Source of the DNA: Phenylobacterium sp.
Lineage (GTDB): Bacteria > Pseudomonadota > Alphaproteobacteria > Caulobacterales > Caulobacteraceae
Assembly: GCF_046590535.1 (NCBI RefSeq)
Contig: NZ_JBKJTG010000251.1
Span: 10,995-74,994, forward strand
Direction of reading: 5' to 3'
Length of the DNA stretch: 64,000 bases
Part shown: positions 1 through 64,000 of the stretch, piece by piece
Numbering within the stretch: the stretch's first letter is position 1
Layout: the number at the start of each line of letters is the position of its first letter
Made by a program: the position numbers and the translations under genes
Notes under the pieces: generated by a model
Seen by the model: the letters and a program-made list of their open reading frames with translations, nothing else
Told to the model about the DNA's origin: nothing
Database searches by the model: none

Positions 1-54
1 GTCGGCCCCAACCCTTTGCGGTCAACCAGACCCGCCGTGCTCGCAACCCCAGCT

Positions 55-336
55 ATGAGCGAGGCTCCGGCCTCGGGCGCCCTTTTGCTTCCACCTGACA
101 AGTCGAGACTGCCCAGCCGGCACACCACGGTCGGGCCAGAGCGGGCGCCGCATCGCTTCGAGAACGGTCCGCGCTTCTACGGCCTGCCACTCAACCCCGG
201 CTTCGTCGCCCTGGGGCGGACCTCATGGTGTGTGTGGGAGAGCTTGGCGGCGGCGGGCTCCGAGCTCGTACCGTTCCAGGCCGGCGCCAGGCTCGACTGG
301 AAGTTCGTCGGCCCGGTCGCCGCGGAAGGCCGCTGA
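55..336 (+). CDS. hypothetical protein (possibly the 3' part of a gene that begins upstream of the window)
   Basis: Frame 1 is open from position 1. GC3 becomes high only after about nt 150. The TGA at 334-336 overlaps the ATG of the next gene (TGATG), which suggests coupling. No recognisable motif. Confidence 0.25.
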   Translation: MSEAPASGALLLPPDKSRLPSRHTTVGPERAPHRFENGPRFYGLPLNPGFVALGRTSWCVWESLAAAGSELVPFQAGARLDWKFVGPVAAEGR

Positions 337-1172
337 TGCGGCCGCTGGCGGTGATCGCCACTATGCACGGCAAGGAGCGCGTCCTGGCGCCGCTGCTGGA
401 GACCGAGCTCGGCTTCGACACGACCCTGGCGCAGGGGCTGGACACCGATCTGTTCGGCACCTTCACCGGCGAAGTCGCGCGCCTGGGCACGCAACTGGAG
501 GCCGCTCGGGCCAAGGCGGAGCTGGCGCTGAGGCTTTCGCCGGACGCCCGCTTCGCGGTCGCCAGCGAAGGCAGCTTCGGGCCGCATCCGGCCATGCCGC
601 TGATCCCCGGCGGCCATGAACTCGTCCTGCTGCTCGACCGGGAAACCGGGCAGGAGGTGCTGGGCCACCACGTCACCGCCAAGACCAACTATCGGCAGGC
701 CCTGATCGCCAGCCCAGAGGAGGCCCTGCGCTTCGCCGAGCACGCTGGGTTCCCCACGCACGCCCTGGTGGTCGGCCGCTGCCCGAGCGGTGAGATCGCA
801 GCTGCCGAGCCTGTGGCCAAGGCCGTGCAAGCGCAGGACCGGCTCCTGGAGTTGGCGAACGACCTGATCGCCCGGGACGGCCATTTCGTCCTCAGCACGG
901 ATATGCGCGCCCACCTCAATCCTACCCGCATGACCGCCATCGAAGCCGCCGGCCGCGACCTCGTTACGGGCTATGCCTCGCGCTGCCGAGCCTGCGATCG
1001 ACCGGGGTTCGTGGTCAACGAGCGCATCCTGGGCCTGCCCTGCGGCGATTGCGGGACGCCGACGCGGATGACCCTCGCCGAAGTCCGCCGCTGCGTCGGC
1101 TGCGGGGAGACCGAACGGCGCGACATTCCTGGCATGGCCGATCCGACTTGGTGCGATGAGTGCAATCCCTGA
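336..1172 (+). CDS. conserved hypothetical protein with a C-terminal double zinc ribbon (possibly DUF6671-like)
   Basis: This is the internal ATG of the 225..1172 ORF and it overlaps the upstream stop. GC3 is high. The C-terminus carries four CxxC pairs: CRAC, CGDC, CVGC and CDEC. Confidence 0.7.
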   Translation: MRPLAVIATMHGKERVLAPLLETELGFDTTLAQGLDTDLFGTFTGEVARLGTQLEAARAKAELALRLSPDARFAVASEGSFGPHPAMPLIPGGHELVLLLDRETGQEVLGHHVTAKTNYRQALIASPEEALRFAEHAGFPTHALVVGRCPSGEIAAAEPVAKAVQAQDRLLELANDLIARDGHFVLSTDMRAHLNPTRMTAIEAAGRDLVTGYASRCRACDRPGFVVNERILGLPCGDCGTPTRMTLAEVRRCVGCGETERRDIPGMADPTWCDECNP

Positions 1173-1199
1173 CCCCTAAACGTGCGCAGGGGCCTACGC

Positions 1200-1442
1200 C
1201 CGCTAGGCCGAACTGCCAACTCAGCCACAGATAGAGCGGAATGCCGACGATGATGTCGAAGGGGAAGGTCGCGCCCAGCGAAAGCGGCAGGTAGACGCCG
1301 CCTGCGGCAGCGCCAGCCGCATGGCCTCCAGCACGGCGATATAGCAGGCGCTGGCCGCCAGCGTGGCCAGCAGCGCCCGGGCCTCTGGCGGGACGCCGAG
1401 CGCCGCGCACAGCGCGAACGCCGAGGTGAGCGGCATGAGCAA
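1200..1442 (-). pseudogene. frameshifted C-terminal remnant of a DUF897/SbtA-like (sodium-dependent bicarbonate transporter family) permease
   Basis: Two minus-strand frames together read ...LLATLAASACYIAVLEAMRLALPQAA / GGVYLPLSLGATFPFDIIVGIPLYLW. This resembles the conserved C-terminus of that permease family. There is no upstream continuation and a frame switch occurs near 1300. Confidence 0.35.
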
Positions 1443-1646
1443 GCCGAAGGCTAGGGGCCACCGCTGGACGTTTTCTGGAAGCGGGTGACATAGGTGGCCA
1501 AGGGGCCTGCCGTCCGGTGCTCGCGCTCCTCGTAGGCGCGCCGCCCCAGTGAACGCGAGATGAAGGGCGGGCTCACGTGACGCTCATTCGATGCGTGGCG
1601 TGTTGTAGGAACGGCCGTCTCGGCCATTCAGCAACGGATCGGCACG

Positions 1647-2075
1647 ATGAGAAAGCTTTTGAGTATCGTTCTAGCCACCGCCGCCATCGGCGCCGTCGGG
1701 GCTCCAGCCATAGCGCAACCGCACGAACACGAGGACCAGAACCAGCGTCAGTATGGTCAGTACTTCGGCGGTTATCAGAGCTTCGACAATCTCTACCAAC
1801 ATGACGTTGAGGGCATCCAGCACGGCCTTCGCGACGGGTCCTACACCCGCCAGGAGGCTCGCTACTTCATGGTTCAGCTGAGGCAGATTCGGCAGCGGGA
1901 ACTCTATTTTCGTTCGCGAGATGGCCTCCTGGACCCGCGCGAAGGTCAGGACATCCAGCGGCGACTGGAGCAACTGCATGACGTGATGCACGAAGCCCAT
2001 GAGGACGGCCACGACGCCCAGGACGACTGGAATGACGGTCGCCGCGATGACGGCCGCAACTATCCCCGTCGCTAG
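1647..2075 (+). CDS. secreted His/Asp/Arg-rich hypothetical protein
   Basis: The N-terminus is a Sec signal (MRKLLSIVLATAAIGAVGAPAIAQP). The mature part is charged and His-rich. GC3 is high and a strong hairpin follows the stop. Confidence 0.6.
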   Translation: MRKLLSIVLATAAIGAVGAPAIAQPHEHEDQNQRQYGQYFGGYQSFDNLYQHDVEGIQHGLRDGSYTRQEARYFMVQLRQIRQRELYFRSRDGLLDPREGQDIQRRLEQLHDVMHEAHEDGHDAQDDWNDGRRDDGRNYPRR

Positions 2076-2078
2076 GAC

Positions 2079-2115
2079 GGCAAGGCGGAGCGCGCACCGG
2101 GCGCTCCGCCTTGCC
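2079..2115 (+). terminator. stem-loop immediately after the stop of the 1647..2075 gene
   Basis: Perfect 15-bp inverted repeat GGCAAGGCGGAGCGC / GCGCTCCGCCTTGCC with a 7-nt loop, starting 4 nt after the TAG. There is no clear U-tract. Confidence 0.45.
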
Positions 2116-2403
2116 GCGGTCACACACGTGATGGCTCGCTAATCGCGGCCTCCCGAGGGGTCCCGCCCTGCGGCGCGTCTACAAACAGACCCCACCACCC
2201 ATGAGGACCTTACCTCCGGCGCCGCCCAAGCGGCATATTCGGAGAAGAGTTAGCGTTAGCCTGCCAGCACCTCGCGCAGCCAGCAGAATGCTCCAGACCG
2301 GACGTTGCAAGACTCTACGAAGTGGGCGGGTAACGCCATCGCACTTCAAACAACCAATCCATTCGATCTGGCGCTGCGCCACGCATGAGAGCCGCCCAGG
2401 CCC

Positions 2404-4659
2404 TCAACCCAGACGGTTGATCCCCGCGCCGTCAAGCACCAGACGCACCTTGATGGCCAACTGGTCGATGGTGAAGGGCTTGGCGATCAGCGCCACGCCG
2501 GGATCCAGGACGCCGTTGTGGACCACGGCATTGCGGGTGAATCCGGTCGTATAGAGCACCTTTAGGTCTGGGCGCGTTTCGCGGGCCCTGTCGGCGAGCT
2601 GGCGGCCATTCATGTCGGGCATGACGATGTCGGTGAACAGCAGGTCGACGCGCGGTGTCACCGCCAGGACCGCCAGCGCCTGGGCGGCGTCGCTGGCCTG
2701 CACGATCGTGTAACCGAAATCGCGCAAGGCTTCGACCGAGAGGAAGCGGATTTTCTCGTCGTCCTCGACGACCAGGATGACCTCGCCGGCCCTGGCTTGG
2801 GCCGTCTCGGCGCTGATCGCCGGCTTGTCCGCATCGAGGGCGCCCTCGGCGCCGACGTAGCGTTGCAGATAGAGCCGCAAAGTCGTGCCGTGGCCGGGCT
2901 CGGAGTAGATTTTCACATGGCCGCCGGACTGCTTGACGAAGCCATGCACCTGGCTGAGGCCGAGCCCCGTGCCCTTGCCGACCCCCTTGGTGGTGAAGAA
3001 GGGGTCGAACACCCGCTCAATGACGTCGGCCGGCATCCCGATCCCCGTGTCGGTGACCGAGACCAGGACGAACTGGCCCGCCGTAGCCTCCGGATTGGCC
3101 ACGGCATAAGCGTCGTCGAGGTGCGCGTTGGAGGTCTCCACCGTCAGCCTGCCGCCCTCCGGCATGGCGTCACGGGCGTTGATCACCAGGTTGAGGATTG
3201 CGTTCTCGAGCTGGCCCGGATCGACGAAGGCGCGCCAGAGTCCGCCAGCAAGTATGGTCTCCACCCGCAGGTGCTCACCGATCGTGTGCCGCAGCATCTC
3301 AGACATGCCGCCCACCAGCTTGCTGACGTCGAGCGCCTGTGGCTCGAGGGGTGTCTGGCGTGAGAAGGCAAGGAGGCGCGCGGTGAGCAGCGCCGCGCGG
3401 TGAGCGCCTTCCAGGGCGTTGTCGATACAGACCACGGCGCGGGCCCGGTCGGTGTCGAGCCGCCGCTTGGCGATGTCGAGCGAGCCGATGATGATCGACA
3501 GCATGTTGTTGAAGTCGTGGGCGATACCGCCGGTGAGCTGCCCGATGCTCTCCATCTTCTGCATCTGACGGACCTGGGCTTCAGCCGCTTGCCGGGTCTC
3601 CAGCTCTTCCTTCAGCTGGGCGTTCGCGGCTTTTAGATTCGCGGCCGAGACCTTCAGGTCGATGTTTGCAGCATTAAGCTCCGTCAGGTCCCTCGCGAAG
3701 CCGGTGAAGAACCGCCGGTCCCCAACCCTCATTTCGCCGACCGACAGCTCCATGGGGAAGGTCGAGCCGTCCCTGCGCTCGCCCACGACCATTCGGCCGA
3801 TGCCGATGATCCGCCGCTCCCCCGTGGTGAGATACCGGTCCAGATAGCTGTCGTGCTCATCACGGTAGGGGTTCGGCATCAGCATCCGGATGTTTCGCCC
3901 GATGGCTTCGTCACCCGGCCAGCCGAACAGGCGCTCGGCGGCAGCGCTGAAGGACTGCATGAGCCCGCGCTCGTCGATGACGATCATGGCGTCGGGCACG
4001 GTGTCCAGGATCGACTGCAGGTGCCTCTCGCGGGCCGTGAGATCCGCGAGCCGAAGATGCGCCTGGCGGAAGGTGACGAAAGCCAGGGCCGCGATGATCA
4101 CGCCGTTGAGGACCAAGGCCAGCTGGGCGAGCAGGGCCTGGCGTTCAGTGACCCGATCGCGGATCCGCAGCAGATCGCGCTGTTCGGCCTTCATCGCGAT
4201 CACGACGGCGCGGATCTCGTCCATCAGCGCTTTACCGCGATCCAGCCGGGCGGTCGCGCCCTGGCGACTGCCGGCCCGGTAGAGGGCGATGTTCTCGCGG
4301 AGGCCTTGCTGCCTGGCTGTCGAAAGCTCGCCCAGGCGTTTCAAGGAGGCTTGCTGACGAGGATTGTCGGCCGTGGTCACCGCGAGCGCCTTGACCTCGC
4401 GATCGATGACGGAGATCGCCGCCTCGTAGGGCTTCAGATAGCTGGCCTCGCCGGTGAGCAGGAAGCCGCGCGTGCCGGTCTCGGCGTCCTGTAACTGCGA
4501 GAAGACCGAAGAGAGTCGGTTCTCGACCTCGAGCGCGTGGCGCACGAGGGTGGAGCTCTGCTGTTGCTGATTGGCCAGCCACACGGAGCCGAAGACCATG
4601 ACGACCAGCAGAATGAACCCCAACAGGGGAGGAAGCATCGACCGATTGTCTAGGGGCAT
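2404..4659 (-). CDS. hybrid sensor histidine kinase (CHASE3-PAS-HisKA-HATPase-REC)
   Basis: Start chosen at [20 protein letters not shown], which is followed by a TM helix. There is a CHASE3-like periplasmic region. The H-box is IAHDFNNML; N/G boxes are [16 protein letters not shown] and GTGLGLS. The C-terminal receiver reads LVVEDDE...[11 protein letters not shown]...AKPF. Confidence 0.9.
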
Positions 4660-5049
4660 GGTCGAGGTGATGGGCGCGCCGGAAGATTTATGCAAAGACT
4701 CTACGATGAGGACTGGTGACGGGTTGCGGCCGGCATGCCCAGGGACATCGCCCGCTGGGCCGCCCACGCAAGCGGGACCCTGCGCCAGTCGGCGTCACTT
4801 TACGGCTTCGAAATCGCGCCGCGCAGCATCGCGCTCTGAATGTCGGGAGCCAGGGACGCCAGCTTCACGAGCCGAATGGCGGACCCTTGCGGCCTGAGCC
4901 CGACCCTCCCCTCCCCTCTTTGCTTGCCGGAGACGAGTTCGCATAAGACTGGCACCACCCCAGCCACATCCACCCCGGGGTGTCGGCCTTGCGTTCGGCA
5001 GGCGCCGCGCCCGCCCGCGGAACCTTGCGGACGGGCGCGGCGGAGGCGA

Positions 5050-5235
5050 TCAGCGGGCGGGGACGAGCAGCAGGCCGAGTTCAGCAGCCCAGAGTTGATC
5101 CTTCACCGACAGCTTGCGGAACTTGAGGCCGCGCAGCCGCGCCTCATCGGGCGCCGGGCGCCGGTTCTCCTCGACGATGGCCGCCTCGAGCTGCGTGTGC
5201 TCCACTCTCAGGCGGTGGACAAGATGGTGTTTCAT
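5050..5235 (-). CDS. DUF465 (YdcH-like) small protein
   Basis: 61 aa, with LEAAIVEE...PDEARLRGLKFRKLSVKDQL typical of the DUF465 coiled-coil family. An imperfect hairpin (5001-5040) lies downstream. Confidence 0.55.
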   Translation of the reverse strand: MKHHLVHRLRVEHTQLEAAIVEENRRPAPDEARLRGLKFRKLSVKDQLWAAELGLLLVPAR

Positions 5236-5558
5236 ATGAGCTCCTCTCTCAAGGGAGCGCTCGATGCAGCTCCGTCGGGGGAGAGGAGAGCCAGCATCGA
5301 GCGCGCCCGATGCGGTCCGACATCGCGATCACCTTGATCGCCAGAGGGGCCCGGTCCGCTCACCCTAGATGTGGGCCGTCTTCGCCCGGGCAAGGTGCGG
5401 CTTCATCAATTCGGCTCATGAGGGCGATGAGGTTCCTCAATGCCGCTCCATATCGGTCGCGTTGGGGCAGATCAGGCCCACTGCGCCAAACCGGAGACGA
5501 GTTGTCGTAGGACTGCCCGCACCAACTGGAACGTTTGGCGCCCCTAGCGAACCTTGGG

Positions 5559-6518
5559 CTATGAGTCCGGCAACCCAACGGGCGGCAGCGCCTGCAGAAA
5601 GGCTCGGAGGTCGCGGGCGCTCTCCTCCGGCATCTGTTCCATCGGAACGTGTCCGCCTTCGGCGTAGGTTACCAGCTTCGATCCCGGTATGCCGCCGACG
5701 AATCCGCGCGAGCGCTCCGGCGGGATCACTTGGTCCTTCAGCCCAACCATAACGAGGGTGGGCGTGCGAATCCGGGCGAAGCTTTGAGGCGGCGTCGTGG
5801 ACCTGCCGCCACTGCCGCTCGTCAGCAGGGCGCGATGCCCTGGCGCACGCGCCAGCTCCACGTAGCGGTCCACGAGCGCCTGCGTGACAAGGCGCTCGTC
5901 CTGGTAGGCCTGACGCAGGCCTCGGGCGGCGAGCGGCCGCGGGTCAAGATTGCGCAGCAGGACCCGGCCTGCCGGGTTGGTTAGCAGCTTGAAAACCGCG
6001 GGGCCGCCTGCGCCGCGCGCTTCCGACGGCCAGCCTGCGGCGTTGACCAGCACTAGGCCCTCGAGCCGCTCGGGATGGGCGAGCGCGTAAGACCAGGCCA
6101 CCGCCCCACCCATGGAATTCCCGGCCACCACAAACCGCTCGACCCCCACGCGGCGGGTAACCTCGTCGACGACGGCGACGTTGCCGGCCGTGGACGTCCG
6201 GTAGTCGGCCGGCGCCCGCGTAAGGCCGTGGCCCGGCAGATCCAACGTCAGAACCCGGTATTCGCCCCGGAGCCGCTCGGCCCAGGGCTCCCAGGCGTGC
6301 AGGGAGGCTGCGAAACCGTGCACCAGCACGACGACACGCGCATCCGTCGGGCCCTCGTCGCGATAGTGGACGCGCAGCCCGTCCGGCAACGTCATATAGC
6401 GCGAAGCGGGGCTAGCGTACTTACCCTCGAGTTGCGGGTACGGGATGTCCGCGGCTATACAGCCGGATAGCCAAGCCCCAGCCAGCACGACTGCGACCGA
6501 GCGGAGGAGGTGAGCCAT
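5559..6518 (-). CDS. alpha/beta-fold hydrolase, predicted lipoprotein
   Basis: Lipobox in the signal peptide (AWLSGC). HGF oxyanion region (LVHGFAAS). Nucleophile elbow GNSMGG. C-terminal GGH. Confidence 0.85.
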   Translation of the reverse strand: MAHLLRSVAVVLAGAWLSGCIAADIPYPQLEGKYASPASRYMTLPDGLRVHYRDEGPTDARVVVLVHGFAASLHAWEPWAERLRGEYRVLTLDLPGHGLTRAPADYRTSTAGNVAVVDEVTRRVGVERFVVAGNSMGGAVAWSYALAHPERLEGLVLVNAAGWPSEARGAGGPAVFKLLTNPAGRVLLRNLDPRPLAARGLRQAYQDERLVTQALVDRYVELARAPGHRALLTSGSGGRSTTPPQSFARIRTPTLVMVGLKDQVIPPERSRGFVGGIPGSKLVTYAEGGHVPMEQMPEESARDLRAFLQALPPVGLPDS

Positions 6519-7050
6519 CCGGGAACGCTAACACGCCCGCAGGATGACCTTGCGTCAGCTCTCGTAGGGTTGCCGAGGTTTGCCTTCCATCCGCCACCGC
6601 CGTACGCGCGTCCCTGCGCGGCGCGTGATGCCCGCGTCTATCAGATCCTGACGTGCTCGGACGCACAGGGCGCCGTCCGCTCGATCCTGAGGTACCTAAG
6701 CACCTGAACGCCGAAACTATGCCATGCGCGCCGGCGCCGCGAACTGCACGCGGCGCCTCTGGTCCGAAACACTCAACGGGTCCGTCAACGTCCGCATGAG
6801 GTCGAACTCGGCCTTCGCGCGCGGCACGAAGGTCCGACTGTGGGCAAGGCTAATGTCCAGAAATGGCGCGGCTGGCCCCGCTCCGAAGGGTGGAGGTGGG
6901 CTGAGCTGACGGCCGTGATCACCCGCTCTACCAACCCCTCCGCTAGTTCGACAGCTCGCCCGAAGTGATCCGTCTTGTGGATGTTGTACGTGAAGTACGG
7001 TGTGGATGACCTCGCGTCGGTCGACGGCCCGCCGCGTCGAGCTTCCGCGA

Positions 7051-7653
7051 TCAACCTCTGAAGCGCGACGACAACAGGAAGGTAAAGCCGCTCAGGACCT
7101 TTGCTCTAAGATCCGCCGCGGCGCCTGGGTCCGGCGCGCCGCTCGCCAAAGTGGCCGCGGCGATCCCCCGTCCCAGGACCCACAGCAGCAGCGCGACGCT
7201 CTCGACCTGCGCTGCCGGCACCCGGTCGTCTCCATCCAGCGAACTTCGGAACACGACGAAGGCTTCCTGCTCGGCGGCACGTGTGTGGGCGTCGCCTGTC
7301 AATATCGGGCATGACTGCATCAACGCGTAAAGCTGTGGGTGGTCTTGGATGAATTGGAGATAGGCGGAGGAAGCGGCGTCGACCTGATGGGGGGCCGCGC
7401 CACGGTCCATGGCCCGGGCGATCTTGATCCCCAGGTCGCGCCAACCCTGCTTCGCCAATTCCGTCAGCAAGGCGTCCTTGTCGGCGAAGTGATAGTAGAG
7501 GCTCGCGACCGCGCTGCCGGCCTTGTCAGCGATCACTCGCAGGTGAAGCCCCTCGACACCCGCCTCTTCCAGTAGCGTTTGCGCAGCGTCCAGGGCGCGG
7601 CGCCTAAGCGTGGCCCCGCTGGGGGAAAGCTTGAAATCCGCAGGGCGGTTCAT
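7051..7653 (-). CDS. TetR/AcrR family transcriptional regulator
   Basis: N-terminal HTH (LHLRVIADKAGSAVASLYYHFADKDALL). Divergent from the P450 gene. Confidence 0.85.
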   Translation of the reverse strand: MNRPADFKLSPSGATLRRRALDAAQTLLEEAGVEGLHLRVIADKAGSAVASLYYHFADKDALLTELAKQGWRDLGIKIARAMDRGAAPHQVDAASSAYLQFIQDHPQLYALMQSCPILTGDAHTRAAEQEAFVVFRSSLDGDDRVPAAQVESVALLLWVLGRGIAAATLASGAPDPGAAADLRAKVLSGFTFLLSSRFRG

Positions 7654-7777
7654 TTCAGTCCGAGGCTCCGCGATCGGCGATGTCGGCTTGCGCTATATTG
7701 CCAGGAAAGGGGCGCTTGCGTGAGGTAGCTCGAAACCGCAGCCGGGAAGATGCACTGAGGCGGGAGATAGTGCCTTG

Positions 7778-7792
7778 TCGAACAAAGTTCGA
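7778..7792. promoter_or_regulatory. candidate TetR operator in the tetR/P450 divergent intergenic region
   Basis: Perfect palindrome TCGAAC-AAA-GTTCGA, 42 nt upstream of the P450 ATG. Confidence 0.4.
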
Positions 7793-7833
7793 AGCCCGCA
7801 AGCTGCCGGTCACGCAGGGTCCGGAGCGACACC

Positions 7834-9129
7834 ATGGCAGACGGCATGATCGATGTGCTGAGCGAAAAGCGCGCTTTGGCCCATAAGCGGGCCTATGAAA
7901 CGCCCCTTGAAGAGTTGAACCCGGCATGGGCCTCGGCCTTCCGCGATGACGCGCACTGGGCCTACTTCGAGCGCCTCCGCCGGGAAGACCCGGTCCATTG
8001 GACGCCGGAGAGCAACTACGGCCCGTTCTGGTCGATCACCAAGTACAACGACATCATGGCGGTCGACACCAATCACGAGGTGTTTTCGTCGGCCAACGGC
8101 ATCGCGCTTCCGCCCAAGGCCAACCTCACTCCCGAGATGCTGAAAGCCCTTAATCGCGCTTCGGCGCCGAGCTTCATTGGCATGGACCCGCCGCGACACG
8201 ACGAGCAGCGCAAGACCGTGAGCCCGGCTTTGGCGCCGGCCGGTCTCGAACGGATGGCCCCACAGATCCGCGAGCGCGCGGGGCTGATCCTCGACTCTCT
8301 GCCGATCGGCGAGCCGTTCGACTGGGTCGACCTGGTGTCCAAGGAATTAACTACCATGACCCTGGCGACGCTGTTCGACTTCCCGTTCGGGGAGCGTCGC
8401 AAGCTGACCCACTGGTCCGACGCCATGACCACAGCGCCAGGGCACGGCCCGGTCGCCACCTTCCAGGAGCGCATGGCGACGCTCGCCGATTGTCGCGACT
8501 ACTTCGTGCGCCTCTGGAACGCGCGGGTGAACGCCGAGCCCGCCGGCGATCTGATCTCGATGCTGGCCCATGCTCCGCAGACGCGGAACCTGACCATGGA
8601 CGAGTATTTCAGCAACGTCGCTTTGCTGATCATTGGCGGCAACGACACCACGCGGAATACGATCTCGGGCTCGATCTTTGCCTTGAACCGCAGCCCCGAT
8701 CAGTACGACAAGCTGCGCGCAAACCCCGACCTGATCCCTTCGATGGTGTCCGAGACCATCCGCTGGCAGACGCCGCTGGCGCACATGGCGCGCACGGCGA
8801 CGCAGGACTACGATTTCCGGGGCAAGACCATCAAGAAGGGCGACAGGGTCGTCATGTGGTACGTCTCGGGCAACCGCGACGAAGAGGTGATCGAGAACCC
8901 TGACGCCTACATCATCGACCGCCCACGGCCACGCCAGCACCTGTCCTTCGGCTTCGGCATTCACCGCTGTGTCGGCAACCGGCTGGCGGAACTACAGCTG
9001 AAGATCATCTGGGAGGAGATACTGAAGCGCTTCCCGGAGGTACGCCTGCTCGAAGAGCCAAAGCGCAGCTATTCGATCTTCATCAAGGGCTACGAGGAGA
9101 TGAGGGTCCTCATCCCGGCGCGGCGCTGA
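7834..9129 (+). CDS. cytochrome P450, CYP153-like (terminal alkane/alkyl hydroxylase family)
   Basis: Haem-thiolate loop FGFGIHRCVGNRLA. I-helix LLIIGGNDTTRN. The N-terminal FWSITKYNDIMAVDTNHEVFSS is characteristic of CYP153. Confidence 0.9.
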   Translation: MADGMIDVLSEKRALAHKRAYETPLEELNPAWASAFRDDAHWAYFERLRREDPVHWTPESNYGPFWSITKYNDIMAVDTNHEVFSSANGIALPPKANLTPEMLKALNRASAPSFIGMDPPRHDEQRKTVSPALAPAGLERMAPQIRERAGLILDSLPIGEPFDWVDLVSKELTTMTLATLFDFPFGERRKLTHWSDAMTTAPGHGPVATFQERMATLADCRDYFVRLWNARVNAEPAGDLISMLAHAPQTRNLTMDEYFSNVALLIIGGNDTTRNTISGSIFALNRSPDQYDKLRANPDLIPSMVSETIRWQTPLAHMARTATQDYDFRGKTIKKGDRVVMWYVSGNRDEEVIENPDAYIIDRPRPRQHLSFGFGIHRCVGNRLAELQLKIIWEEILKRFPEVRLLEEPKRSYSIFIKGYEEMRVLIPARR

Positions 9130-9294
9130 AGTAAGGTGACACGCACTCTGCCATGAGGCCAGGCCGACGCGCCCGCGCCGCTGGCCCTCGCCGGCTACAA
9201 GAGCGGAGCGTCGCAACCGACGCGGTCGTCTGCACCAGCAACGGCAAGGCCAACTATTCCACCTCCGAGAGATCGACAAGAGGAGCGCCTGACC

Positions 9295-9999
9295 ATGATG
9301 AAGCTTTATTCCGGAGATCTCAGCCCGTACTCCGCTCGGGTGCGGATGCAGATTTACGCCAAGGGCATCACCGACATCACGCTGGAACGGCCAGCGCATT
9401 TCGGCATGCCGAAGTTCCGCGACGACCATCCGATCGGCCGTATCCCCGTGCTGGATATCGACGGCGACATGATGCCGGAATCTGAAGTGATCGCGGAGTT
9501 TCTTGAGCAGATCTACCCCGAGCCCTCGATGCTGGGCACGACGCCGCGCGAGACCGCGCACATCCGCACGATCGCCCGCATCGGCGACATCTACCTCATG
9601 AATAACATGTTCATGCTATCGCCCCAGAGCCGCGCCGCCACTCGAAACCAGGGGATTGTCGACCTGCTCGGCGGTCAGGTGGTGCGCAACATAAAAGCGC
9701 TCGACAAGCTTATTGGCAGTGATGGCTTCGCATGCGGCGGCCGGGTCACAATGGCCGACTGCGCCCTCGTCCCTGGCTTGTTCCTGGTCGAGAACGTCCT
9801 GCCGTCCGTGGGCGTCGACGATCCGATTCCCGCCAACGCGAACGTCGCTGCCTACTGGCGCGCGATCCAGAAGAACCAGCACGCCGCCAAGACCTTGACC
9901 GAACTCCACCGTGGCCTCGAAGAGCGCCGAGAGATGATCCGCAGCGGCGCGTTCGACAAAATGATGGCCGCCGCCGCAGCGGCCCACGCGGCCGCGTAG
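9295..9999 (+). CDS. glutathione S-transferase family protein
   Basis: GST N-domain pattern (KLYSGDLSPYSARVRM...IGRIPVL..ESEVIAEFL) followed by a helical C-domain. Confidence 0.8.
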   Translation: MMKLYSGDLSPYSARVRMQIYAKGITDITLERPAHFGMPKFRDDHPIGRIPVLDIDGDMMPESEVIAEFLEQIYPEPSMLGTTPRETAHIRTIARIGDIYLMNNMFMLSPQSRAATRNQGIVDLLGGQVVRNIKALDKLIGSDGFACGGRVTMADCALVPGLFLVENVLPSVGVDDPIPANANVAAYWRAIQKNQHAAKTLTELHRGLEERREMIRSGAFDKMMAAAAAAHAAA

Positions 10000-10442
10000 G
10001 TAAAACCGCCCTCAGTGAGTGGCGACCGCTCGGCCACTCGGACCGTCACGCGGGCTCTATGTTCCCTGGCAGAACGAACCGTTGCGGCCCTTCTTACCGG
10101 ATTGCCGGTTACAACAAGCTCGTCGGCGCCAGCCTCGGCGGTCGATCCAAAGGCATCCACGCCGCGGCCGCACAGGCCGGCGCTCCCTCCCCCGAACCCT
10201 CCGGTTGCGCCGGCGGGAATCGACAGGGGCAACCCGCGGAGCAGCGGGCGACGCCGCCGGTGCGCGCCAGCGGCCGCCCGAAAAGACGATGGCGGCGTCT
10301 TTCACCGAGGGGAACAGCCAGGCCTCGCGCAACGGAACTTGTCTCTGAAATAGGCCGCGGATGGCGTAAACTTGCCGTTCGTTCAGTAGGGGTTCAGGAC
10401 GGATCGGCTGAATCCTCCTCAAGTTCATCAAGGAGCGTCATC

Positions 10443-10814
10443 TTGCAAATTCGGAAACTGGTAGGCCTCGCCACCGCGGTCGGCGCCGGCGCCCTGCTTC
10501 TGGCAGGCCAGGCCGCAGCTCACGCCAAGCTGTTGACGTCTAACCCCGCAGCCAACGCTGTTGTAGCTGCACCGAAGGTCATAATCCTGAGGTTCAAGGA
10601 GAAGGTGACGCCCGCCTTCTCCGGCTTCGATCTGCTCATGGTCGAGCACAACAACATGAAGGTGCCTGTGACAACCGTGGTCTCAAAGAACGGCACGACG
10701 ATCACCGGAACGCCCCAAGGCGCCTTCATGGCGGGCAGCTACAAGATCAAGTGGCATGCGGCGTCATCCGATGGCCATCGGATGACCGGAGACGTCGACT
10801 TTAAGGTGAAATGA
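10443..10814 (+). CDS. copC: copper resistance protein CopC (periplasmic Cu chaperone)
   Basis: TTG start 7 nt after AAGGAG (10430-10435). Signal peptide ends AAAH|AKL, so His is the first mature residue. SSDGHRMTG lies near the C-terminus. Only the last 124 codons of the 9732..10814 ORF look real. Confidence 0.85.
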   Translation: MQIRKLVGLATAVGAGALLLAGQAAAHAKLLTSNPAANAVVAAPKVIILRFKEKVTPAFSGFDLLMVEHNNMKVPVTTVVSKNGTTITGTPQGAFMAGSYKIKWHAASSDGHRMTGDVDFKVK

Positions 10815-10818
10815 AGCC

Positions 10819-11751
10819 ATGCTTGAGGTCGCGCACGTCCTGGTCAGGCTGGCGCAGTATGCAGGAGCGATGACCCTCTTCGGGTCGTCGCTCTTCTTGC
10901 TCTACGGGCTGCCGCGGGCGGGACCCGCATCCGCGGCGAGCCTTCATTGGCCCCGGCCCCTGCTAATCTCCGGCGCGCTGGTTACGGTGTCCGCCGCCGC
11001 TGTCGGGCTCTTGACCCAGACATCGGTCATGGCGGGATCCCTGGCGGAAGGCCTCAAGGCAGAATCCCTCACCTTCGTCATCACAGGCACCGGGATTGGC
11101 CAAGCCGGCGTGCTCCGCGTTGTCGCCGGCGCCTCGGCCCTTGCCCTCCTGCTCACGCTACGCCCTAGTGGCCTGCTCTGGGGTCTGGTGAGCGCGCTTG
11201 GCGCCGCCGGATGCGCCAGCCTGGCCTGGATGGGACACGGCGCGGCCACTCAAGGCCTGGCCGGACGCGTGCATCTGGTCGCCGACATCCTCCACAGCCT
11301 GGCCGCCGCGGCTTGGACGGGGGCCCTCGTCGCCTTCCTACTCCTCTGCTGGCCGAGATCAGCCACCTCGCCTGAACATCAGCGCTCGCTGCACGGCGCC
11401 CTGCACGGCTTTGCGGGGGTTGGCGCCGCACTGGTGGGCGTGATCGTGGCGACAGGTGCGGTCAACGGCTGGTTCCTGGTCGGGCCGGACAGGCTGGACG
11501 GCCTATGGACGACCACCTATGGCCGGCTGCTTCTGGCGAAGCTTGGGCTGTTCGCGGTGATGCTCATTTTGGCGGCCTCGAACCGCTTCAGGCTCACGCC
11601 CGCCCTCGCGCGCAGCTTGGACGGCAGCGCCCAGACCCCATACGCGCTGACAGACCTGCGACAGAGCCTCATCCTCGAGACGGCCGCGGCGGGCGCCATC
11701 CTGGTCCTGGTGGCCTGGCTCGGCACACTGGCTCCGGTTTCAGCCGTCTGA
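10819..11751 (+). CDS. copD: copper resistance protein CopD (inner-membrane)
   Basis: Polytopic membrane protein starting 5 nt after the copC stop, with CopD-like helices carrying conserved His residues. Confidence 0.85.
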   Translation: MLEVAHVLVRLAQYAGAMTLFGSSLFLLYGLPRAGPASAASLHWPRPLLISGALVTVSAAAVGLLTQTSVMAGSLAEGLKAESLTFVITGTGIGQAGVLRVVAGASALALLLTLRPSGLLWGLVSALGAAGCASLAWMGHGAATQGLAGRVHLVADILHSLAAAAWTGALVAFLLLCWPRSATSPEHQRSLHGALHGFAGVGAALVGVIVATGAVNGWFLVGPDRLDGLWTTTYGRLLLAKLGLFAVMLILAASNRFRLTPALARSLDGSAQTPYALTDLRQSLILETAAAGAILVLVAWLGTLAPVSAV

Positions 11752-11771
11752 GAGGCGCCGCCATCCTGCGA

Positions 11772-12863
11772 TCAGAACCACGCCCGAAGTCCGGCCACGA
11801 AGCGGGTGTCGCCGACATCCTCGCCGTTTCCACGGGCGAAATCGGCGGTGCGCCCCAGGCTCCGCTCATAGCTGACGCCTATGTAGGGCGCGAACTCCCG
11901 GCGGATTTCGTAACGCAGCCGCAGGCCTAGTTCCGCTGAGTACAAGCCGGAGCCGATATCGGAGGCGCGCACGTCCTGGGCCGCAAACTCCAATTCCGCG
12001 CTGGGCTGCAGGATGAGCCTCTGCGTCAGCCGGAAGTCGTAGCTGCCTTCTACCCGCCCGAGGAGGTCGCCGTCCTGCGACAGGAAGAGGGCGCCCTCGG
12101 CGTCGAACCAGTAGGGAAAGAGCGTTTCGGCGCCGAGCGTCAGGTAGGTGACGGACCGGGGCTCCAGGTCATGACGAAGACCGATCTGCAGGTCGGTATA
12201 CCGGGTCACGGCGCGCGAAAAGAGGGCCTGGATCTCTGCCTCGTGGACACCTTCGCGTCGGCCGCCCTCACCCTCGGACTTGAGGACGAAGCGGTTGATG
12301 TCGCCCCCCCACCAGCCTTCGACATCCCAGCGGTAACCTCCGCCGCCCGGCCTTGATTGATACTCCGCGAGGTTCGCCATCACCTGGGAAAGCCTGGCGC
12401 CCCCGTGCTCCTCACGCAGAAGGTCACGGGCCCGCGCCATCTGGTCAGCCGAATAGATGCTATCCGCCAGATTGTCGGTCGGCGGCGGCGGGGGCGGGGA
12501 GGACCCCACCGGCAGTTGCGCCGCGCTCGTCACCGATGCTGCGCCAGGCATGACGTGGCCCGCGTGAGGGTCGGCGGCTGGCGCCGCGGGCATGACGTGG
12601 CCGGCATGCGGGTCAGCCGCGGTGGCGGGCGGGGCCGTCATCATATGCCCCGCGTGGGGGTCGGTCGCTGGAGCGGCCGGCATCGTGTGGCCCGCATGAG
12701 GGTCGGCGGCTGGCGCAGCCGGCATGTTGTGGCCGGCATGCGGATCTGCCGGTTGGGCGGCCGGTGTCGCCGCCCGGTGAGCCGCGTGAGGATCCGGTGT
12801 CTGCGCCCCCGCCTGGGTGGCGAACACGGCGGACGCCAGGCAGAGAAGGGCGAGCCGGCTCAT
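11772..12863 (-). CDS. copB: copper resistance protein B (CopB/PcoB outer-membrane protein)
   Basis: Signal peptide, then Met/His-rich repeats, then a beta-barrel ending ...GLRAWF. The start overlaps the copA stop (ATGA). Confidence 0.85.
   Translation of the reverse strand: MSRLALLCLASAVFATQAGAQTPDPHAAHRAATPAAQPADPHAGHNMPAAPAADPHAGHTMPAAPATDPHAGHMMTAPPATAADPHAGHVMPAAPAADPHAGHVMPGAASVTSAAQLPVGSSPPPPPPTDNLADSIYSADQMARARDLLREEHGGARLSQVMANLAEYQSRPGGGGYRWDVEGWWGGDINRFVLKSEGEGGRREGVHEAEIQALFSRAVTRYTDLQIGLRHDLEPRSVTYLTLGAETLFPYWFDAEGALFLSQDGDLLGRVEGSYDFRLTQRLILQPSAELEFAAQDVRASDIGSGLYSAELGLRLRYEIRREFAPYIGVSYERSLGRTADFARGNGEDVGDTRFVAGLRAWF
12546..12794 (-). repeat. in-frame tandem repeats encoding six DPHA(G/A)H-x-MP(A)APA Cu-binding motifs in CopB
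   Basis: D24, D40, D54, D68, D84 and D98 each begin a DPHAGH unit. The period is 14-16 codons and is visible at the DNA level. Confidence 0.75.
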
Positions 12864-14686
12864 GCGGCTGCTCCCGCGCCGGCGCGCACCTTGAACACCT
12901 GAAACATGCCAGCGTGCATGTGGTAGAGCATGTGACAGTGGAACGCCCAGTCACCCGCCTCTCCGGTGACGTCAAAGGTGACTTTCCCGCCCGGCAAGAC
13001 GTTGACGGTGTGCTTGCGTGGCAGGTGACCCACGGGCCCATGGACCAGTTCGAAGAAGTGGCCGTGCAGGTGGATCGGGTGGGTCATCATGGTGTCGTTG
13101 ACCAGCGTGACGCGCACACGCTCGCCGTGACGTAGGGAATAGGGCGGCGGGTTCTCGCTGAATTTCCGGCCATCAAAGCCCCACATGAACCGTTCCATGT
13201 TGCCGGTGAGCCGGATCTCCATGGCGCGGGAGGGCGCGCGCTGGTCAGGATTCGCGGCCAAGGCGACGAGGTCCTGGTAGACCAGCACGCGATGCCCGAC
13301 GCTCTCCAGTCCCTGGCCGGCGTCCCCGGTGCGATCCATGGGCATCGGCGAGATCATCTGCACGCCCGGTCCTATCTTCACCTGCGGCGCCTTGTTCGGG
13401 TCGAGCATGTTCATGTCCATGCCCGCCATGTCGCCCATCACGTCAGAGCCCCGCGGGCGCGAAGGCGCCATGCCCGGTCCGGCCGCCGACGCTGGTGCAT
13501 GGCCCATGGCGGCGTGATCCACCGTGGCGACCGCACCGGGCGCACCGCCGTGTCCGGCATGCGCGGACATGTCCATGCCCATGTCCTTCATGGTGGCCAG
13601 CGGTCGCTCGCGCAGCGGCGGCACGGGAGCGGTCATCCCCGACCTGGGCGCCAGGGTCGCCCGGCCCATACCGGAACGGTCCACAGCTTCCGAGACGATG
13701 GTGAACGCCTGGTCGTCGGTCGGCTGCACGATCACATCGTAAGTCTCGGCGTTACCGATCTGGAACTCGTCGACCTCCACGGGGCGGACGTTCTGGCCGT
13801 CCGCGGCGACAATGGTCATTCGCAGGCCGGGGATGCGGACGTTGAAGATCATCTGGGCGGCGGCGTTGATGAACCGCAGCCTGACCCGCTCCCCGGGCTT
13901 GAACAGTCCGGTCCAGTTCTCCTGCGGCCCATGACCGTTGACCAGGAACTCAAGCGCCGCGCCGGTCACATCGGAAATGTCGGTGGGATCCATGAGCATC
14001 TTCGCCCACTCAATCCGCTCGGCCAGGGTCTGGTCCTTGCCGGCCAGCAGCCCTGCAATGGTCTGCCGCTGGTGATTGAAGACCCCGCCCTGCTGCTTCA
14101 GCTTCTGGAAGATCTTGTGCGGGTGCATGAAGCTGAAGTCGGAGAGCACCAGGACATGCTCGCGGTCGAACGCCACGGGATCGACGCCAGCCGGGTCGAT
14201 GACGAGCGGCCCATAGTGCCCTTCCTGCTCCTGCAGGCCCGAGTGGCTGTGATACCAGTATGTGCCGGACTGAATGATTGGAAACTCATAGACGAAGGTC
14301 TCGCCTGGGCGGATGCCGGGGAAGCTGACGCCGGGCACACCATCCATCTGGAACGGGACGAGCAGGCCGTGCCAGTGGATGGAGGTTTCCTCGGCCAGGT
14401 TATTGGTCACCGACAGCCGGGCCTTCTGGCCCTCCTTCAGGCGGATCAGCGGGCCCGGGACTGTTCCGTTGATCGCCAACGCATGACCTGAACGGCCGCC
14501 AACATTGATCGCCGAGTGGCCGATCGTGAGACGGATGTCCTCGCCGGACAGGGTCGGCAGGGTGGCCAGGCCCGGCGTCGCGCTCCGCGCCCACCCGGGC
14601 AGAAGCGAGGCCGCCGCGCCGCCGCCGAGCATGGCTGAGGCCCGCAACAACTGGCGGCGGTCGAGGTCGGTCGTAAGCGGGCGCAT
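12860..14686 (-). CDS. copA: multicopper oxidase CopA/PcoA
   Basis: Start set at the Tat signal MRPLTTDLDRRQLLRASAML. Copper ligand motifs are HWHG, HSH, HPIHLHGH and HCHMLYHMHAGM. Confidence 0.9.
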   Translation of the reverse strand: MRPLTTDLDRRQLLRASAMLGGGAAASLLPGWARSATPGLATLPTLSGEDIRLTIGHSAINVGGRSGHALAINGTVPGPLIRLKEGQKARLSVTNNLAEETSIHWHGLLVPFQMDGVPGVSFPGIRPGETFVYEFPIIQSGTYWYHSHSGLQEQEGHYGPLVIDPAGVDPVAFDREHVLVLSDFSFMHPHKIFQKLKQQGGVFNHQRQTIAGLLAGKDQTLAERIEWAKMLMDPTDISDVTGAALEFLVNGHGPQENWTGLFKPGERVRLRFINAAAQMIFNVRIPGLRMTIVAADGQNVRPVEVDEFQIGNAETYDVIVQPTDDQAFTIVSEAVDRSGMGRATLAPRSGMTAPVPPLRERPLATMKDMGMDMSAHAGHGGAPGAVATVDHAAMGHAPASAAGPGMAPSRPRGSDVMGDMAGMDMNMLDPNKAPQVKIGPGVQMISPMPMDRTGDAGQGLESVGHRVLVYQDLVALAANPDQRAPSRAMEIRLTGNMERFMWGFDGRKFSENPPPYSLRHGERVRVTLVNDTMMTHPIHLHGHFFELVHGPVGHLPRKHTVNVLPGGKVTFDVTGEAGDWAFHCHMLYHMHAGMFQVFKVRAGAGAAA

Positions 14687-14923
14687 CCAGATGTCCTGGT
14701 TCACTTCAGCGGCTTCGAGATGGGCTTCCCGCCGTGGAGGCTCAAGGTGGGATGCGTCCGGGCGGTGGAGTAGCAATATGGGGCGGCGACCCTCAGCTCT
14801 CAAGCCTGCGGATGCTGGAGTTGCACTGCTTCACCCCGGGCAACGTTGAGCACCGGCTGTTGGAACGCGGCGGCGCCATGAGATGGTTCGGCTGCGGTGG
14901 GACAGGGTCTTCCTGATCGGAGA

Positions 14924-15766
14924 CTAGCCGCCGGCCATATCGCGCAGGTCGCACTCCGCGGCGATGTAGCCGAAGGCGAATCGGCTGCGACCCTGGAGGA
15001 TCTGCTCGAACACCTCGCGGGCGCGGTCCGTCTCCCCGTTGTAGAGATGCCAGTTGCCCACGCCGTAGCCCTGGGTCGCGTAGAGGGTCTCCAGATCGTG
15101 GATCACCTGGGAGCCCTTGTCAGGGTTCAGCAGGTCCTCGGGCCGAAGCTCCCCGCGGTACATCCGCAGGCGGCGATAGTAGGAGGGCCCCTCGACGAAC
15201 GCCTCGTCCGGCAGGCCTTCGGGGATCGCCGCCAGCACCTGGTCCGCCCCAGCCTCGTCGCCCTTGCGGCGCAGGGTCATGTAGAGCCAGTCATTGCAGG
15301 CGGTGAGCCCGTCGTGGTCCTCGGGGCGCACCCATTCCAGGCACCGCCGGTAGCCGGCTTCCGCCGCGTCCCATTCCCTCAGCAGGTAGTGGGCCAGGGC
15401 CAGGTGATACCAGGTGTTGAACTGGATGCTGGTGGCCGGCACAGGAAGCTCGTTGCCCTTCCCGTCCGGCTCAATCCACTCCGGCCTGCCCTCGATCAGC
15501 TCCGCGGCGCGCGCCAGGTCGGCCTGCCCCTCGGCGAACCGCCGGGTCGACAGATAGCGATGGCCGCGCTGGCGCAGGAGTTCGAAGGAACCGGGATACC
15601 GCTCCAGTCTCTCGCTGAACACCGCGATAGCCTCGTCTATCCGGTAGCGGAACCCCAGCACCCGGCCGTACCACACGGTGTTGGGCAAGGAGGGGTCGTC
15701 CTCGTAGTTTGATCGGGCGCTGTCCAGGGTGCGGCGGGAGCGATCACGGAGACTGTCTTCGGTCAT
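14924..15766 (-). CDS. TPR-like repeat hypothetical protein
   Basis: Only the C-terminal 280 codons of the 653-aa ORF have coding character (start MTEDSLRD). The helical-repeat composition is TPR-like. Confidence 0.6.
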   Translation of the reverse strand: MTEDSLRDRSRRTLDSARSNYEDDPSLPNTVWYGRVLGFRYRIDEAIAVFSERLERYPGSFELLRQRGHRYLSTRRFAEGQADLARAAELIEGRPEWIEPDGKGNELPVPATSIQFNTWYHLALAHYLLREWDAAEAGYRRCLEWVRPEDHDGLTACNDWLYMTLRRKGDEAGADQVLAAIPEGLPDEAFVEGPSYYRRLRMYRGELRPEDLLNPDKGSQVIHDLETLYATQGYGVGNWHLYNGETDRAREVFEQILQGRSRFAFGYIAAECDLRDMAGG

Positions 15767-16000
15767 GGCGGCAGTGGAGCGGCTGGAGCCGTCCGTTGCA
15801 AGATCGCGCGCACCGCAAAACCGATTGGCGCTGATTGCGGGATCGAAGCGACAGTCCCTGGTATCCCTAGATGATCCTGGTTCGGGAGAAGGGCAGCGAG
15901 ATAGAGCGGGATCGTCACGCGGCGATCCACCGCCCGCGGAATTGACGGCCCGGATGCCGCCACTAGAGTTTTGCGCGACCAGCATCACAGGGGCGCCGCC

Positions 16001-16978
16001 ATGAAAACCCGCATCACCGAACTGTTCGCGATTGAACATCCGATCATCCAGGGCGGCATGCACTTCGTCGGTCTGGCGGAACTGGCCGCCGCGGTGTCCA
16101 ACGCCGGCGGCCTGGGGATCATCACCGGCCTGACCCAACGAACCCCCGAAGCGCTCGGCAAGGAGATCGCCCGCTGCCGGGAGATGACCGACATGCCGTT
16201 CGGCGTGAACCTGACCTTCCTGCCCTCGGTCACGCCGCCGGACTACCCGGGCTATGTGACGGCGATCATCGACGGCGGGGTGAAGGTGGTGGAGACCGCG
16301 GGGAACAATCCCCAGAAGTGGATGCCGGCGCTCAAGGAAGCCGGGATCAAGGTGATCCACAAGTGCACCTCGGTGCGTCACTCCCTGAAGGCGGAGTCCA
16401 TCGGCTGCGACGCGGTCAGCGTCGACGGCTTCGAGTGCGGCGGCCATCCGGGCGAGGATGACGTGCCGAACTTCATCCTGCTGCCCCGCGCCGCCGAGGA
16501 GCTGAGGATTCCCTTCGTGGCCTCTGGCGGCATGGCCGACGGACGCTCGCTGGTGGCCGCCCTGGCGCTGGGCGCGGAGGGCATGAACATGGGCACCCGT
16601 TTCATGGCCACGAAGGAAGCGCCGATCCATGAGAACGTGAAACAGGCCCTGGTGGCGGCCTCGGAACTCGACACCCGCCTGATCATGCGCCCGCTGCGCA
16701 ACACCGAGCGCGTGCTGGCCAATGCGGCCGTGGACCGCCTGCTGGAAAAGGAGCGGACCCTGGGCGCCGACCTGAAGTTCACCGACATCATCGCCGAGGT
16801 CGGCGGGGTCTATCCGAAGATCATGCAGCAGGGGGACATGGACGCCGGCGCCTGGTCCTGCGGCATGGTGGCCGGCCTGATCCACGACGTGCCGACCTGC
16901 AAGGAACTGATCGACCGAATCATGGTCGAGGCGGACGCCCTGATCCGGCAGCGACTGAGCCGGCTCGTCGCCGCGTGA
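16001..16978 (+). CDS. nitronate monooxygenase / FabK-like FMN oxidoreductase
   Basis: HPIIQGGMHFVGLAELAAAVSNAGGLGIITG, GFECGGHPG and ASGGMADGR are typical of the NMO (2-nitropropane dioxygenase) family. Confidence 0.85.
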   Translation: MKTRITELFAIEHPIIQGGMHFVGLAELAAAVSNAGGLGIITGLTQRTPEALGKEIARCREMTDMPFGVNLTFLPSVTPPDYPGYVTAIIDGGVKVVETAGNNPQKWMPALKEAGIKVIHKCTSVRHSLKAESIGCDAVSVDGFECGGHPGEDDVPNFILLPRAAEELRIPFVASGGMADGRSLVAALALGAEGMNMGTRFMATKEAPIHENVKQALVAASELDTRLIMRPLRNTERVLANAAVDRLLEKERTLGADLKFTDIIAEVGGVYPKIMQQGDMDAGAWSCGMVAGLIHDVPTCKELIDRIMVEADALIRQRLSRLVAA

Positions 16979-17087
16979 AGGTCGTCGTCGCCGGTCAGAG
17001 TGCGTCGCCAGATTTGCGCTGGACTGACCCTACGGCGGGTCGCCAACTGATCGTCGGCGAACCCGCGCCGCTCTGAAGGACGAGACC

Positions 17088-18326
17088 ATGCCCGAAGCCC
17101 TGATCATCGACGCCTGCCGCACGCCCCGCGGCATCGGCAAGGTCGGCAAGGGCGCCCTCGCCGAAATTCATCCCCAGCAGCTCGCCGCTACCGTCCTCAA
17201 GGGCCTAGCCGAGCGCAACAACCTCAACACCGCCGAGGTGGACGACATCATCTGGGGCACCTCCAGCCAGCGCGGCAAGCAGGGCGGCGACATGGGCCGG
17301 ATGGCGGCGCTGGACGCCGGCTACGACGTGCGCGCCAGCGGCATGACCCTGGACCGGTTCTGCGGCTCCGGCATCACGGCGGTGAACATCGCGGCGGCCA
17401 ACATCATGTCGGGCATGGAAGACCTGGTGATCGCCGGCGGCTGCGAGATGATGAGCTACACCGCCGCCATCGCCGACCCTAGCAGCATGACCTTGATGGA
17501 CGGCGGCAACATGCGCCTGCGCGCCCGCCACCCGCAGTCGCACCAGGGGGTCTGCGCCGACGCAATCGCCACTCTGGAGGGCATCGAGCGCGAGGCGCTG
17601 GACGAGCTCGCCCTGGTCAGCCAGCAGCGCGCCGACCACGCCATCCGCAACGGCCACTTCGATCGGGCCCTGGTCCCCGTCTACAACGAGGACGGGACGC
17701 TCGCCCTGGATCGCGAGGAGTTCCCCCGCCCGCAGACCACGATGGAGGGCCTGTCGGGCCTGAAGGCGTCCTTCGCCGCCTACGCCGCCATGCCCATCGA
17801 CGCCGAGGGGACCACCCTGGGCGGCCTGATCCAGAAGGTCTATCCGGACCTGGTGTTCAACCACGTGCACCACGCCGGCAACTCGTCGGGCGTGGTCGAC
17901 GGCTCGGGCGCCCTGCTGCTGGCCTCGCCGGAGTACGCGGCCAAGCACGGCCTGAAACCCCGCGCCAGGGTGGTGGCCATGGCCAACATCGGCGACAGCC
18001 CGACCCTGATGCTCAACGCGCCGGTTCCGGCGGCCCGCAAGGTGCTGGCCAAGGCCGGCCTCACCGTCGACGACATCGACCTGTGGGAAATCAACGAGGC
18101 GTTCGCGGTGGTGGCCGAGAAGTTCATCCGCGACCTGGGGCTCGACCGCGACAAGGTCAACGTCAACGGCGGCGCCATGGCGCTGGGCCACCCGATCGGC
18201 GCCACCGGCGCGATCCTGATCGGCACCCTGCTGGACGAGCTGGAACGCCGCGACCTGAAGCGCGGCCTGGTGACCATGTGCGCCGCCGGCGGCATGGCCC
18301 CGGCGATCATCATCGAGCGGGTCTGA
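17088..18326 (+). CDS. acetyl-CoA C-acyltransferase (thiolase)
   Basis: Acyl-Cys region DRFCGSGI. C-terminal NVNGGAMALGHPIGATG and MCAAGGMA. Confidence 0.9.
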   Translation: MPEALIIDACRTPRGIGKVGKGALAEIHPQQLAATVLKGLAERNNLNTAEVDDIIWGTSSQRGKQGGDMGRMAALDAGYDVRASGMTLDRFCGSGITAVNIAAANIMSGMEDLVIAGGCEMMSYTAAIADPSSMTLMDGGNMRLRARHPQSHQGVCADAIATLEGIEREALDELALVSQQRADHAIRNGHFDRALVPVYNEDGTLALDREEFPRPQTTMEGLSGLKASFAAYAAMPIDAEGTTLGGLIQKVYPDLVFNHVHHAGNSSGVVDGSGALLLASPEYAAKHGLKPRARVVAMANIGDSPTLMLNAPVPAARKVLAKAGLTVDDIDLWEINEAFAVVAEKFIRDLGLDRDKVNVNGGAMALGHPIGATGAILIGTLLDELERRDLKRGLVTMCAAGGMAPAIIIERV

Positions 18327-18392
18327 CCGCAGCGCTTCGCCGTTTTCAAGCCGCGCACACGGGATCATTCTGGGCTAAGGCCGTTGCGGCCC

Positions 18393-19013
18393 ATGGATGA
18401 CCCGGACTTGAGCACCGACCTGACTTTCAACGCTGCCCGGGAAGGGCGCCGCAAGCGGCTGGTGTGGGTGCGCGTCCTTCGGCTCGGACTGCCGCTGGCC
18501 GCCGCGACCGTGGTCGCCGGCGTGGCCGGCCAGATCGCCTGGCGCTCGCTGGCGGTCCTGCGCGCTCCGCCGCCGGTGGCCGCCGAGACCGCGGTGCGCA
18601 TGATCAATCCCTCGTTCCGGGGCCAGGGGCGCGACGGCAGCCGCTATGTGGTCACCGCCCGATCCGGCGTCCGGGACGCCGGTGACGCGGCCCGCATCCT
18701 GCTGGACAGCCCGACGGTGTTCATCGGCCGGGCCGGAGAGCCCGACGGCGCGCGCAGCGTCGCTCAGCGCGGCGTGTTCCGCGAGGACGACCTGACCCTG
18801 CGTCTGGAGGGCGACGTACGCCTGGAGCGGGGCGGATCTCGGTTCGTCGCCAAGGTCGCCACCATCAACACGGCCACCGGCCAGATCAGCGGCGAAGGGC
18901 TGAAGGGCGCCGGCGACACGGGCGCCGTGCAGGCCGACAGCTACGCCATCGATGGCGCCGGCGACCGCATGGTCCTGAAGGGCGGCGTCCGCGCCCGGAT
19001 CAGTGGACGCTGA
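18393..19013 (+). CDS. LptC-like protein (N-terminal membrane anchor plus beta-jellyroll)
   Basis: TM helix LRLGLPLAAATVVAGVAG. It is followed by MINPSFRGQGRDGSRYVVTARSG..D....ILLDSP.V.......A..G.F.....L.L.GDV.L, an LptC-type pattern. An alternative TTG start exists at 18384. Confidence 0.55.
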   Translation: MDDPDLSTDLTFNAAREGRRKRLVWVRVLRLGLPLAAATVVAGVAGQIAWRSLAVLRAPPPVAAETAVRMINPSFRGQGRDGSRYVVTARSGVRDAGDAARILLDSPTVFIGRAGEPDGARSVAQRGVFREDDLTLRLEGDVRLERGGSRFVAKVATINTATGQISGEGLKGAGDTGAVQADSYAIDGAGDRMVLKGGVRARISGR

Positions 19014-20166
19014 TCCCTTGCGCGCGGACGCTCAGGCCGCCCGGCGCAAGGTCTGCTTCCTGTTCATCGCCCAGCCGCACCAGGTTTTCCACAGCCTGCC
19101 TATCGCCCTGGCGCTCGCCAGAGGCTGGCCGCAGATCGATGTGGAAGTGGCCGCCACCACCCAGGCCCAGCTGGACCTGATCGACGACCTGACAGTGCGA
19201 ACTGAGGCAGCGCCGCTTAAGCAGCGCCTGCTAGGCCCGGGCTGGCTGCGCGGCTTCCGGCCCAACGGCGCTTCGGTGCCGCCCAAGGCCGCCATGCTGG
19301 CCGCCAACCTCGGGGTGTTGGCCGGCTATGACGCCATCGCCTGTCCCGAGCGGACCACCACCCTGATCCGCCGGCTGGGCCTGAAGCGACCGCTGTTGAT
19401 CTACACCCAGCACGGGGCAGGAGACCGGGGTGGCACCTTCGAGCCGCGTCTGGGGCTGTTCGACCTGGTGATGGCCTCGGGGCCCAAGACCCGGGACAGG
19501 ATCGTGGAGCCCGGCCTGGCCAGACCCGAGAACTGCGTCAGCGTGGGCTATCCGAAGTTCGACATGGTCGAGGCCCTGCCGCCGCCCCGGCTGCCGGCGT
19601 TCGCGCAGGTCCGGCCGGTGGTGCTCTACAATCCGCACTTCGACCCGGCGCTGAGTTCCTGGCCGGGCGAGGGGCTGAAGGTGCTGGAGGCGTTCGCCGC
19701 CGACGACCGCTACAACCTGATCTTCGCCCCGCACGTGCGCCTGTTCGACGCCCACCACCCCGACCGGGCAAAGCTGGCCTGGTTCGCGGACGCCCCCAAC
19801 ATTCACATCGACCTGGGCGGCCCGGCGATGATGGACATGAGCTACACCCGCCTGGCCGACGTGTACCTGGGCGACGTCTCCAGCCAGGTCTACGAATTCC
19901 TCCTCGAGCCCCGCCCCTGCGCCTTCCTCAACACCCACCGCGTCGCCTGGCGCGGTCACGAGGACTACCTCTGCTGGACCTACGGCCCGGTGGTGGAGCA
20001 CGCCGCCCACGTCATCGACTCCATCGACCGGTCCCGCGCCGACCACACGCGCCTGTATCGCGCCCCGCAGGAGGCCGGCTTCGCCGAGACCTTCGACCTG
20101 GAGGGCGCGTCCTCCTCCCAGCGGGCGGCGCAGGCGATCGTTCGCCTGCTGGAGCGGGCGCCATGA
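19003..20166 (+). CDS. GT-B-like protein, possibly a TagF-type CDP-glycerol glycerophosphotransferase
   Basis: The GTG start overlaps the LptC-like stop. The layout has two Rossmann-like halves. The C-terminal ...YLGDVSSQVYEFL... resembles the TagF-family donor-binding region. The functional call is tentative. Confidence 0.45.
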   Translation: MDADPLRADAQAARRKVCFLFIAQPHQVFHSLPIALALARGWPQIDVEVAATTQAQLDLIDDLTVRTEAAPLKQRLLGPGWLRGFRPNGASVPPKAAMLAANLGVLAGYDAIACPERTTTLIRRLGLKRPLLIYTQHGAGDRGGTFEPRLGLFDLVMASGPKTRDRIVEPGLARPENCVSVGYPKFDMVEALPPPRLPAFAQVRPVVLYNPHFDPALSSWPGEGLKVLEAFAADDRYNLIFAPHVRLFDAHHPDRAKLAWFADAPNIHIDLGGPAMMDMSYTRLADVYLGDVSSQVYEFLLEPRPCAFLNTHRVAWRGHEDYLCWTYGPVVEHAAHVIDSIDRSRADHTRLYRAPQEAGFAETFDLEGASSSQRAAQAIVRLLERAP

Positions 20167-21527
20167 CCGCCGCCGCTGAACGCTCCCTGCTCAGCCGGGT
20201 GCTGGCCAACGCCGGCGTGCTCTTGAGCGGCAAGGCCGCCAACGCGGTCCTCAGCCTGGCCTACATCGCCGTCGCCGCCCGGGCCCTGGGGGTGCGCGAG
20301 GTCGGCGTGTTAATCCTGATCAACGCCTTCGCCCAGCTGATCGGCGAGGTGGTCAAGTTCAACGCCTGGCAGACCGTCCTGCACTATGGGGCCGCCCCGG
20401 TGGCCGAAGGCGACCGGCCACGCTTCCAGCAGGTGATGCGCTTCACCCTCTTCCTCGACGCGGTCAGCGGCCTGGTGGGCGTTACCCTCGCGGTGGCCTG
20501 CGCCCTGGCGTTCGGGCCACGGCTCGGCTGGACCCCGGCGGACAGCCCCGCCGCCGCCCTGTACGGCCTGACCATCCTGGTCATGGCGCCCTCCACCGCC
20601 ATCGGCCTGCTGCGCCTTTTTGACCGTTTCGACCTGATCGCCGCCCAGGCGCCGGTGAGCTCCGTCGTGCGGCTGGCGGGCAGCGGCGCGGCGCTTCTTG
20701 CCGGCGCCTCCCTGACGGGATTCCTGGCCGCCTGGGCGCTCGGGACCGTGGTGGCCTTTGTCTACTTGGCCGTGGCCGCCGTCCGCGAGACCCGCCGACG
20801 CGGCCTGCTGGCCGGGTTCCGCTGGCGTGGGCCGATGGTGGCGGGGCTCCCCGGCGCCTGGCGGTTCGCCTGGGCCACCAACCTCGCCAGCAGCCTGGAC
20901 GCCGCCTTCACCCACGCCATCACCCTGATGGTCGGCGCCCTGATGGGGCCTGCCCCCGCCGCCCTGTGGCGGATCGGCCGCCAGGTCGCCGATGCGCTGG
21001 CCAAGCCCGCGCGGCTGCTGATCCCGGCGCTCTATCCGGAACTCGCCCGGTTGCATGTCACCGAGGGCGAAGGAGCTATGCGGCGCCTGGCCCTCCAGGT
21101 CGGGCTGATCGGAGGCGGCGTAGGCGTGCTCCTGCTGGTCATCACCGCCCTGTTCGGTCGGCCCCTCCTGAGCCTGGTGATGGGCGAGGCCTTCGCTGCG
21201 GCGGGGACCGTGATGACCTGGCAGGTGGCGGCCGCGGTGATCGGCATCCTGGCCCTGCCAATGGAGCCGCTGCTGGTCTCCCTGGGCCGCCCTGGCGACG
21301 TGGTGAAGGTGCGCTTGGCGGTGGCCGTGATCCTGCTGGCCGCCCTGCCCGCGGCCGTGAGCGCCTGGGGTCTCACCGGGGCGGGTGCGTCCCTGGTTGC
21401 GGCGATGGCGGCCCTTGCCCTGGGCATGTTCGCCATGTTGCAGAGACGGGCAGGGCGCGCGACGGTTGGCGCGCCACAGGAAAGGGCTTGCGCCGACGAC
21501 CCGGCGCAGGCGAAGGGCGGCAAGTGA
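20163..21527 (+). CDS. Wzx/MOP-superfamily polysaccharide-type flippase
   Basis: About 12 predicted TM helices. The N-terminus (NAGVLLSGKAANAVLSLAYIAVAARALG) is typical of oligosaccharide flippases. ATGA overlap with the upstream gene. Confidence 0.75.
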   Translation: MTAAAERSLLSRVLANAGVLLSGKAANAVLSLAYIAVAARALGVREVGVLILINAFAQLIGEVVKFNAWQTVLHYGAAPVAEGDRPRFQQVMRFTLFLDAVSGLVGVTLAVACALAFGPRLGWTPADSPAAALYGLTILVMAPSTAIGLLRLFDRFDLIAAQAPVSSVVRLAGSGAALLAGASLTGFLAAWALGTVVAFVYLAVAAVRETRRRGLLAGFRWRGPMVAGLPGAWRFAWATNLASSLDAAFTHAITLMVGALMGPAPAALWRIGRQVADALAKPARLLIPALYPELARLHVTEGEGAMRRLALQVGLIGGGVGVLLLVITALFGRPLLSLVMGEAFAAAGTVMTWQVAAAVIGILALPMEPLLVSLGRPGDVVKVRLAVAVILLAALPAAVSAWGLTGAGASLVAAMAALALGMFAMLQRRAGRATVGAPQERACADDPAQAKGGK

Positions 21528-23239
21528 TGATCCTTCCCACCGCAGCGGATCGCGCCGTCCGGCTCGCTGACTTCGCGACCCTCACCGAGGCCCTGGATTT
21601 CGCCGCCACCGGCGAGACCGGCCTCACCCTCCACGCCATGCGCGGCGACGTGGCCGAGGCGCTCTCCTATGGTCGCCTGCGCGAGGACGCCCTGGCCCTG
21701 GCCCCGCGCCTGCTGGCCGCGGGTCTTGAGCCCGGCGAACGGGTCGGCCTGGTGGCCGAGACCGACGGCGACTTCCTGCGCGCCTTCTTCGCCTGCCAGT
21801 ATGCCGGCCTGATCCCCGCGCCTCTGCCGCTGCCCGCCCCGCTGGGCGGACGCGAGGCCTATGTGGCGCAGGTCACCCGGATGCTGGAGGCCGCCGACGC
21901 CGCGGCCGTCGTGGGTCCTGCGGCTATTACCGCCTGGATGGCCGACGCGCCGCCGGCCGCGGTCCGCTTCGTGGGCGCCCTGACCGACCTGCCCCCGGCC
22001 GCGGGGGCGCCCCTTCCTGACATACGTCCGGACGATCCCTGCTACTTGCAGTTCTCCTCGGGCAGCACGCGCTTTCCCACCGGCGTGCTGGTGACCCATC
22101 GGGCCCTGATGGCCAACGCCCAGGCGATCGTGCGCCACGGCCTGCAAGTGCGGCCCGCCGACCGGGCGAGTTCGTGGCTGCCGCTTTATCATGACATGGG
22201 GCTGGTGGGCTTCGTGCTGACCCCGCTGGCCTGCCAGATGTCGGTGGACCTGCTGCCAACCGGCGCCTTCGTCCGCCGCCCCTTGTTGTGGCTGGAGCTG
22301 ATCAGCCGCAACGGCGCGACCATCTCCTACAGCCCGACCTTCGGCTATGAGCTCTGCACCCGGCGCGCCGACCGCGCCGGGCCCGAGGCCCTGGACCTCT
22401 CGCGCTGGCGCATCGCCGGCCTCGGCGGCGACATGATCCGCTCCGGACCCTTGCGCGACTTCGCCCGCCAGTTCGGCCCCGCCGGCTTCTCGGCGGACGC
22501 CTATGTGACCAGCTACGGCATGGCCGAGGCCACCCTGGCGCTGAGCATGGCGCCCCTGGGCCGCGGCCTGGCGGTGGAGACCCTCGACATCGGCAGGCTG
22601 GAACGCGAAAGCCTGGCTGTCACCGGCGCCGCCTCGGATCGCACCCGCGACTTCGCCCGCTGCGGCCCCGCCCTGCCCGGCCACGAGCTGCAGGTGCGCG
22701 GCGACGACGGCCGGCCCCTGGCCGAGCGCGCCGTGGGCCGCATCTTCGCCCGCGGCCCCAGCCTGATGCGCGGCTATTTCCGCCAGCCGGAGGAGACCGG
22801 GCGGGTGCTCTCCGCCGACGGCTGGCTGGACACTGGCGACCTGGGCTTCCTCGACGGCGGCGAGATCGTGCTAACCGGCCGCAGCAAGGACCTGATGATC
22901 GTCAACGGCCGCAACATCTGGCCGCAGGACCTGGAGTGGACCTGCGAGGACGAGTTGCCTGCCGTGCGCAACGGCGACGTGGCCGCCTTCTCCGTACCCG
23001 GGGCTGACGAGGAGCAGGTGGTGGTTCTCGTGCAGGCCCGGGGCCCTGATCTCGCGGTACGCGACGCCCTGCGCGCCGAGGTCGGCCGCGTGCTGCGCCA
23101 GCGGCACAGCGTTGAGGCGGAGGTCAGGCTGGTGGGCCCCCACGCCCTGCCGCAGACCTCGTCGGGCAAGCTCAGCCGCGCGAAGGCGCGCCAGGCCTAT
23201 CTGGCGGGCGCCTTCGATCTGGAGCGCACCCGGGCGTGA
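21527..23239 (+). CDS. fatty acyl-AMP ligase / acyl-ACP synthetase-like adenylating enzyme
   Basis: The ATG overlaps the flippase stop. AMP-binding motifs are YLQFSSGSTRFPTGV, YGMAE, TGDLG, GRSKD and SSGKLSR. Confidence 0.85.
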   Translation: MILPTAADRAVRLADFATLTEALDFAATGETGLTLHAMRGDVAEALSYGRLREDALALAPRLLAAGLEPGERVGLVAETDGDFLRAFFACQYAGLIPAPLPLPAPLGGREAYVAQVTRMLEAADAAAVVGPAAITAWMADAPPAAVRFVGALTDLPPAAGAPLPDIRPDDPCYLQFSSGSTRFPTGVLVTHRALMANAQAIVRHGLQVRPADRASSWLPLYHDMGLVGFVLTPLACQMSVDLLPTGAFVRRPLLWLELISRNGATISYSPTFGYELCTRRADRAGPEALDLSRWRIAGLGGDMIRSGPLRDFARQFGPAGFSADAYVTSYGMAEATLALSMAPLGRGLAVETLDIGRLERESLAVTGAASDRTRDFARCGPALPGHELQVRGDDGRPLAERAVGRIFARGPSLMRGYFRQPEETGRVLSADGWLDTGDLGFLDGGEIVLTGRSKDLMIVNGRNIWPQDLEWTCEDELPAVRNGDVAAFSVPGADEEQVVVLVQARGPDLAVRDALRAEVGRVLRQRHSVEAEVRLVGPHALPQTSSGKLSRAKARQAYLAGAFDLERTRA

Positions 23240-24168
23240 ACCGCGGCCTGGCCGCGGTCACCGGCGCCACGGGGTTCCTGGGCCAGCATGTGGTGCGCGC
23301 CCTGGCCGACGCCGGCTGGCGGGTGCGCATCCTGGCCCGGCGCGATCCTGTAAGCCTGTTCTGGAGCGGCCTGACTCCCGAAGTCATCCCGGGCGACCTC
23401 GGCGACGCGACCGCCCTGGCCCGCCTCTGCACGGGCGCCGACCTGGTGGTCCATGTGGCGGGATTGATTTCCGGCCGCCGTGGCGACCTGCAGCGGGTCA
23501 ATGTCGAGGGGACCCGACGTCTGGCGCAGGCCGTCCTGGGGGCGGCCGTTCCCCGGGTGCTGCACATCTCGAGCCTGGCGGCCCGCGCGCCGCACCTGTC
23601 GGCCTACGCCGCCAGCAAGCGGGCGGGGGAAGACGTGGTGGAGGCCCTGCTGGGCGGGCGGGTGACCCTCGTGCGGCCGCCCGCCGTCTATGGTCCCGGC
23701 GACCGCGAGACGCTGAGGCTGTTCGCTCTTGCGGCCTCAAGTCCCATGTTGCCGGTGCTGGACCCCGCCGCCCGGGTGGCGGTTGTGCACGTCCAAGACG
23801 CGGCGCGGCAGATCGCATGGCTGGTGGATTTCCCGCACGTGGGCCCCTTCTCGCTCAGCGGCGCCCGCCCGGCGGGCTATGAATGGCGCGAGTTGATGCA
23901 GACAGCGGCCACCGCCCTGGACCGGCCCGCGCGGCTCTTGCGCATCCACCCTGTGGCGCTTTACGGCATGGCGTCGCTGGAGGGTATCGCGAATAGCTGG
24001 CGTCAAAGAACGCCCGTGATTACATTCGGCAAGGTCAGGGAACTGACATATTTGGATTGGGGGATCCGGTCGGCCGAGCGCGCCCCAGGCGCGCCGGCGC
24101 CCGAGTTCGACCTGTTGTCGGGGTTCCGGCAGACGATCGGCTGGTATCGATCGCAGGGTTGGCTCTAG
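23236..24168 (+). CDS. NAD(P)-dependent epimerase/dehydratase-family reductase (CerR-like ceramide reductase candidate)
   Basis: The GTG overlaps the upstream TGA (GTGA). Rossmann motif VTGATGFLGQHV. Catalytic YAASK (YxxxK). Confidence 0.8.
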   Translation: MNRGLAAVTGATGFLGQHVVRALADAGWRVRILARRDPVSLFWSGLTPEVIPGDLGDATALARLCTGADLVVHVAGLISGRRGDLQRVNVEGTRRLAQAVLGAAVPRVLHISSLAARAPHLSAYAASKRAGEDVVEALLGGRVTLVRPPAVYGPGDRETLRLFALAASSPMLPVLDPAARVAVVHVQDAARQIAWLVDFPHVGPFSLSGARPAGYEWRELMQTAATALDRPARLLRIHPVALYGMASLEGIANSWRQRTPVITFGKVRELTYLDWGIRSAERAPGAPAPEFDLLSGFRQTIGWYRSQGWL

Positions 24169-24256
24169 CGCATCCGGCCCGGAGTCTCCTGCGTATAGGC
24201 CTGGGCGCTTGCAAGCGCTCAGCAGGAAAGTCGAGGGGCCGTTGGGGGTAGATCAG

Positions 24257-24508
24257 ATGGAGTTGGTGACCGACCTTACGGTCCGGCAGATCGGGCGGAC
24301 GGCCAGCGTCGTCATGCAACGCAACGTCGAAGTAACCCCGGAATCGGACATTGGCCGTGACCTGGGCGTGGATTCACTGACCTTGATGAACATCGTCATG
24401 GAGCTCGAGGACGTGTTCGAGCTGTCCATTCCACTCGATCGCCTGGCGGACGTGGAGACCGTCGGCGACCTGGCGGGACTGATCAACGAATTGCGGGCGA
24501 GGGCGTAA
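24257..24508 (+). CDS. acyl carrier protein
   Basis: 83 aa, acidic, with the phosphopantetheine site LGVDSLTLM. It ends 2 nt before the spt ATG. Confidence 0.85.
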   Translation: MELVTDLTVRQIGRTASVVMQRNVEVTPESDIGRDLGVDSLTLMNIVMELEDVFELSIPLDRLADVETVGDLAGLINELRARA

Positions 24509-24510
24509 GA

Positions 24511-25728
24511 ATGGGGCTTCTCGACAAGCACCTGGGCTATCGGGCCCCGCTGGACCTCATCCGCAGCGTCGGCGCGGACCCGTCCAACGTTCGGTTCGAC
24601 GCCGTCCTGTCGCCCACTGAGGGCATGCTGGACGGCCGCAAGGTCATCTTGCTGGGCACCAACAATTACCTGGGCCTGACCTTCGACCCGGCCTGTATCG
24701 AGGCCTCGGCCGCCGCGGTGCGCAAGTGGGGCACCGGCACCACCGGTTCGCGGTTCGCCAACGGCACCTTCGCCGGCCACCTGGCGCTGGAAGAGGCGCT
24801 GGCCAAATTCTACGGCCGCAAGCATGCCATGGTGTTCACCACCGGCTACCAAGCGAACCTGGGCGTGATGTCCGGCCTCGTGGGCCGCGGCGACCACCTG
24901 ATTCTCGACGCAGACAGCCACGCCAGCATTTACGACGGCGCCCGGCTCTCACAGTCCGAAGTGATCCGCTTCCGCCACAACGACCCGGAAGACCTCTACA
25001 AGCGCCTGAAGCGCCTGGGCGACCGGCCGGGCGGTCGGCTGATCGTCGTGGAAGGCATCTATTCCATGATGGGCGACGTGGCGCCGCTGAAGGAGATCGT
25101 CGCGGTCAAGCGCGAGATGGGCGCCTATCTGCTCGTCGATGAGGCCCACTCCATGGGCGTCCTGGGCGAGAAGGGCCGCGGCCTGGCCGAGGCCGCCGGC
25201 GTCGAGGATGGCGTCGATTTCATTGTCGGCACCTTCTCCAAGAGCCTCGGCAGCGTCGGCGGATTCGTGGTCTCCGACGAAGACGACTTCGACCTGCTGC
25301 GCATCGTCAGCCGGCCTTACATGTTCACCGCTTCCCTGCCCCCCGCCGTGGTCGCCTCGACGCTGACGGCCCTGACCCGCCTGGAGGAGGACTCCGACCT
25401 TCGCCTCAGGCTTGACGAGAATGCCCGCCACCTGTTCGAGGGCCTGCGCGCCCTGGGTTTCGCCATGGGACCGCAGGCCAGCCCGATCGCGGCCGTGGTG
25501 ATGCCCGACCAGGCCACCGCCGTGGGCATGTGGAACGCCCTGATGGCCAACGGCGTCTACCTGAACCTGGCGGTGCCGCCGGCGACGCCGGAGAACCGCT
25601 CGCTGCTGCGCTCCAGCGTCAGCGCCGCGCACTCCCGCGAACAGCTCGACGAGGTACTCCGTGTGTTCGGGCGGCTCGGCCAGGAATTCGGCCTCCTGCC
25701 GAAGCGCGCGCGCCAAGCCTCAGCCTAG
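24511..25728 (+). CDS. spt: serine palmitoyltransferase (alpha-oxoamine synthase family)
   Basis: GTNNYLGL, DEAHSMG and the PLP-lysine motif TFSKSLGSVGG. Adjacent genes are an ACP, a ligase and a reductase rather than biotin genes. Confidence 0.85.
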   Translation: MGLLDKHLGYRAPLDLIRSVGADPSNVRFDAVLSPTEGMLDGRKVILLGTNNYLGLTFDPACIEASAAAVRKWGTGTTGSRFANGTFAGHLALEEALAKFYGRKHAMVFTTGYQANLGVMSGLVGRGDHLILDADSHASIYDGARLSQSEVIRFRHNDPEDLYKRLKRLGDRPGGRLIVVEGIYSMMGDVAPLKEIVAVKREMGAYLLVDEAHSMGVLGEKGRGLAEAAGVEDGVDFIVGTFSKSLGSVGGFVVSDEDDFDLLRIVSRPYMFTASLPPAVVASTLTALTRLEEDSDLRLRLDENARHLFEGLRALGFAMGPQASPIAAVVMPDQATAVGMWNALMANGVYLNLAVPPATPENRSLLRSSVSAAHSREQLDEVLRVFGRLGQEFGLLPKRARQASA

Positions 25729-25770
25729 AGCCTATCCCGTCCAAATGGACCCATTTGAATGGGATAAAAT

Positions 25771-25839
25771 GGCTCCAAATCAAAAGTTTAGAGCATCTTT
25801 CGTCCGAGAACCGCGTCACACTTCTCGGAAGATGCTCTA
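25771..25839 (-). repeat. dispersed hairpin element, copy A (TAGAGC-stem-loop-GCTCTA-AACTTTTGA-N3-TGGAGCC)
   Basis: On the minus strand it reads TAGAGCATCTTCCGAGAA...TTCTCGGACGAAAGATGCTCTAAACTTTTGATTTGGAGCC. The TAG of the arm is the stop codon of the 25837..26745 gene. It sits between convergent genes and a related copy lies at 52428-52498. Confidence 0.6.
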
Positions 25840-26745
25840 GCGACCCGCCCGCCACATCCGCCACAGGACCCCGGGCGCCGCCAGGATCGGGTGGCGCTCA
25901 CGCCAGGGCGTCACCTCGATCGCGAGGCCGGTGTGCCGCTCGAGCTTCCACGCCGCATAGCTGGCCGCGCCGTCGAAGGTGAAAGCCGCCTTTACCAGCC
26001 TTGCGATGTTCAGCGGCCGCCCCAGCGCCCGGCGTAGGCGCCAGGCGCGCACCAGGCGCCGCCGCTCCGGCGCGGATATCTGCGGGGTCAGCGCTCCGTC
26101 GTCCCCGGCCTCCACGGCGATTCCGCCGGCGCGCCAGGCGGCGGCCACCAGCCGGTTGTAGCGGTCGCCGTCGGCGACCAGCAGGGTAGCTTCCCGGCCG
26201 CGCTCCACCCGGAACTCGGCGGCGTAGGTTTCGCGAAACAGGCTCGTCCAGAAGTCGACCGGCCGTCCCTGGACCGGGCCGAGGGCGGCGGCGAACCGGG
26301 CCGCCGTCTTGGCGGCCTCCGCGACCGCGTCGGCCACCGCCTGGGCGGTCTCGGGGCTGTCGCTCCACACCAGGGCGGCCGGTTGGACAAAGCGGGTCCA
26401 GATGGTGGTGTCGGCGCCACGACCCGTAACGGCGCGCCGGAACTGGGTCAGCGTCATGGCCGCGACCTTGGCCCGCAGCTGCCCCTGGTCATCGGAAGTC
26501 TCGCGATAGCTGACGTCCGGCCACAGGCCGCGGCTGGCGATCCCGCGCAGGCCTCGGGGCGAAGTGCGGGTGAGGACATAGAAATCCAGCACCCCGTCGC
26601 GGTCTCCGGTGCGCAGGGCCGAGCCGTAGAACAGCACCGCCACCGGGTCGTCGAAGGCCTCGGCCAGCGTGCGGGCGAAGGCCACCGCGGAGGCCGGCGC
26701 CGGCTGGGCAAGGTCTTCGCCGATGATCTGCGCCAGGTCGGTCAC
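25837..26745 (-). CDS. hypothetical protein with a nucleotidyltransferase-fold motif (possibly Tam41/Mmp37-like cytidylyltransferase; CpgC-position gene)
   Basis: The GTG start forms a GTGA overlap with the kinase stop. LFYGSALRTGDRDGVLDFYVL resembles a G-S...D-x-D NTase motif. Only the last 302 codons of the 505-aa ORF are used. Confidence 0.55.
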   Translation of the reverse strand: MTDLAQIIGEDLAQPAPASAVAFARTLAEAFDDPVAVLFYGSALRTGDRDGVLDFYVLTRTSPRGLRGIASRGLWPDVSYRETSDDQGQLRAKVAAMTLTQFRRAVTGRGADTTIWTRFVQPAALVWSDSPETAQAVADAVAEAAKTAARFAAALGPVQGRPVDFWTSLFRETYAAEFRVERGREATLLVADGDRYNRLVAAAWRAGGIAVEAGDDGALTPQISAPERRRLVRAWRLRRALGRPLNIARLVKAAFTFDGAASYAAWKLERHTGLAIEVTPWRERHPILAAPGVLWRMWRAGR

Positions 26746-27647
26746 GGAGTCAGGAACCGCAGGGGCGGCGCCTCGGTCACGGTCAGGTCGCCACCGGGAT
26801 AGACCTCGCCATCGAGAACGAAGGGGCTGTCGAGGGTAAGCCGTAGGGACGCGGCGTCGCCGCGCCGGTAGCCATGGCGCTCCAGCCAGCGGTCGCGCCG
26901 GGTCCACAGCAGCGCCGGCAACGCCTGCGCCAGGCGTTGCGGCGGGGCCTGTACGTCCAGGTACTTCAACCCCGGCCGGGCGGGGCCGAAGGGCCGAAGC
27001 GCGAAGGGCAGTCGGTGCAGGGTGGTGGCCATGGTGATCAGCCGGGGGCCGGACCGCGCGGGGCCGTCGTCGACGGTGAGCGTCAGGGGCGCCCCGCGAC
27101 GCCAGGCGCCGCGCGCGTTCTCCGCCGCGAACTGGGCGACGGCGCCGGCCAGGGTCAGGCCCACCGACGCGTTCTGGAAAACCCCCGCCCGATGGACGCC
27201 GGCGGCAAGGGCCGTGGCTCTCACCAAGCCCGCGGCGCCGAAGACGAAGCCCTGCAACGGCGGCTGGCCGTCGCGGTTGACCTGCAGCGGCGCGCGGACC
27301 CGCACTTTGGGCTTCACTTTCCCGGCCGCCGCCCGGGCGTCGGCGAGGGTCCATGATCGCCGGACGCCCAGGTCGAAGGCCAGGATGTTTGTCTTGCCGG
27401 ACGGGATCACCGAGAGCAGCGGCGCCTCGCCGAACGCAGCCGGCAGGGCGCTAAGCACCTCGCGCACGGTGCCGTCGCCGCCATCGATGACCAGCAGTTC
27501 GACGCCCTCGGCCACGAACCGCGCCAGGTCTGCCGCCAAGGCCCCCGGGGACAGGGGCTCGGCGAATAGCAGGCCGGGTTCGCTGGGCGCAGCGGGGGCG
27601 CCTCGGTTCCCATGGCTGCGCGGATTGCGGATCACGCCGGTGCGCAT
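26742..27647 (-). CDS. DAG-kinase-fold lipid kinase (ceramide kinase CpgB-like)
   Basis: Start MRTGVIRNPRSHGN overlaps the upstream stop (TGATG). DAGK catalytic motif LLVIDGGDGTVREV. Second motif IPSGKTNILAFDLG. Confidence 0.8.
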   Translation of the reverse strand: MRTGVIRNPRSHGNRGAPAAPSEPGLLFAEPLSPGALAADLARFVAEGVELLVIDGGDGTVREVLSALPAAFGEAPLLSVIPSGKTNILAFDLGVRRSWTLADARAAAGKVKPKVRVRAPLQVNRDGQPPLQGFVFGAAGLVRATALAAGVHRAGVFQNASVGLTLAGAVAQFAAENARGAWRRGAPLTLTVDDGPARSGPRLITMATTLHRLPFALRPFGPARPGLKYLDVQAPPQRLAQALPALLWTRRDRWLERHGYRRGDAASLRLTLDSPFVLDGEVYPGGDLTVTEAPPLRFLTP

Positions 27648-28780
27648 CAGCGGGAGAGCCAGGACACCACCGCGCCGCGCGGGACTGCCGCCGCCTGGAC
27701 GCATTGCGCCAAATGCACCACGAAGCTGATCACCGTCCAGACGGCCACGGCCAGGATGCCGATGTCCGGCCGCCCGGCGAGGACCGCCAGGGTGAGCAGG
27801 ATCAGGTTCGGATTGCGCCGGGCGGTGATCAGCCGGAAGAAGCTGTCAAACGGCCGCCAGGCGTGCATCTCCACCTTGAAGGCGCCCAGGAAGATCCCTT
27901 CCAGCACCCGCTGCGCCACGTAGCCGCCGACGACGATCCAGATGACCGCGCCCGGAGCGGTGAGCGGGTGCGGGCCGGCCTGCGCGCCCATCACCCAGGC
28001 GGCCCACCAGAACGGTGGATGAATCAGGTCGATGCCGTGGTCGAAGACGTTGCCCAGGGGCGAAGATTTCAGGGTCACCCGGGCGAGCTTGCCGTCGACG
28101 GTGTCCAGGAAGGTCATCACCCACGCCGCCGCCAGGCCCCAGCCGAACTGGCCGGTCCAGAACAGCCAGAGCGCCGCCAGCACCAGCAGCAGGCTGGCGA
28201 AGGTCACCTGGTTGGGGGTGATCCCGGCCAGGGCGCACCAACGGGTCACCACCCGGGCCGGCGCGGGCCAGACATACTTGGTCACCAGGTCCGTGACGCC
28301 CTTGTAGGAACCCTGGAACAGCCGCTTCTCCACCTGGCGGACATTGTCGGCGGTAAGCCGTTCCAGCACCGGCGGCTCGCGCTTGCGCAGCGTGCTGTTG
28401 TAGGCGCCCAGCAGGTCCAGGGCGGTGAGCCGCTGGGCGAGATCATGGCCGAGGTCGCCGGCGTCCAGGCCCTGCGCCGCCGCGGCCGCCAAAGGGCCTG
28501 CAATATGCGCCGCCACCGGCCGGCCGGTGGTGTCAACCAGCACGGCCCCGGGACGTTCCGCCAGGGCGCGGATCAGGGCTTCGTCGAACACCCAGCCGGC
28601 ATGGGCCAACACCACCGTCGCGTCGGCGGCTGCATCCCCAGGCTGGACTTCGGCCAGGTCCAGGCGGGCGAAGGTGCGGCTCAGCCGGGCGCTGGAGCTG
28701 GCGCCCCACACCCGCACGCCGGAGGCGCCGACGGTCGCCGCCAGCGGCCTCGCCGGGCCCGCACGCAACGCATTGGTCAA
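27647..28780 (-). CDS. CDP-alcohol phosphatidyltransferase family protein with an N-terminal soluble extension
   Basis: Exact family signature D-x2-DG-x2-AR-x8-G-x3-D-x3-D in DTVDGKLARVTLKSSPLGNVFDHGIDLIH. Polytopic C-terminal half. The start is uncertain: TTG at 28780 is preferred, and ATG at 28897 would overlap the divergent gene. Confidence 0.85.
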   Translation of the reverse strand: MTNALRAGPARPLAATVGASGVRVWGASSSARLSRTFARLDLAEVQPGDAAADATVVLAHAGWVFDEALIRALAERPGAVLVDTTGRPVAAHIAGPLAAAAAQGLDAGDLGHDLAQRLTALDLLGAYNSTLRKREPPVLERLTADNVRQVEKRLFQGSYKGVTDLVTKYVWPAPARVVTRWCALAGITPNQVTFASLLLVLAALWLFWTGQFGWGLAAAWVMTFLDTVDGKLARVTLKSSPLGNVFDHGIDLIHPPFWWAAWVMGAQAGPHPLTAPGAVIWIVVGGYVAQRVLEGIFLGAFKVEMHAWRPFDSFFRLITARRNPNLILLTLAVLAGRPDIGILAVAVWTVISFVVHLAQCVQAAAVPRGAVVSWLSR

Positions 28781-28858
28781 GATCGCTCGCCCCTGTAAAC
28801 GCTTATCCGCTGTCTTACGCCGCTCCGGCGCGGACTGGCCACAAGCTACGGACCACCC

Positions 28859-29761
28859 TTGCCTTTGTTTCGCCTGGCCCACCTCTCTGACCCGCACCTG
28901 CCGTCACCCCTGACCCTGGGACCGGCCGGCGAGCTGGTCTCCAAGCGGACGCTCAGCCGGCTGGCCTGGCGACGCAAGCACCGGCAACACGATCCGGCGG
29001 TCCTGGGGCAGATCAGCGCCGACATCACCGCCTACGCCCCCGACCACATCGCGCTCACCGGCGACCTGACCAACTTCTCCACCCAGGCCGAATTCGCCGC
29101 CGCCCGCACATGGCTGGAGTCGCTAGGCCCCGCAGACCGAGTGACCGTCAGCCCCGGCAACCACGACGCCCTGACTGCGGACGCGCAGGCCGACCGGGTC
29201 GCGGCGTTCGGGCCCTGGTTCGGCGATGGTGGCGAGGCGCACTTTCCCAGGGTTCGCCGGCGCGGCCCCGTCGCGCTGGTCAACCTCTGCTCGGCGGTCC
29301 CCACGCCGCCGCTCTTGGCCAGCGGCCGGCTGGGCGAGGCGCAGCTCGAACGACTTTCGCAGGCGCTGGACGACCTGGGCCGCGAAGGCCTGTTCCGCGT
29401 CGTGTTGCTGCACCATCCGGCGGGCGCCGGCGTGGTGTCGCGGCGCAAGGCGCTGGCGGACGGGCCCGAGTTTCGGGAGGTGTTGCGGCGTCATGGGGCT
29501 GAGCTGGTGCTGCACGGCCACGCCCACGAGGCGGTGTTCGGCGTGGTGGCGGGTCCACACGGGCCGATCCCGGTGCTGGGCGTCCCCTCCGCCTCGGCGC
29601 CTTCAGGAACGCAACACGCCGCCGCCCGCTGGCACGCCATCGAGATCGAGCCGGGTGAGGGCCTGCGGGTGATCGCCCGCGGTCTGGAAGCCCGGTCCGG
29701 CGAGGTCGGCGAGCTGGGCCGGTACGCCCTGCCCGGCCTCAGCGCAGGTATCGCAGCCTGA
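28859..29761 (+). CDS. metallophosphoesterase
   Basis: Motifs HLSDPH, TGDLTN, GNHD, HHP and GHAH occur in canonical order. TTG start. Confidence 0.8.
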   Translation: MPLFRLAHLSDPHLPSPLTLGPAGELVSKRTLSRLAWRRKHRQHDPAVLGQISADITAYAPDHIALTGDLTNFSTQAEFAAARTWLESLGPADRVTVSPGNHDALTADAQADRVAAFGPWFGDGGEAHFPRVRRRGPVALVNLCSAVPTPPLLASGRLGEAQLERLSQALDDLGREGLFRVVLLHHPAGAGVVSRRKALADGPEFREVLRRHGAELVLHGHAHEAVFGVVAGPHGPIPVLGVPSASAPSGTQHAAARWHAIEIEPGEGLRVIARGLEARSGEVGELGRYALPGLSAGIAA

Positions 29762-30212
29762 TGCGGATGGTGTTGTCCCCCGGTCCGACCGGAAAGCGCA
29801 CGGCCCGCAGGGGCGGCAGGGCGGCGGGCGTCGGCGGATCGTTGGAGAACCCGAACCCTTCCGCCGGCAGGCCCACCACCGTGCGGTCGAAATCGCTGTC
29901 GGCGTCGGCGTCATGATAGACCGCCACCGCATAGTATCCGGGCCGCGCCAGGTTGAAGCAGGCGGACGTGACCGGCGCCTGGGCCTTGGGCCGCACCCGC
30001 GCCAGCTTGCCGCCCGGCGCCAGGAAGCGCGTCGCCATGTCGGGATAGACGGTCATGGCCACCTGGCCGCGGGCCGCGCGCACGCCGCTGACCTGGACCG
30101 TGAGGGTCGAGGCGCCCGGCTGGCCCTCGCAATCGGCGGCCACGGCTGCGGGCGCCCACAGGCCAAGGGCGGCGGCCAGGGGGATCAAGGCCGATGTCCT
30201 TGCTGATTTCAC
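29739..30212 (-). CDS. DUF2141-like secreted protein
   Basis: Signal peptide. Then VAMTVYPD...F........., YAVAVYHDADADSDFDRTVVGLPAEGFGFSND, typical of DUF2141. Confidence 0.7.
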   Translation of the reverse strand: MKSARTSALIPLAAALGLWAPAAVAADCEGQPGASTLTVQVSGVRAARGQVAMTVYPDMATRFLAPGGKLARVRPKAQAPVTSACFNLARPGYYAVAVYHDADADSDFDRTVVGLPAEGFGFSNDPPTPAALPPLRAVRFPVGPGDNTIRIRLRYLR

Positions 30213-30273
30213 GGGGATGGACGAGCCTCTCGATGTATCAACCGCTGCACGTTACGGCAGGCAAGACGCCCAG

Positions 30274-30711
30274 ATGACCAACGCCACCGCCGTCAGCTTC
30301 GGCTTCCCCGAAACCTTGGTGGGCGAGACCAGGTCCTGGCTGGTGCTCGCGCGTCCCAAGCAGCCGACATTTGGCGCGCTCGTGCTAATTTGCAAGGAGG
30401 AGGCCCAGGCCTTCTCTGACCTCAGCGCCACAGCCTTCGCCGATCTTGGCCTCGCCGTGAGCGCCGTCGAGACCCTGCTTCGCAAGGTCGTGGGCTACCA
30501 GCAGATCAACTACCTGATGCTGATGATGGTCGACCGCGATGTCCATTTCCACGTGATCCCGCGCTACCAGGGCGAGCGCGTCCACGAGGGCATGAGCTTC
30601 CCCGACGCCGGCTGGCCGGGCCAGCCCGACCTGGGCGCCGCGATGGACCTGGGTCCCGAGGGCGCCGCGCGCCTGGCGGCGTTCCTGCGGCAGCAATGGC
30701 CCGCAGCTTGA
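30274..30711 (+). CDS. HIT-family (histidine triad-like) nucleotide hydrolase/transferase
   Basis: DRDVHFHVIPRY is a degenerate HxHxH motif, and the size fits the family. An alternative ATG lies at 30217. Confidence 0.65.
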   Translation: MTNATAVSFGFPETLVGETRSWLVLARPKQPTFGALVLICKEEAQAFSDLSATAFADLGLAVSAVETLLRKVVGYQQINYLMLMMVDRDVHFHVIPRYQGERVHEGMSFPDAGWPGQPDLGAAMDLGPEGAARLAAFLRQQWPAA

Positions 30712-31934
30712 GCCGAAAGCCGAGATCCGAGGGGGCGGCGCCGCATCTGGCCCTGATCGACCGCTACGTGCTGCGCATGACGGCCTGGCCTATGTTGGGC
30801 TGCCTGGGGGTCACCGTCACCTCCCTGCTCTTGGAGCGCACCTTGCGGCTGCTGGACCTCCTGTCGCAGTCCAATAGCCGGTTCGGATCGGTCCTGGAGC
30901 TGACCGCCAACCTGCTGCCCCACTACCTGGGCCTGGCCCTGCCGGTGGCCTTCTTCGTGGCCCTGTTCATCGTCATCACCAAGCTGGATGACGGCTCGGA
31001 GATCGAGGCCTTCCTGGCCAGTGGCGTGCCGCTCACCCGGCTGGCGGCGCCCTATGTGGCCCTGGGTCTGGTGCTGATGTCGATCAGCCTGGTGGTGTTC
31101 GGCTACCTGCAGCCCTACAGCCGCTACGCCTATCGCGCGGTGCTGCACGCCGCCGTCAACGCCGGCTGGGACGGTCGCCTGCACGGCGGGGCCTTCGTCA
31201 GCGACGGCGACAACATCATGACCGCCGACAGCGCCAGCCTCGAGGGCCGACGTCTGCAGCACGTGTTCATCCGCCGCGCCACGCCCGGCGGCGGCGAGGA
31301 GGTTCTGACCGCCCGCTCGGCGCAGCTCTCCCCCCAGCCGGATGGCAAGACCGTCACCCTGGTCCTGCAGAACGGGGCCCGGCTCAGCGAGAACCGCTCG
31401 GGCGACTTCGACAGCCTGCGCTTCGACACCTTCACCATGCAGACCAATGTGGCGGACGCCGCGGCGCTGCTGCGGTCACGGGGCGGCGACGAGCGCGAGC
31501 TGACGCTTACGGAACTGGCCATCCGCGCCGGATCGCCCATGCCGGTGATCCCGCGCGAGACCCTGCTGGCCGAGCTCTATGGCCGGCTGGCGCGGTCCGT
31601 CGTCCTGCCGTTCCTGCCGCTGATCGCCCTGCCGCTGGGACTGGCCGCCAAGCGCCGCCGCAGGACCGCGGGGCTGCTGCTGGCCGGCGCGCTCCTCCTG
31701 GGTTTCCAGCACGGGCTGCAGTTCGGCCAGGGTCTGGCCGAGACCGGCCGGGTGTCCCCGGAGATCGGCGTCGGCGCCCCCTTCTTCCTGTTCACCGGCT
31801 TCTGCCTGTGGATGTTCGCCGGCAGCCGCCGGCGACCGGGTGAGACGCCCATCGGGCGCTTCGTGCAGGCCCTGGGGGATTCCATAGAACGGCTCCAGGC
31901 GTTGCTCCGCCCGCGCAAGGCGGCAGCCTCATGA
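30696..31934 (+). CDS. LptF/LptG-family (YjgP/YjgQ) permease, LptF-like
   Basis: IDRYVLRM start region, six TM segments and a large periplasmic beta-jellyroll insert between TM3 and TM4. Confidence 0.8.
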   Translation: MARSLSRKPRSEGAAPHLALIDRYVLRMTAWPMLGCLGVTVTSLLLERTLRLLDLLSQSNSRFGSVLELTANLLPHYLGLALPVAFFVALFIVITKLDDGSEIEAFLASGVPLTRLAAPYVALGLVLMSISLVVFGYLQPYSRYAYRAVLHAAVNAGWDGRLHGGAFVSDGDNIMTADSASLEGRRLQHVFIRRATPGGGEEVLTARSAQLSPQPDGKTVTLVLQNGARLSENRSGDFDSLRFDTFTMQTNVADAAALLRSRGGDERELTLTELAIRAGSPMPVIPRETLLAELYGRLARSVVLPFLPLIALPLGLAAKRRRRTAGLLLAGALLLGFQHGLQFGQGLAETGRVSPEIGVGAPFFLFTGFCLWMFAGSRRRPGETPIGRFVQALGDSIERLQALLRPRKAAAS

Positions 31935-32992
31935 GGCTTGGCGGCTACGTCCTTCGGCTGGTGGCCCTGCGCATCCTGGGCGCCGCCGCCATCCTGCTGG
32001 CCGTCCTGCAGATCCTCGACCTCCTGGAAGTCACTCCGGAGATCGTCGAGCGCGGCCTGGGCCTGGCCGGGATCGTGCAGTACGCGGCCCTGCGCCTGCC
32101 GCGGCTGATCGACCAGGCGGCGCCCCTGGCGGTTCTGGCCGGGGGCATCTTCGCCTTCATGAAACTGGCTGGCGACAGCGAGATCGTCGCCATGCGCGCC
32201 TCCGGCGTCTCCGCCTACAAGCTGGTGGCCATGGCCCTGCCGGCGGCTTTGGCGGTGGTGGTGATCGACTTCGCCGCGGTCGAGCTCGTGGCGCCCAGGA
32301 CCGATCCGGCGCTGCAGTCCTGGTGGCGCGCCACCGCCCCGCCAGCGCCCGCCGCGGACCCCAAGCCGAAGGCCTTCCGGGTGGGCGGAGACGTGGTCTC
32401 GGCCGCCACCACCGACCTGACCGGCCGCAGTCTGAAGGACGTGCGGATCTACCGGCGCGACGCAGGCGGCCGCCTCACCGAGCGGATCGACGCGGCCAAC
32501 GCCACCTGGGCGCCCGGCGGCTGGCGGCTGGCCAACCCGCGCTTCGTCAGGTTCAACGCCGCCGGCGCCTCCAGCGGCCAGGCGGCCACCATCACCTGGA
32601 CGGCAGCCTTCGAGCCGGCCGACGTGCAGTCCCTGTTCTTCGGGGAGCAGACCATCTCCGCGGCCTCCGCGGGGCGCGCCCTGGCCGGCGGCGGAGCGCA
32701 GCGGCCGGACAGCTACTACGCCACGCGGCTGCAGCGCTCCATTGCCAGCCCCCTGGGCGGCCTGATCATGCTGCTCCTGGCCGCGCCCATAGCCCTGGCC
32801 AGCTTCCGCTCCAGCCAGGGGGCGATGTTCGTCACCGCCAGCCTGGGCGCGGGCCTGATGTTCCTGGTGGCGGATGGCCTGCTGGCGGCCCTGGGCGAGA
32901 GCGGCGCGGTGTCGCCCCTGCTGGCCGCCTGGACCGCCCCCCTGGTGTTCGCGGCGCTGGGAGCCACGGCGCTGATCCAGTTGGAAGGCTGA
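31931..32992 (+). CDS. LptF/LptG-family permease, LptG-like
   Basis: ATGA overlap with the preceding gene. Architecture is the same as the LptF-like gene. GDSEIVAMRASGVS motif. Confidence 0.8.
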   Translation: MRLGGYVLRLVALRILGAAAILLAVLQILDLLEVTPEIVERGLGLAGIVQYAALRLPRLIDQAAPLAVLAGGIFAFMKLAGDSEIVAMRASGVSAYKLVAMALPAALAVVVIDFAAVELVAPRTDPALQSWWRATAPPAPAADPKPKAFRVGGDVVSAATTDLTGRSLKDVRIYRRDAGGRLTERIDAANATWAPGGWRLANPRFVRFNAAGASSGQAATITWTAAFEPADVQSLFFGEQTISAASAGRALAGGGAQRPDSYYATRLQRSIASPLGGLIMLLLAAPIALASFRSSQGAMFVTASLGAGLMFLVADGLLAALGESGAVSPLLAAWTAPLVFAALGATALIQLEG

Positions 32993-34125
32993 TGGGCGGC
33001 CTCGCGCTCAGCCCGGTGCGCACCAAGGCCGAGCTCGAACGGTTCATCCGCTTGCCCATGCGCCTGAACGCCCACGACCCGGCCTGGGTCGCGCCGCTCC
33101 TGATGGAACGCCGAGAGGCGCTCTCGGCCAAATCCAACCCGTTCTTCGCCCACGCCGAGGTGGAGATGTGGCTGGCCACCCGCGACGGCGTCGACGTGGG
33201 CCGGATCAGCGCCCAGATCGACCGGCTCGCCCCCCAGGACCGGCAACGTCCCGCCGGCGCCTTCGGCCTGATCGCGGCGGAGGATGACTCGGCCACTTTC
33301 GGCGCCCTGTTCGAGGCGGCGGAAGCCTGGCTGAAGTCTCGTGGGATGGCCGCCGCCATGGGGCCCCTGAACCTGTCGGTGAACGAGGAGGTGGGGCTGC
33401 TGGTGGACGGCTTCCAGACGCCGCCCATGCTGATGATGGGCCACGACCAGCCCTATGTCGCCGGCCGCATTGAGGAACAGGGCTACGTCAAGGCCAAGGA
33501 CATCTACGCCTACATCGGCAGCCTGCACCACGGCCTGGCGCGGCTGTTCGACCGGGCCCGCCGCGACCCCATGCCGGGGGTGGTGCTCCGCCCGCTGGAC
33601 ATGTCGCGATATGCGGCCGAGGTCGCCACTCTCACCGAGATCCTCAATGACGCCTGGCGTGAAAACTGGGGGTTTACGCCCACCACTGAGGCGGAGACCC
33701 GCCACCTGGCCCAGGCGCTCAGGCCAGTGATCGACCCGGGGCTAATCTGGTTCGCCGAGATCGACGGCGAGCCGGCCGGCGTGCTGGTGGGCCTGCCCAA
33801 CGTCAACGAGGCCATCGCGGACCTGGACGGACGGCTGTTCCCGTTCGGCTGGGCCAAGCTTCTCTGGCGGCTGAAGGTGCGCGGCGTGAAGAGCGCCCGG
33901 GTGCCGCTGATGGGCGTGAAGCGCGCCTACGCCGGCACGCTCCGGGGCCAGCGCCTGCCGTTCCTGATGATGGGCGCTGTGATCACGCAGGCCCAGGCGC
34001 GGGGCTATGAACGCTACGAGTACTCCTGGATCCTGGAGGAAAACCTGGCCATGCGACGGATCTGCGAGGCGGCCCACGCGCGCATCTACAAGACCTACCG
34101 GATCTACCAGAAGGCCCTGGCTTGA
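32992..34125 (+). CDS. GNAT-like N-acyltransferase (bacterial ceramide synthase bCerS candidate)
   Basis: The ATG overlaps the lptG-like stop (TGATG). About 377 aa. The N-terminal LERFIRLPMRLNAHDPAWVAPLL region and the acyltransferase-like C-half fit the family. It is co-localised with spt. The assignment rests on context plus family resemblance. Confidence 0.6.
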   Translation: MGGLALSPVRTKAELERFIRLPMRLNAHDPAWVAPLLMERREALSAKSNPFFAHAEVEMWLATRDGVDVGRISAQIDRLAPQDRQRPAGAFGLIAAEDDSATFGALFEAAEAWLKSRGMAAAMGPLNLSVNEEVGLLVDGFQTPPMLMMGHDQPYVAGRIEEQGYVKAKDIYAYIGSLHHGLARLFDRARRDPMPGVVLRPLDMSRYAAEVATLTEILNDAWRENWGFTPTTEAETRHLAQALRPVIDPGLIWFAEIDGEPAGVLVGLPNVNEAIADLDGRLFPFGWAKLLWRLKVRGVKSARVPLMGVKRAYAGTLRGQRLPFLMMGAVITQAQARGYERYEYSWILEENLAMRRICEAAHARIYKTYRIYQKALA

Positions 34126-34904
34126 ACGGCTTCACCGCCCTGGTGCTGGCCGGGTCACGGGTCGGCGCCGATCCCGTGGCGGCCTATGCGGGCGTCACCC
34201 ACAAGGGGCTCATCGTCCTGGATGGCCAGACCCTGTTGGCCCGCGTGCTCCACGCCCTGGACGCCGCCGGCGCGGCGCGCATCTGCGTGTCCTCCAACGA
34301 CCCCGCCATCGACACCGAACTGGCCGCCATCAGCCTCAACGCCAGTGTCGAGAGGATCGAGGCGGGGGCCAGCCCAAGCCTTAGCGTCGCGCAGGCGCTG
34401 GAACACCTGGGCGCGCCGCTGCTCGTGACCACCTGCGACCACGCGCTCCTGCGCCCGGAGTGGATCCGGCAGTTCCGCAAGGACGCGCCGGCCGAGGCCG
34501 ACATCGCGGTCCTGCTCGCCCCTGAAGACGCCGTGCGCGCCGCCGCGCCGCAGACTGAACGGACCTATCTGGCCTTCCGCGATGGGCGCTATTCGGGGTG
34601 CAACCTCTTCCTGCTGCGGACGTCCCGGGCGCGGGCGGCGGTGGATCTCTGGCGCCGCGTCGAGGCGCACCGCAAGCAGCCTTGGCGGATCGCCCTGATG
34701 CTGGGTCCGGCGATGCTGTTCGGCTTCATCCTGCGGCGGCTGACCCTCGACGGGGCTGTTCGCCGGCTGGGCCGCCGTGCAGGGGTGGCGGCCACGGCCG
34801 TCCTGACGCCCTTCGGCCTGGCGGCGGTGGACGTGGACAAGCCCGCCGATCTCGATCTGGTGCGCGCCCTGGTGGCCGCCGGCGATCCGGCTCAGCGCAC
34901 GTAG
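34122..34904 (+). CDS. MobA-like NTP-transferase domain protein
   Basis: The TTG overlaps the upstream TGA. N-terminal ALVLAGSR...KGLIVLDGQTLL nucleotide-binding pattern. Confidence 0.65.
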   Translation: MNGFTALVLAGSRVGADPVAAYAGVTHKGLIVLDGQTLLARVLHALDAAGAARICVSSNDPAIDTELAAISLNASVERIEAGASPSLSVAQALEHLGAPLLVTTCDHALLRPEWIRQFRKDAPAEADIAVLLAPEDAVRAAAPQTERTYLAFRDGRYSGCNLFLLRTSRARAAVDLWRRVEAHRKQPWRIALMLGPAMLFGFILRRLTLDGAVRRLGRRAGVAATAVLTPFGLAAVDVDKPADLDLVRALVAAGDPAQRT

Positions 34905-35608
34905 CTGGCGCCGTTGATGTCGAGCACCGCGCCGGTCATCGACGCCGGCGCCTCCAGCGCCAGGTAGGCGGCGGCGCTGGCCACCTCCGCCGGGTCCGCC
35001 ACCCGGCCCAGCGGGATGTCCGCCAGGAGCTTGTCGCCGCCGCGGCTGGCCACATAGTCGTCCGCCATGCCGGTCATCACGAAGCCCGGGCAGATGGCGA
35101 AGCACAGGATCCCCTGGCCGGCGTAGCCGCGGGCGATCGACTTGCTCATGCCAATCAGGCCGGCCTTCGACGCTGCATAGTGCCAGTGCTGGGGCGAGTC
35201 GCCGCGATAGGCTGCGCGGCTGGCGATATTGACGATCCGCCCGCCGCCGGTGTCCTGGAAGTGCAGCACCGCGCGCCGGCTAAGGTCGGCGGCGGCCTGG
35301 AGATTGATCTGCAGGGTGTTCGCCCAGCCGGCCCGCCAGGCTTCGGGCTCAGCATCCACCGGCAGGGCCTCGAACACGCCGGCGTTGTTCACCAGCACGT
35401 CGATCCGGCCGCCCAGCCGCGCCAGCGCCCGGTCCCACAGGCGGTCGGCCTCGCCGGGCCGGGAAAGGTCGGCGCCCAGAACGCCCCCCCCGTCCGTGCG
35501 GCCGTGGCCGATCACCCGCGCGCCGCGCTCGGCCAGGGTGGCGACGATGGCGGCGCCGATCCCCCGCGTGGAGCCGGTGACGAGGATGTGTCGCGGATCG
35601 GACGTCAC
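34892..35608 (-). CDS. SDR-family oxidoreductase
   Basis: TGSTRGIGAAI (TGxxxGIG), NNAG and YAASKAG (YxxxK). Confidence 0.9.
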   Translation of the reverse strand: MTSDPRHILVTGSTRGIGAAIVATLAERGARVIGHGRTDGGGVLGADLSRPGEADRLWDRALARLGGRIDVLVNNAGVFEALPVDAEPEAWRAGWANTLQINLQAAADLSRRAVLHFQDTGGGRIVNIASRAAYRGDSPQHWHYAASKAGLIGMSKSIARGYAGQGILCFAICPGFVMTGMADDYVASRGGDKLLADIPLGRVADPAEVASAAAYLALEAPASMTGAVLDINGASYVR

Positions 35609-35620
35609 GGAGTTGAGGCC

Positions 35621-36376
35621 CTAGCCGGCCATCGCCCGGGCCGCCCAGCGCTCGGTGAGCGCCAGGTTGCGCGGCAGGTCGGCGGGGAAGTCCATCTCCG
35701 CCCATCCCAGGCCCTCGATGGAGGCGACGCGCACGCAGCCGCTTTCCCGGGCGATCTGGTCGATGACGCTGAGGTACCAGCGCTTCAGGCCCTCGGGACG
35801 GCGCAGCGCGGCTTCCACGTTCGCCCGGAACCGGTCGGCCCCGGGGGCGGAGAACCTCAGGAAGCCGATCGATTCGCCGTTGAACTCGGCGATGGTCTTG
35901 CCGATCGCCAGCAGCACGTCACCGTCGGTCAGCACCCGCATGTCGTCGTCGTCGTAATTGGCCTTGCGGTCGATGGTGACGGTGATCTCGGCGGCGGGGG
36001 CGGCCAGCAGCCGCTCGGCCACGTCGGGCTCGAACAGGGTGTCGCCGTTGAGCAGCAGCACCTCGCCACGCAGTTCCTCGCGCACCAGCCAGCAGGTCGC
36101 GAGGTTGTCGGTGAGCGCATAGAACGGATTGAACAGGGTCCGCACGGTCAGGCCGGGCAGGTCGAGGCCGGCGACTTCAGCGTCCACCGCGTCGGCGCCG
36201 AAGCCGGTGACCACCACCGCCTCGCGCACCCCCACGGCGTGCAGGTTGGCCAGCTGCCAATGCAAGACGGTGCGACCGGAGAGCCCGATCAGGCACTTGG
36301 GCTTGTCGTCGGTCAGCGGCGACAGCCTGCGCCCCTGGCCGGCGCTCAGGATGACGACCTTGGAAACCTTACTCAC
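35621..36376 (-). CDS. sugar/alcohol-phosphate cytidylyl- or nucleotidyl-transferase (LicC/PntC-like)
   Basis: VILSAGQGRRLSPLTDDKPKCL (GxGxRL...KP). The size and C-terminal region resemble phosphocholine/phosphonate cytidylyltransferases. The start is GTG at 36376 or ATG at 36409. Confidence 0.7.
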   Translation of the reverse strand: MSKVSKVVILSAGQGRRLSPLTDDKPKCLIGLSGRTVLHWQLANLHAVGVREAVVVTGFGADAVDAEVAGLDLPGLTVRTLFNPFYALTDNLATCWLVREELRGEVLLLNGDTLFEPDVAERLLAAPAAEITVTIDRKANYDDDDMRVLTDGDVLLAIGKTIAEFNGESIGFLRFSAPGADRFRANVEAALRRPEGLKRWYLSVIDQIARESGCVRVASIEGLGWAEMDFPADLPRNLALTERWAARAMAG

Positions 36377-36668
36377 GGAAAGACCGCCCCCATCGCGACG
36401 CCGTTGCAACGCGCCATTCTACCAGCCACCAGCCGGTTCCGACAGGCGTGGCGGGCAGCCTTTGCGCTGGTGTTCTCGCCAATCGTCGGCCCGCGGCGCA
36501 ATTCCTCGAGCCGGTGCTTGCCCGAGGCAGCTTGGATGGGCCAGATGCTTCTCGTTCGGGGTCGGGTTCGGGTAGGCGTATGACAGGCATGACGAGATGG
36601 CTGCGGAGGGCGGACGCCCTGGCCGCCGTGCTCATCCGGGCCGCCGCGCCGGGAAGCAGTTTTCGCAG

Positions 36669-39425
36669 ATGATCAGCCACTTGACCCTGAAGCGCCGCGC
36701 CGCCGTCCTGGCCCTGTGCGCGGGCCTCGCCGCGCCGCTGGCAGCGCCCGCCCAGCCCAGGCTGACCACGCCGAAGGAGGCCTTCGGCCACGACATCGGG
36801 GCGGACTACCGGCTGGTGAACTACACCCAGACCGAAGCCTATCTGAAGACCCTGGCCAGCCAGTCCGACCGCATGAAGCTGGTGGACATCGGCCCCACCG
36901 AGGAGGGTCGCCGCGAGTACGTGGCCATCGTCTCCTCGCCGGCCAACCTGGCGAAGCTCGACCGCTACCGCGAGATCGCGCGGCGGATGGCCAAGGCCAA
37001 GGGCGTCGACGAGGCGGCCGCGAAAGCCATGGCCCGGGAAGGCAAGGCGGTGGTCTGGATCGACGGCGGCCTCCACGCCAACGAGACGGTCCCGACACAA
37101 GCGCTGATCGCGGCGCTCTACCAGACGCTGAACGCCCGGGACGCCGAGACCCTGCGCATCCTCGACGACGTGATCATCCTGTTCGCCGAGGTGAACCCGG
37201 ACGGCCAGGAGATGATCTCCAACTGGTACATGCGCAACGAAGATCCGAAGAAGCGAGAATTCCACAGTCTTCCGATGCTATATCACAAGTACATCGGCCA
37301 TGATAACAACCGCGACTACTTTCTATCTGCAATGAAAGAGACTACCAACGTCAACCGGATGTTCTTCCGGGAGTGGTTTCCACAGATCGTCTACAACCAG
37401 CATCAGACGGGGCCCGCCGGGACGGTGGTGTTTGTCCCGCCGTTCCGCGACCCCTTCAACTATCATTACGACCCCCTGGTGATGACCACCTTGAGCGAGA
37501 TCGGCGCGGCCATGCACAGCCGGCTGATCGAGGAGGGCAAGCCCGGCTCCACCATGCGCAGCGGCGCCACCTACTCCACCTGGCACAACGGGATGGAGCG
37601 CTCGGTCATGTACTTCCACAACGCCGTGGGCCTGCTCACCGAGATCATCGGCCACCCCACGCCCATGAGCATCCCCCTGGTGGCCAGGAACCAGATCGCC
37701 CGCAACGACCTGCCCGCGCCCATCGCGCCGCAGGAATGGAAGTTCGCCCAGTCCATCGACTACTCGCTGACCCTGAACCACGCGGTGCTGGACTATGCCT
37801 CGCGCAACCGCGAGCGGCTGTTGATGAACATCTGGCGGATGGGCGCCAACTCCATCAGCCGCGGCCAGAAGGATTCCTGGACGGTCACGCCCAAGCGGAT
37901 CGCCGCCCTCGAGGCCGCCGCCAAGGGCAAGCCCCTGGTGGGGACCGGGCGCAACGCCGGCCTGCAGCCTGACCTCTACGCATCCGTCCTACGCGACCCG
38001 GCGATGCGCGACGCCCGCGGGTACATCCTGCCCGCCGACCAGGCCGACCTGCCCACGGCGGTGAAGTTCCTCAATTCGCTGATCAAGACCGGCGTCGACG
38101 TGGAGCGCGCCACCCGGGACTTCACGGTGGCCGGCAAGACCTATCCCGCCGGCTCCTATGTGGTGAAGGCCGACCAGGCCTACCGCCCGCACCTGCTGGA
38201 CATGTTCGAGCCGCAGGACCATCCGCACGACGTGGAGTATCCCGGCGGCCCGCCGGTCGCCCCCTACGACGTCGCCGGCTACACGCTGGCCCTGCAGATG
38301 GGCGTGAAGTTCGACCGCGTGCTGGAGGGGTTCGACGGGCCGTTCGAGCCGGTGGCCGACGTCATGGCGCCACCGCCGGGCCGGATGGTCGGGTCCGGCC
38401 GCGCCGGCTGGCTGGTCAGCCACGCGCAGAACGACAGCTTCATCCTTTCCAACCGCCTCCTGAAGGCGGGCCAGCCGGTCTATTGGGTCAAGGCCGCCAC
38501 GCGGGCCGGGCGGCAGGCCTTTGCGCCCGGCGCCCTGTGGATCCCCGCCAGCCCCGCCAGCCGCGCCGCGGTCGAGGCGGCGGTCACGGGCCTGGGCCTT
38601 GACGCCCACGCGGTGGGCCGCGCGCAGGCTGGCGAAACGCTGAAGCTGAAGCCCGTCCGGGTGGGGCTGGTGGACAAGTACGGGGGCGTGATGACCGCCG
38701 GTTGGACCCGCTGGCTGCTGGAGCAGTTCGAGTTCGACTACGCAGATGTCTATCCGCAGCGCCTGGACGCCGGCGACCTGAACCGCGACTTCGACGTCCT
38801 GGTGTTCACCAACGGCGTGCTGGCCGCGGGCGAGGGTGAGGGCTTCACCTCGCGTCAGCCGAAGCCCGAGGATATCCCAGCAGAATTCCACCCCTGGTTG
38901 GGCGAGATCACCCCGCAGAAGACCTGGCCGCAGGTGGCCGCCTTCCTGCGCGCCGGCGGTACGGTGGCGGCCATCGGGCCCTCGACCCGCCTGGCGGCGG
39001 CGGTGAGCGCGCCGGTGACCGACGTCCTGGCCACCACCGCGGGCCTGCCCCTGCCGCGCACGCAGTTCTATATCCCGGGCTCGCTGCTGGAGGTGGCGGT
39101 GGACAACAGCCAGCCGCTGGCGTTCGGCGCGCCGGCGACCATGAACGTGTTCTTCGACCGCAGCCCGGCGTTCCGGGTGGCGCCCGGCTCGGCCGCCGCG
39201 CGGGCGGCCTGGTATCCGCAGGGCGACGTGCTGCGCAGCGGCTGGGCGGTGGGCCAGGACAGGCTCAATGGCGCGGCCGCCGTGGTCGACCTGGACGTGG
39301 GCCGGGGCAAGCTCTTCCTGCTGGGCCCGGAGGTGGCGCAACGGGCGCAACCGCACGCGTCCTTCCGGTTCCTGTTCAACGGCCTGCAGTACGGGCCGGC
39401 CGTTTCAAGGGCAGCGGTCAACTAG
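36669..39425 (+). CDS. secreted M14-family zinc carboxypeptidase-like protein with a large C-terminal extension
   Basis: Signal peptide (MISHLTLKRRAAVLALCAGLAAPLAAPAQP). Zn-binding GGLHANE (HxxE). Confidence 0.8.
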   Translation: MISHLTLKRRAAVLALCAGLAAPLAAPAQPRLTTPKEAFGHDIGADYRLVNYTQTEAYLKTLASQSDRMKLVDIGPTEEGRREYVAIVSSPANLAKLDRYREIARRMAKAKGVDEAAAKAMAREGKAVVWIDGGLHANETVPTQALIAALYQTLNARDAETLRILDDVIILFAEVNPDGQEMISNWYMRNEDPKKREFHSLPMLYHKYIGHDNNRDYFLSAMKETTNVNRMFFREWFPQIVYNQHQTGPAGTVVFVPPFRDPFNYHYDPLVMTTLSEIGAAMHSRLIEEGKPGSTMRSGATYSTWHNGMERSVMYFHNAVGLLTEIIGHPTPMSIPLVARNQIARNDLPAPIAPQEWKFAQSIDYSLTLNHAVLDYASRNRERLLMNIWRMGANSISRGQKDSWTVTPKRIAALEAAAKGKPLVGTGRNAGLQPDLYASVLRDPAMRDARGYILPADQADLPTAVKFLNSLIKTGVDVERATRDFTVAGKTYPAGSYVVKADQAYRPHLLDMFEPQDHPHDVEYPGGPPVAPYDVAGYTLALQMGVKFDRVLEGFDGPFEPVADVMAPPPGRMVGSGRAGWLVSHAQNDSFILSNRLLKAGQPVYWVKAATRAGRQAFAPGALWIPASPASRAAVEAAVTGLGLDAHAVGRAQAGETLKLKPVRVGLVDKYGGVMTAGWTRWLLEQFEFDYADVYPQRLDAGDLNRDFDVLVFTNGVLAAGEGEGFTSRQPKPEDIPAEFHPWLGEITPQKTWPQVAAFLRAGGTVAAIGPSTRLAAAVSAPVTDVLATTAGLPLPRTQFYIPGSLLEVAVDNSQPLAFGAPATMNVFFDRSPAFRVAPGSAAARAAWYPQGDVLRSGWAVGQDRLNGAAAVVDLDVGRGKLFLLGPEVAQRAQPHASFRFLFNGLQYGPAVSRAAVN

Positions 39426-39657
39426 ACGGTCGCCCGACCGGCGAGGCGAACCGTCGCCGCGCACCTGATCGGCTTCTATCGCCAGCCTTCGCCGGCCATC
39501 ACGGCGCTGCTGGCGGCGCGGGCGGCGGGGACCATCAACGCCGGCGCCACCATCTGCGGAGGCGGCGCCTGCGCAAACTCTGACTTCTGTTGTAGGGTCG
39601 CCCTTCGCTGCGGCCTTAGGGGGCACTGGCCGTCGCGTTGCCTGGACTGAGCCCGGA

Positions 39658-40056
39658 ATGCCTATGAGCACGCGCCAACTTACCGTCCTCGTCGCCGACG
39701 ACGATCCCCTTCTGCGAGCCATCCTGGAGCACAAGCTGAGCGCGGCCGGCTACGCCGTGCACAGCGTCGAGGACGGGCAGGCGGCGCTGGACGCCGCGGC
39801 GCGGCTGCGGCCGGACCTCCTCGTACTCGATGGCATGATGCCGATCATGGACGGCTTCGAGGTCCTGCGGCGGCTGAAGGCCGACGGTGACCTGTGCAAG
39901 ATCATCGTGGTGATGCTGACGGCCCTCAAACGTCAGGAAGACGTCCTGGGGGCGCTCAAGCTGGGGGCGGATGACTACCTCGCCAAGCCGTTCAACCCCG
40001 ATGAACTCGTCGCGCGGCTCGACCGACTCTCAGCGCCGTTGCGGATGGGCCCGTGA
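39658..40056 (+). CDS. single-domain response regulator (REC only)
   Basis: VLVADDD...LLVLDGMMPIMDG...T...AKPF. The stop overlaps the next start (GTGA). Confidence 0.9.
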   Translation: MPMSTRQLTVLVADDDPLLRAILEHKLSAAGYAVHSVEDGQAALDAAARLRPDLLVLDGMMPIMDGFEVLRRLKADGDLCKIIVVMLTALKRQEDVLGALKLGADDYLAKPFNPDELVARLDRLSAPLRMGP

Positions 40057-41168
40057 GAACGTTCCTGCTCGGGGTCGTGCTCGTGCTGGCGGCGAGCGCC
40101 GCGCACGCCCAGGCGCCCGAATCCGCCCCGACCACCGGCGATAGCCTGGCCAGGGGCTCGGCCCTGCGCGCCAGCGGCCGTGCGGCGGAGGCCGTTCCCC
40201 TCCTGGAGGCGGCCATCCGCGAGAGCCCCGCCGACGCCGACGCCTGGCTGAACCTGGGCCTCGCCTACACCGCCACCGGCCGCTACGACGACGCCGAGCG
40301 GGTGCTGGACTACGCCCTGCGCCTGTCCCCCGACTATGCCGACGCGCATGTCGCCCGCGCGAGACTGGCCTTTTTCCGGGAGGATCTCCGGGAGGCGCGC
40401 CGCCGGCTGGCGCCTGCGCTCGCCGCCCGGCCGCAGAACCCCGACGCCCTGGCGCTGCAGGCGCAGCTCCTGCAGGCGCTGGCGGCAGCGTCCGCCCGGT
40501 GGCGGCTTGACGCCAACGTCAACACCGCGCGGCTCAGCGACGGACTCCCCGCCGCGCGCGGTGTGGCCGTCTTCCTGGGCCGCACCTTCGAGGGCGGCCT
40601 GACCCTTTCGGGCGGGATCGAGCGCCAGCGTCAGTTCGGCGCCACCGACACCTATCTGGAGGGCCAGTTCGGCCATCGCTTGGGCTATCTGGCGCTTGGC
40701 GGGACGGCCCATGCCGACTTCCGCCCGGAGGCGAGCGTGCGCGGCGGCCTCTATGCCCGGCCCAGGTCTCTGGGGGCGGGGTGGACCGCCCAGGCGGGCG
40801 CGGACGCGGGATGGTCGCGCTATGCGGCCGGCGACGTGCGGACCCTTACGCCGCTGATCACCCTGGCCCGCGGCGAGGCCCTGACGCTCACGGCGCGATG
40901 GATAAATGTGCTGGACGAGACCGACACGCGCAGGTCCGGCTACGGTCTGGCCGCCGCCTTTCGACCCCGCCCGCGTCTGCAACTCCTGGCCGGCTGGACC
41001 GACGCACCGGAGTCCAGCGACGGCGTGACCGTCGATGTGCAGGCCGTCAGCCTGGGCGTGGCCGTGGATGTGGCCGAGGACTTCACCCTGCGGCTGGGCG
41101 GGACCCGGGAGATACGCCGGGCCTATGACCGCGAAGATGTCTCCGCCGGCCTGACCCGCCGTTTCTGA
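40053..41168 (+). CDS. outer-membrane protein: N-terminal TPR repeats plus a YaiO-like beta-barrel
   Basis: Signal peptide ...AAHAQA. TPR segment (ADAWLNLGLAYTATGRYDDAERVLDYALRLSPDYADAH). The C-terminal half has alternating beta-strand character and ends in ...GLTRRF. Confidence 0.65.
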   Translation: MRTFLLGVVLVLAASAAHAQAPESAPTTGDSLARGSALRASGRAAEAVPLLEAAIRESPADADAWLNLGLAYTATGRYDDAERVLDYALRLSPDYADAHVARARLAFFREDLREARRRLAPALAARPQNPDALALQAQLLQALAAASARWRLDANVNTARLSDGLPAARGVAVFLGRTFEGGLTLSGGIERQRQFGATDTYLEGQFGHRLGYLALGGTAHADFRPEASVRGGLYARPRSLGAGWTAQAGADAGWSRYAAGDVRTLTPLITLARGEALTLTARWINVLDETDTRRSGYGLAAAFRPRPRLQLLAGWTDAPESSDGVTVDVQAVSLGVAVDVAEDFTLRLGGTREIRRAYDREDVSAGLTRRF

Positions 41169-41170
41169 CG

Positions 41171-42217
41171 GTGAGCCTGCTCAGCCTCATCTGGTCGGTC
41201 GCCCTGGCGCTATGCGCCGCGGCGGTCCTGTGGATGTCGGCGCTGATCGTCCTGCGGGTCTTCTCGGATCGTGCAGCGCGCCGCCGGGCGGAGGATCGCC
41301 GGGCGGTGGAGCGGTGCTTCGTGGGCATTCTGCAAGGCCGCTCCGACGTGGTGCGGGACCTGGCGCCCTACCGCGGCCGGGCGCGCCTGATGGCCGAGTC
41401 CCTGCTGGACTTCCTGACCCTGGTGCGCGGGGTGGATCTGGAGATCGTGCTGGGCGCCCTGGAGAGCGTCGGGGTCGACAAGGTCCTGGCGGCGCGCCTG
41501 AACCGCGGTTCCCTGGCCGGGCGCCTGGCGAGCGTCGAGGCCCTGGGCGCCTTTGCCGGCGAAGCGACCCGCGCCGCCCTGGTGCAGGCGGCCGCCCGCG
41601 GTCCGGCCACCGTGCGGCTGGCCGCCCTGCGCTCGCTGCTTCAGGCCGGCGGCGAGGTCGATATCGCGCGCCTGCTGCAGCACCTCGCCCGCGGCGAACT
41701 GCGGCACAGCGGTCCGCTGACGGATCTGGCGCACCTGGTCATCGCGGCCGACCCGACGGCCGCCATGGGCGTGCTGGCGCAGCCTGACCTCGCCCCCGCG
41801 ACCCGCATCCTGATCGTCGAGGGCCTGGGCGCGGCCGGGGCCTACGCCGCCCTGCCGATCATCAACGCTCACGCGGAGGCCGGACGCGCGGATGTCCGGG
41901 CAGCGGCGATCTCCACCCTAGGGCGGATGATGCACCCCGCGGCTGAACCCGCGCTTGAGCGGGCGTTGACGGACCCGGCCTGGGAAGTTCGGTCGGCGGC
42001 GGCCGCGGCGATCGGCGAGGCGCGCCTGGCGTCGCTTGTCGGACCCCTCGCGGCGCAGCTATCCGACAGCGTGTGGATCGTGCGGTTTCAAAGTGCTGGC
42101 GCCTTGCTGAAGCTGGGTGAATCCGGCCTCGAGCGGCTCCGGGCGGCCGCCTTGGGCGCTGACGCCAGGGCCGAGCAGACGGCGTCCCTGATGCTGGCCG
42201 AACGCGGGCTGGCGTGA
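41171..42217 (+). CDS. membrane-anchored HEAT/armadillo-repeat protein
   Basis: One N-terminal TM helix, then repeated ...VR.AA..ALG..G... units (for example DPAWEVRSAAAAAIGEA and DSVWIVRFQSAGALLKLG). Confidence 0.65.
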   Translation: MSLLSLIWSVALALCAAAVLWMSALIVLRVFSDRAARRRAEDRRAVERCFVGILQGRSDVVRDLAPYRGRARLMAESLLDFLTLVRGVDLEIVLGALESVGVDKVLAARLNRGSLAGRLASVEALGAFAGEATRAALVQAAARGPATVRLAALRSLLQAGGEVDIARLLQHLARGELRHSGPLTDLAHLVIAADPTAAMGVLAQPDLAPATRILIVEGLGAAGAYAALPIINAHAEAGRADVRAAAISTLGRMMHPAAEPALERALTDPAWEVRSAAAAAIGEARLASLVGPLAAQLSDSVWIVRFQSAGALLKLGESGLERLRAAALGADARAEQTASLMLAERGLA

Positions 42218-43641
42218 TGGACCTCATGTCCGCCGCCCTCGTGCTGACCCGGTCCGCGGAGTCCGTCGCCGGGTTCGTCATCGCCGCAGGCGTTGCCCAG
42301 AACGCCTTCCACCTTCTGCAGTTGGTAGTGGCCGGCGTGGCGCTTCGGCGGACCCGCGGCGCGGTCGAGCCGGCGCAGCTGTGGCGCCGCTATGCGGAGA
42401 ACGCGCCGCCCATCAGTCTTCTGGTGCCCGCCTACAACGAGGAAATGTCGATCGTTGAAAGCCTGCGCTCCCTGCTGGCTCTGCAGTATCCGACCTTCGA
42501 GGTCGTGGTCGTCAATGACGGGTCGAAGGACGGAACCCTGGCGGCGCTGATCGCCGCGTTCGACCTGGCGCCGGTGGAGCGCAGCTACGACACCGTCGCG
42601 CCCCATGCCCGCATTCGTAGACTTTATGGCTCGCCGCACCAACCCAGACTGCTCGTGGCGGACAAGGAGAACGGTGGCAAGGCGGACGCGCTCAACGCCG
42701 CCATCAACCTCTCCCGGGCCCCCATCGTCTGCTCGATGGACGCGGACTCCCTGCTGGAGCCGGACGCGCTGCTGCGCGGGGTGCGGCCGTTCGTCGAGGA
42801 TCCACAGCGGGTGGTGGCGGCCGGCGGGACGGTGCGCGTGGTCAACGGCTGCAAAATCCAGCACGGCCGGGTCACGCGGGTGGGCACCCCCCGCAACCTG
42901 CTAGCTCTCTTGCAGACCATCGAGTATCTGCGCGCCTTCCTGATGGCGCGCCTGGCCTGGAGCGAGATGGGGTCGCTGCTGATCATCTCCGGCGCCTTCG
43001 GGCTGTTCCGCCGCGACGCGGTCCTCGAGGTGGGCGGCTACAGCCTGGGGACGGTGGGCGAAGACATGGAGTTGGTGGTCAAGCTGCACCGCCACTTCCG
43101 GCGCGCGAAACGCCCCTATCGCATCGCCTTCGTCCCCGAACCCGTCTGCTGGACAGAGGCCCCCGAGACCCTCTCCGTGCTGGGGCGCCAACGGGCCCGC
43201 TGGCACCGCGGGGCGCTGGAGACCTTCGTGCGCCACAGGGCGATGGTCCTGAATCCGCGCTATGGCCGGGTCGGTCTCTTGGGTTTCGGCTATATCCTTC
43301 TGGTCGATGTTCTGGGGCCCTTCGTCGAGTTGGCGGGCTACATGTTGGTCCCCGCCCTTTGGCTGCTGGGCGTCCTTCACGTGGACTATCTGTACGCCTT
43401 CCTGGCGATCAGCTTCGGCTTCGGGGTCATGCTCAGTATCGGCGCCCTGGCGCTGGAGGAAACCGAGCTGCGTCGCTTCCCGCTGGTCCGCAACCTCGTG
43501 CTTCTGATGTTCGCCGCCATCATTGAGAACTTCGGCTACCGGCAGCTCAACAACCTTTGGCGACTTCACGGAACCTGGCAGTTCATCACCCGGCAGCACG
43601 GCTGGGGGACCATGACCCGGCGAGGATTCACCCGTGCTTGA
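42214..43641 (+). CDS. processive family-2 glycosyltransferase (PgaC/IcaA/YaiP-like polysaccharide synthase)
   Basis: TM helices flank a GT-A domain. Motifs are VPAYNEE, NDGS.D, DAD, GED and QRARWHRG (QxxRW). The start overlaps the HEAT protein stop. Confidence 0.9.
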   Translation: MMDLMSAALVLTRSAESVAGFVIAAGVAQNAFHLLQLVVAGVALRRTRGAVEPAQLWRRYAENAPPISLLVPAYNEEMSIVESLRSLLALQYPTFEVVVVNDGSKDGTLAALIAAFDLAPVERSYDTVAPHARIRRLYGSPHQPRLLVADKENGGKADALNAAINLSRAPIVCSMDADSLLEPDALLRGVRPFVEDPQRVVAAGGTVRVVNGCKIQHGRVTRVGTPRNLLALLQTIEYLRAFLMARLAWSEMGSLLIISGAFGLFRRDAVLEVGGYSLGTVGEDMELVVKLHRHFRRAKRPYRIAFVPEPVCWTEAPETLSVLGRQRARWHRGALETFVRHRAMVLNPRYGRVGLLGFGYILLVDVLGPFVELAGYMLVPALWLLGVLHVDYLYAFLAISFGFGVMLSIGALALEETELRRFPLVRNLVLLMFAAIIENFGYRQLNNLWRLHGTWQFITRQHGWGTMTRRGFTRA

Positions 43642-43891
43642 GGCAAACGGACTCCAGCTCGCGCAGCAGGGCCGCCATCTCGGCCGCGTCCGGTTGACCG
43701 GCGTGCCGGCGGTCGTCGACGGCGCCGGCCAAGCGGCTCAACTCATCGAAGCCGAACACGCCCGCCGTGCCGGAGAGCCGGTGGATGAGCACCCCCGCCG
43801 CCTCGGGCTCAAGCCCGCCCCGCAGCTTCGCCAGATCGTCCGCGGCCCTGGCCAGGAAGCGGGCCCTGAGCGGAGCCATCGGATCGCTCAC
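43628..43891 (-). CDS. Hpt (histidine phosphotransfer) domain protein
   Basis: 87 aa with IHRLSGTAGVFGF (HxLxGxAG). ATGA overlap with the upstream REC gene. Confidence 0.7.
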   Translation of the reverse strand: MSDPMAPLRARFLARAADDLAKLRGGLEPEAAGVLIHRLSGTAGVFGFDELSRLAGAVDDRRHAGQPDAAEMAALLRELESVCLKHG

Positions 43892-44259
43892 AGGCCAGCC
43901 AGGCGCCGGACCTCGGCCGCCAGCCCAATCGGGTCGAAGGGCTTGGTGATCACCCCGGCCACGCCCAGGGCCATCAGCTGCGCCAGTTCATCGGGCAGCA
44001 CGCGCGCGGTGATGAACAGCGCCGCGGGCTGGACGCCGGCGCGCGCACGGATCTCGGCCAGCAGCATCGGCCCATCCATCTGTGGCATCATCACATCCAG
44101 CATGACGATGTCGGCTTTCCAACTTTCGAGCAGGGTGAGCGCCTCGGGACCGGAAGCGGCGATCCGGACCTCGAGGTCCTCGTCCATCTGCAGGCACAGC
44201 TCCGCCACTTCCCGGATGTCCGCATCGTCGTCGACGTACAGCACCTTCAACGGCGACAT
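43888..44259 (-). CDS. single-domain response regulator
   Basis: VLYVDDD...IVMLDVMMPQMDG...T...TKPF. Confidence 0.9.
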   Translation of the reverse strand: MSPLKVLYVDDDADIREVAELCLQMDEDLEVRIAASGPEALTLLESWKADIVMLDVMMPQMDGPMLLAEIRARAGVQPAALFITARVLPDELAQLMALGVAGVITKPFDPIGLAAEVRRLAGL

Positions 44260-44349
44260 GACGGCTCCCAGCTACCCAGACCTACCGATAGCACCCCCGC
44301 ACGAAAGCCGTCACGGACCCCGGTCCGAACGGCTGCAACAGGCGCACCC

Positions 44350-46389
44350 ATGACCGACGCAGAAGCCGCCCGCCTCGCCACCTTGCGGGAATACCAGATC
44401 CTGGACACCGGCCCGGAGGCCGTGTTCGACCGCATCACCGAACTGGCGGCCGACCTGTTCGACGCCCCCATCGCCCTGGTGTCGCTGGTGGACAAGGACC
44501 GTCAGTGGTTCAAGTCGATGGTGGGGCTGGACGTCCACGAAACGCCGCGAGAGCAGGCCTTCTGCGCCCACACCATCCTCACCGACGAGGTGATGGTGGT
44601 GCCTGACGCGGAGCTGGACGAGCGATTCCGCGACAACCCCCTGGTCCTGGACGATCCTCTGATCCGCTTCTATGCCGGCGCGCCCCTGACCATGCCCAAC
44701 GGTCAGCGGCTGGGGTCGCTGTGCATCATCGATCGCAACCCGCGGCCGCCGCTCACCCCGACCGAGCGCCGGCGCCTCCAGATTCTGGCGGAGATCGTGG
44801 TCAGCGAGATGAACCTGCGCCTGACACGCGAGCGGCTGGAACTGGCCAACAAGGAGGCCGAGACCGCCCGCGCCGCTATCGCCGAGCGGGAGAAGATGTT
44901 CCACGAACTGGCGGACTCCGCGCCGGACATGGTGCTGAAAGTCGATCAGACCTACACCATCGTCTACGCCTCTCCGTCGGTCAGCCAACTCGGCTATGTT
45001 CCTGAGGACCTGGTCGGGCAGCCCGGGCTCAGCCTGGTCCACCCTGACGACCTGTCCAGGATCACCACCCAGCTCGCCGGGCTGATGCAGGGCGGCGAAG
45101 CGGGGGCGGCGAAGGAACGCAGCTATCGCGTGCGCACCCGCCAGGGCGACTATGCGTGGGTGGAGGGCAACCCGAGCATGTTGCGCGAGGCCGATGGCTC
45201 CATCAGCGGCCTGGTCACCCAGTTGCGCGACATCACCCTGCGACGGGCGGCCGAGGAGGCCCTTGAGGCCAGCGAGGCGCGCTACCGCCTGCTGGCCGCG
45301 AACTCGAGCGACGTGATCGGCTGCTACGGCAAGAACGCCATCTTCACGTTCATCTCACCGGCGATCTACCGCGTGCTGGGCTACCGGCCCGAGGAGCTGG
45401 TCGGGCGCCATACCAGCGAGTTCATGCACAAGGACGACGTGCCCCACATCATGCGCATGTTCCGGGACTACATGGCGGCGGGGGAAGGCGCGGAGCCGAT
45501 CCGCTTCGAGTACCGGGCCTTCCGCAAGACCGGGGAACCGATCTGGCTGGAGGGGCATCCGCGGGCGATCTATGAGAACGGGACGTTCGTCGAGTTCCAG
45601 GACGTGGTGCGCGACATCTCCCTGCGTAAGGCGAACGAACGCGCGCTCGCCGAGGCGCGCGACGCCGCCGAGGCCGGGGCCGCGGCGAAGACCGAGTTCC
45701 TGGCCAACATGAGCCATGAGCTGCGCTCGCCGCTCACCAGCATCATCGGGTTCGCGGGCATCCTGGGCGCCTCCCCCACCCTGGGTGAGAGGGAGCGGCG
45801 CTTCACTGAGCGGATCGGCGCGGCGTCGAACAACCTCCTGACCATCGTCAACGACGTCCTCGACCTCGCCCGCCTGGACTCCGGCGAACTGTCGATCAAG
45901 CCGGAGGCGACGGACCCGCGGGAGGTGGTGGCCGGTGTCCTTGAGATGCTGGCCGAACAGGCTGCCGCCAAGGGTCTCGTGCTGACCATGGAATCGAAGG
46001 CTGACCTGCCGAAGGTGCTGGCGGATCCGGCGAGGCTGCGGCAGGTGGTCCTGAACCTGGTCAGCAACGCCGTGAAGTTCACCGAGAAGGGCTCCATCAC
46101 AGTTTGCCTGCGCCGGCAGGCCGAGACCCTGACCATCGCGGTGGTGGACACCGGCATCGGCATAGCGCCCGACCGCGTCGACCAGGTCTTTGAGCGGTTC
46201 GTCCAGGCGGACGCGTCGATCACCCGGAAGTTTGGCGGAACGGGACTGGGCCTCGCCATCTCACGGCGTCTCGTCGACCGCATGGGCGGTGATATTGAAG
46301 TGGCCAGCAAGATCGGCGAAGGCGCCACGTTCACGGTGCGCCTGCCGTTGTCGCTGCAGCCGGCCGCCCTCGCAGCGGAGGCCCATTGA
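44350..46389 (+). CDS. cytoplasmic GAF-PAS-PAS histidine kinase (no receiver domain)
   Basis: N-terminal GAF (ALVSLVDKDRQWFKS...FCAH), two PAS modules, H-box SHELRSPLTSI, and NLVSNAVKFT, DTGIGI, GTGLGLAIS boxes. Confidence 0.9.
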   Translation: MTDAEAARLATLREYQILDTGPEAVFDRITELAADLFDAPIALVSLVDKDRQWFKSMVGLDVHETPREQAFCAHTILTDEVMVVPDAELDERFRDNPLVLDDPLIRFYAGAPLTMPNGQRLGSLCIIDRNPRPPLTPTERRRLQILAEIVVSEMNLRLTRERLELANKEAETARAAIAEREKMFHELADSAPDMVLKVDQTYTIVYASPSVSQLGYVPEDLVGQPGLSLVHPDDLSRITTQLAGLMQGGEAGAAKERSYRVRTRQGDYAWVEGNPSMLREADGSISGLVTQLRDITLRRAAEEALEASEARYRLLAANSSDVIGCYGKNAIFTFISPAIYRVLGYRPEELVGRHTSEFMHKDDVPHIMRMFRDYMAAGEGAEPIRFEYRAFRKTGEPIWLEGHPRAIYENGTFVEFQDVVRDISLRKANERALAEARDAAEAGAAAKTEFLANMSHELRSPLTSIIGFAGILGASPTLGERERRFTERIGAASNNLLTIVNDVLDLARLDSGELSIKPEATDPREVVAGVLEMLAEQAAAKGLVLTMESKADLPKVLADPARLRQVVLNLVSNAVKFTEKGSITVCLRRQAETLTIAVVDTGIGIAPDRVDQVFERFVQADASITRKFGGTGLGLAISRRLVDRMGGDIEVASKIGEGATFTVRLPLSLQPAALAAEAH

Positions 46390-46393
46390 CAAC

Positions 46394-47425
46394 ATGCCCA
46401 CGATGACCCGCGCCGAGTTCATCGCCGGCCTGCCGAAGGCCGAGCTGCACCTGCATATCGAGGGCAGCCTCGAGCCTGAGCAGATGTTCGAATTCGCCCG
46501 GCGCAACCGCATCGACCTGCCGTTCAAGTCGGTGGAAGAGGTCCGCGCGGCCTACGCCTTTTCCAACCTGCAGGACTTCCTGGACATCTACTACCAGGGC
46601 GCCGACGTGCTGCGGACCGAGGCGGACTTCCGCGACCTGGCGCTGGCCTACTTCCGGCGCGCGGCGGACGATGGGGCGCGCCACGTGGAGCTGTTCTTCG
46701 ACCCGCAGACCCACACGGCCAGGGGCATCCCCTTCGCCGTGGCCGCCGACGGCCTGCTGGCCGGGATGGCGGAGGCCGGGACCAGCCTGGGCGTCTCCTC
46801 CAAGTTGATCCTCTGCTACCTGCGCCATCTTTCCGAGGACGAGGCTTTCACCACCCTGCGCCAGGCTGAGCCTTACCTCGACCGGATCGCCGGCGTCGGC
46901 CTGGATTCGTCGGAGGTCGGCCACCCGCCCACGAAGTTCGCCAAGGTCTATGCGGCGTCGCGTGAGCGCGGGCTGAAGCTGGTCGCCCACGCCGGCGAGG
47001 AAGGCCCGCCGGCCTATGTCTGGGAGGCGCTGGACGAGCTGCGGGTGGACCGCATCGACCACGGCAACCGCTCGCTTGAGGACGACCGGCTGGTGGCCCG
47101 GCTGGTGGCCGACGGCATGACCCTGACGGTCTGCCCGCTCTCCAACCTCAAGCTATGCGTGGTCGACGACCTGGCGACGCACCCCTTGAAGCGGATGCTG
47201 GACCTGGGGCTGAAGGCGACCATCAATTCCGACGACCCGGCCTATTTCGGCGGCTATCTTGGCGAGAACTGGACCGCCACGGCGGGCGCCCTGGACCTGA
47301 CCCGCGAGGCGCTGATCACCCTGGCCCGGAACAGCTTCACCGGCTCGTTCCTGGCGCCGCCGGAGATCGCGGCGCACCTGGCGGCCATTGACGCCTATGC
47401 GCTGGCCAACCCGGCGGTTGCGTGA
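46394..47425 (+). CDS. adenosine/adenine deaminase family protein
   Basis: LPKAELHLHIEGSL, HAGE and NSDDPAYF metal and catalytic motifs. Confidence 0.9.
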   Translation: MPTMTRAEFIAGLPKAELHLHIEGSLEPEQMFEFARRNRIDLPFKSVEEVRAAYAFSNLQDFLDIYYQGADVLRTEADFRDLALAYFRRAADDGARHVELFFDPQTHTARGIPFAVAADGLLAGMAEAGTSLGVSSKLILCYLRHLSEDEAFTTLRQAEPYLDRIAGVGLDSSEVGHPPTKFAKVYAASRERGLKLVAHAGEEGPPAYVWEALDELRVDRIDHGNRSLEDDRLVARLVADGMTLTVCPLSNLKLCVVDDLATHPLKRMLDLGLKATINSDDPAYFGGYLGENWTATAGALDLTREALITLARNSFTGSFLAPPEIAAHLAAIDAYALANPAVA

Positions 47426-47495
47426 GCCGCGGGAATGGCGCCACCCTTGCGGTGAGCGGCGCGAGACGACGCCGGCCAATCCGGGAAGAACCACC

Positions 47496-48716
47496 ATGCT
47501 GAAGCTACGCGCCGCGCTGATGGGCGCCACGGCCGCCACCCTGATCGCCGGCGCCGCCCAGGCCGCGACCCTGGCGGTGGGCCCCGGCCCCAACGCCCAG
47601 GAGCGGCTGCAGACCGCGCTGCTGGACGCCAAGGCCGGGGACGTGGTGCGCCTGGCGGCCGGCCGCTACGAACTCACCGACGGCCTCTCCCTCGACATCG
47701 ACGGGGTCACCGTCCAGGGCGCGGGGCCGGGCGCCACCATCCTGTCGTTCAAGGGCCAGAAGGGCGCCGGCGAGGGCCTGCTGATCACCTCGGACCGGGT
47801 CACGGTGCGCGACTTCGCCATCGAGGACAGCCGCGGCGATGGGATCAAGTCCAAGGGCGCCGACCAGATCAGCTTCGTGAACCTGCGGGTGGAATGGACC
47901 GGGGGGCCGAAGGAAACCAACGGCGCCTATGGCGTCTATCCGGTGACCTCAACCAATGTGCTGATCGACAAGGTGGTGGTAAAGGGCGCGTCGGACGCCG
48001 GCATCTATGTGGGACAGTCGAAGAACATCATCGTCAAGCGCAGCCGCGCCGAGTTCAACGTGGCCGGCATCGAGATCGAGAACTCGATGAACGCCGACGT
48101 GTTCGACAACGTCGCCACCCACAACACCGGCGGCATCCTGATCTTCGACCTGCCCGGCCTGCCGCAGATGGGCGGTCACTCCACCCGGGTGTTCCGCAAC
48201 AAGGTGGTCGACAACGACACGCCAAACTTCGCGCCCAAGGGCAATATCGTCGCCGGCGTGCCGATGGGCACCGGCATCATGGTGATGGCCAACCGCAACG
48301 TGCACCTGTTCGACAACGAGATCAGCGGCAACCAGTCCACCGCGGTGACCCTGGTCGCCTATCGCTTCAAGTTCGACGACAAGACCTATAACCCCCTGCC
48401 GCGCGACATCGTGGTGCGCGATAACAAGATCGGCCGCAACGGCTGGGACCCCAAGTTCGATGGCGGCGCCATGCTGGCCAAGGCCATGGGCGGAAGCGTG
48501 CCACCGGTGATGTGGGACGGGGTCACAACCTTCCCCGGCACGACGGAGCCGGTCCGCCTGCGGCTCTCCGACGGTCCCGTCGCCAACCTTCGGCTGCCGG
48601 CGCCCGGCGCCATGGACAAGGCCAATCCGGAGGTGACGGCCACCTACGGCGACGCCGTCCTGCCGGAGCCCAAGGCCGTCGTGCTGCCCGCCGCGCAGGC
48701 CGCGCTGGGCGCATGA
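47496..48716 (+). CDS. secreted parallel beta-helix repeat protein (partner of the SO_2930-type cytochrome)
   Basis: Signal peptide. Repeated beta-helix rungs (IDGVTVQG, VTVRDFAIEDS, NVLIDKVVVKG, NIIVKRSRAEFN, ADVFDNVATHN...). Confidence 0.8.
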   Translation: MLKLRAALMGATAATLIAGAAQAATLAVGPGPNAQERLQTALLDAKAGDVVRLAAGRYELTDGLSLDIDGVTVQGAGPGATILSFKGQKGAGEGLLITSDRVTVRDFAIEDSRGDGIKSKGADQISFVNLRVEWTGGPKETNGAYGVYPVTSTNVLIDKVVVKGASDAGIYVGQSKNIIVKRSRAEFNVAGIEIENSMNADVFDNVATHNTGGILIFDLPGLPQMGGHSTRVFRNKVVDNDTPNFAPKGNIVAGVPMGTGIMVMANRNVHLFDNEISGNQSTAVTLVAYRFKFDDKTYNPLPRDIVVRDNKIGRNGWDPKFDGGAMLAKAMGGSVPPVMWDGVTTFPGTTEPVRLRLSDGPVANLRLPAPGAMDKANPEVTATYGDAVLPEPKAVVLPAAQAALGA

Positions 48717-49768
48717 GGCTGGGCCTGGCGGCCCTGGCGGCTGCGGCTCTGCTGACCGGCGCGGCGCCCCAGACCCCGCCGGTGGCCCTCGACCGGCTCC
48801 TGGCCCCCACGCCTGAGCCAACCCTGGACGCCTACCGCCTGTTCACCGACCAGGCCGGGGCGCGGCCGAACGCCGGGCTGACGCCCTATGGCCTGAACAC
48901 GCCGCTGTTCAGCGATTACGCCGAGAAGGAACGCTTCCTCTACCTGCCGCCGGGAACCCGGGCGCAGTACCGGGCCGATGCGGCGTTCGAGTTCCCGGTG
49001 GGCGCGACCCTGGTCAAGACCTTCGCCTATCCCGCCGACCTGCGCCGCCCGGCCGAGAAAATCCGCCGGCTGGAAACCCGCCTGCTGATCCGCCGGCGCG
49101 AGGGCTGGACGGCGCTCACCTATGTCTGGAACGTCCAGCAGACTGAGGCGGTCCTGAAGCGCGCCGGCGCGCGGCTGGACGTCAGCTTCATCGACCTGGC
49201 CGGGGCCACCCGCCAGGTGGACTATGCCGTGCCCAACACCAACCAGTGCAAGGAGTGCCATCAGGTCTTAGGCGTGCTGACGCCCATCGGGCCCAAGGGC
49301 CGCAACCTCAACGGCGACTTCGCCTATGCCGACGGGCGGGAGAACCAGCTGGTCCGCTGGCGGCGGGCGGGCCTCCTGGCGGGCGCGCCGGACCCGGGCA
49401 AGGCGCCGCGCACCGCCGTCTGGGACGCCCCCGCCGAGCCCCTGGCGGCGCGGGCCCGGGCCTACCTCGACAGCAACTGCGCCCACTGCCACAGCCCCAC
49501 GGGCATCGCCTCCAACAGCGGCCTCTTCCTGCAGCTGGAGGAGACCCGTCCCGGCGCGCTGGGGGTCGACAAGCGCCCGGTGGCGGCCGGCCGCGGGTCC
49601 GGCGGCCTGGAGGTGTCCATCGCGCCGGGACGCCCGCAGGACTCGATCCTGCTGCACCGCATGGTCTCCACCGAGCCCGGCGTGATGATGCCCGAGCTCA
49701 GCCGGTCCCTGCGGCACGACGAGGGCGTGGCGCTGATCTCCGCCTGGATCGCGGGCACGAAGCCCTGA
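48713..49768 (+). CDS. dihaem c-type cytochrome (SO_2930-like family)
   Basis: ATGA overlap with the beta-helix gene. Two CxxCH sites, CKECH and CAHCH. Confidence 0.8.
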   Translation: MRLGLAALAAAALLTGAAPQTPPVALDRLLAPTPEPTLDAYRLFTDQAGARPNAGLTPYGLNTPLFSDYAEKERFLYLPPGTRAQYRADAAFEFPVGATLVKTFAYPADLRRPAEKIRRLETRLLIRRREGWTALTYVWNVQQTEAVLKRAGARLDVSFIDLAGATRQVDYAVPNTNQCKECHQVLGVLTPIGPKGRNLNGDFAYADGRENQLVRWRRAGLLAGAPDPGKAPRTAVWDAPAEPLAARARAYLDSNCAHCHSPTGIASNSGLFLQLEETRPGALGVDKRPVAAGRGSGGLEVSIAPGRPQDSILLHRMVSTEPGVMMPELSRSLRHDEGVALISAWIAGTKP

Positions 49769-49836
49769 GTTCGACGCCGCTGGACCTGCCCACTTTGCCG
49801 GCGCAGGCTGGCCGGCAGGCAGGTGGGAGGCGCGCG

Positions 49837-50457
49837 ATGACGCTGTCGGTGATCGGGGCCGGGTTCGGCCGCACGGGGACGCTTTCCCTGAAGCTCGCCC
49901 TCGAGGAGCTCGGCTTCGGCCCCTGCTATCACATGATGGAAGTGTTCAAGAATCCGTCGGCCTTCGGCTGGTGGGAAGCCGCCGCCGACGGCGGACCGGT
50001 CGACTGGGCGCGGATATTCGAAGGCTACCGGTCCACCGTCGACTGGCCCAACGCCACCTTCTACCGCGAGCTCGCTGAGGCCTACCCCGAGGCCAGGGTG
50101 ATCCTCACCGAGCGCGACCCGGAGACCTGGTTCGCCTCAACCCAGGCCACCATCTTCGCCCGCGAGATCGACCCGGCCACCGAGGATCCGTTCGAGCGCA
50201 TGATCCTCAAGGTGGTCTACGGCCTGTTCGACCGGCGGATGCATGACAAGGACCACGTGATCTCGGTGTTCAAGGCGCACAACGCCCGGGTCCGCGAGGT
50301 GATCGCGCCGGAACGCCTGCTGGTCTACGAGGTCACCCAGGGCTGGGCGCCGCTGTGCGAATTCCTCGGCGTGCCTGTCCCCGACGGGCCGATGCCGAAG
50401 GTCAACGCCCGCGAGAACTTCCCCCGCGACATCGGCCGGGCGGCGGTGGGAAGTTAA
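49837..50457 (+). CDS. sulfotransferase-family protein
   Basis: N-terminal PAPS-loop-like GFGRTGT. The ...RDPETWFAS... and ...YEVTQGWAPLCEFLG.PVP pattern is typical of the small soluble sulfotransferase family. Confidence 0.7.
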   Translation: MTLSVIGAGFGRTGTLSLKLALEELGFGPCYHMMEVFKNPSAFGWWEAAADGGPVDWARIFEGYRSTVDWPNATFYRELAEAYPEARVILTERDPETWFASTQATIFAREIDPATEDPFERMILKVVYGLFDRRMHDKDHVISVFKAHNARVREVIAPERLLVYEVTQGWAPLCEFLGVPVPDGPMPKVNARENFPRDIGRAAVGS

Positions 50458-50501
50458 GCTGAACGCTCTGGGGAACGGGCGCGCGGCGCAGCCGTGCCGC
50501 C

Positions 50502-51062
50502 TCAAGCCTCCAGCTCGATGTCCCAGTAGAGGTAGTCGAGCCAGCTCTCGTGCAGGTGGTGAGGTGGGAACCGGCGGCCGCTTTGCTGTAGCTCGTAGGC
50601 CGTGGGCCGGCGTGGCTTATGGCGCGGGTGCATGCCGGCCTGGTGCGGGGTGCGCCCGCCCTTGGTCAGGTTGCAGCGCGCACAGGCGGTGACGATGTTC
50701 TCCCAGGTGGTCCGCCCGCCCCGCGAGCGCGGGATCACATGGTCGAAGGTCAATTCCTCAGCGGCCCGGCAGTACTGGCAGCAGAAGGCGTCGCGCAGAA
50801 AGAGGTTGAACCGCGTGAAGGCCGGCGGCCGGTCCTGGGTCACGTAGTGCTTCAGCGACACGACGCTGGGCAGCTGCATCTCGAAGGAGGGCGAGTGGAC
50901 GACCTGATCGTAGGTGGAGACCACGTCCACGCGGTCAAGGAAGACCGCCTTGATCACCTCCTGCCACGGCCACAGCGACAGGGGATAGTAGCTGAGCGGC
51001 CGGTAGTCCGCGTTCAGCACCAGGCAGGGCCAGCCAGAGGGCGCGCGGCTAAGCACCTGCAT
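50502..51062 (-). CDS. HNH endonuclease-domain protein (conserved alphaproteobacterial type)
   Basis: CQYC...DHVIPRSRGG...WENIVTACARCN. Confidence 0.85.
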   Translation of the reverse strand: MQVLSRAPSGWPCLVLNADYRPLSYYPLSLWPWQEVIKAVFLDRVDVVSTYDQVVHSPSFEMQLPSVVSLKHYVTQDRPPAFTRFNLFLRDAFCCQYCRAAEELTFDHVIPRSRGGRTTWENIVTACARCNLTKGGRTPHQAGMHPRHKPRRPTAYELQQSGRRFPPHHLHESWLDYLYWDIELEA

Positions 51063-51257
51063 GGCCGGGCCTCCCGGAACGCCCTTGGGCGTCTATGCAA
51101 TTCGTCTTGGGACTGAAGACCAAACCCCTGCTGCCGGAGCTATGACGATGGGGGAACTATAGGGGAGATTCGGAGACATCTCCATGACGCTGGGTTCCCA
51201 GGAGCCGTCGCCTCGCCCACGGTCTTGAACGGACGAGGCTCAGCGGCTTCGCATCAA

Positions 51258-51359
51258 TCAGGCGCCGACGATGGCGGTGGCGCCGGCCAGCGTCAGGGCC
51301 AGGCCGACGATCGCGTAGGCAGCCAGGGTATCGAGGATGCGGTTAATCTGGATCGACAT
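51258..51359 (-). CDS. 33-aa hydrophobic peptide (paralogue 1)
   Basis: MSIQINRILDTLAAYAIVGLALTLAGATAIVGA. AAAGGA lies 8 nt upstream of the ATG. GC3 is high. It shares the pattern RI.D.L...L..T.A.ATA..G with the 51576..51680 peptide. Confidence 0.5.
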   Translation of the reverse strand: MSIQINRILDTLAAYAIVGLALTLAGATAIVGA

Positions 51360-51424
51360 GGGGTAGTCCTTTCTTCGGGTTTGCGGTCCGGTCCATCCGG
51401 GCCGCCTGTCCAACTGGACGATGT

Positions 51425-51443
51425 TTAGATAGCACTTATCTGA
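51425..51443. promoter_or_regulatory. operator-like motif 1 (TTAGATAGCACTTATCTGA)
   Basis: 14/19 identical to the motif at 51741-51759. Contains AGAT-N7-ATCT dyad symmetry. Lies upstream of peptide gene 1. Confidence 0.35.
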
Positions 51444-51520
51444 ACGCTGTCTAGATACACATTTACGCTGTACTGTTATGCGTTTTTGCATGGGTAATTG
51501 AGGCGGCTCGGGACCCCGCG

Positions 51521-51548
51521 ACGAAAAAGGGCCCCGCGAGGGGGCCCT
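51521..51548 (-). terminator. rho-independent terminator after peptide gene 2
   Basis: Perfect 9-bp stem AAGGGCCCC/GGGGCCCTT with a GCGA loop. On the minus strand it is followed by TTTTCGTC. Confidence 0.6.
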
Positions 51549-51575
51549 TGGCCGTGCGACAGAGGTCGGGGAGCC

Positions 51576-51680
51576 TCAGAAGCCCAGGGCCGCCGTAGCC
51601 GCCGCGGCGGTGAAGCCGAGGAACAGCAGGAAAGCCGGGGTGAGCCGGTCGAAAATGCGTTCGAACTGCGGGAGAGTCAT
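51576..51680 (-). CDS. 34-aa hydrophobic peptide (paralogue 2)
   Basis: MTLPQFERIFDRLTPAFLLFLGFTAAAATAALGF. AAAGGTG lies upstream. GC3 is high and a terminator lies downstream. Confidence 0.5.
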   Translation of the reverse strand: MTLPQFERIFDRLTPAFLLFLGFTAAAATAALGF

Positions 51681-51740
51681 GACACACACCTTTGAGTTTG
51701 AACCCGGAGGGAGCCGGGACGTTTCTTATTTTAACAACGC

Positions 51741-51759
51741 TAAGATAGCGTCGATCTGA
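51741..51759. promoter_or_regulatory. operator-like motif 2 (TAAGATAGCGTCGATCTGA)
   Basis: Lies in the divergent region between peptide gene 2 and the TetR gene. Related to motif 1. Confidence 0.35.
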
Positions 51760-51812
51760 GCGGCGTCAAGATCATCTTTACGGCGCCTAGATTGAGATTT
51801 ATGGTGAGCGTG

Positions 51813-52430
51813 ATGAGAGAATCTCAAGCCGTCGAAGCCCGGCCCTATCACCACGGCGACCTCAGTCGCGGGCTGATCGACGCCGCCCGCCGCCTGCTGG
51901 AGGCCGAGGGGCCCAATGCGCTGTCCCTGCGCGCCGTGGCCCGCGAAGCCGGGGTCAGTCCGGCGGCGCCCTACCACCACTTCAAGGACAAGGGCGAACT
52001 GCTGGACGCGGTGGCGCAGGAAGGCTGGATGATGCTCGACCAGGCCATGGTCGAGTCCAAGGCCAAGGCCGCGCCGAAGGACCAGCTCACCTCGCTGGGC
52101 ATCGCCTACGTCTGTTTCGCCCGCGAGAACCCGGCGCTCTACCGGGTGATGTACGACGCGGCCCGCGACAAGGAAGCCCTCCCCGACGAGGGTGAGGACA
52201 GCGCTTACTGCCAGGTGCGCGACACCATGATCGAGATGGGCGCCGACCCTGACAATGCGGTCGAACTGGAGTTGACCACCACCGCCGCCTGGTGCGCCGC
52301 CCACGGCCTGGCTGAGATGGCCGGATTCAAGCAGTTCGATCACCTCAAGGAGACCCTCGGCGGCGAGAAGGCCTTCCTCTACGCGGTGCTCAACCACGTG
52401 GGCCTGTTCCAGGGCGACCATCGCCGGTAG
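51813..52430 (+). CDS. TetR/AcrR family transcriptional regulator
   Basis: YHHGDLSRGLIDAARRLLEAEGPNALSLRAVAREAGVSPAAPYHHFKDKGELL. Alternative starts lie between 51792 and 51810. Confidence 0.85.
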   Translation: MRESQAVEARPYHHGDLSRGLIDAARRLLEAEGPNALSLRAVAREAGVSPAAPYHHFKDKGELLDAVAQEGWMMLDQAMVESKAKAAPKDQLTSLGIAYVCFARENPALYRVMYDAARDKEALPDEGEDSAYCQVRDTMIEMGADPDNAVELELTTTAAWCAAHGLAEMAGFKQFDHLKETLGGEKAFLYAVLNHVGLFQGDHRR

Positions 52431-52498
52431 AGCGTGACAGCCGAAAGTGGATGCCGGTTTCGGCGCTCGTCACGCTCTAAACTTTTGAAGATGGAGCC
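52428..52498 (+). repeat. dispersed hairpin element, copy B
   Basis: TAGAGCGTGAC...GTCACGCTCTA (11-bp outer stem, with inner stem GCCGAAA/TTTCGGC), followed by AACTTTTGAAGATGGAGCC. The TAG of the arm is the TetR stop codon. Confidence 0.6.
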
Positions 52499-52503
52499 GC
52501 CGG

Positions 52504-53358
52504 GTGGCCCTGCCCTTCGTCACCCGCTTCGCGCCCTCGCCCACCGGCTACCTGCACCGGGGCCACGCCTTTTCCGCACTGACCGCCGAGACCGCCGCCC
52601 GCCAGGCCCACGGGCGCTTTCTGCTGCGCATCGAGGATATCGACGCCGGCCGCTGCCGGCCTGAGTTCGAGGCCGCCATCCTCGAGGACCTGGCCTGGCT
52701 GGGCCTCCAGTGGGAGGAACCCGTCCGGCGACAGTCCGACCACCTGAGCGACTACGCCGACGCCCTGCGCGATCTGGCTGGCCGCGGCCTGGTCTATCGC
52801 TGCTTTCGCACCCGTCGCGAGGTGTCCGGGGAGATCGGCGGCGCCCCGCACGGCGCCATGGAGGTGTTCCGCGGCCAGGCCCTGCCGCCTGGAGAGGAAG
52901 CCCGACGCCTCGACGCCGGCGAGGCCTTTGCCTGGCGCCTCTCCCTGGAGGCGGCGGAACGCGCCCTGGGCGGCTTTGGCGGACTAGCCTTCATCGAGCT
53001 GGGCCAGGGGTCCGGCGGGGAGCACGGCGAGATCGTGGCGCGGCCGGAACTCGGCGGCGACGTGGTGCTGGGCCGCAAGGACCTGGGGGTCGCCTATCAC
53101 CTGGCGGTGGTCTGCGACGACGCGCGCCAAGGCGTGACCCAGGTGATCCGCGGCCAGGACCTGTTCGAGGCCGCCCATGTGCAGCGCCTGCTGCAGGCCC
53201 TGCTGGGCCTGCCAACGCCGGTCTATCGCCACCACCGCCTGCTCACGGCTCCCAATGGCAAGCGGTTCGCCAAGCGCGACCAGGCCCAGACGCTGCGCGA
53301 GCTGCGTGCGCGCGGTATGACGCCCACGGAGATTCGACGGGAGATGGGCTTTGATTGA
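52504..53358 (+). CDS. gluQ: glutamyl-Q tRNA(Asp) synthetase
   Basis: GTG start. RFAPSPTGYLHRGH (class I HIGH region). About 284 aa, a truncated GluRS-like catalytic domain with no anticodon-binding domain. Confidence 0.9.
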   Translation: MALPFVTRFAPSPTGYLHRGHAFSALTAETAARQAHGRFLLRIEDIDAGRCRPEFEAAILEDLAWLGLQWEEPVRRQSDHLSDYADALRDLAGRGLVYRCFRTRREVSGEIGGAPHGAMEVFRGQALPPGEEARRLDAGEAFAWRLSLEAAERALGGFGGLAFIELGQGSGGEHGEIVARPELGGDVVLGRKDLGVAYHLAVVCDDARQGVTQVIRGQDLFEAAHVQRLLQALLGLPTPVYRHHRLLTAPNGKRFAKRDQAQTLRELRARGMTPTEIRREMGFD

Positions 53359-54265
53359 GGCTACGGCCGCCACGGGCAGGCCGCGCTGGGAGGCGCTGGC
53401 GGTGCTGGTGTTCGGCGCCTGCGTGATCGGCCTGTCGCCGATCCTGGCGCGGCTTGCCGACACCGGCCCGGCGGCGGCCGGGTTCTGGCGGCTGGCCTTC
53501 GCGCTCCCGCTGCTGTCGATCATGACGGTGCGGACCTCGGGGCCCCTGGGGCGTCCATCGGGCCTGGCGCTGTTCGCCGGCCTGATGTTCGCCCTCGACC
53601 TGGGCTTCTGGCACTACGGGATCAAATACACCTCCGTCACCAACGCCACGGTGCTGTCGAACCTGACCCCGGTGGTGGTCACGGCGTTCGCCTGGATTTT
53701 CCTGCGGCAGCGGCCGCGGGCCCTGTTTGTGCTGGCCGTGGCCATCGCCGTCAGCGGCGCCTGGCTGATGGCCATGAGCAAGGGCGGCGGCGACCGGCTG
53801 ATCGATCCGCCGCTGGGCAACGCGCTGTCCGCCACCACCGCCCTTTGGTACGCCCTCTACTTCCTGGCCATCGGCGAGGGCCGCAAGCGAGAGGGCGCCA
53901 GCCGCCTGATGTACTGGTCAAGCCTCACCGGCACGCCGCTTTTGCTAGCGGCCGCCCTGGTGCTTGGGGAGCAGATCATCCCCGGCTCAGCCGGCGGGTG
54001 GGCGGCCTGTATCGGCCTGGGGCTGATGCACGTGGCCGGTCAGGGCTCGATCGCCTGGGCCATGGGACGGCTGCCCACGTCCACCGCCTCGGTGGTGGTG
54101 CTGGTCCAACCCATCGTGGCCGGCTACCTGGGCTGGGTGCTGTTCGCCGAGGCCCTGGGCCCCTTGCAGGGGGTGGGCGCAGGCGTCGCCCTGGCCGGGG
54201 TCGTCCTGGCGCAGTGGGTTACGCGGCCCGGGGCTGGGCCTCAGCCGATCAGTCCCACGAAGTAA
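53351..54265 (+). CDS. DMT-superfamily (EamA-like) transporter
   Basis: Ten predicted TM helices in two EamA-type halves. The start is uncertain (TTG at 53351). Confidence 0.8.
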   Translation: MIEATAATGRPRWEALAVLVFGACVIGLSPILARLADTGPAAAGFWRLAFALPLLSIMTVRTSGPLGRPSGLALFAGLMFALDLGFWHYGIKYTSVTNATVLSNLTPVVVTAFAWIFLRQRPRALFVLAVAIAVSGAWLMAMSKGGGDRLIDPPLGNALSATTALWYALYFLAIGEGRKREGASRLMYWSSLTGTPLLLAAALVLGEQIIPGSAGGWAACIGLGLMHVAGQGSIAWAMGRLPTSTASVVVLVQPIVAGYLGWVLFAEALGPLQGVGAGVALAGVVLAQWVTRPGAGPQPISPTK

Positions 54266-54318
54266 CCCAGCAACAGGATCGGCAGCACCACCAGGGTCCA
54301 GACGAGCGCGGCTTTCAT
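54241..54318 (-). CDS. possible 25-aa membrane peptide downstream of selO
   Basis: MKAALVWTLVVLPILLLGYFVGLIG. GC3 is high but no clear RBS is visible. It lies 25 nt after the selO stop. Confidence 0.3.
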   Translation of the reverse strand: MKAALVWTLVVLPILLLGYFVGLIG

Positions 54319-54343
54319 GGCGACGCAACCGCTGTCGGAAGAC

Positions 54344-55771
54344 TCAGGTTCCTTGGGCGGGCAGGCCCCAGGCGACCCGCTGGGTCTCGATGGCGCCAAG
54401 CTTGGCGTGGAACGCCGACCAGTCGTCGTCCGTCGCGATCCGCGCCCAGATGGCCTCGATCTCGTCGTAGAGCAGTTCCTCGGGATCAGGCTGGGCAAAC
54501 CGCGGATCAGCCAGCCGCTCCGGACGGTCGGCCTCATAGGCGCCGATCGCCGCGCGGAAAGCGGCGAACCCCTCGCCGGCGTAGAGCCCGCCCCGCGGAC
54601 CCGCCAGGGCGCGGCCGGCGTCGCCGCAGAACCAGTCGAAGAAGAACGGCTCCCACCGCAGGGCCTCGCCGCCTTCGGCCAGGGCGGCGAAGGCGGCCTG
54701 CACCAGGGCGGCGTCCATCTCGTCGCCCCGCTGCCGCACGCCCAGCCTGGCCAGCATCGCGCTCACCAGTTCCAGCCGATAGGCCGGGCCGAAGCCGTTG
54801 AGCGCCGCCACCAGGAGGTCGGTCTCCGTCGTCAGGCTGAGCGCGCCGGCCAGTTGCTGCAGGTTCCAGAACACCGCTTCCGGCTGGCGCCCGAAGCTGT
54901 ACAGGCCCTGGTGGTCGAAATAGGCGGCGGTGAAGTTCGGATCGGATTGCGGCAGGAACCGGTAGGGCCCGTAATCGAAGCTCTCCCCGGTCAGGCTCAT
55001 GTTGTCGGTGTTGAGCACCCCGTGGACAAATCCCGCCGCCATCCAGCGCGCGGTGAGCCTGGCCATCCGCGCGACCACAGCCAGCAACAACGCGGCCGGG
55101 CGGTCGGCAGCGTCGGCCTGCTCAGGATAGTAGTTTTCGAGCACATGGTCGGTGAGCGCCGTGACCCGGTCCGGCCGCTCGAAGAAGGCGTGCCGCTGGA
55201 AGGTCCCGAAGCGGATGTGGCTGTGCGACAGGCGCACAAGCACCGCGGATCGCGTCGGGCTGGGCTCGTCGCCGCGCACCAGATCTTCGCCGGTCTCCAC
55301 CAGGGAGAACGAGCGCGAGGTGGGCACGCCCAGGGCCTCCAGCAGCGCCGTGGCCAGCACCTCGCGCACCCCGCCCTTCAGCGTCAGCCGCCCGTCCCCG
55401 GACCGCGACCAGGGCGTGCGGCCCGAGCCCTTGGTCCCCAGGTCGAGCAGCCGGCCGGACCCGGCCTCGCGAAGCTGCGCGAAGACGAAGCCGCGGCCGT
55501 CGCCGATTTCGGGGTTGTAGGTGCGGAACTGGTGGCCGTGATAGCGCTGCGCCAGCGGCGGATCGAGGTTTCCGGGCAAAGGCTCAAAGCGGCCGAAGTG
55601 GGCGATCCACTCGGCGTCGCTCAGCGTCTCCAGGCCGACGCTCTGCGCGGCCCGGTGATTGCGGAAGCGGAGGTCGGTCTGCGGAAAGGCCTCGGCCAGC
55701 ACCGGATCGGCGAACTCGGGGCCGAGCACCTGGAACTTGGGGTCGGGCCGGTAGGCGGGCGAGACGGGCAT
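54344..55771 (-). CDS. selO: protein adenylyltransferase SelO (YdiU)
   Basis: The size and the motifs HGHQFRTYNPEIGDGRG, GVLNTDNMSL and FDYGPYRF are characteristic of SelO pseudokinases. Confidence 0.9.
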   Translation of the reverse strand: MPVSPAYRPDPKFQVLGPEFADPVLAEAFPQTDLRFRNHRAAQSVGLETLSDAEWIAHFGRFEPLPGNLDPPLAQRYHGHQFRTYNPEIGDGRGFVFAQLREAGSGRLLDLGTKGSGRTPWSRSGDGRLTLKGGVREVLATALLEALGVPTSRSFSLVETGEDLVRGDEPSPTRSAVLVRLSHSHIRFGTFQRHAFFERPDRVTALTDHVLENYYPEQADAADRPAALLLAVVARMARLTARWMAAGFVHGVLNTDNMSLTGESFDYGPYRFLPQSDPNFTAAYFDHQGLYSFGRQPEAVFWNLQQLAGALSLTTETDLLVAALNGFGPAYRLELVSAMLARLGVRQRGDEMDAALVQAAFAALAEGGEALRWEPFFFDWFCGDAGRALAGPRGGLYAGEGFAAFRAAIGAYEADRPERLADPRFAQPDPEELLYDEIEAIWARIATDDDWSAFHAKLGAIETQRVAWGLPAQGT

Positions 55772-55811
55772 CTAGAGGCAGATGGACCGCCGCGCCCTCC
55801 AGGGCAACCGA

Positions 55812-55886
55812 TCAGCGCAGCCCGAAGAAGCCCAGGACGACCAGGACGACGACGACGAGACCGACGATATAGATGATGCTGTTCAT
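55812..55886 (-). CDS. 24-aa membrane peptide upstream of selO
   Basis: MNSIIYIVGLVVVVLVVLGFFGLR. AGGAG lies 6 nt upstream. GC3 is high. Confidence 0.55.
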   Translation of the reverse strand: MNSIIYIVGLVVVVLVVLGFFGLR

Positions 55887-55995
55887 GGAGTGCTCCTGAA
55901 GTTTCCCGAGGTTCCGAACGCCGGGGCGCGCTTACTGTTCCGCTGGCGCCACACTTAAGCTTGCCCAGCCGTCCCGTGCGCCTAAGGCTCGCCCG

Positions 55996-57237
55996 ATGAC
56001 GCGCGCGCCTCAGCCAGCCCCCCAGCCCCGCACCGCCGCCGTGATCGGCGCGGGCCCCGCCGGGCTGATGGCCGCCGAGGTGCTGGCCGCGGCGGGTGTT
56101 CGGGTGACCGTGTTCGAGCGCATGCCCTCGCCGGGGCGCAAGTTGCTGATGGCCGGCCGCGGGGGATTGAACCTGACCCACGCCGAGCCCTTCGAAAGCT
56201 TCCTTCCGCGCTATGGCGAGGCGCCGGCGCTACAGCCCGCGCTGGAGGCGTTCCCGCCGGCCGCGCTGGTGGCGTGGGTGGAGGCCCTGGGCCAGCCCAC
56301 CTTCGTCGGCTCCAGCGGCCGGGTGTTTCCCAAGGCCCTGAAGGCCTCGCCCGTGCTGCGCGCCTGGCTTCGCCGGCTGGAGGCCCTGCGCGTCGAGATC
56401 CGCACCCGCCACACCTGGACGGGCTGGGACGCAGCCGGGGCCCTCACCTTCGCCGAGGCGCCCGCCGTGCGCCCCGAGGTCACGGTCCTGGCCCTGGGCG
56501 GCGCCAGTTGGCCCAGGCTCGGGTCCGACGGGGCCTGGACAGCTGTGCTGTCGGCGGAGGGGATCGCGGTCACGCCGCTGCAGCCGGCCAACGTCGGCTT
56601 CGACGTGGCCTGGAGCCCCCTGTTCCGCGACCGTTTCGCCGGGACGCCGCTGAAGGGCCTGGCCCTCGCCCATGCCGGACGGGGCGCCCGCGGCGAGGTG
56701 ATGATCACCGCCTATGGCCTGGAAGGCGGGGCCCTCTATGCGCTGGCCGCCCCGCTGCGCGACGCGATCGCGGCGGACGGCGGGGCCCTGCTGGAGGTCG
56801 ATCTGCGGCCCGACCAAAGCGTCGGCCAGCTCACCGGCAGGCTCGCCGCAACGCGGCAGGGCGAGACCGCCAGCCACCGCCTGCGCCGCACCCTCAATCT
56901 GTCGCCCGCCGAGACCAGCCTGCTGCGCGAGGGCCATGGGGTCGCCTTGCCGTCGGAGCCAGGGGCGCTGGCCCGGGCGGTCAAGTGGGTCCCGATCAAG
57001 CTCACCGGCGTCCAGCCGATCGGCCGGGCCATCTCCACGGCGGGCGGCGTGGCCTTCGCGGGCCTCGACGCAGCCCTGATGTTGCGGGCCCGGCCGGGGG
57101 TCTTCGTGGCCGGTGAGATGCTCGACTGGGAGGCGCCCACCGGGGGCTATCTGCTGCAGGCGAGCTTCGCCACCGGCGTCGGCGCCGCCACGGGCGCTCT
57201 GGCTTGGCTGGAGGGTGGCGGCCCCGCCCGCCCATGA
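55996..57237 (+). CDS. BaiN/RdsA-like NAD(FAD)-utilising flavoprotein
   Basis: AAVIGAGPAGLMAAEVLA dinucleotide fold, and GRKLLMAGRGGLNLTH typical of the HI0933/BaiN family. Confidence 0.85.
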   Translation: MTRAPQPAPQPRTAAVIGAGPAGLMAAEVLAAAGVRVTVFERMPSPGRKLLMAGRGGLNLTHAEPFESFLPRYGEAPALQPALEAFPPAALVAWVEALGQPTFVGSSGRVFPKALKASPVLRAWLRRLEALRVEIRTRHTWTGWDAAGALTFAEAPAVRPEVTVLALGGASWPRLGSDGAWTAVLSAEGIAVTPLQPANVGFDVAWSPLFRDRFAGTPLKGLALAHAGRGARGEVMITAYGLEGGALYALAAPLRDAIAADGGALLEVDLRPDQSVGQLTGRLAATRQGETASHRLRRTLNLSPAETSLLREGHGVALPSEPGALARAVKWVPIKLTGVQPIGRAISTAGGVAFAGLDAALMLRARPGVFVAGEMLDWEAPTGGYLLQASFATGVGAATGALAWLEGGGPARP

Positions 57238-57249
57238 TAGGCAAGGCCC

Positions 57250-58431
57250 ATGTCGACGCGGTCCACCCTTGAGTTCCTGAAGACCGAGACCGGGTCCGGC
57301 CTGCTGCTGGCGGCCGGTGCGTTCCTGGCCATCGCCTGGGCCAATTCACCGGCGGCCGGCTCTTACGCCCTGATCGTCGACTACCCGATCCTCGTCCAGC
57401 TCGGCCCGTTCTCCGAACAGATGTCCCTGGGCGGCTGGGTGAAGACCGCGCTGATGCCGATCTTCTTCTTCATCGTCGGCCTGGAGATCAAGTACGAGGT
57501 TCTACGCGGCGAGCTCTCCAACCCCCGCAGGCTGGCCTTGCCGGTGGTGGCGGCGCTGGGGGGCGTCGCGGTCCCGGCGGCCATCTACCTGGCGCTGAAC
57601 GCCGGACCCGGGGGATCGCCGCAGGGTTGGCCGACCCCGGCCGCCACCGACATCGCCTTCGCCCTGGCCGCCCTGTCGCTGGTGGCCGCCCGCCTGCCGC
57701 CGACCCTGCGCATCTTCCTGCTGACCGTGGCCATCGCCGACGACCTGGCTGCGGTGGTCCTGATCGCCGTCCTGTTCACGTCCGACATCCGCCCCTGGAT
57801 GCTGGCCGGCGCCGCCGCGACCCTGGCCGTGCTGGGGGCCATGTCCCGTTGGCGCGGCGCGCCCTACGTGTTCTGGGCGGTAGGGGCGATCCTGCTCTGG
57901 GGCTTCACCCTGAAGTCGGGGGTCAACACCTCCCTCGCCGGCGTCGCCGCGGCCCTGTGCGTTCCGCTGGAGCCCAAGCGCCCAGGCGGCCAGGGCGTGC
58001 TGCAGGAACTCATGGACGCGCTGCATCCCTACGTGGCCTTCCTGATCCTGCCGCTGTTCGCCTTCACCGCCGCGGGCTTCTCGGCGCAGGGCCTGCCGCC
58101 AGCGGCCTTCACCGGGCCCATCGCCCTGGGCATCGCCACCGCGCTGTTCGTCGGCAAGGCGGTGGGCGTGTTCGGCGCGGCGTCGCTGATGATCGGGCTG
58201 AAGCTGGTGCGCCGGCCCACCGGCGCGACGTGGCTGGAGCTGTTCGGTGTCTCGGTGCTCTGCGGCATCGGCTTCACCATGAGCTTCTACATCGGCGCCC
58301 TGGCCTTCCCGGAGACCGACGCCCTGGCGCAGACCCAGGTGCGCATCGGCGTGCTGATGGGCTCGCTGGCCTCGGCGGCGGTGGGCATGGCCGTGCTGGG
58401 CTGGTGTCAGGCCCGGCGGGACGCAGTCTAG
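57250..58431 (+). CDS. nhaA: Na+/H+ antiporter NhaA
   Basis: FFFIVGLEIKYE, and TDIAFALA...IADDLAAV (conserved Asp pair). Confidence 0.9.
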   Translation: MSTRSTLEFLKTETGSGLLLAAGAFLAIAWANSPAAGSYALIVDYPILVQLGPFSEQMSLGGWVKTALMPIFFFIVGLEIKYEVLRGELSNPRRLALPVVAALGGVAVPAAIYLALNAGPGGSPQGWPTPAATDIAFALAALSLVAARLPPTLRIFLLTVAIADDLAAVVLIAVLFTSDIRPWMLAGAAATLAVLGAMSRWRGAPYVFWAVGAILLWGFTLKSGVNTSLAGVAAALCVPLEPKRPGGQGVLQELMDALHPYVAFLILPLFAFTAAGFSAQGLPPAAFTGPIALGIATALFVGKAVGVFGAASLMIGLKLVRRPTGATWLELFGVSVLCGIGFTMSFYIGALAFPETDALAQTQVRIGVLMGSLASAAVGMAVLGWCQARRDAV

Positions 58432-58433
58432 CC

Positions 58434-58793
58434 ATGCCGATCACCGCCACCTGCCATTGCGGCGTCTGCGCGATCACCCTGGCCCAGGCGCCGGCCACGG
58501 TCACCGACTGCAACTGCTCGATCTGCCGCCGGTACGGGGTGCTGTGGGCTTACTACGCGCCCGGCGACGTGGACCTTTCGGCCATGGGCGCGACCGACGT
58601 CTACATGTGGAACGACCGGGCGATCGAGTTCCACCGGTGCCGCCAATGCGGCTGCCTAACCCACTGGAGCCCTGTCGATCGGTCCTTGGGGCGCATGGGC
58701 GTCAACGCCCGCCTGCTGCCCCTGGAAACCCTGGAGACGCTGAGGATCCGTCGCCTCGATGGCGCCCGGACCGAGACCTACCTGGACGACTAG
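58434..58793 (+). CDS. GFA-family (CENP-V/glutathione-dependent formaldehyde-activating-like) Zn protein
   Basis: CHCGVC...CNCSIC...CRQCG cysteine pattern. 119 aa. Confidence 0.8.
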   Translation: MPITATCHCGVCAITLAQAPATVTDCNCSICRRYGVLWAYYAPGDVDLSAMGATDVYMWNDRAIEFHRCRQCGCLTHWSPVDRSLGRMGVNARLLPLETLETLRIRRLDGARTETYLDD

Positions 58794-59728
58794 CCCAGGG
58801 CGACCTTGAGAGCCGCGGCCGTCTCGGCGGCCGCCTGCGCCACCGCCGGCGAGACATCGGCCATCAGGAAGAAATCGTGGACCAGGGCGGGGTAGTCCAC
58901 GTGCTCGGCGCCCACCCCGGCGGCCCGCAGGCGCAGGGCGTAGTCGCGGCCCTCATCCTTCAACGGGTCGTAGCCCGCCGTCACCACCAGCGCCGGCGCC
59001 ACGCCCGCCAGATCCTTGGCGCGCCCCAGCATGGCCCGGTGGACGTCCTTGTGGGTGATCGCCGCCAGGCACTTGTCGAACCAGGCGATCGCCGCCTTGG
59101 TCAGGATCGGTCCGTCCAGGTCACGGCGCGAGGCGGTCTCGGCGTCAGGCCAGATGCCGGGGTAGAGCAGCAGTTGGAACGCCAGCTTGCGCGCCGCGTC
59201 GTCCCTCAGGTCGAGCGCCACCGAGGCTGCCAGGTTGCCGCCGGCGCTGTCGCCGCCCACCGCGATGCGGGACGGGTCGAAGCCGATCTCCGCGGCATGG
59301 TCGAAGGCCCACCGGGTCGCCGCCAGGGCGTCGTCATGGCCGGCCGGGAACGGGTGTTCGGGCGCCAGCCGATAGTCCACCGCCAGCACCCGCGCGCCGG
59401 ACCCCGCCGCCAGCCGGCGACAGTGGCCGTCGTGGGTCTCCAGGTCGCCGATCACGAAGCCGCCGCCGTGGAAATAGACCAGGCCGGGGGTCTGCGCCCC
59501 GGCGCCCGCCGGGGTGTAGAGCCTGGCCGCGATCTCGCCCGAGGCGCCGCCGACCCGCAGGTCGCGGGCCGCCACGTCCCTCGGCGCGTTCTGGTCCTGC
59601 GCCTGGCGCTGCATCCGATAGCCGGCGCGGATCATGTCCGGCGGCAGGTCGTCCAGCGCCGGCTGCGGCTGGTCCTCCAGGGCCTTGGCCTGTTCGGCGA
59701 TCATCGCGGCGAAGAGCGGGTCGAGCAT
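58790..59728 (-). CDS. alpha/beta hydrolase, hormone-sensitive-lipase-type esterase
   Basis: HGGGF oxyanion motif and GDSAGG nucleophile elbow. Confidence 0.85.
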   Translation of the reverse strand: MLDPLFAAMIAEQAKALEDQPQPALDDLPPDMIRAGYRMQRQAQDQNAPRDVAARDLRVGGASGEIAARLYTPAGAGAQTPGLVYFHGGGFVIGDLETHDGHCRRLAAGSGARVLAVDYRLAPEHPFPAGHDDALAATRWAFDHAAEIGFDPSRIAVGGDSAGGNLAASVALDLRDDAARKLAFQLLLYPGIWPDAETASRRDLDGPILTKAAIAWFDKCLAAITHKDVHRAMLGRAKDLAGVAPALVVTAGYDPLKDEGRDYALRLRAAGVGAEHVDYPALVHDFFLMADVSPAVAQAAAETAAALKVALG

Positions 59729-59749
59729 GAGGGGTCCCCCAGAACGAAG

Positions 59750-59776
59750 AAGGGGCCGCCCTGCGGGCGGCCCCTT
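59750..59776 (-). terminator. rho-independent terminator after the aldehyde dehydrogenase gene
   Basis: 12-bp perfect stem AAGGGGCCGCCC/GGGCGGCCCCTT with a 3-nt loop. On the minus strand it is followed by TCTTCGTTC. Confidence 0.6.
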
Positions 59777-59792
59777 GCCGTGGCGCTGCGGT

Positions 59793-61229
59793 CTATTCCG
59801 CGGCTTGCTTCGGCGCGTAGCCGAGGATCGCCTTGGTCTCCAGGAACTCGTGGAAGGCGTAGTCGCCCCACTCGCGCCCGTTGCCGCTCATCTTGTAGCC
59901 GCCGAACGGCGCGGTCATGTCGGACCCACCGTTGATCGACACCTGGCCGGCGCGCAGCCGCGAGGCGACCTTGCGGGCTTGCTCCAGGTCGGCGCCGTTC
60001 ACATAGGCGGCCAGGCCGTACTCGGTGTCGTTACCAACGGTGATCGCCTGGTCGAGGCTGTCGTACCCGAGGATCGAGAGCACGGGGCCGAAGATCTCTT
60101 CCTTGGCGATGGTCATCTCGTTGGTGACGTTGGCGAACACCGTGGGCTTCACGAAGTAGCCCTTGTCCAGGCCGTCCGGCCGGCCGACGCCGCCGGTGAC
60201 CAGGGTGGCGCCCTCGTCGATGCCCTTCTGAATCAGGGCCTGGATCTTGTCGAACTGCACCTTGGAGACCACCGGGCCCAGCATGGCGTTGCCGTTGGGG
60301 TCGCCCACCGTGATCGTCTCGGCGGTTTCCTTGGCGGCGGTGATCGCCTCGCCCATGCGCTTGGTGGGGACCAGCATCCGCGTGGGCGCGTTGCAGGACT
60401 GGCCGGAGTTGGTCATCACGTGCTGCACGCCGCGGGCGACGCTCTTGGCCAGCACGTCGTCGTCCAGGACGATGTTGGGGCTCTTGCCGCCCAGTTCCTG
60501 GTGCACGCGCTTGACGGTGGGGGCGGCGTTCTTGGCGACCTCGATGCCGGCCCGGGTCGAGCCGGTGAAGGAGACCATGTCCACTTCCGGATGGGTGGAG
60601 AGCGGCACGCCCACGCCCAGGCCGTCACCGTGGACCAGGTTAAACACGCCGGCCGGGACGCCCGCCGCATGCATGATCTCGGCGAAAATCTGGCCGGAGA
60701 ACGGGGCCACTTCCGAAGGCTTCAGCACCATGGTGCAGCCCGTGGCGATGGCCGGGGCCACCTTGCAGGCGATCTGGTTCAGCGGCCAGTTCCAGGGGGT
60801 GATGAAGCTGCAGACGCCGATCGGTTCCTTGACGATCATCGTCTGGCCGCGGTCGTCCTCGAACTTGAAGTCCTTCAGGATAGCGGCGGCGGTGGCCAGG
60901 TGGCCCATGCCGGCCGGGACCTGCGCGCGCTGCGCCAGCGAGGCGGGGGCGCCCATCTCCTCGGTCACCGCGGTGACCAGGTCGCCGAAGCGCTTCTGGT
61001 ACTCGGCGAGGATGCGTCCGAGGACTTCCAGCCGTTCTTCGCGGCTGGTCTGCGACCAGCTCTCGAAGGCCCGGCGGGCGGCCATCACGGCCTTGTCCAC
61101 GTCGGCGGCGGCGCCCAGGGCGATCTTGCCGACCACCTGCTCGGTGGCCGGGTTCTCGACGTCCAGCGTCTTCAGGACGACCGGGTCGACCCACTTACCG
61201 TCGATGTAGAACTTAAGGTACTCGCGCAT
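59793..61229 (-). CDS. NAD(P)+-dependent aldehyde dehydrogenase
   Basis: ELGGKSP, catalytic GQSCNAP, and FTGSTRAG. Confidence 0.9.
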   Translation of the reverse strand: MREYLKFYIDGKWVDPVVLKTLDVENPATEQVVGKIALGAAADVDKAVMAARRAFESWSQTSREERLEVLGRILAEYQKRFGDLVTAVTEEMGAPASLAQRAQVPAGMGHLATAAAILKDFKFEDDRGQTMIVKEPIGVCSFITPWNWPLNQIACKVAPAIATGCTMVLKPSEVAPFSGQIFAEIMHAAGVPAGVFNLVHGDGLGVGVPLSTHPEVDMVSFTGSTRAGIEVAKNAAPTVKRVHQELGGKSPNIVLDDDVLAKSVARGVQHVMTNSGQSCNAPTRMLVPTKRMGEAITAAKETAETITVGDPNGNAMLGPVVSKVQFDKIQALIQKGIDEGATLVTGGVGRPDGLDKGYFVKPTVFANVTNEMTIAKEEIFGPVLSILGYDSLDQAITVGNDTEYGLAAYVNGADLEQARKVASRLRAGQVSINGGSDMTAPFGGYKMSGNGREWGDYAFHEFLETKAILGYAPKQAAE

Positions 61230-61334
61230 GGTTTCCTCCTGAAGCTTCGTTGTGCCGGCCGGAGCTTGTGCCGCGCCCCGAGTTCAAACGCTCATTTTAG
61301 TGATCGGCGATAAGGGGGGAAGCCCCTTCGCGAA

Positions 61335-62267
61335 TTACAGTTGATGCACCTGTGGCTGTCCCGCAACCGGGGACCTCACCTTGAGCACATAATCCGCGCG
61401 GATCGAGCCGATGTAGAGGTCCTTCAGGTCGCCGCCGCCCCAGGTGACGTTGGTGGGGTGGTTGACGGTCTGGCCCGAGGGATCGTGGATCACCGTCACC
61501 ACCTCCTGCCGCGGCGTGATCGCCACCACCTTGTTGGCCGCCGGCAAGCAGACCCACAGGTTGCCGTCAGCGTCGAACCCGATCCCGTCGGTGTAGCCCA
61601 GGGCGCCATGCTCAGGGGCCGGCTCGCCCGGACGCTGCAGCAATCCAAGCTCCGGGCCGTAGCGCTCGCCCTTGCCCAGCAGCTGCTCTGCCAAGACCGG
61701 GAAGCGCAGCACGTCGGCGCCGCTGGTCTGGGCGCAGTAGAGGAACCGTTCGTCGGCCGACAGGGCCATGCCGTTGGGGAATTTCAGGCCCTTCGCCACC
61801 ACCGACGCCGAGCCATCGGGTCGCAGCACGAAGATGAAGCCGTCCGCGCGCCCGTCCAGCGCCTGGGGCCAGGTCTCCGCATGGGTGGAGTTGGCGCACC
61901 AGATGTTCCCGGCCCGGTCGATCACCGGATAGTTCGACGAGGTCAGCCGCAGGCCTTCCACCTCGGCCAGCAGGGTCTCATGGAGACCGGTGGCGGGGTC
62001 GAACCGCTGCAGGGGGCCATCCTCGCGGTCATAGATACCGAAGTTGGCGATCACGATGCGCCCCTGGGCGTCCATGTTGATCCCGTTGGGCGCGCCGCCC
62101 CTGGGCCCCATCCGGCGGAAGGCCCCACCGGGCAGGAGCTCGGCCACCGCGCACTGGTGGTCGGCGGCGAAGATGCGGCCGTCCTTGGACACCACCACAT
62201 CCTCCGGCCGGTCGATGCCCATGGCGATCTTCTCGAAGGCCTGGGTGGGAATGGGCTGCGGCGGCAT
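61335..62267 (-). CDS. SMP-30/gluconolactonase/LRE-family beta-propeller protein
   Basis: Repeated propeller blades (DGRIF, DAQGRIVIAN, DRAGNIWC, DADGNLWV). Confidence 0.85.
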   Translation of the reverse strand: MPPQPIPTQAFEKIAMGIDRPEDVVVSKDGRIFAADHQCAVAELLPGGAFRRMGPRGGAPNGINMDAQGRIVIANFGIYDREDGPLQRFDPATGLHETLLAEVEGLRLTSSNYPVIDRAGNIWCANSTHAETWPQALDGRADGFIFVLRPDGSASVVAKGLKFPNGMALSADERFLYCAQTSGADVLRFPVLAEQLLGKGERYGPELGLLQRPGEPAPEHGALGYTDGIGFDADGNLWVCLPAANKVVAITPRQEVVTVIHDPSGQTVNHPTNVTWGGGDLKDLYIGSIRADYVLKVRSPVAGQPQVHQL

Positions 62268-62332
62268 GGTCGGGTCCTTCCCGCGGGCGTCGGCGAAACT
62301 TGACCGTGTCTTTGGCGCGAGGACAAGCCGGC

Positions 62333-62361
62333 TTGCAGGTATGGGCCAGCCTCGCTAAAGC
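62333..62361 (+). promoter_or_regulatory. candidate Caulobacter-type sigma-70 promoter
   Basis: TTGCAGG-N14-GCTAAAGC compared with the published Caulobacter consensus TTGaCgS-N10-14-GCtANAWC. It lies 28 nt upstream of the small ORF. Confidence 0.3.
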
Positions 62362-62388
62362 CCGGGCATTGGTTTTTCCGGAGTCCCC

Positions 62389-62469
62389 ATGATCGGGATC
62401 TACGCCATCGGCATCTTCCTCATCGTGTTCGCCGCGCTCAACTATTTCGAGTTCGGCCGGTTCGACTGA
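62389..62469 (+). CDS. 26-aa membrane peptide
   Basis: MIGIYAIGIFLIVFAALNYFEFGRFD. GGAG lies 7 nt upstream. GC3 is high. It leads the SDR-folB unit. Confidence 0.55.
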   Translation: MIGIYAIGIFLIVFAALNYFEFGRFD

Positions 62470-62489
62470 GCTGAACGGGAGCCTGCCCC

Positions 62490-63218
62490 ATGGCTAGCCG
62501 TGGCGCGGCGCTGGTCACCGGCGGCGCGCGGCGGATTGGCCGGGCCCTGGTCGCCCAGGCCGCCGAGGCCGGCTTCGACGTCGCCATCCATGTGCGCTCG
62601 CCCGGCGACGAGGCCGAGGCCGCCGCGGCCGACGTCCGCGCCCGGGGCCGCAAGGCCGTGATCCTGGCCTGCGACCTGCGCAGGGAATCCACCACCGTGG
62701 CCCTGGTGGGCGAGGCGGAGGCCGAACTGGGCCCCGTCACCCTGCTGGTCAATTCGGCCAGCGTCTTCGAGGACGACGCCTTCGCGGCCATGAACCGCGC
62801 CTCCTGGGACCTGCACATGGAGACCAACCTGCGCGCGCCCCTGGTGCTGGCCCAGGTGTTCGCCAGGCGCCTGCCCGCCGACCGTGACGGCCTGATCGTC
62901 AACATCCTCGACCAGCGGGTGCTCGACCCGACGCCGGAGTTCTTTTCCTATTCCTTGAGCAAAGCCGCCCTGTGGGACGCCACCCGCATGCTGGCCAGGG
63001 CCCTGGGCCCCCGCATCCGGGTGAACGCCATCGGGCCCGGCCCCACCCTGCCCTCGATCCACCAGGATGCCGACGCCTTCGCCGCGGAAGCCGCCGCCAC
63101 CCTGCTGGGCCGCCCGGTGACCCCGGCGGAGATCGCCCAAGCCCTGCGCTACCTGATCGACGCGCCCTCGGTCACCGGCCAGATGATCGCCGTCGACGCG
63201 GGACAGCACCTTGCCTGA
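62490..63218 (+). CDS. SDR-family oxidoreductase (pteridine-reductase/FolM-like context)
   Basis: ALVTGGARRIG, NSAS and YSLSKAAL (YxxxK). Immediately upstream of folB. Confidence 0.85.
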   Translation: MASRGAALVTGGARRIGRALVAQAAEAGFDVAIHVRSPGDEAEAAAADVRARGRKAVILACDLRRESTTVALVGEAEAELGPVTLLVNSASVFEDDAFAAMNRASWDLHMETNLRAPLVLAQVFARRLPADRDGLIVNILDQRVLDPTPEFFSYSLSKAALWDATRMLARALGPRIRVNAIGPGPTLPSIHQDADAFAAEAAATLLGRPVTPAEIAQALRYLIDAPSVTGQMIAVDAGQHLA

Positions 63219-63231
63219 GGCCCGCGTGGTG

Positions 63232-63576
63232 ATGACCAAGGTGTTCGTCACCGGCCTGAAGGTGCAGGCCGAGATCGGCGTCTATCGCCACGAGATCGGC
63301 CGGGTGCAGCCCCTGGTGGTCGATGTGGAGCTGGACGTGCCCACGGCCGGCGCCGAACGGCTGGCCGACACCTTGAACTACGAGACCATCCTGGACGCCG
63401 CCCGCGCCGTGGCCGCCCAGGGCCATATCGAACTGGTGGAGACCTTCGCCGAACGGCTGGCGCGGGCCTGCCTGGCCGATCCGCGGGTGACCCGGGCCCG
63501 GGTGCGGGTGGAAAAGCCCCTGGCCCTGGCGCCCGACGCCGTGGGCGCCGGCGTCGAGATCACCCTGGTCCGCTGA
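63232..63576 (+). CDS. folB: dihydroneopterin aldolase
   Basis: IGVYRHE......VVDVEL...........D.LNYE, typical of FolB. 114 aa. Confidence 0.85.
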   Translation: MTKVFVTGLKVQAEIGVYRHEIGRVQPLVVDVELDVPTAGAERLADTLNYETILDAARAVAAQGHIELVETFAERLARACLADPRVTRARVRVEKPLALAPDAVGAGVEITLVR

Positions 63577-63653
63577 GGCGGCCCCTTTACGTCCGCCTCT
63601 TCCGTTCCGACATCAATGGGGCGCATGATCGCGCCGGGACGGAGGGCCAACAA

Positions 63654-64000
63654 ATGTCGGATCGACTGGGTTTCGGGGCTGTGGAAGACCGCACCATGCC
63701 GGCGGTGGTCTATGGGCTGTACTTTCTTGCCTTCGCCACGGGCGTGACCGCGCTCATCGGGCTGGTCATCGCCTATTCGGCGCGCGGGTCCGCCGGCGCC
63801 CGGACGCAGACCCACTACGACTTTCTGATCCGCACCTTCTGGATGGGGATCGGCTGGGCGATCCTCGGCGGCTGCCTGCTGCTGTTCGGCATCCCGCTCA
63901 GCATCATCCTGGTGGGCATTCCCCTGGTGCTGGTGGGGGGTCTGATCCTCAGCCTGCTGGGCGTCTGGTTCGCCATCCGCCTGATCGTCGGCGTGGTCTA
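63654..64000 (+). CDS. membrane protein (DUF4870-like), 3' end beyond the window
   Basis: ATG at 63654 with the frame open to the window end. TM helices VVYGLYFLAFATGVTALIGLVIAY and FWMGIGWAILGGCLLLFGIPL. Confidence 0.55.
   Translation, partial: MSDRLGFGAVEDRTMPAVVYGLYFLAFATGVTALIGLVIAYSARGSAGARTQTHYDFLIRTFWMGIGWAILGGCLLLFGIPLSIILVGIPLVLVGGLILSLLGVWFAIRLIVGVV

Follow-up and report, generated by a model that had tools for sequence, protein, structure and literature searches.

Several synthase-dependent polysaccharide systems offer points of comparison for the locus described here. In the PgaABCD/IcaADBC system, which makes poly-beta-1,6-GlcNAc, the synthase works with a small obligate inner-membrane partner (the two-TM PgaD), and the outer-membrane exporter PgaA consists of a long N-terminal periplasmic TPR domain fused to a 16-stranded C-terminal barrel. 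The bacterial cellulose synthase complex, BcsA/B/C, is built around a QxxRW GT2 with a membrane channel. In E. coli its cytosolic module appears to include a single-pass protein, BcsF, that tethers BcsE, a regulator containing a degenerate receiver domain, to the synthase. The recently recognized NfrB-NfrA-YbcH system of E. coli, annotated as an exopolysaccharide secretion system, is a minimal version made of a membrane GT2 and a TPR plus barrel outer-membrane protein. All well-characterized Gram-negative synthase-dependent systems use c-di-GMP. [quoted passage not shown]

Gene content of the Phenylobacterium-like locus

We analyzed a 64,000-nucleotide stretch of DNA from a Phenylobacterium-like bacterium (contig NZ_JBKJTG010000251.1, hereafter the window; all coordinates are positions within it). 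A first-pass annotation made from sequence alone had described a four-gene operon encoding a receiver, a TPR/YaiO-like barrel, a membrane HEAT protein, and a processive GT2, and had proposed that it may be a widespread but undescribed minimal exopolysaccharide secretion system with phosphorylation rather than c-di-GMP as its input. All four ORFs were confirmed, and the descriptive claims held up, including the absence of any deacetylase, PilZ, GGDEF, or MshEN domain in these genes. The extent, however, was cut too short, as 3 adjacent genes missed in that annotation belong to the same conserved module. The features are as follows:

39658..40056 (+), REC1, a stand-alone receiver of 132 aa with phospho-acceptor Asp58 at 39829-39831
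40053..41168 (+), outer-membrane protein with a signal peptide (aa 1-19, 40053-40109), seven TPR helices (aa 30-147, 40140-40493), and a YaiO-family beta-barrel predicted to have about 14 strands (aa 150-371, 40500-41165), ending in Phe
41171..42217 (+), single-pass inner-membrane HEAT-repeat protein with a TM segment at aa 10-28 (41198-41254) and a HEAT solenoid predicted to be cytoplasmic
42214..43641 (+), membrane GT2 with motifs NDGS (42514-42525), DAD (42739-42747), GED (43057-43065), and QRARW (43189-43203), hydrophobic segments at aa 7-44 and 353-437, and a conserved C-terminal tail WGTMTRRGF
43628..43891 (-), Hpt phosphotransfer protein of 87 aa with His37, its 3' end overlapping the 3' end of the GT2 gene by 14 nt
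43888..44259 (-), REC2, a stand-alone receiver of 123 aa with Asp55, overlapping the Hpt start
44350..46389 (+), cytoplasmic GAF-PAS-PAS-HisKA-HATPase_c sensor histidine kinase with no TM segment and no receiver domain, divergent from REC2-Hpt across a 90-bp spacer

The first 4 genes are translationally coupled. The REC1 stop overlaps the start of the barrel gene in GTGA at 40053-40056, the barrel and HEAT genes are separated by a 2-nt gap in TGA-CG-GTG at 41166-41173, and the HEAT stop overlaps the GT2 start in GTGATG at 42214-42219. Public gene calls use the ATG at 42217, which is the likely start and gives a 474-aa protein (P0023).

Domain searches identified REC1 as a receiver (PF00072, E 4e-29) with no output domain. 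The outer-membrane protein matched TPR families together with TIGR04390, the YaiO domain, at 72.9 bits against a cut-off of 32. An AlphaFold2 model of this protein had a pLDDT of 92.8, and in Foldseek comparisons its best whole-chain match was E. coli BcsC (9b8h/9b8a, E 4e-10), while the best barrel fit was to 14-stranded OmpG (TMt 0.57-0.66). The HEAT protein matched HEAT_2 (E 5e-17), and its AlphaFold2 model (pLDDT 94.3) consists of a long helix at residues 3-54 followed by about 9 helical hairpins, for which Foldseek found only scaffold proteins such as alphaRep, PP2A-A, and importin. Residues 1-7 hold no K/R while residues 29-55 hold eight, and by the positive-inside rule this places the HEAT domain in the cytoplasm, an orientation that the first-pass annotation did not recognize and that is also predicted in five other phyla. 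Hpt (PF01627, E 1.4e-9) and REC2 (PF00072, E 7e-23) were likewise assigned by Pfam, as were the domains of the kinase.

The GT2 matched Pfam GT2 families, with Glyco_tranf_2_3 at E 6e-28, and carries NDGS101, DAD176, GED282, and QRARW326. Its best NCBIfam hit is PgaC_IcaA at 152 bits, far below the equivalog cut-off of 422. E. coli PgaC is the closest characterized enzyme, at 29% identity over 317 aa (E 1e-35), but the window GT2 carries two subfamily insertions and a C-terminal WGxMxRxGF tail that PgaC lacks. Its partner is a TM + HEAT solenoid instead of PgaD, no PgaB is present in the window, and the barrel protein has only about 3.5 TPR repeats. In place of a c-di-GMP link there appears to be a phosphorelay. 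The GT2 matches BcsA chains over residues 61-340, yet CelA scores only 63 bits against 699, and there is no BcsB and no PilZ domain. REC1 has an intact phospho-acceptor site, in contrast to the degenerate REC* of BcsE, and the HEAT protein is unrelated to BcsF or BcsE. Similarity of the GT2 to NfrB is negligible (best BLASTP E of 0.009 over 42 aa), there is no MshEN c-di-GMP domain and no YbcH, and NfrA, whose barrel is not YaiO-family, shares only TPR similarity. The locus fails the tests for Pga, Bcs, and Nfr, and it is not a Pel or Alg system either. In EpsW-EpsZ the target is a phosphoglycosyl transferase of a Wzx/Wzy pathway and not a synthase, no HEAT partner is involved, the input is a chemosensory system and not an HK-REC-Hpt relay, and no homology beyond the receiver fold is implied.

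Conservation and distribution of the module

At least 564 relatives turned up among species-representative genomes, and the GT2 is at least 61% identical across a set of 80 loci. The order REC1-barrel-HEAT-GT2 is kept in 66 of 72 alphaproteobacterial loci with enough upstream DNA, spanning several orders, while no other flanking gene family is shared by more than 8 of the 80 loci. REC1 is the first gene of the operon in 67 of 72 loci, and the HEAT gene lies upstream of the GT2 in 70 of 72. A membrane-anchored CE4 deacetylase, not noted in the first-pass annotation, lies beside the operon in 7 of 80 loci and in a further locus, L086.

The relay is not universal. An Hpt lies within 9 kb of the GT2 in 36 of 58 loci, next to a receiver in 31, and none was found within this distance in the other 22. 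Orthologs of the kinase (phmmer E below 1e-100) lie beside the operon in three different arrangements, for example in loci L002, L003, L015, L020, and L041, whereas other loci, such as L084, carry a different kinase in an Hpt-REC2-HK operon. REC2-type receivers sit next to the kinase in L084 and in Mesorhizobium, where an Hpt is also present. The catalytic residues are conserved: D14, D15, D58, T88, and K110 of REC1 in at least 95% of 69 orthologs, His37 of Hpt in at least 95% of 51 orthologs, and the acidic pocket, D55, and KPF of REC2 in 46 orthologs.

Divergent metagenomic relatives keep the module, and Mesorhizobium carries HK-REC-REC-YaiO-HEAT-GT2 plus Hpt. The HEAT-GT2 pair, with or without a barrel or a receiver, occurs in five further phyla, including Archaea. 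It was found with or without a YaiO barrel in Legionella, Bacteroides, Emticicia, Deinococcus, and Planococcus, the barrel accompanying the pair in Legionella and Bacteroidota but in none of the monoderm or archaeal contexts. Two haloarchaea have a receiver directly upstream of HEAT-GT2, and these receivers are 43-45% identical to REC1, whereas REC1 and REC2 share 30%. We found no description of this system in the literature, nor an experimental study of any member.

A proposed phosphorelay-linked polysaccharide synthase

With moderate confidence, we interpret these genes as a seven-gene module for a synthase-dependent extracellular polysaccharide, with product, export, and regulation all being inferred. 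From domain content and synteny, the cytoplasmic kinase would sense an unknown intracellular cue and pass phosphate to REC2 (Asp55), then to Hpt (His37), and then to REC1 (Asp58), although this order rests on gene content alone. We expect that phosphorylated REC1 acts post-translationally on a complex of the GT2 and a proposed obligate HEAT partner, as EpsW does on EpsZ, with the solenoid as the likely docking surface and the TM helix probably packing against the synthase as PgaD and the BcsB anchor do in their systems. By analogy with QxxRW-type synthases such as BcsA and PgaCD, the GT2 would polymerize a nucleotide sugar and thread the chain through its own membrane channel, a channel that is inferred here from motifs alone. 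The sugar is probably an N-acetylhexosamine, given that PgaC/IcaA is the best HMM and that a CE4 deacetylase accompanies some loci, but the score below the PgaC threshold leaves the donor and linkage unassigned. The short TPR domain would then receive the chain and the YaiO barrel pass it across the outer membrane. Against this, the TPR domain is too short to span the periplasm, the window has no periplasmic modifying enzyme, and the barrel is smaller than those of the 16-18-strand exporters PgaA, BcsC, PelB, and AlgE. In this view HEAT+GT2 is the ancient core, the barrel is the diderm add-on, and the REC1 relay is a regulatory add-on used in Alphaproteobacteria and haloarchaea.

A less likely possibility is that the polysaccharide machine is the same but the receiver does not gate the enzyme, the HEAT protein being a constitutive structural co-subunit with a role like PgaD or BcsB, and REC1 a phosphate sink, a connector to another pathway, or an indirect regulator of transcription or localization, roles in which single-domain receivers often act. 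HEAT-GT2 pairs without any nearby receiver in Legionella, Bacteroides, Deinococcus, and Planococcus are in keeping with this, and show that HEAT cannot be only a REC adaptor. Methylobacterium loci also lack REC1 upstream of the barrel gene. However, the translational coupling of REC1 to the structural genes, its position as first gene in most loci, and the same operon position of REC1-type receivers in haloarchaea are hard to explain unless the receiver acts on HEAT-GT2 itself. It is more doubtful that the GT2 makes a short NodC-like oligosaccharide, a glycolipid, or a periplasmic or envelope glycan, with the YaiO barrel as a porin or anchor. NodC and chitin-synthase models do match the GT2, the barrel and TPR domain are small, and the function of E. 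coli YaiO is unknown. Yet QRARW and the C-terminal membrane bundle are typical of chain-translocating synthases, a TPR domain fused to a barrel is the hallmark of synthase-dependent exporters, and the TPR domain grows to 400-700 residues in Microvirga, Methylobacterium, Mesorhizobium, and Bacteroides homologs. The presence of the barrel in Alphaproteobacteria, Legionella, and Bacteroidota and its absence from the Firmicute and archaeal contexts is also as expected for an export component.

We consider it quite unlikely, although not excluded by sequence, that c-di-GMP is still the direct allosteric input and that the relay would only modulate this. PgaCD binds c-di-GMP without a recognizable domain, and an unrecognized site could lie in the Arg-rich juxtamembrane helix of the HEAT protein, which has a conserved basic stretch from R29 to R44, or in the conserved C-terminal tail of the GT2. 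Against this, no PilZ, GGDEF I-site, MshEN, EAL, or GIL domain is present in any of the seven proteins, no diguanylate cyclase or phosphodiesterase is conserved next to the module, and the REC-HEAT-GT2 triad also occurs in haloarchaea, where c-di-GMP signaling is, to our knowledge, not known.

Relationship to the E. coli yai cluster

The first-pass annotation also pointed to E. coli, where yaiO was said to sit beside the GT2 gene yaiP. This is nearly exact, as the order in this uncharacterized cluster is yaiS-yaiP-yaiX-yaiO, with the yaiX pseudogene between the two. The link to the window genes exists only at the family level. Both barrels match TIGR04390, at 182.5 bits for E. coli YaiO and 72.9 bits for the window protein, but they show no pairwise similarity. 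The best family of YaiP, a membrane GT2, is also PgaC_IcaA, and YaiP is 28% identical to the window GT2 over 259 aa, but it has ExxRW instead of QxxRW and lacks the subfamily insertions and tail. The E. coli cluster has no HEAT protein, no receiver, and no TPR domain on YaiO, and it adds an acyltransferase pseudogene and a putative deacetylase.

Gene content of the locus

The window is about 70% G+C and its closest protein relatives are from Phenylobacterium. Four plus-strand ORFs are found where the first-pass annotation had placed a four-gene operon:

39658-40056 (+), REC1, a stand-alone receiver of 132 aa
40053-41168 (+), TPR and YaiO-family barrel protein of 371 aa
41171-42217 (+), HEAT-repeat protein of 348 aa
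42214-43641 (+), GT2 of 475 aa

The junctions are also as that annotation described, with GTGA at 40053, a 2-nt gap at 41169-41170, and GTGATG at 42214. Public gene calls start the GT2 at the ATG at 42217, which gives a protein of 474 aa. Domain searches confirmed each of the labels that had been assigned from sequence alone. REC1 is a receiver with no output domain, the second protein matches TPR families plus the YaiO barrel domain model TIGR04390, the third contains HEAT repeats, and the fourth matches GT2 families, with PgaC_IcaA as the best NCBIfam hit. The GT2 carries NDGS101, DAD176, GED282, and QRARW326, with hydrophobic segments at 7-44 and 353-437, and matches BcsA chains over residues 61-340. 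[quoted passage not shown] The HEAT protein has one TM helix (10-28), and the barrel protein has a cleavable signal peptide and ends in Phe.

The first-pass annotation ended the cluster at the GT2 gene and thereby left out 3 genes that follow it:

43628-43891 (minus strand), an Hpt protein whose 3' end overlaps the GT2 3' end by 14 nt
43888-44259, REC2, a second stand-alone receiver, overlapping the Hpt start
44350-46389, a divergent cytoplasmic GAF-PAS-PAS-HisKA-HATPase kinase, across a 90-bp spacer

A promoter and terminator scan found nothing above shuffled controls. The only Rfam hit in the window is a terC RNA motif (RF03067) at 5308-5362 (-), with 59.8 bits against a gathering score of 39.9, and the window has no tRNA genes.

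Conservation in Alphaproteobacteria

We scanned one genome per species with a GT2 alignment. This recovered at least 564 relatives, of which the 80 best have at least 61% GT2 identity and come from Caulobacterales, Sphingomonadales, Methylobacterium, Microvirga, Hyphomonadaceae, and Maricaulales. All ORFs of these 80 loci were then labelled by phmmer. REC1-barrel-HEAT-GT2 occurs in that order in 66 of the 72 loci with at least 2.7 kb upstream. Of the 6 exceptions, 2 are frameshifted or fused assemblies (loci L025 and L050), 2 are Methylobacterium loci with a 760-aa barrel protein and no REC1 upstream, and 2 are Ponticaulis loci in which the receiver lies just downstream of the GT2. In L050, a MAG, the barrel and HEAT genes read as one 722-aa ORF at 6706-8874 (TPR + HEAT by Pfam), which is most likely an indel in the assembly rather than a real fusion of an outer-membrane and an inner-membrane protein. 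An Hpt lies within 9 kb in 36 of 58 loci, and next to a receiver in 31 of them. Orthologues of the kinase in the window flank the operon in 3 different arrangements (upstream, downstream on the same strand, and divergent), while other loci carry a different kinase in an Hpt-REC2-HK operon. One of the related loci, L023, lies on a contig labelled uncultured Treponema sp. MAG but carries a Caulobacterales-type operon with 70% GT2 identity. The taxonomic label of the bin is probably wrong for this contig.

No other neighbouring gene family is shared by more than 8 of the 80 loci, and we conclude that the cluster is under selection as a unit. The genes surrounding it in the window were examined as possible additional parts, but none has a homologue beside the operon in the 80 related loci:

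34892-36409, nucleotidyltransferase and SDR genes
36597-39425 (+), a 942-aa secreted M14 zinc-carboxypeptidase-like protein directly upstream of REC1, in which the Pfam match covers only residues 80-332 and the long C-terminal part has no family
47388-48716 (+), a right-handed beta-helix (NosD-like) protein with a hydrophobic, signal-peptide-like N-terminus
49246-50457 (+), a Sulfotransfer_4-domain protein

The same is true of an adenosine deaminase. The beta-helix and Sulfotransfer_4 proteins lie 1-3 kb past the kinase and could act on glycans. An LptF/LptG lipopolysaccharide export permease pair at 30696-32992 (+), a few kb upstream, is unrelated to the module by synteny. Comparison of gene neighbourhoods also showed no Wzx, Wzy, PGT, or ABC-transporter gene conserved beside the module. 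One family that recurs beside the operon in 8 loci, mainly Microvirga and Methylobacterium, is a secreted protein of about 560 aa with no Pfam, NCBIfam, or PDB match (4163-5851 in locus L051, with homologues in L025, L047, L049, L062, L068, L069, and L077), and this is a candidate accessory factor of unknown fold.

Divergent metagenomic relatives keep the cluster as well. Locus L084 contains HK-REC-YaiO-HEAT-GT2 with a convergent Hpt-REC-hybrid kinase, and locus L086 contains REC-TPR/YaiO-HEAT-GT2-CE4. In locus L087 the GT2 is 53% identical and the HEAT protein is barely alignable, yet the genes are still flanked by a YaiO barrel and receivers.

Conservation beyond Alphaproteobacteria

A tblastn search of the GT2 against plasmid records found relatives with 33-58% identity, and their annotated contexts proved informative.

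Table. Gene order around GT2 relatives found in plasmid records.
Organism: gene order
Mesorhizobium ciceri pMESCI01: kinase-REC-REC-YaiO-HEAT-GT2, plus a convergent Hpt
Legionella adelaidensis: YaiO-HEAT-GT2, between nucleotide-sugar dehydrogenase and epimerase genes
Bacteroides finegoldii: HEAT-GT2-(TPR+YaiO, 988 aa)
Emticicia oligotrophica: REC-(weak HEAT)-GT2-(small TPR protein)-YaiO
Deinococcus radiophilus: TPR protein-HEAT-GT2
Planococcus maritimus: unknown protein-HEAT-GT2
Salinirubellus (haloarchaeon): REC-HEAT-GT2
Haloarcula halophila (haloarchaeon): REC-HEAT-GT2-kinase

Every annotated HEAT partner examined has an N-terminal TM helix. In those where the following residues were checked (the window, Salinirubellus, Planococcus, and Bacteroides) they are basic, which places the HEAT domain in the cytoplasm. 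The alphaproteobacterial HEAT profile aligns over nearly the full length of the archaeal protein. A search of representative genomes with the HEAT profile was swamped by giant HEAT-repeat proteins, and its counts do not measure family size. The archaeal receivers are 43-45% identical to REC1, whereas REC1 and REC2 of the window share 30%. The GT2 subfamily has 2 insertions, an EYLRA motif, and a C-terminal ENFGYRQ...WGxMxRxGF tail. These features are shared in the aligned members from archaea to Bacteroidota and are absent from PgaC and YaiP, and only the Legionella protein lacks the last residues of the tail.

We draw 3 conclusions from these comparisons. TM-HEAT + GT2 is the core. The YaiO barrel accompanies this core in alphaproteobacterial, Legionella, and Bacteroidota loci, and in none of the monoderm or archaeal contexts. 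A REC1-type receiver has been co-inherited with the core in at least Alphaproteobacteria and haloarchaea.

The Legionella adelaidensis operon (locus L094, plasmid 9, 748-9010) has no receiver and consists of a nucleotide-sugar dehydrogenase, an epimerase, a YaiO barrel without TPR, HEAT, GT2, an epimerase/dehydratase, and then a PhaC-like alpha/beta hydrolase, which suggests a uronic-acid-type sugar in that lineage. In Emticicia oligotrophica (locus L089, pEMTOL05, 7271-10496) the TPR part and the YaiO barrel are separate genes (126 aa and 253 aa), and they are followed by an LTA-synthase/sulfatase-family protein, which may add a phospho-substituent to the polymer.

Predicted structures of the HEAT and outer-membrane proteins

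Sequence and profile searches against solved structures found no close relative of any component, with hits only to BcsA or generic GT2 N-terminal regions, designed alphaRep proteins, and TPR proteins. The model of the HEAT protein is confident (pLDDT 94.3) and shows one long helix (residues 3-54, the TM helix plus a basic extension) and about 9 helical hairpins. Foldseek finds only scaffolds such as alphaRep, PP2A-A, importin, and Integrator, which argues for a protein-binding role rather than catalysis. A reading of the HEAT protein as a bilin lyase or NblB-type enzyme was rejected, since the scores of 17-26 bits, against cut-offs of 300 or more, reflect the repeat motif only.

The model of the outer-membrane protein is also confident (pLDDT 92.8), with 7 TPR helices (30-147) followed by about 14 strands (150-370). 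The best whole-chain match is E. coli BcsC, the cellulose exporter (E 4e-10), while the barrel alone best fits the 14-stranded OmpG, with TMt 0.57-0.66. This is the arrangement expected of an outer-membrane exporter with a periplasmic TPR domain, although the barrel is smaller than in known exporters. The TPR part is short here but expands to roughly 400-700 residues in Microvirga, Methylobacterium, Mesorhizobium, and Bacteroides homologues, as expected for a periplasmic scaffold of variable reach. Membership in the YaiO family rests on the curated HMM, which scores 72.9 bits against a cut-off of 32 and covers model positions 1-230 on residues 150-371. E. coli YaiO itself scores 182.5 bits. 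Pairwise BLASTP and hhalign comparisons to E. coli YaiO find nothing, and comparisons of the barrel protein with PgaA and NfrA gave nothing beyond TPR similarity.

Inferred mechanism and regulation

All functional statements made here are inferences from sequence, fold, and gene neighbourhood. The locus encodes the parts of a multistep His-Asp-His-Asp phosphorelay, namely a HisKA/HATPase kinase, a receiver with a conserved Asp, an Hpt with a conserved His, and a proposed terminal receiver, and these genes are adjacent in most relatives. The relay parts look functional, as REC1 D14/D15/D58/T88/K110, REC2 D55, and Hpt H37 are conserved in at least 95% of 69, 46, and 51 orthologues, respectively. 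REC1 has no output domain and is translationally coupled to the structural genes, and it most likely acts by protein-protein contact. A direct precedent is the phosphorylated single-domain EpsW, which activates the EPS phosphoglycosyl transferase EpsZ post-translationally (PMC12802240). Since HEAT-GT2 also occurs without a receiver, the HEAT protein would have to be a core co-subunit, and REC1~P would use it or the GT2 tail as its target. No PilZ, GGDEF, MshEN, or GIL domain was found in any of the 7 proteins, although a cryptic c-di-GMP site cannot be excluded.

Two weak hints point to an N-acetylhexosamine polymer. The best characterised relatives (PgaC/IcaA, NodC, and chitin synthase models) use UDP-GlcNAc. 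In addition, a membrane-anchored periplasmic CE4 deacetylase lies beside the operon in 7 of 80 loci (L008, L016, L023, L025, L039, L049, and L055) and in L086 (10495-12306). This protein of about 600 aa has an N-terminal TM helix and a CE4 polysaccharide deacetylase domain (PF01522, E 1.7e-10), and it hints that the polymer is N-acetylated. The 64-kb window itself has no CE4.

An interesting possibility, which we regard as tentative, is that REC1~P, TM-HEAT, and GT2 form an ancient phospho-switched polysaccharide synthase shared by Bacteria and Archaea. In this case the HEAT protein would be a new class of synthase co-subunit, and two-component phosphorylation would take the allosteric role that c-di-GMP plays in all characterised synthase-dependent systems. 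Together with YaiO-type barrels in diderms, this would define a further family of exopolysaccharide secretion machines beside Bcs, Pga, Alg, Pel, and Nfr.

Comparison with known exopolysaccharide systems

Synthase-dependent exopolysaccharide systems (cellulose, PNAG, alginate, Pel, and Nfr) are central to biofilm biology, and every characterised one is switched by c-di-GMP. The module described here would add another family with 3 features that break this pattern: an obligate cytoplasmic HEAT-repeat partner of the synthase, a small YaiO-type exporter, which would give the orphan E. coli YaiO family a first functional context, and a dedicated phosphorelay in place of c-di-GMP. Synthase-dependent EPS secretion is itself well known, and it is the partner proteins and the type of input that appear to be new. 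We found no description of this module or of a HEAT-partnered GT2 synthase in the full-text literature, although most subscription journals were outside the search and this absence is not proof; papers mentioning YaiO use the gene only as a PCR marker, and a Sphingomonas stress-response paper proved to be unrelated. The module is common in environmentally and plant-associated Alphaproteobacteria (Caulobacterales, Sphingomonadales, Methylobacterium, Microvirga, and Mesorhizobium plasmids), and its HEAT-GT2 core reaches Legionella, Bacteroides, Deinococcus, Firmicutes, and haloarchaea. One characterised example would therefore annotate hundreds of genomes, and would give a tractable system for asking how a receiver domain gates a processive glycosyltransferase.

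While we infer that the locus works like a synthase-dependent secretion system, it is not a member of any named one. With respect to Pga, the synthase scores 152.1 bits against the PgaC_IcaA equivalog cut-off of 422.3 and is 29% identical to E. coli PgaC. There is no PgaB or PgaD, the partner instead being a TM-HEAT protein, and the PgaA model scores 27.7 bits against 366.65, through the TPR domain only. For Bcs, CelA scores 63 bits against 699, and there is no BcsB or PilZ. For the Nfr system (NfrB/NfrA/YbcH), similarity to NfrB is negligible, with only a weak 42-aa match, and there is no MshEN domain and a TPR-only match to NfrA. The E. coli yaiS-yaiP-yaiX-yaiO cluster shares the barrel family, as both barrels match TIGR04390, and it shares a PgaC-like membrane GT2, with YaiP being 28% identical. 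This cluster lacks HEAT, a receiver, and a TPR domain, and YaiP lacks the subfamily signatures.
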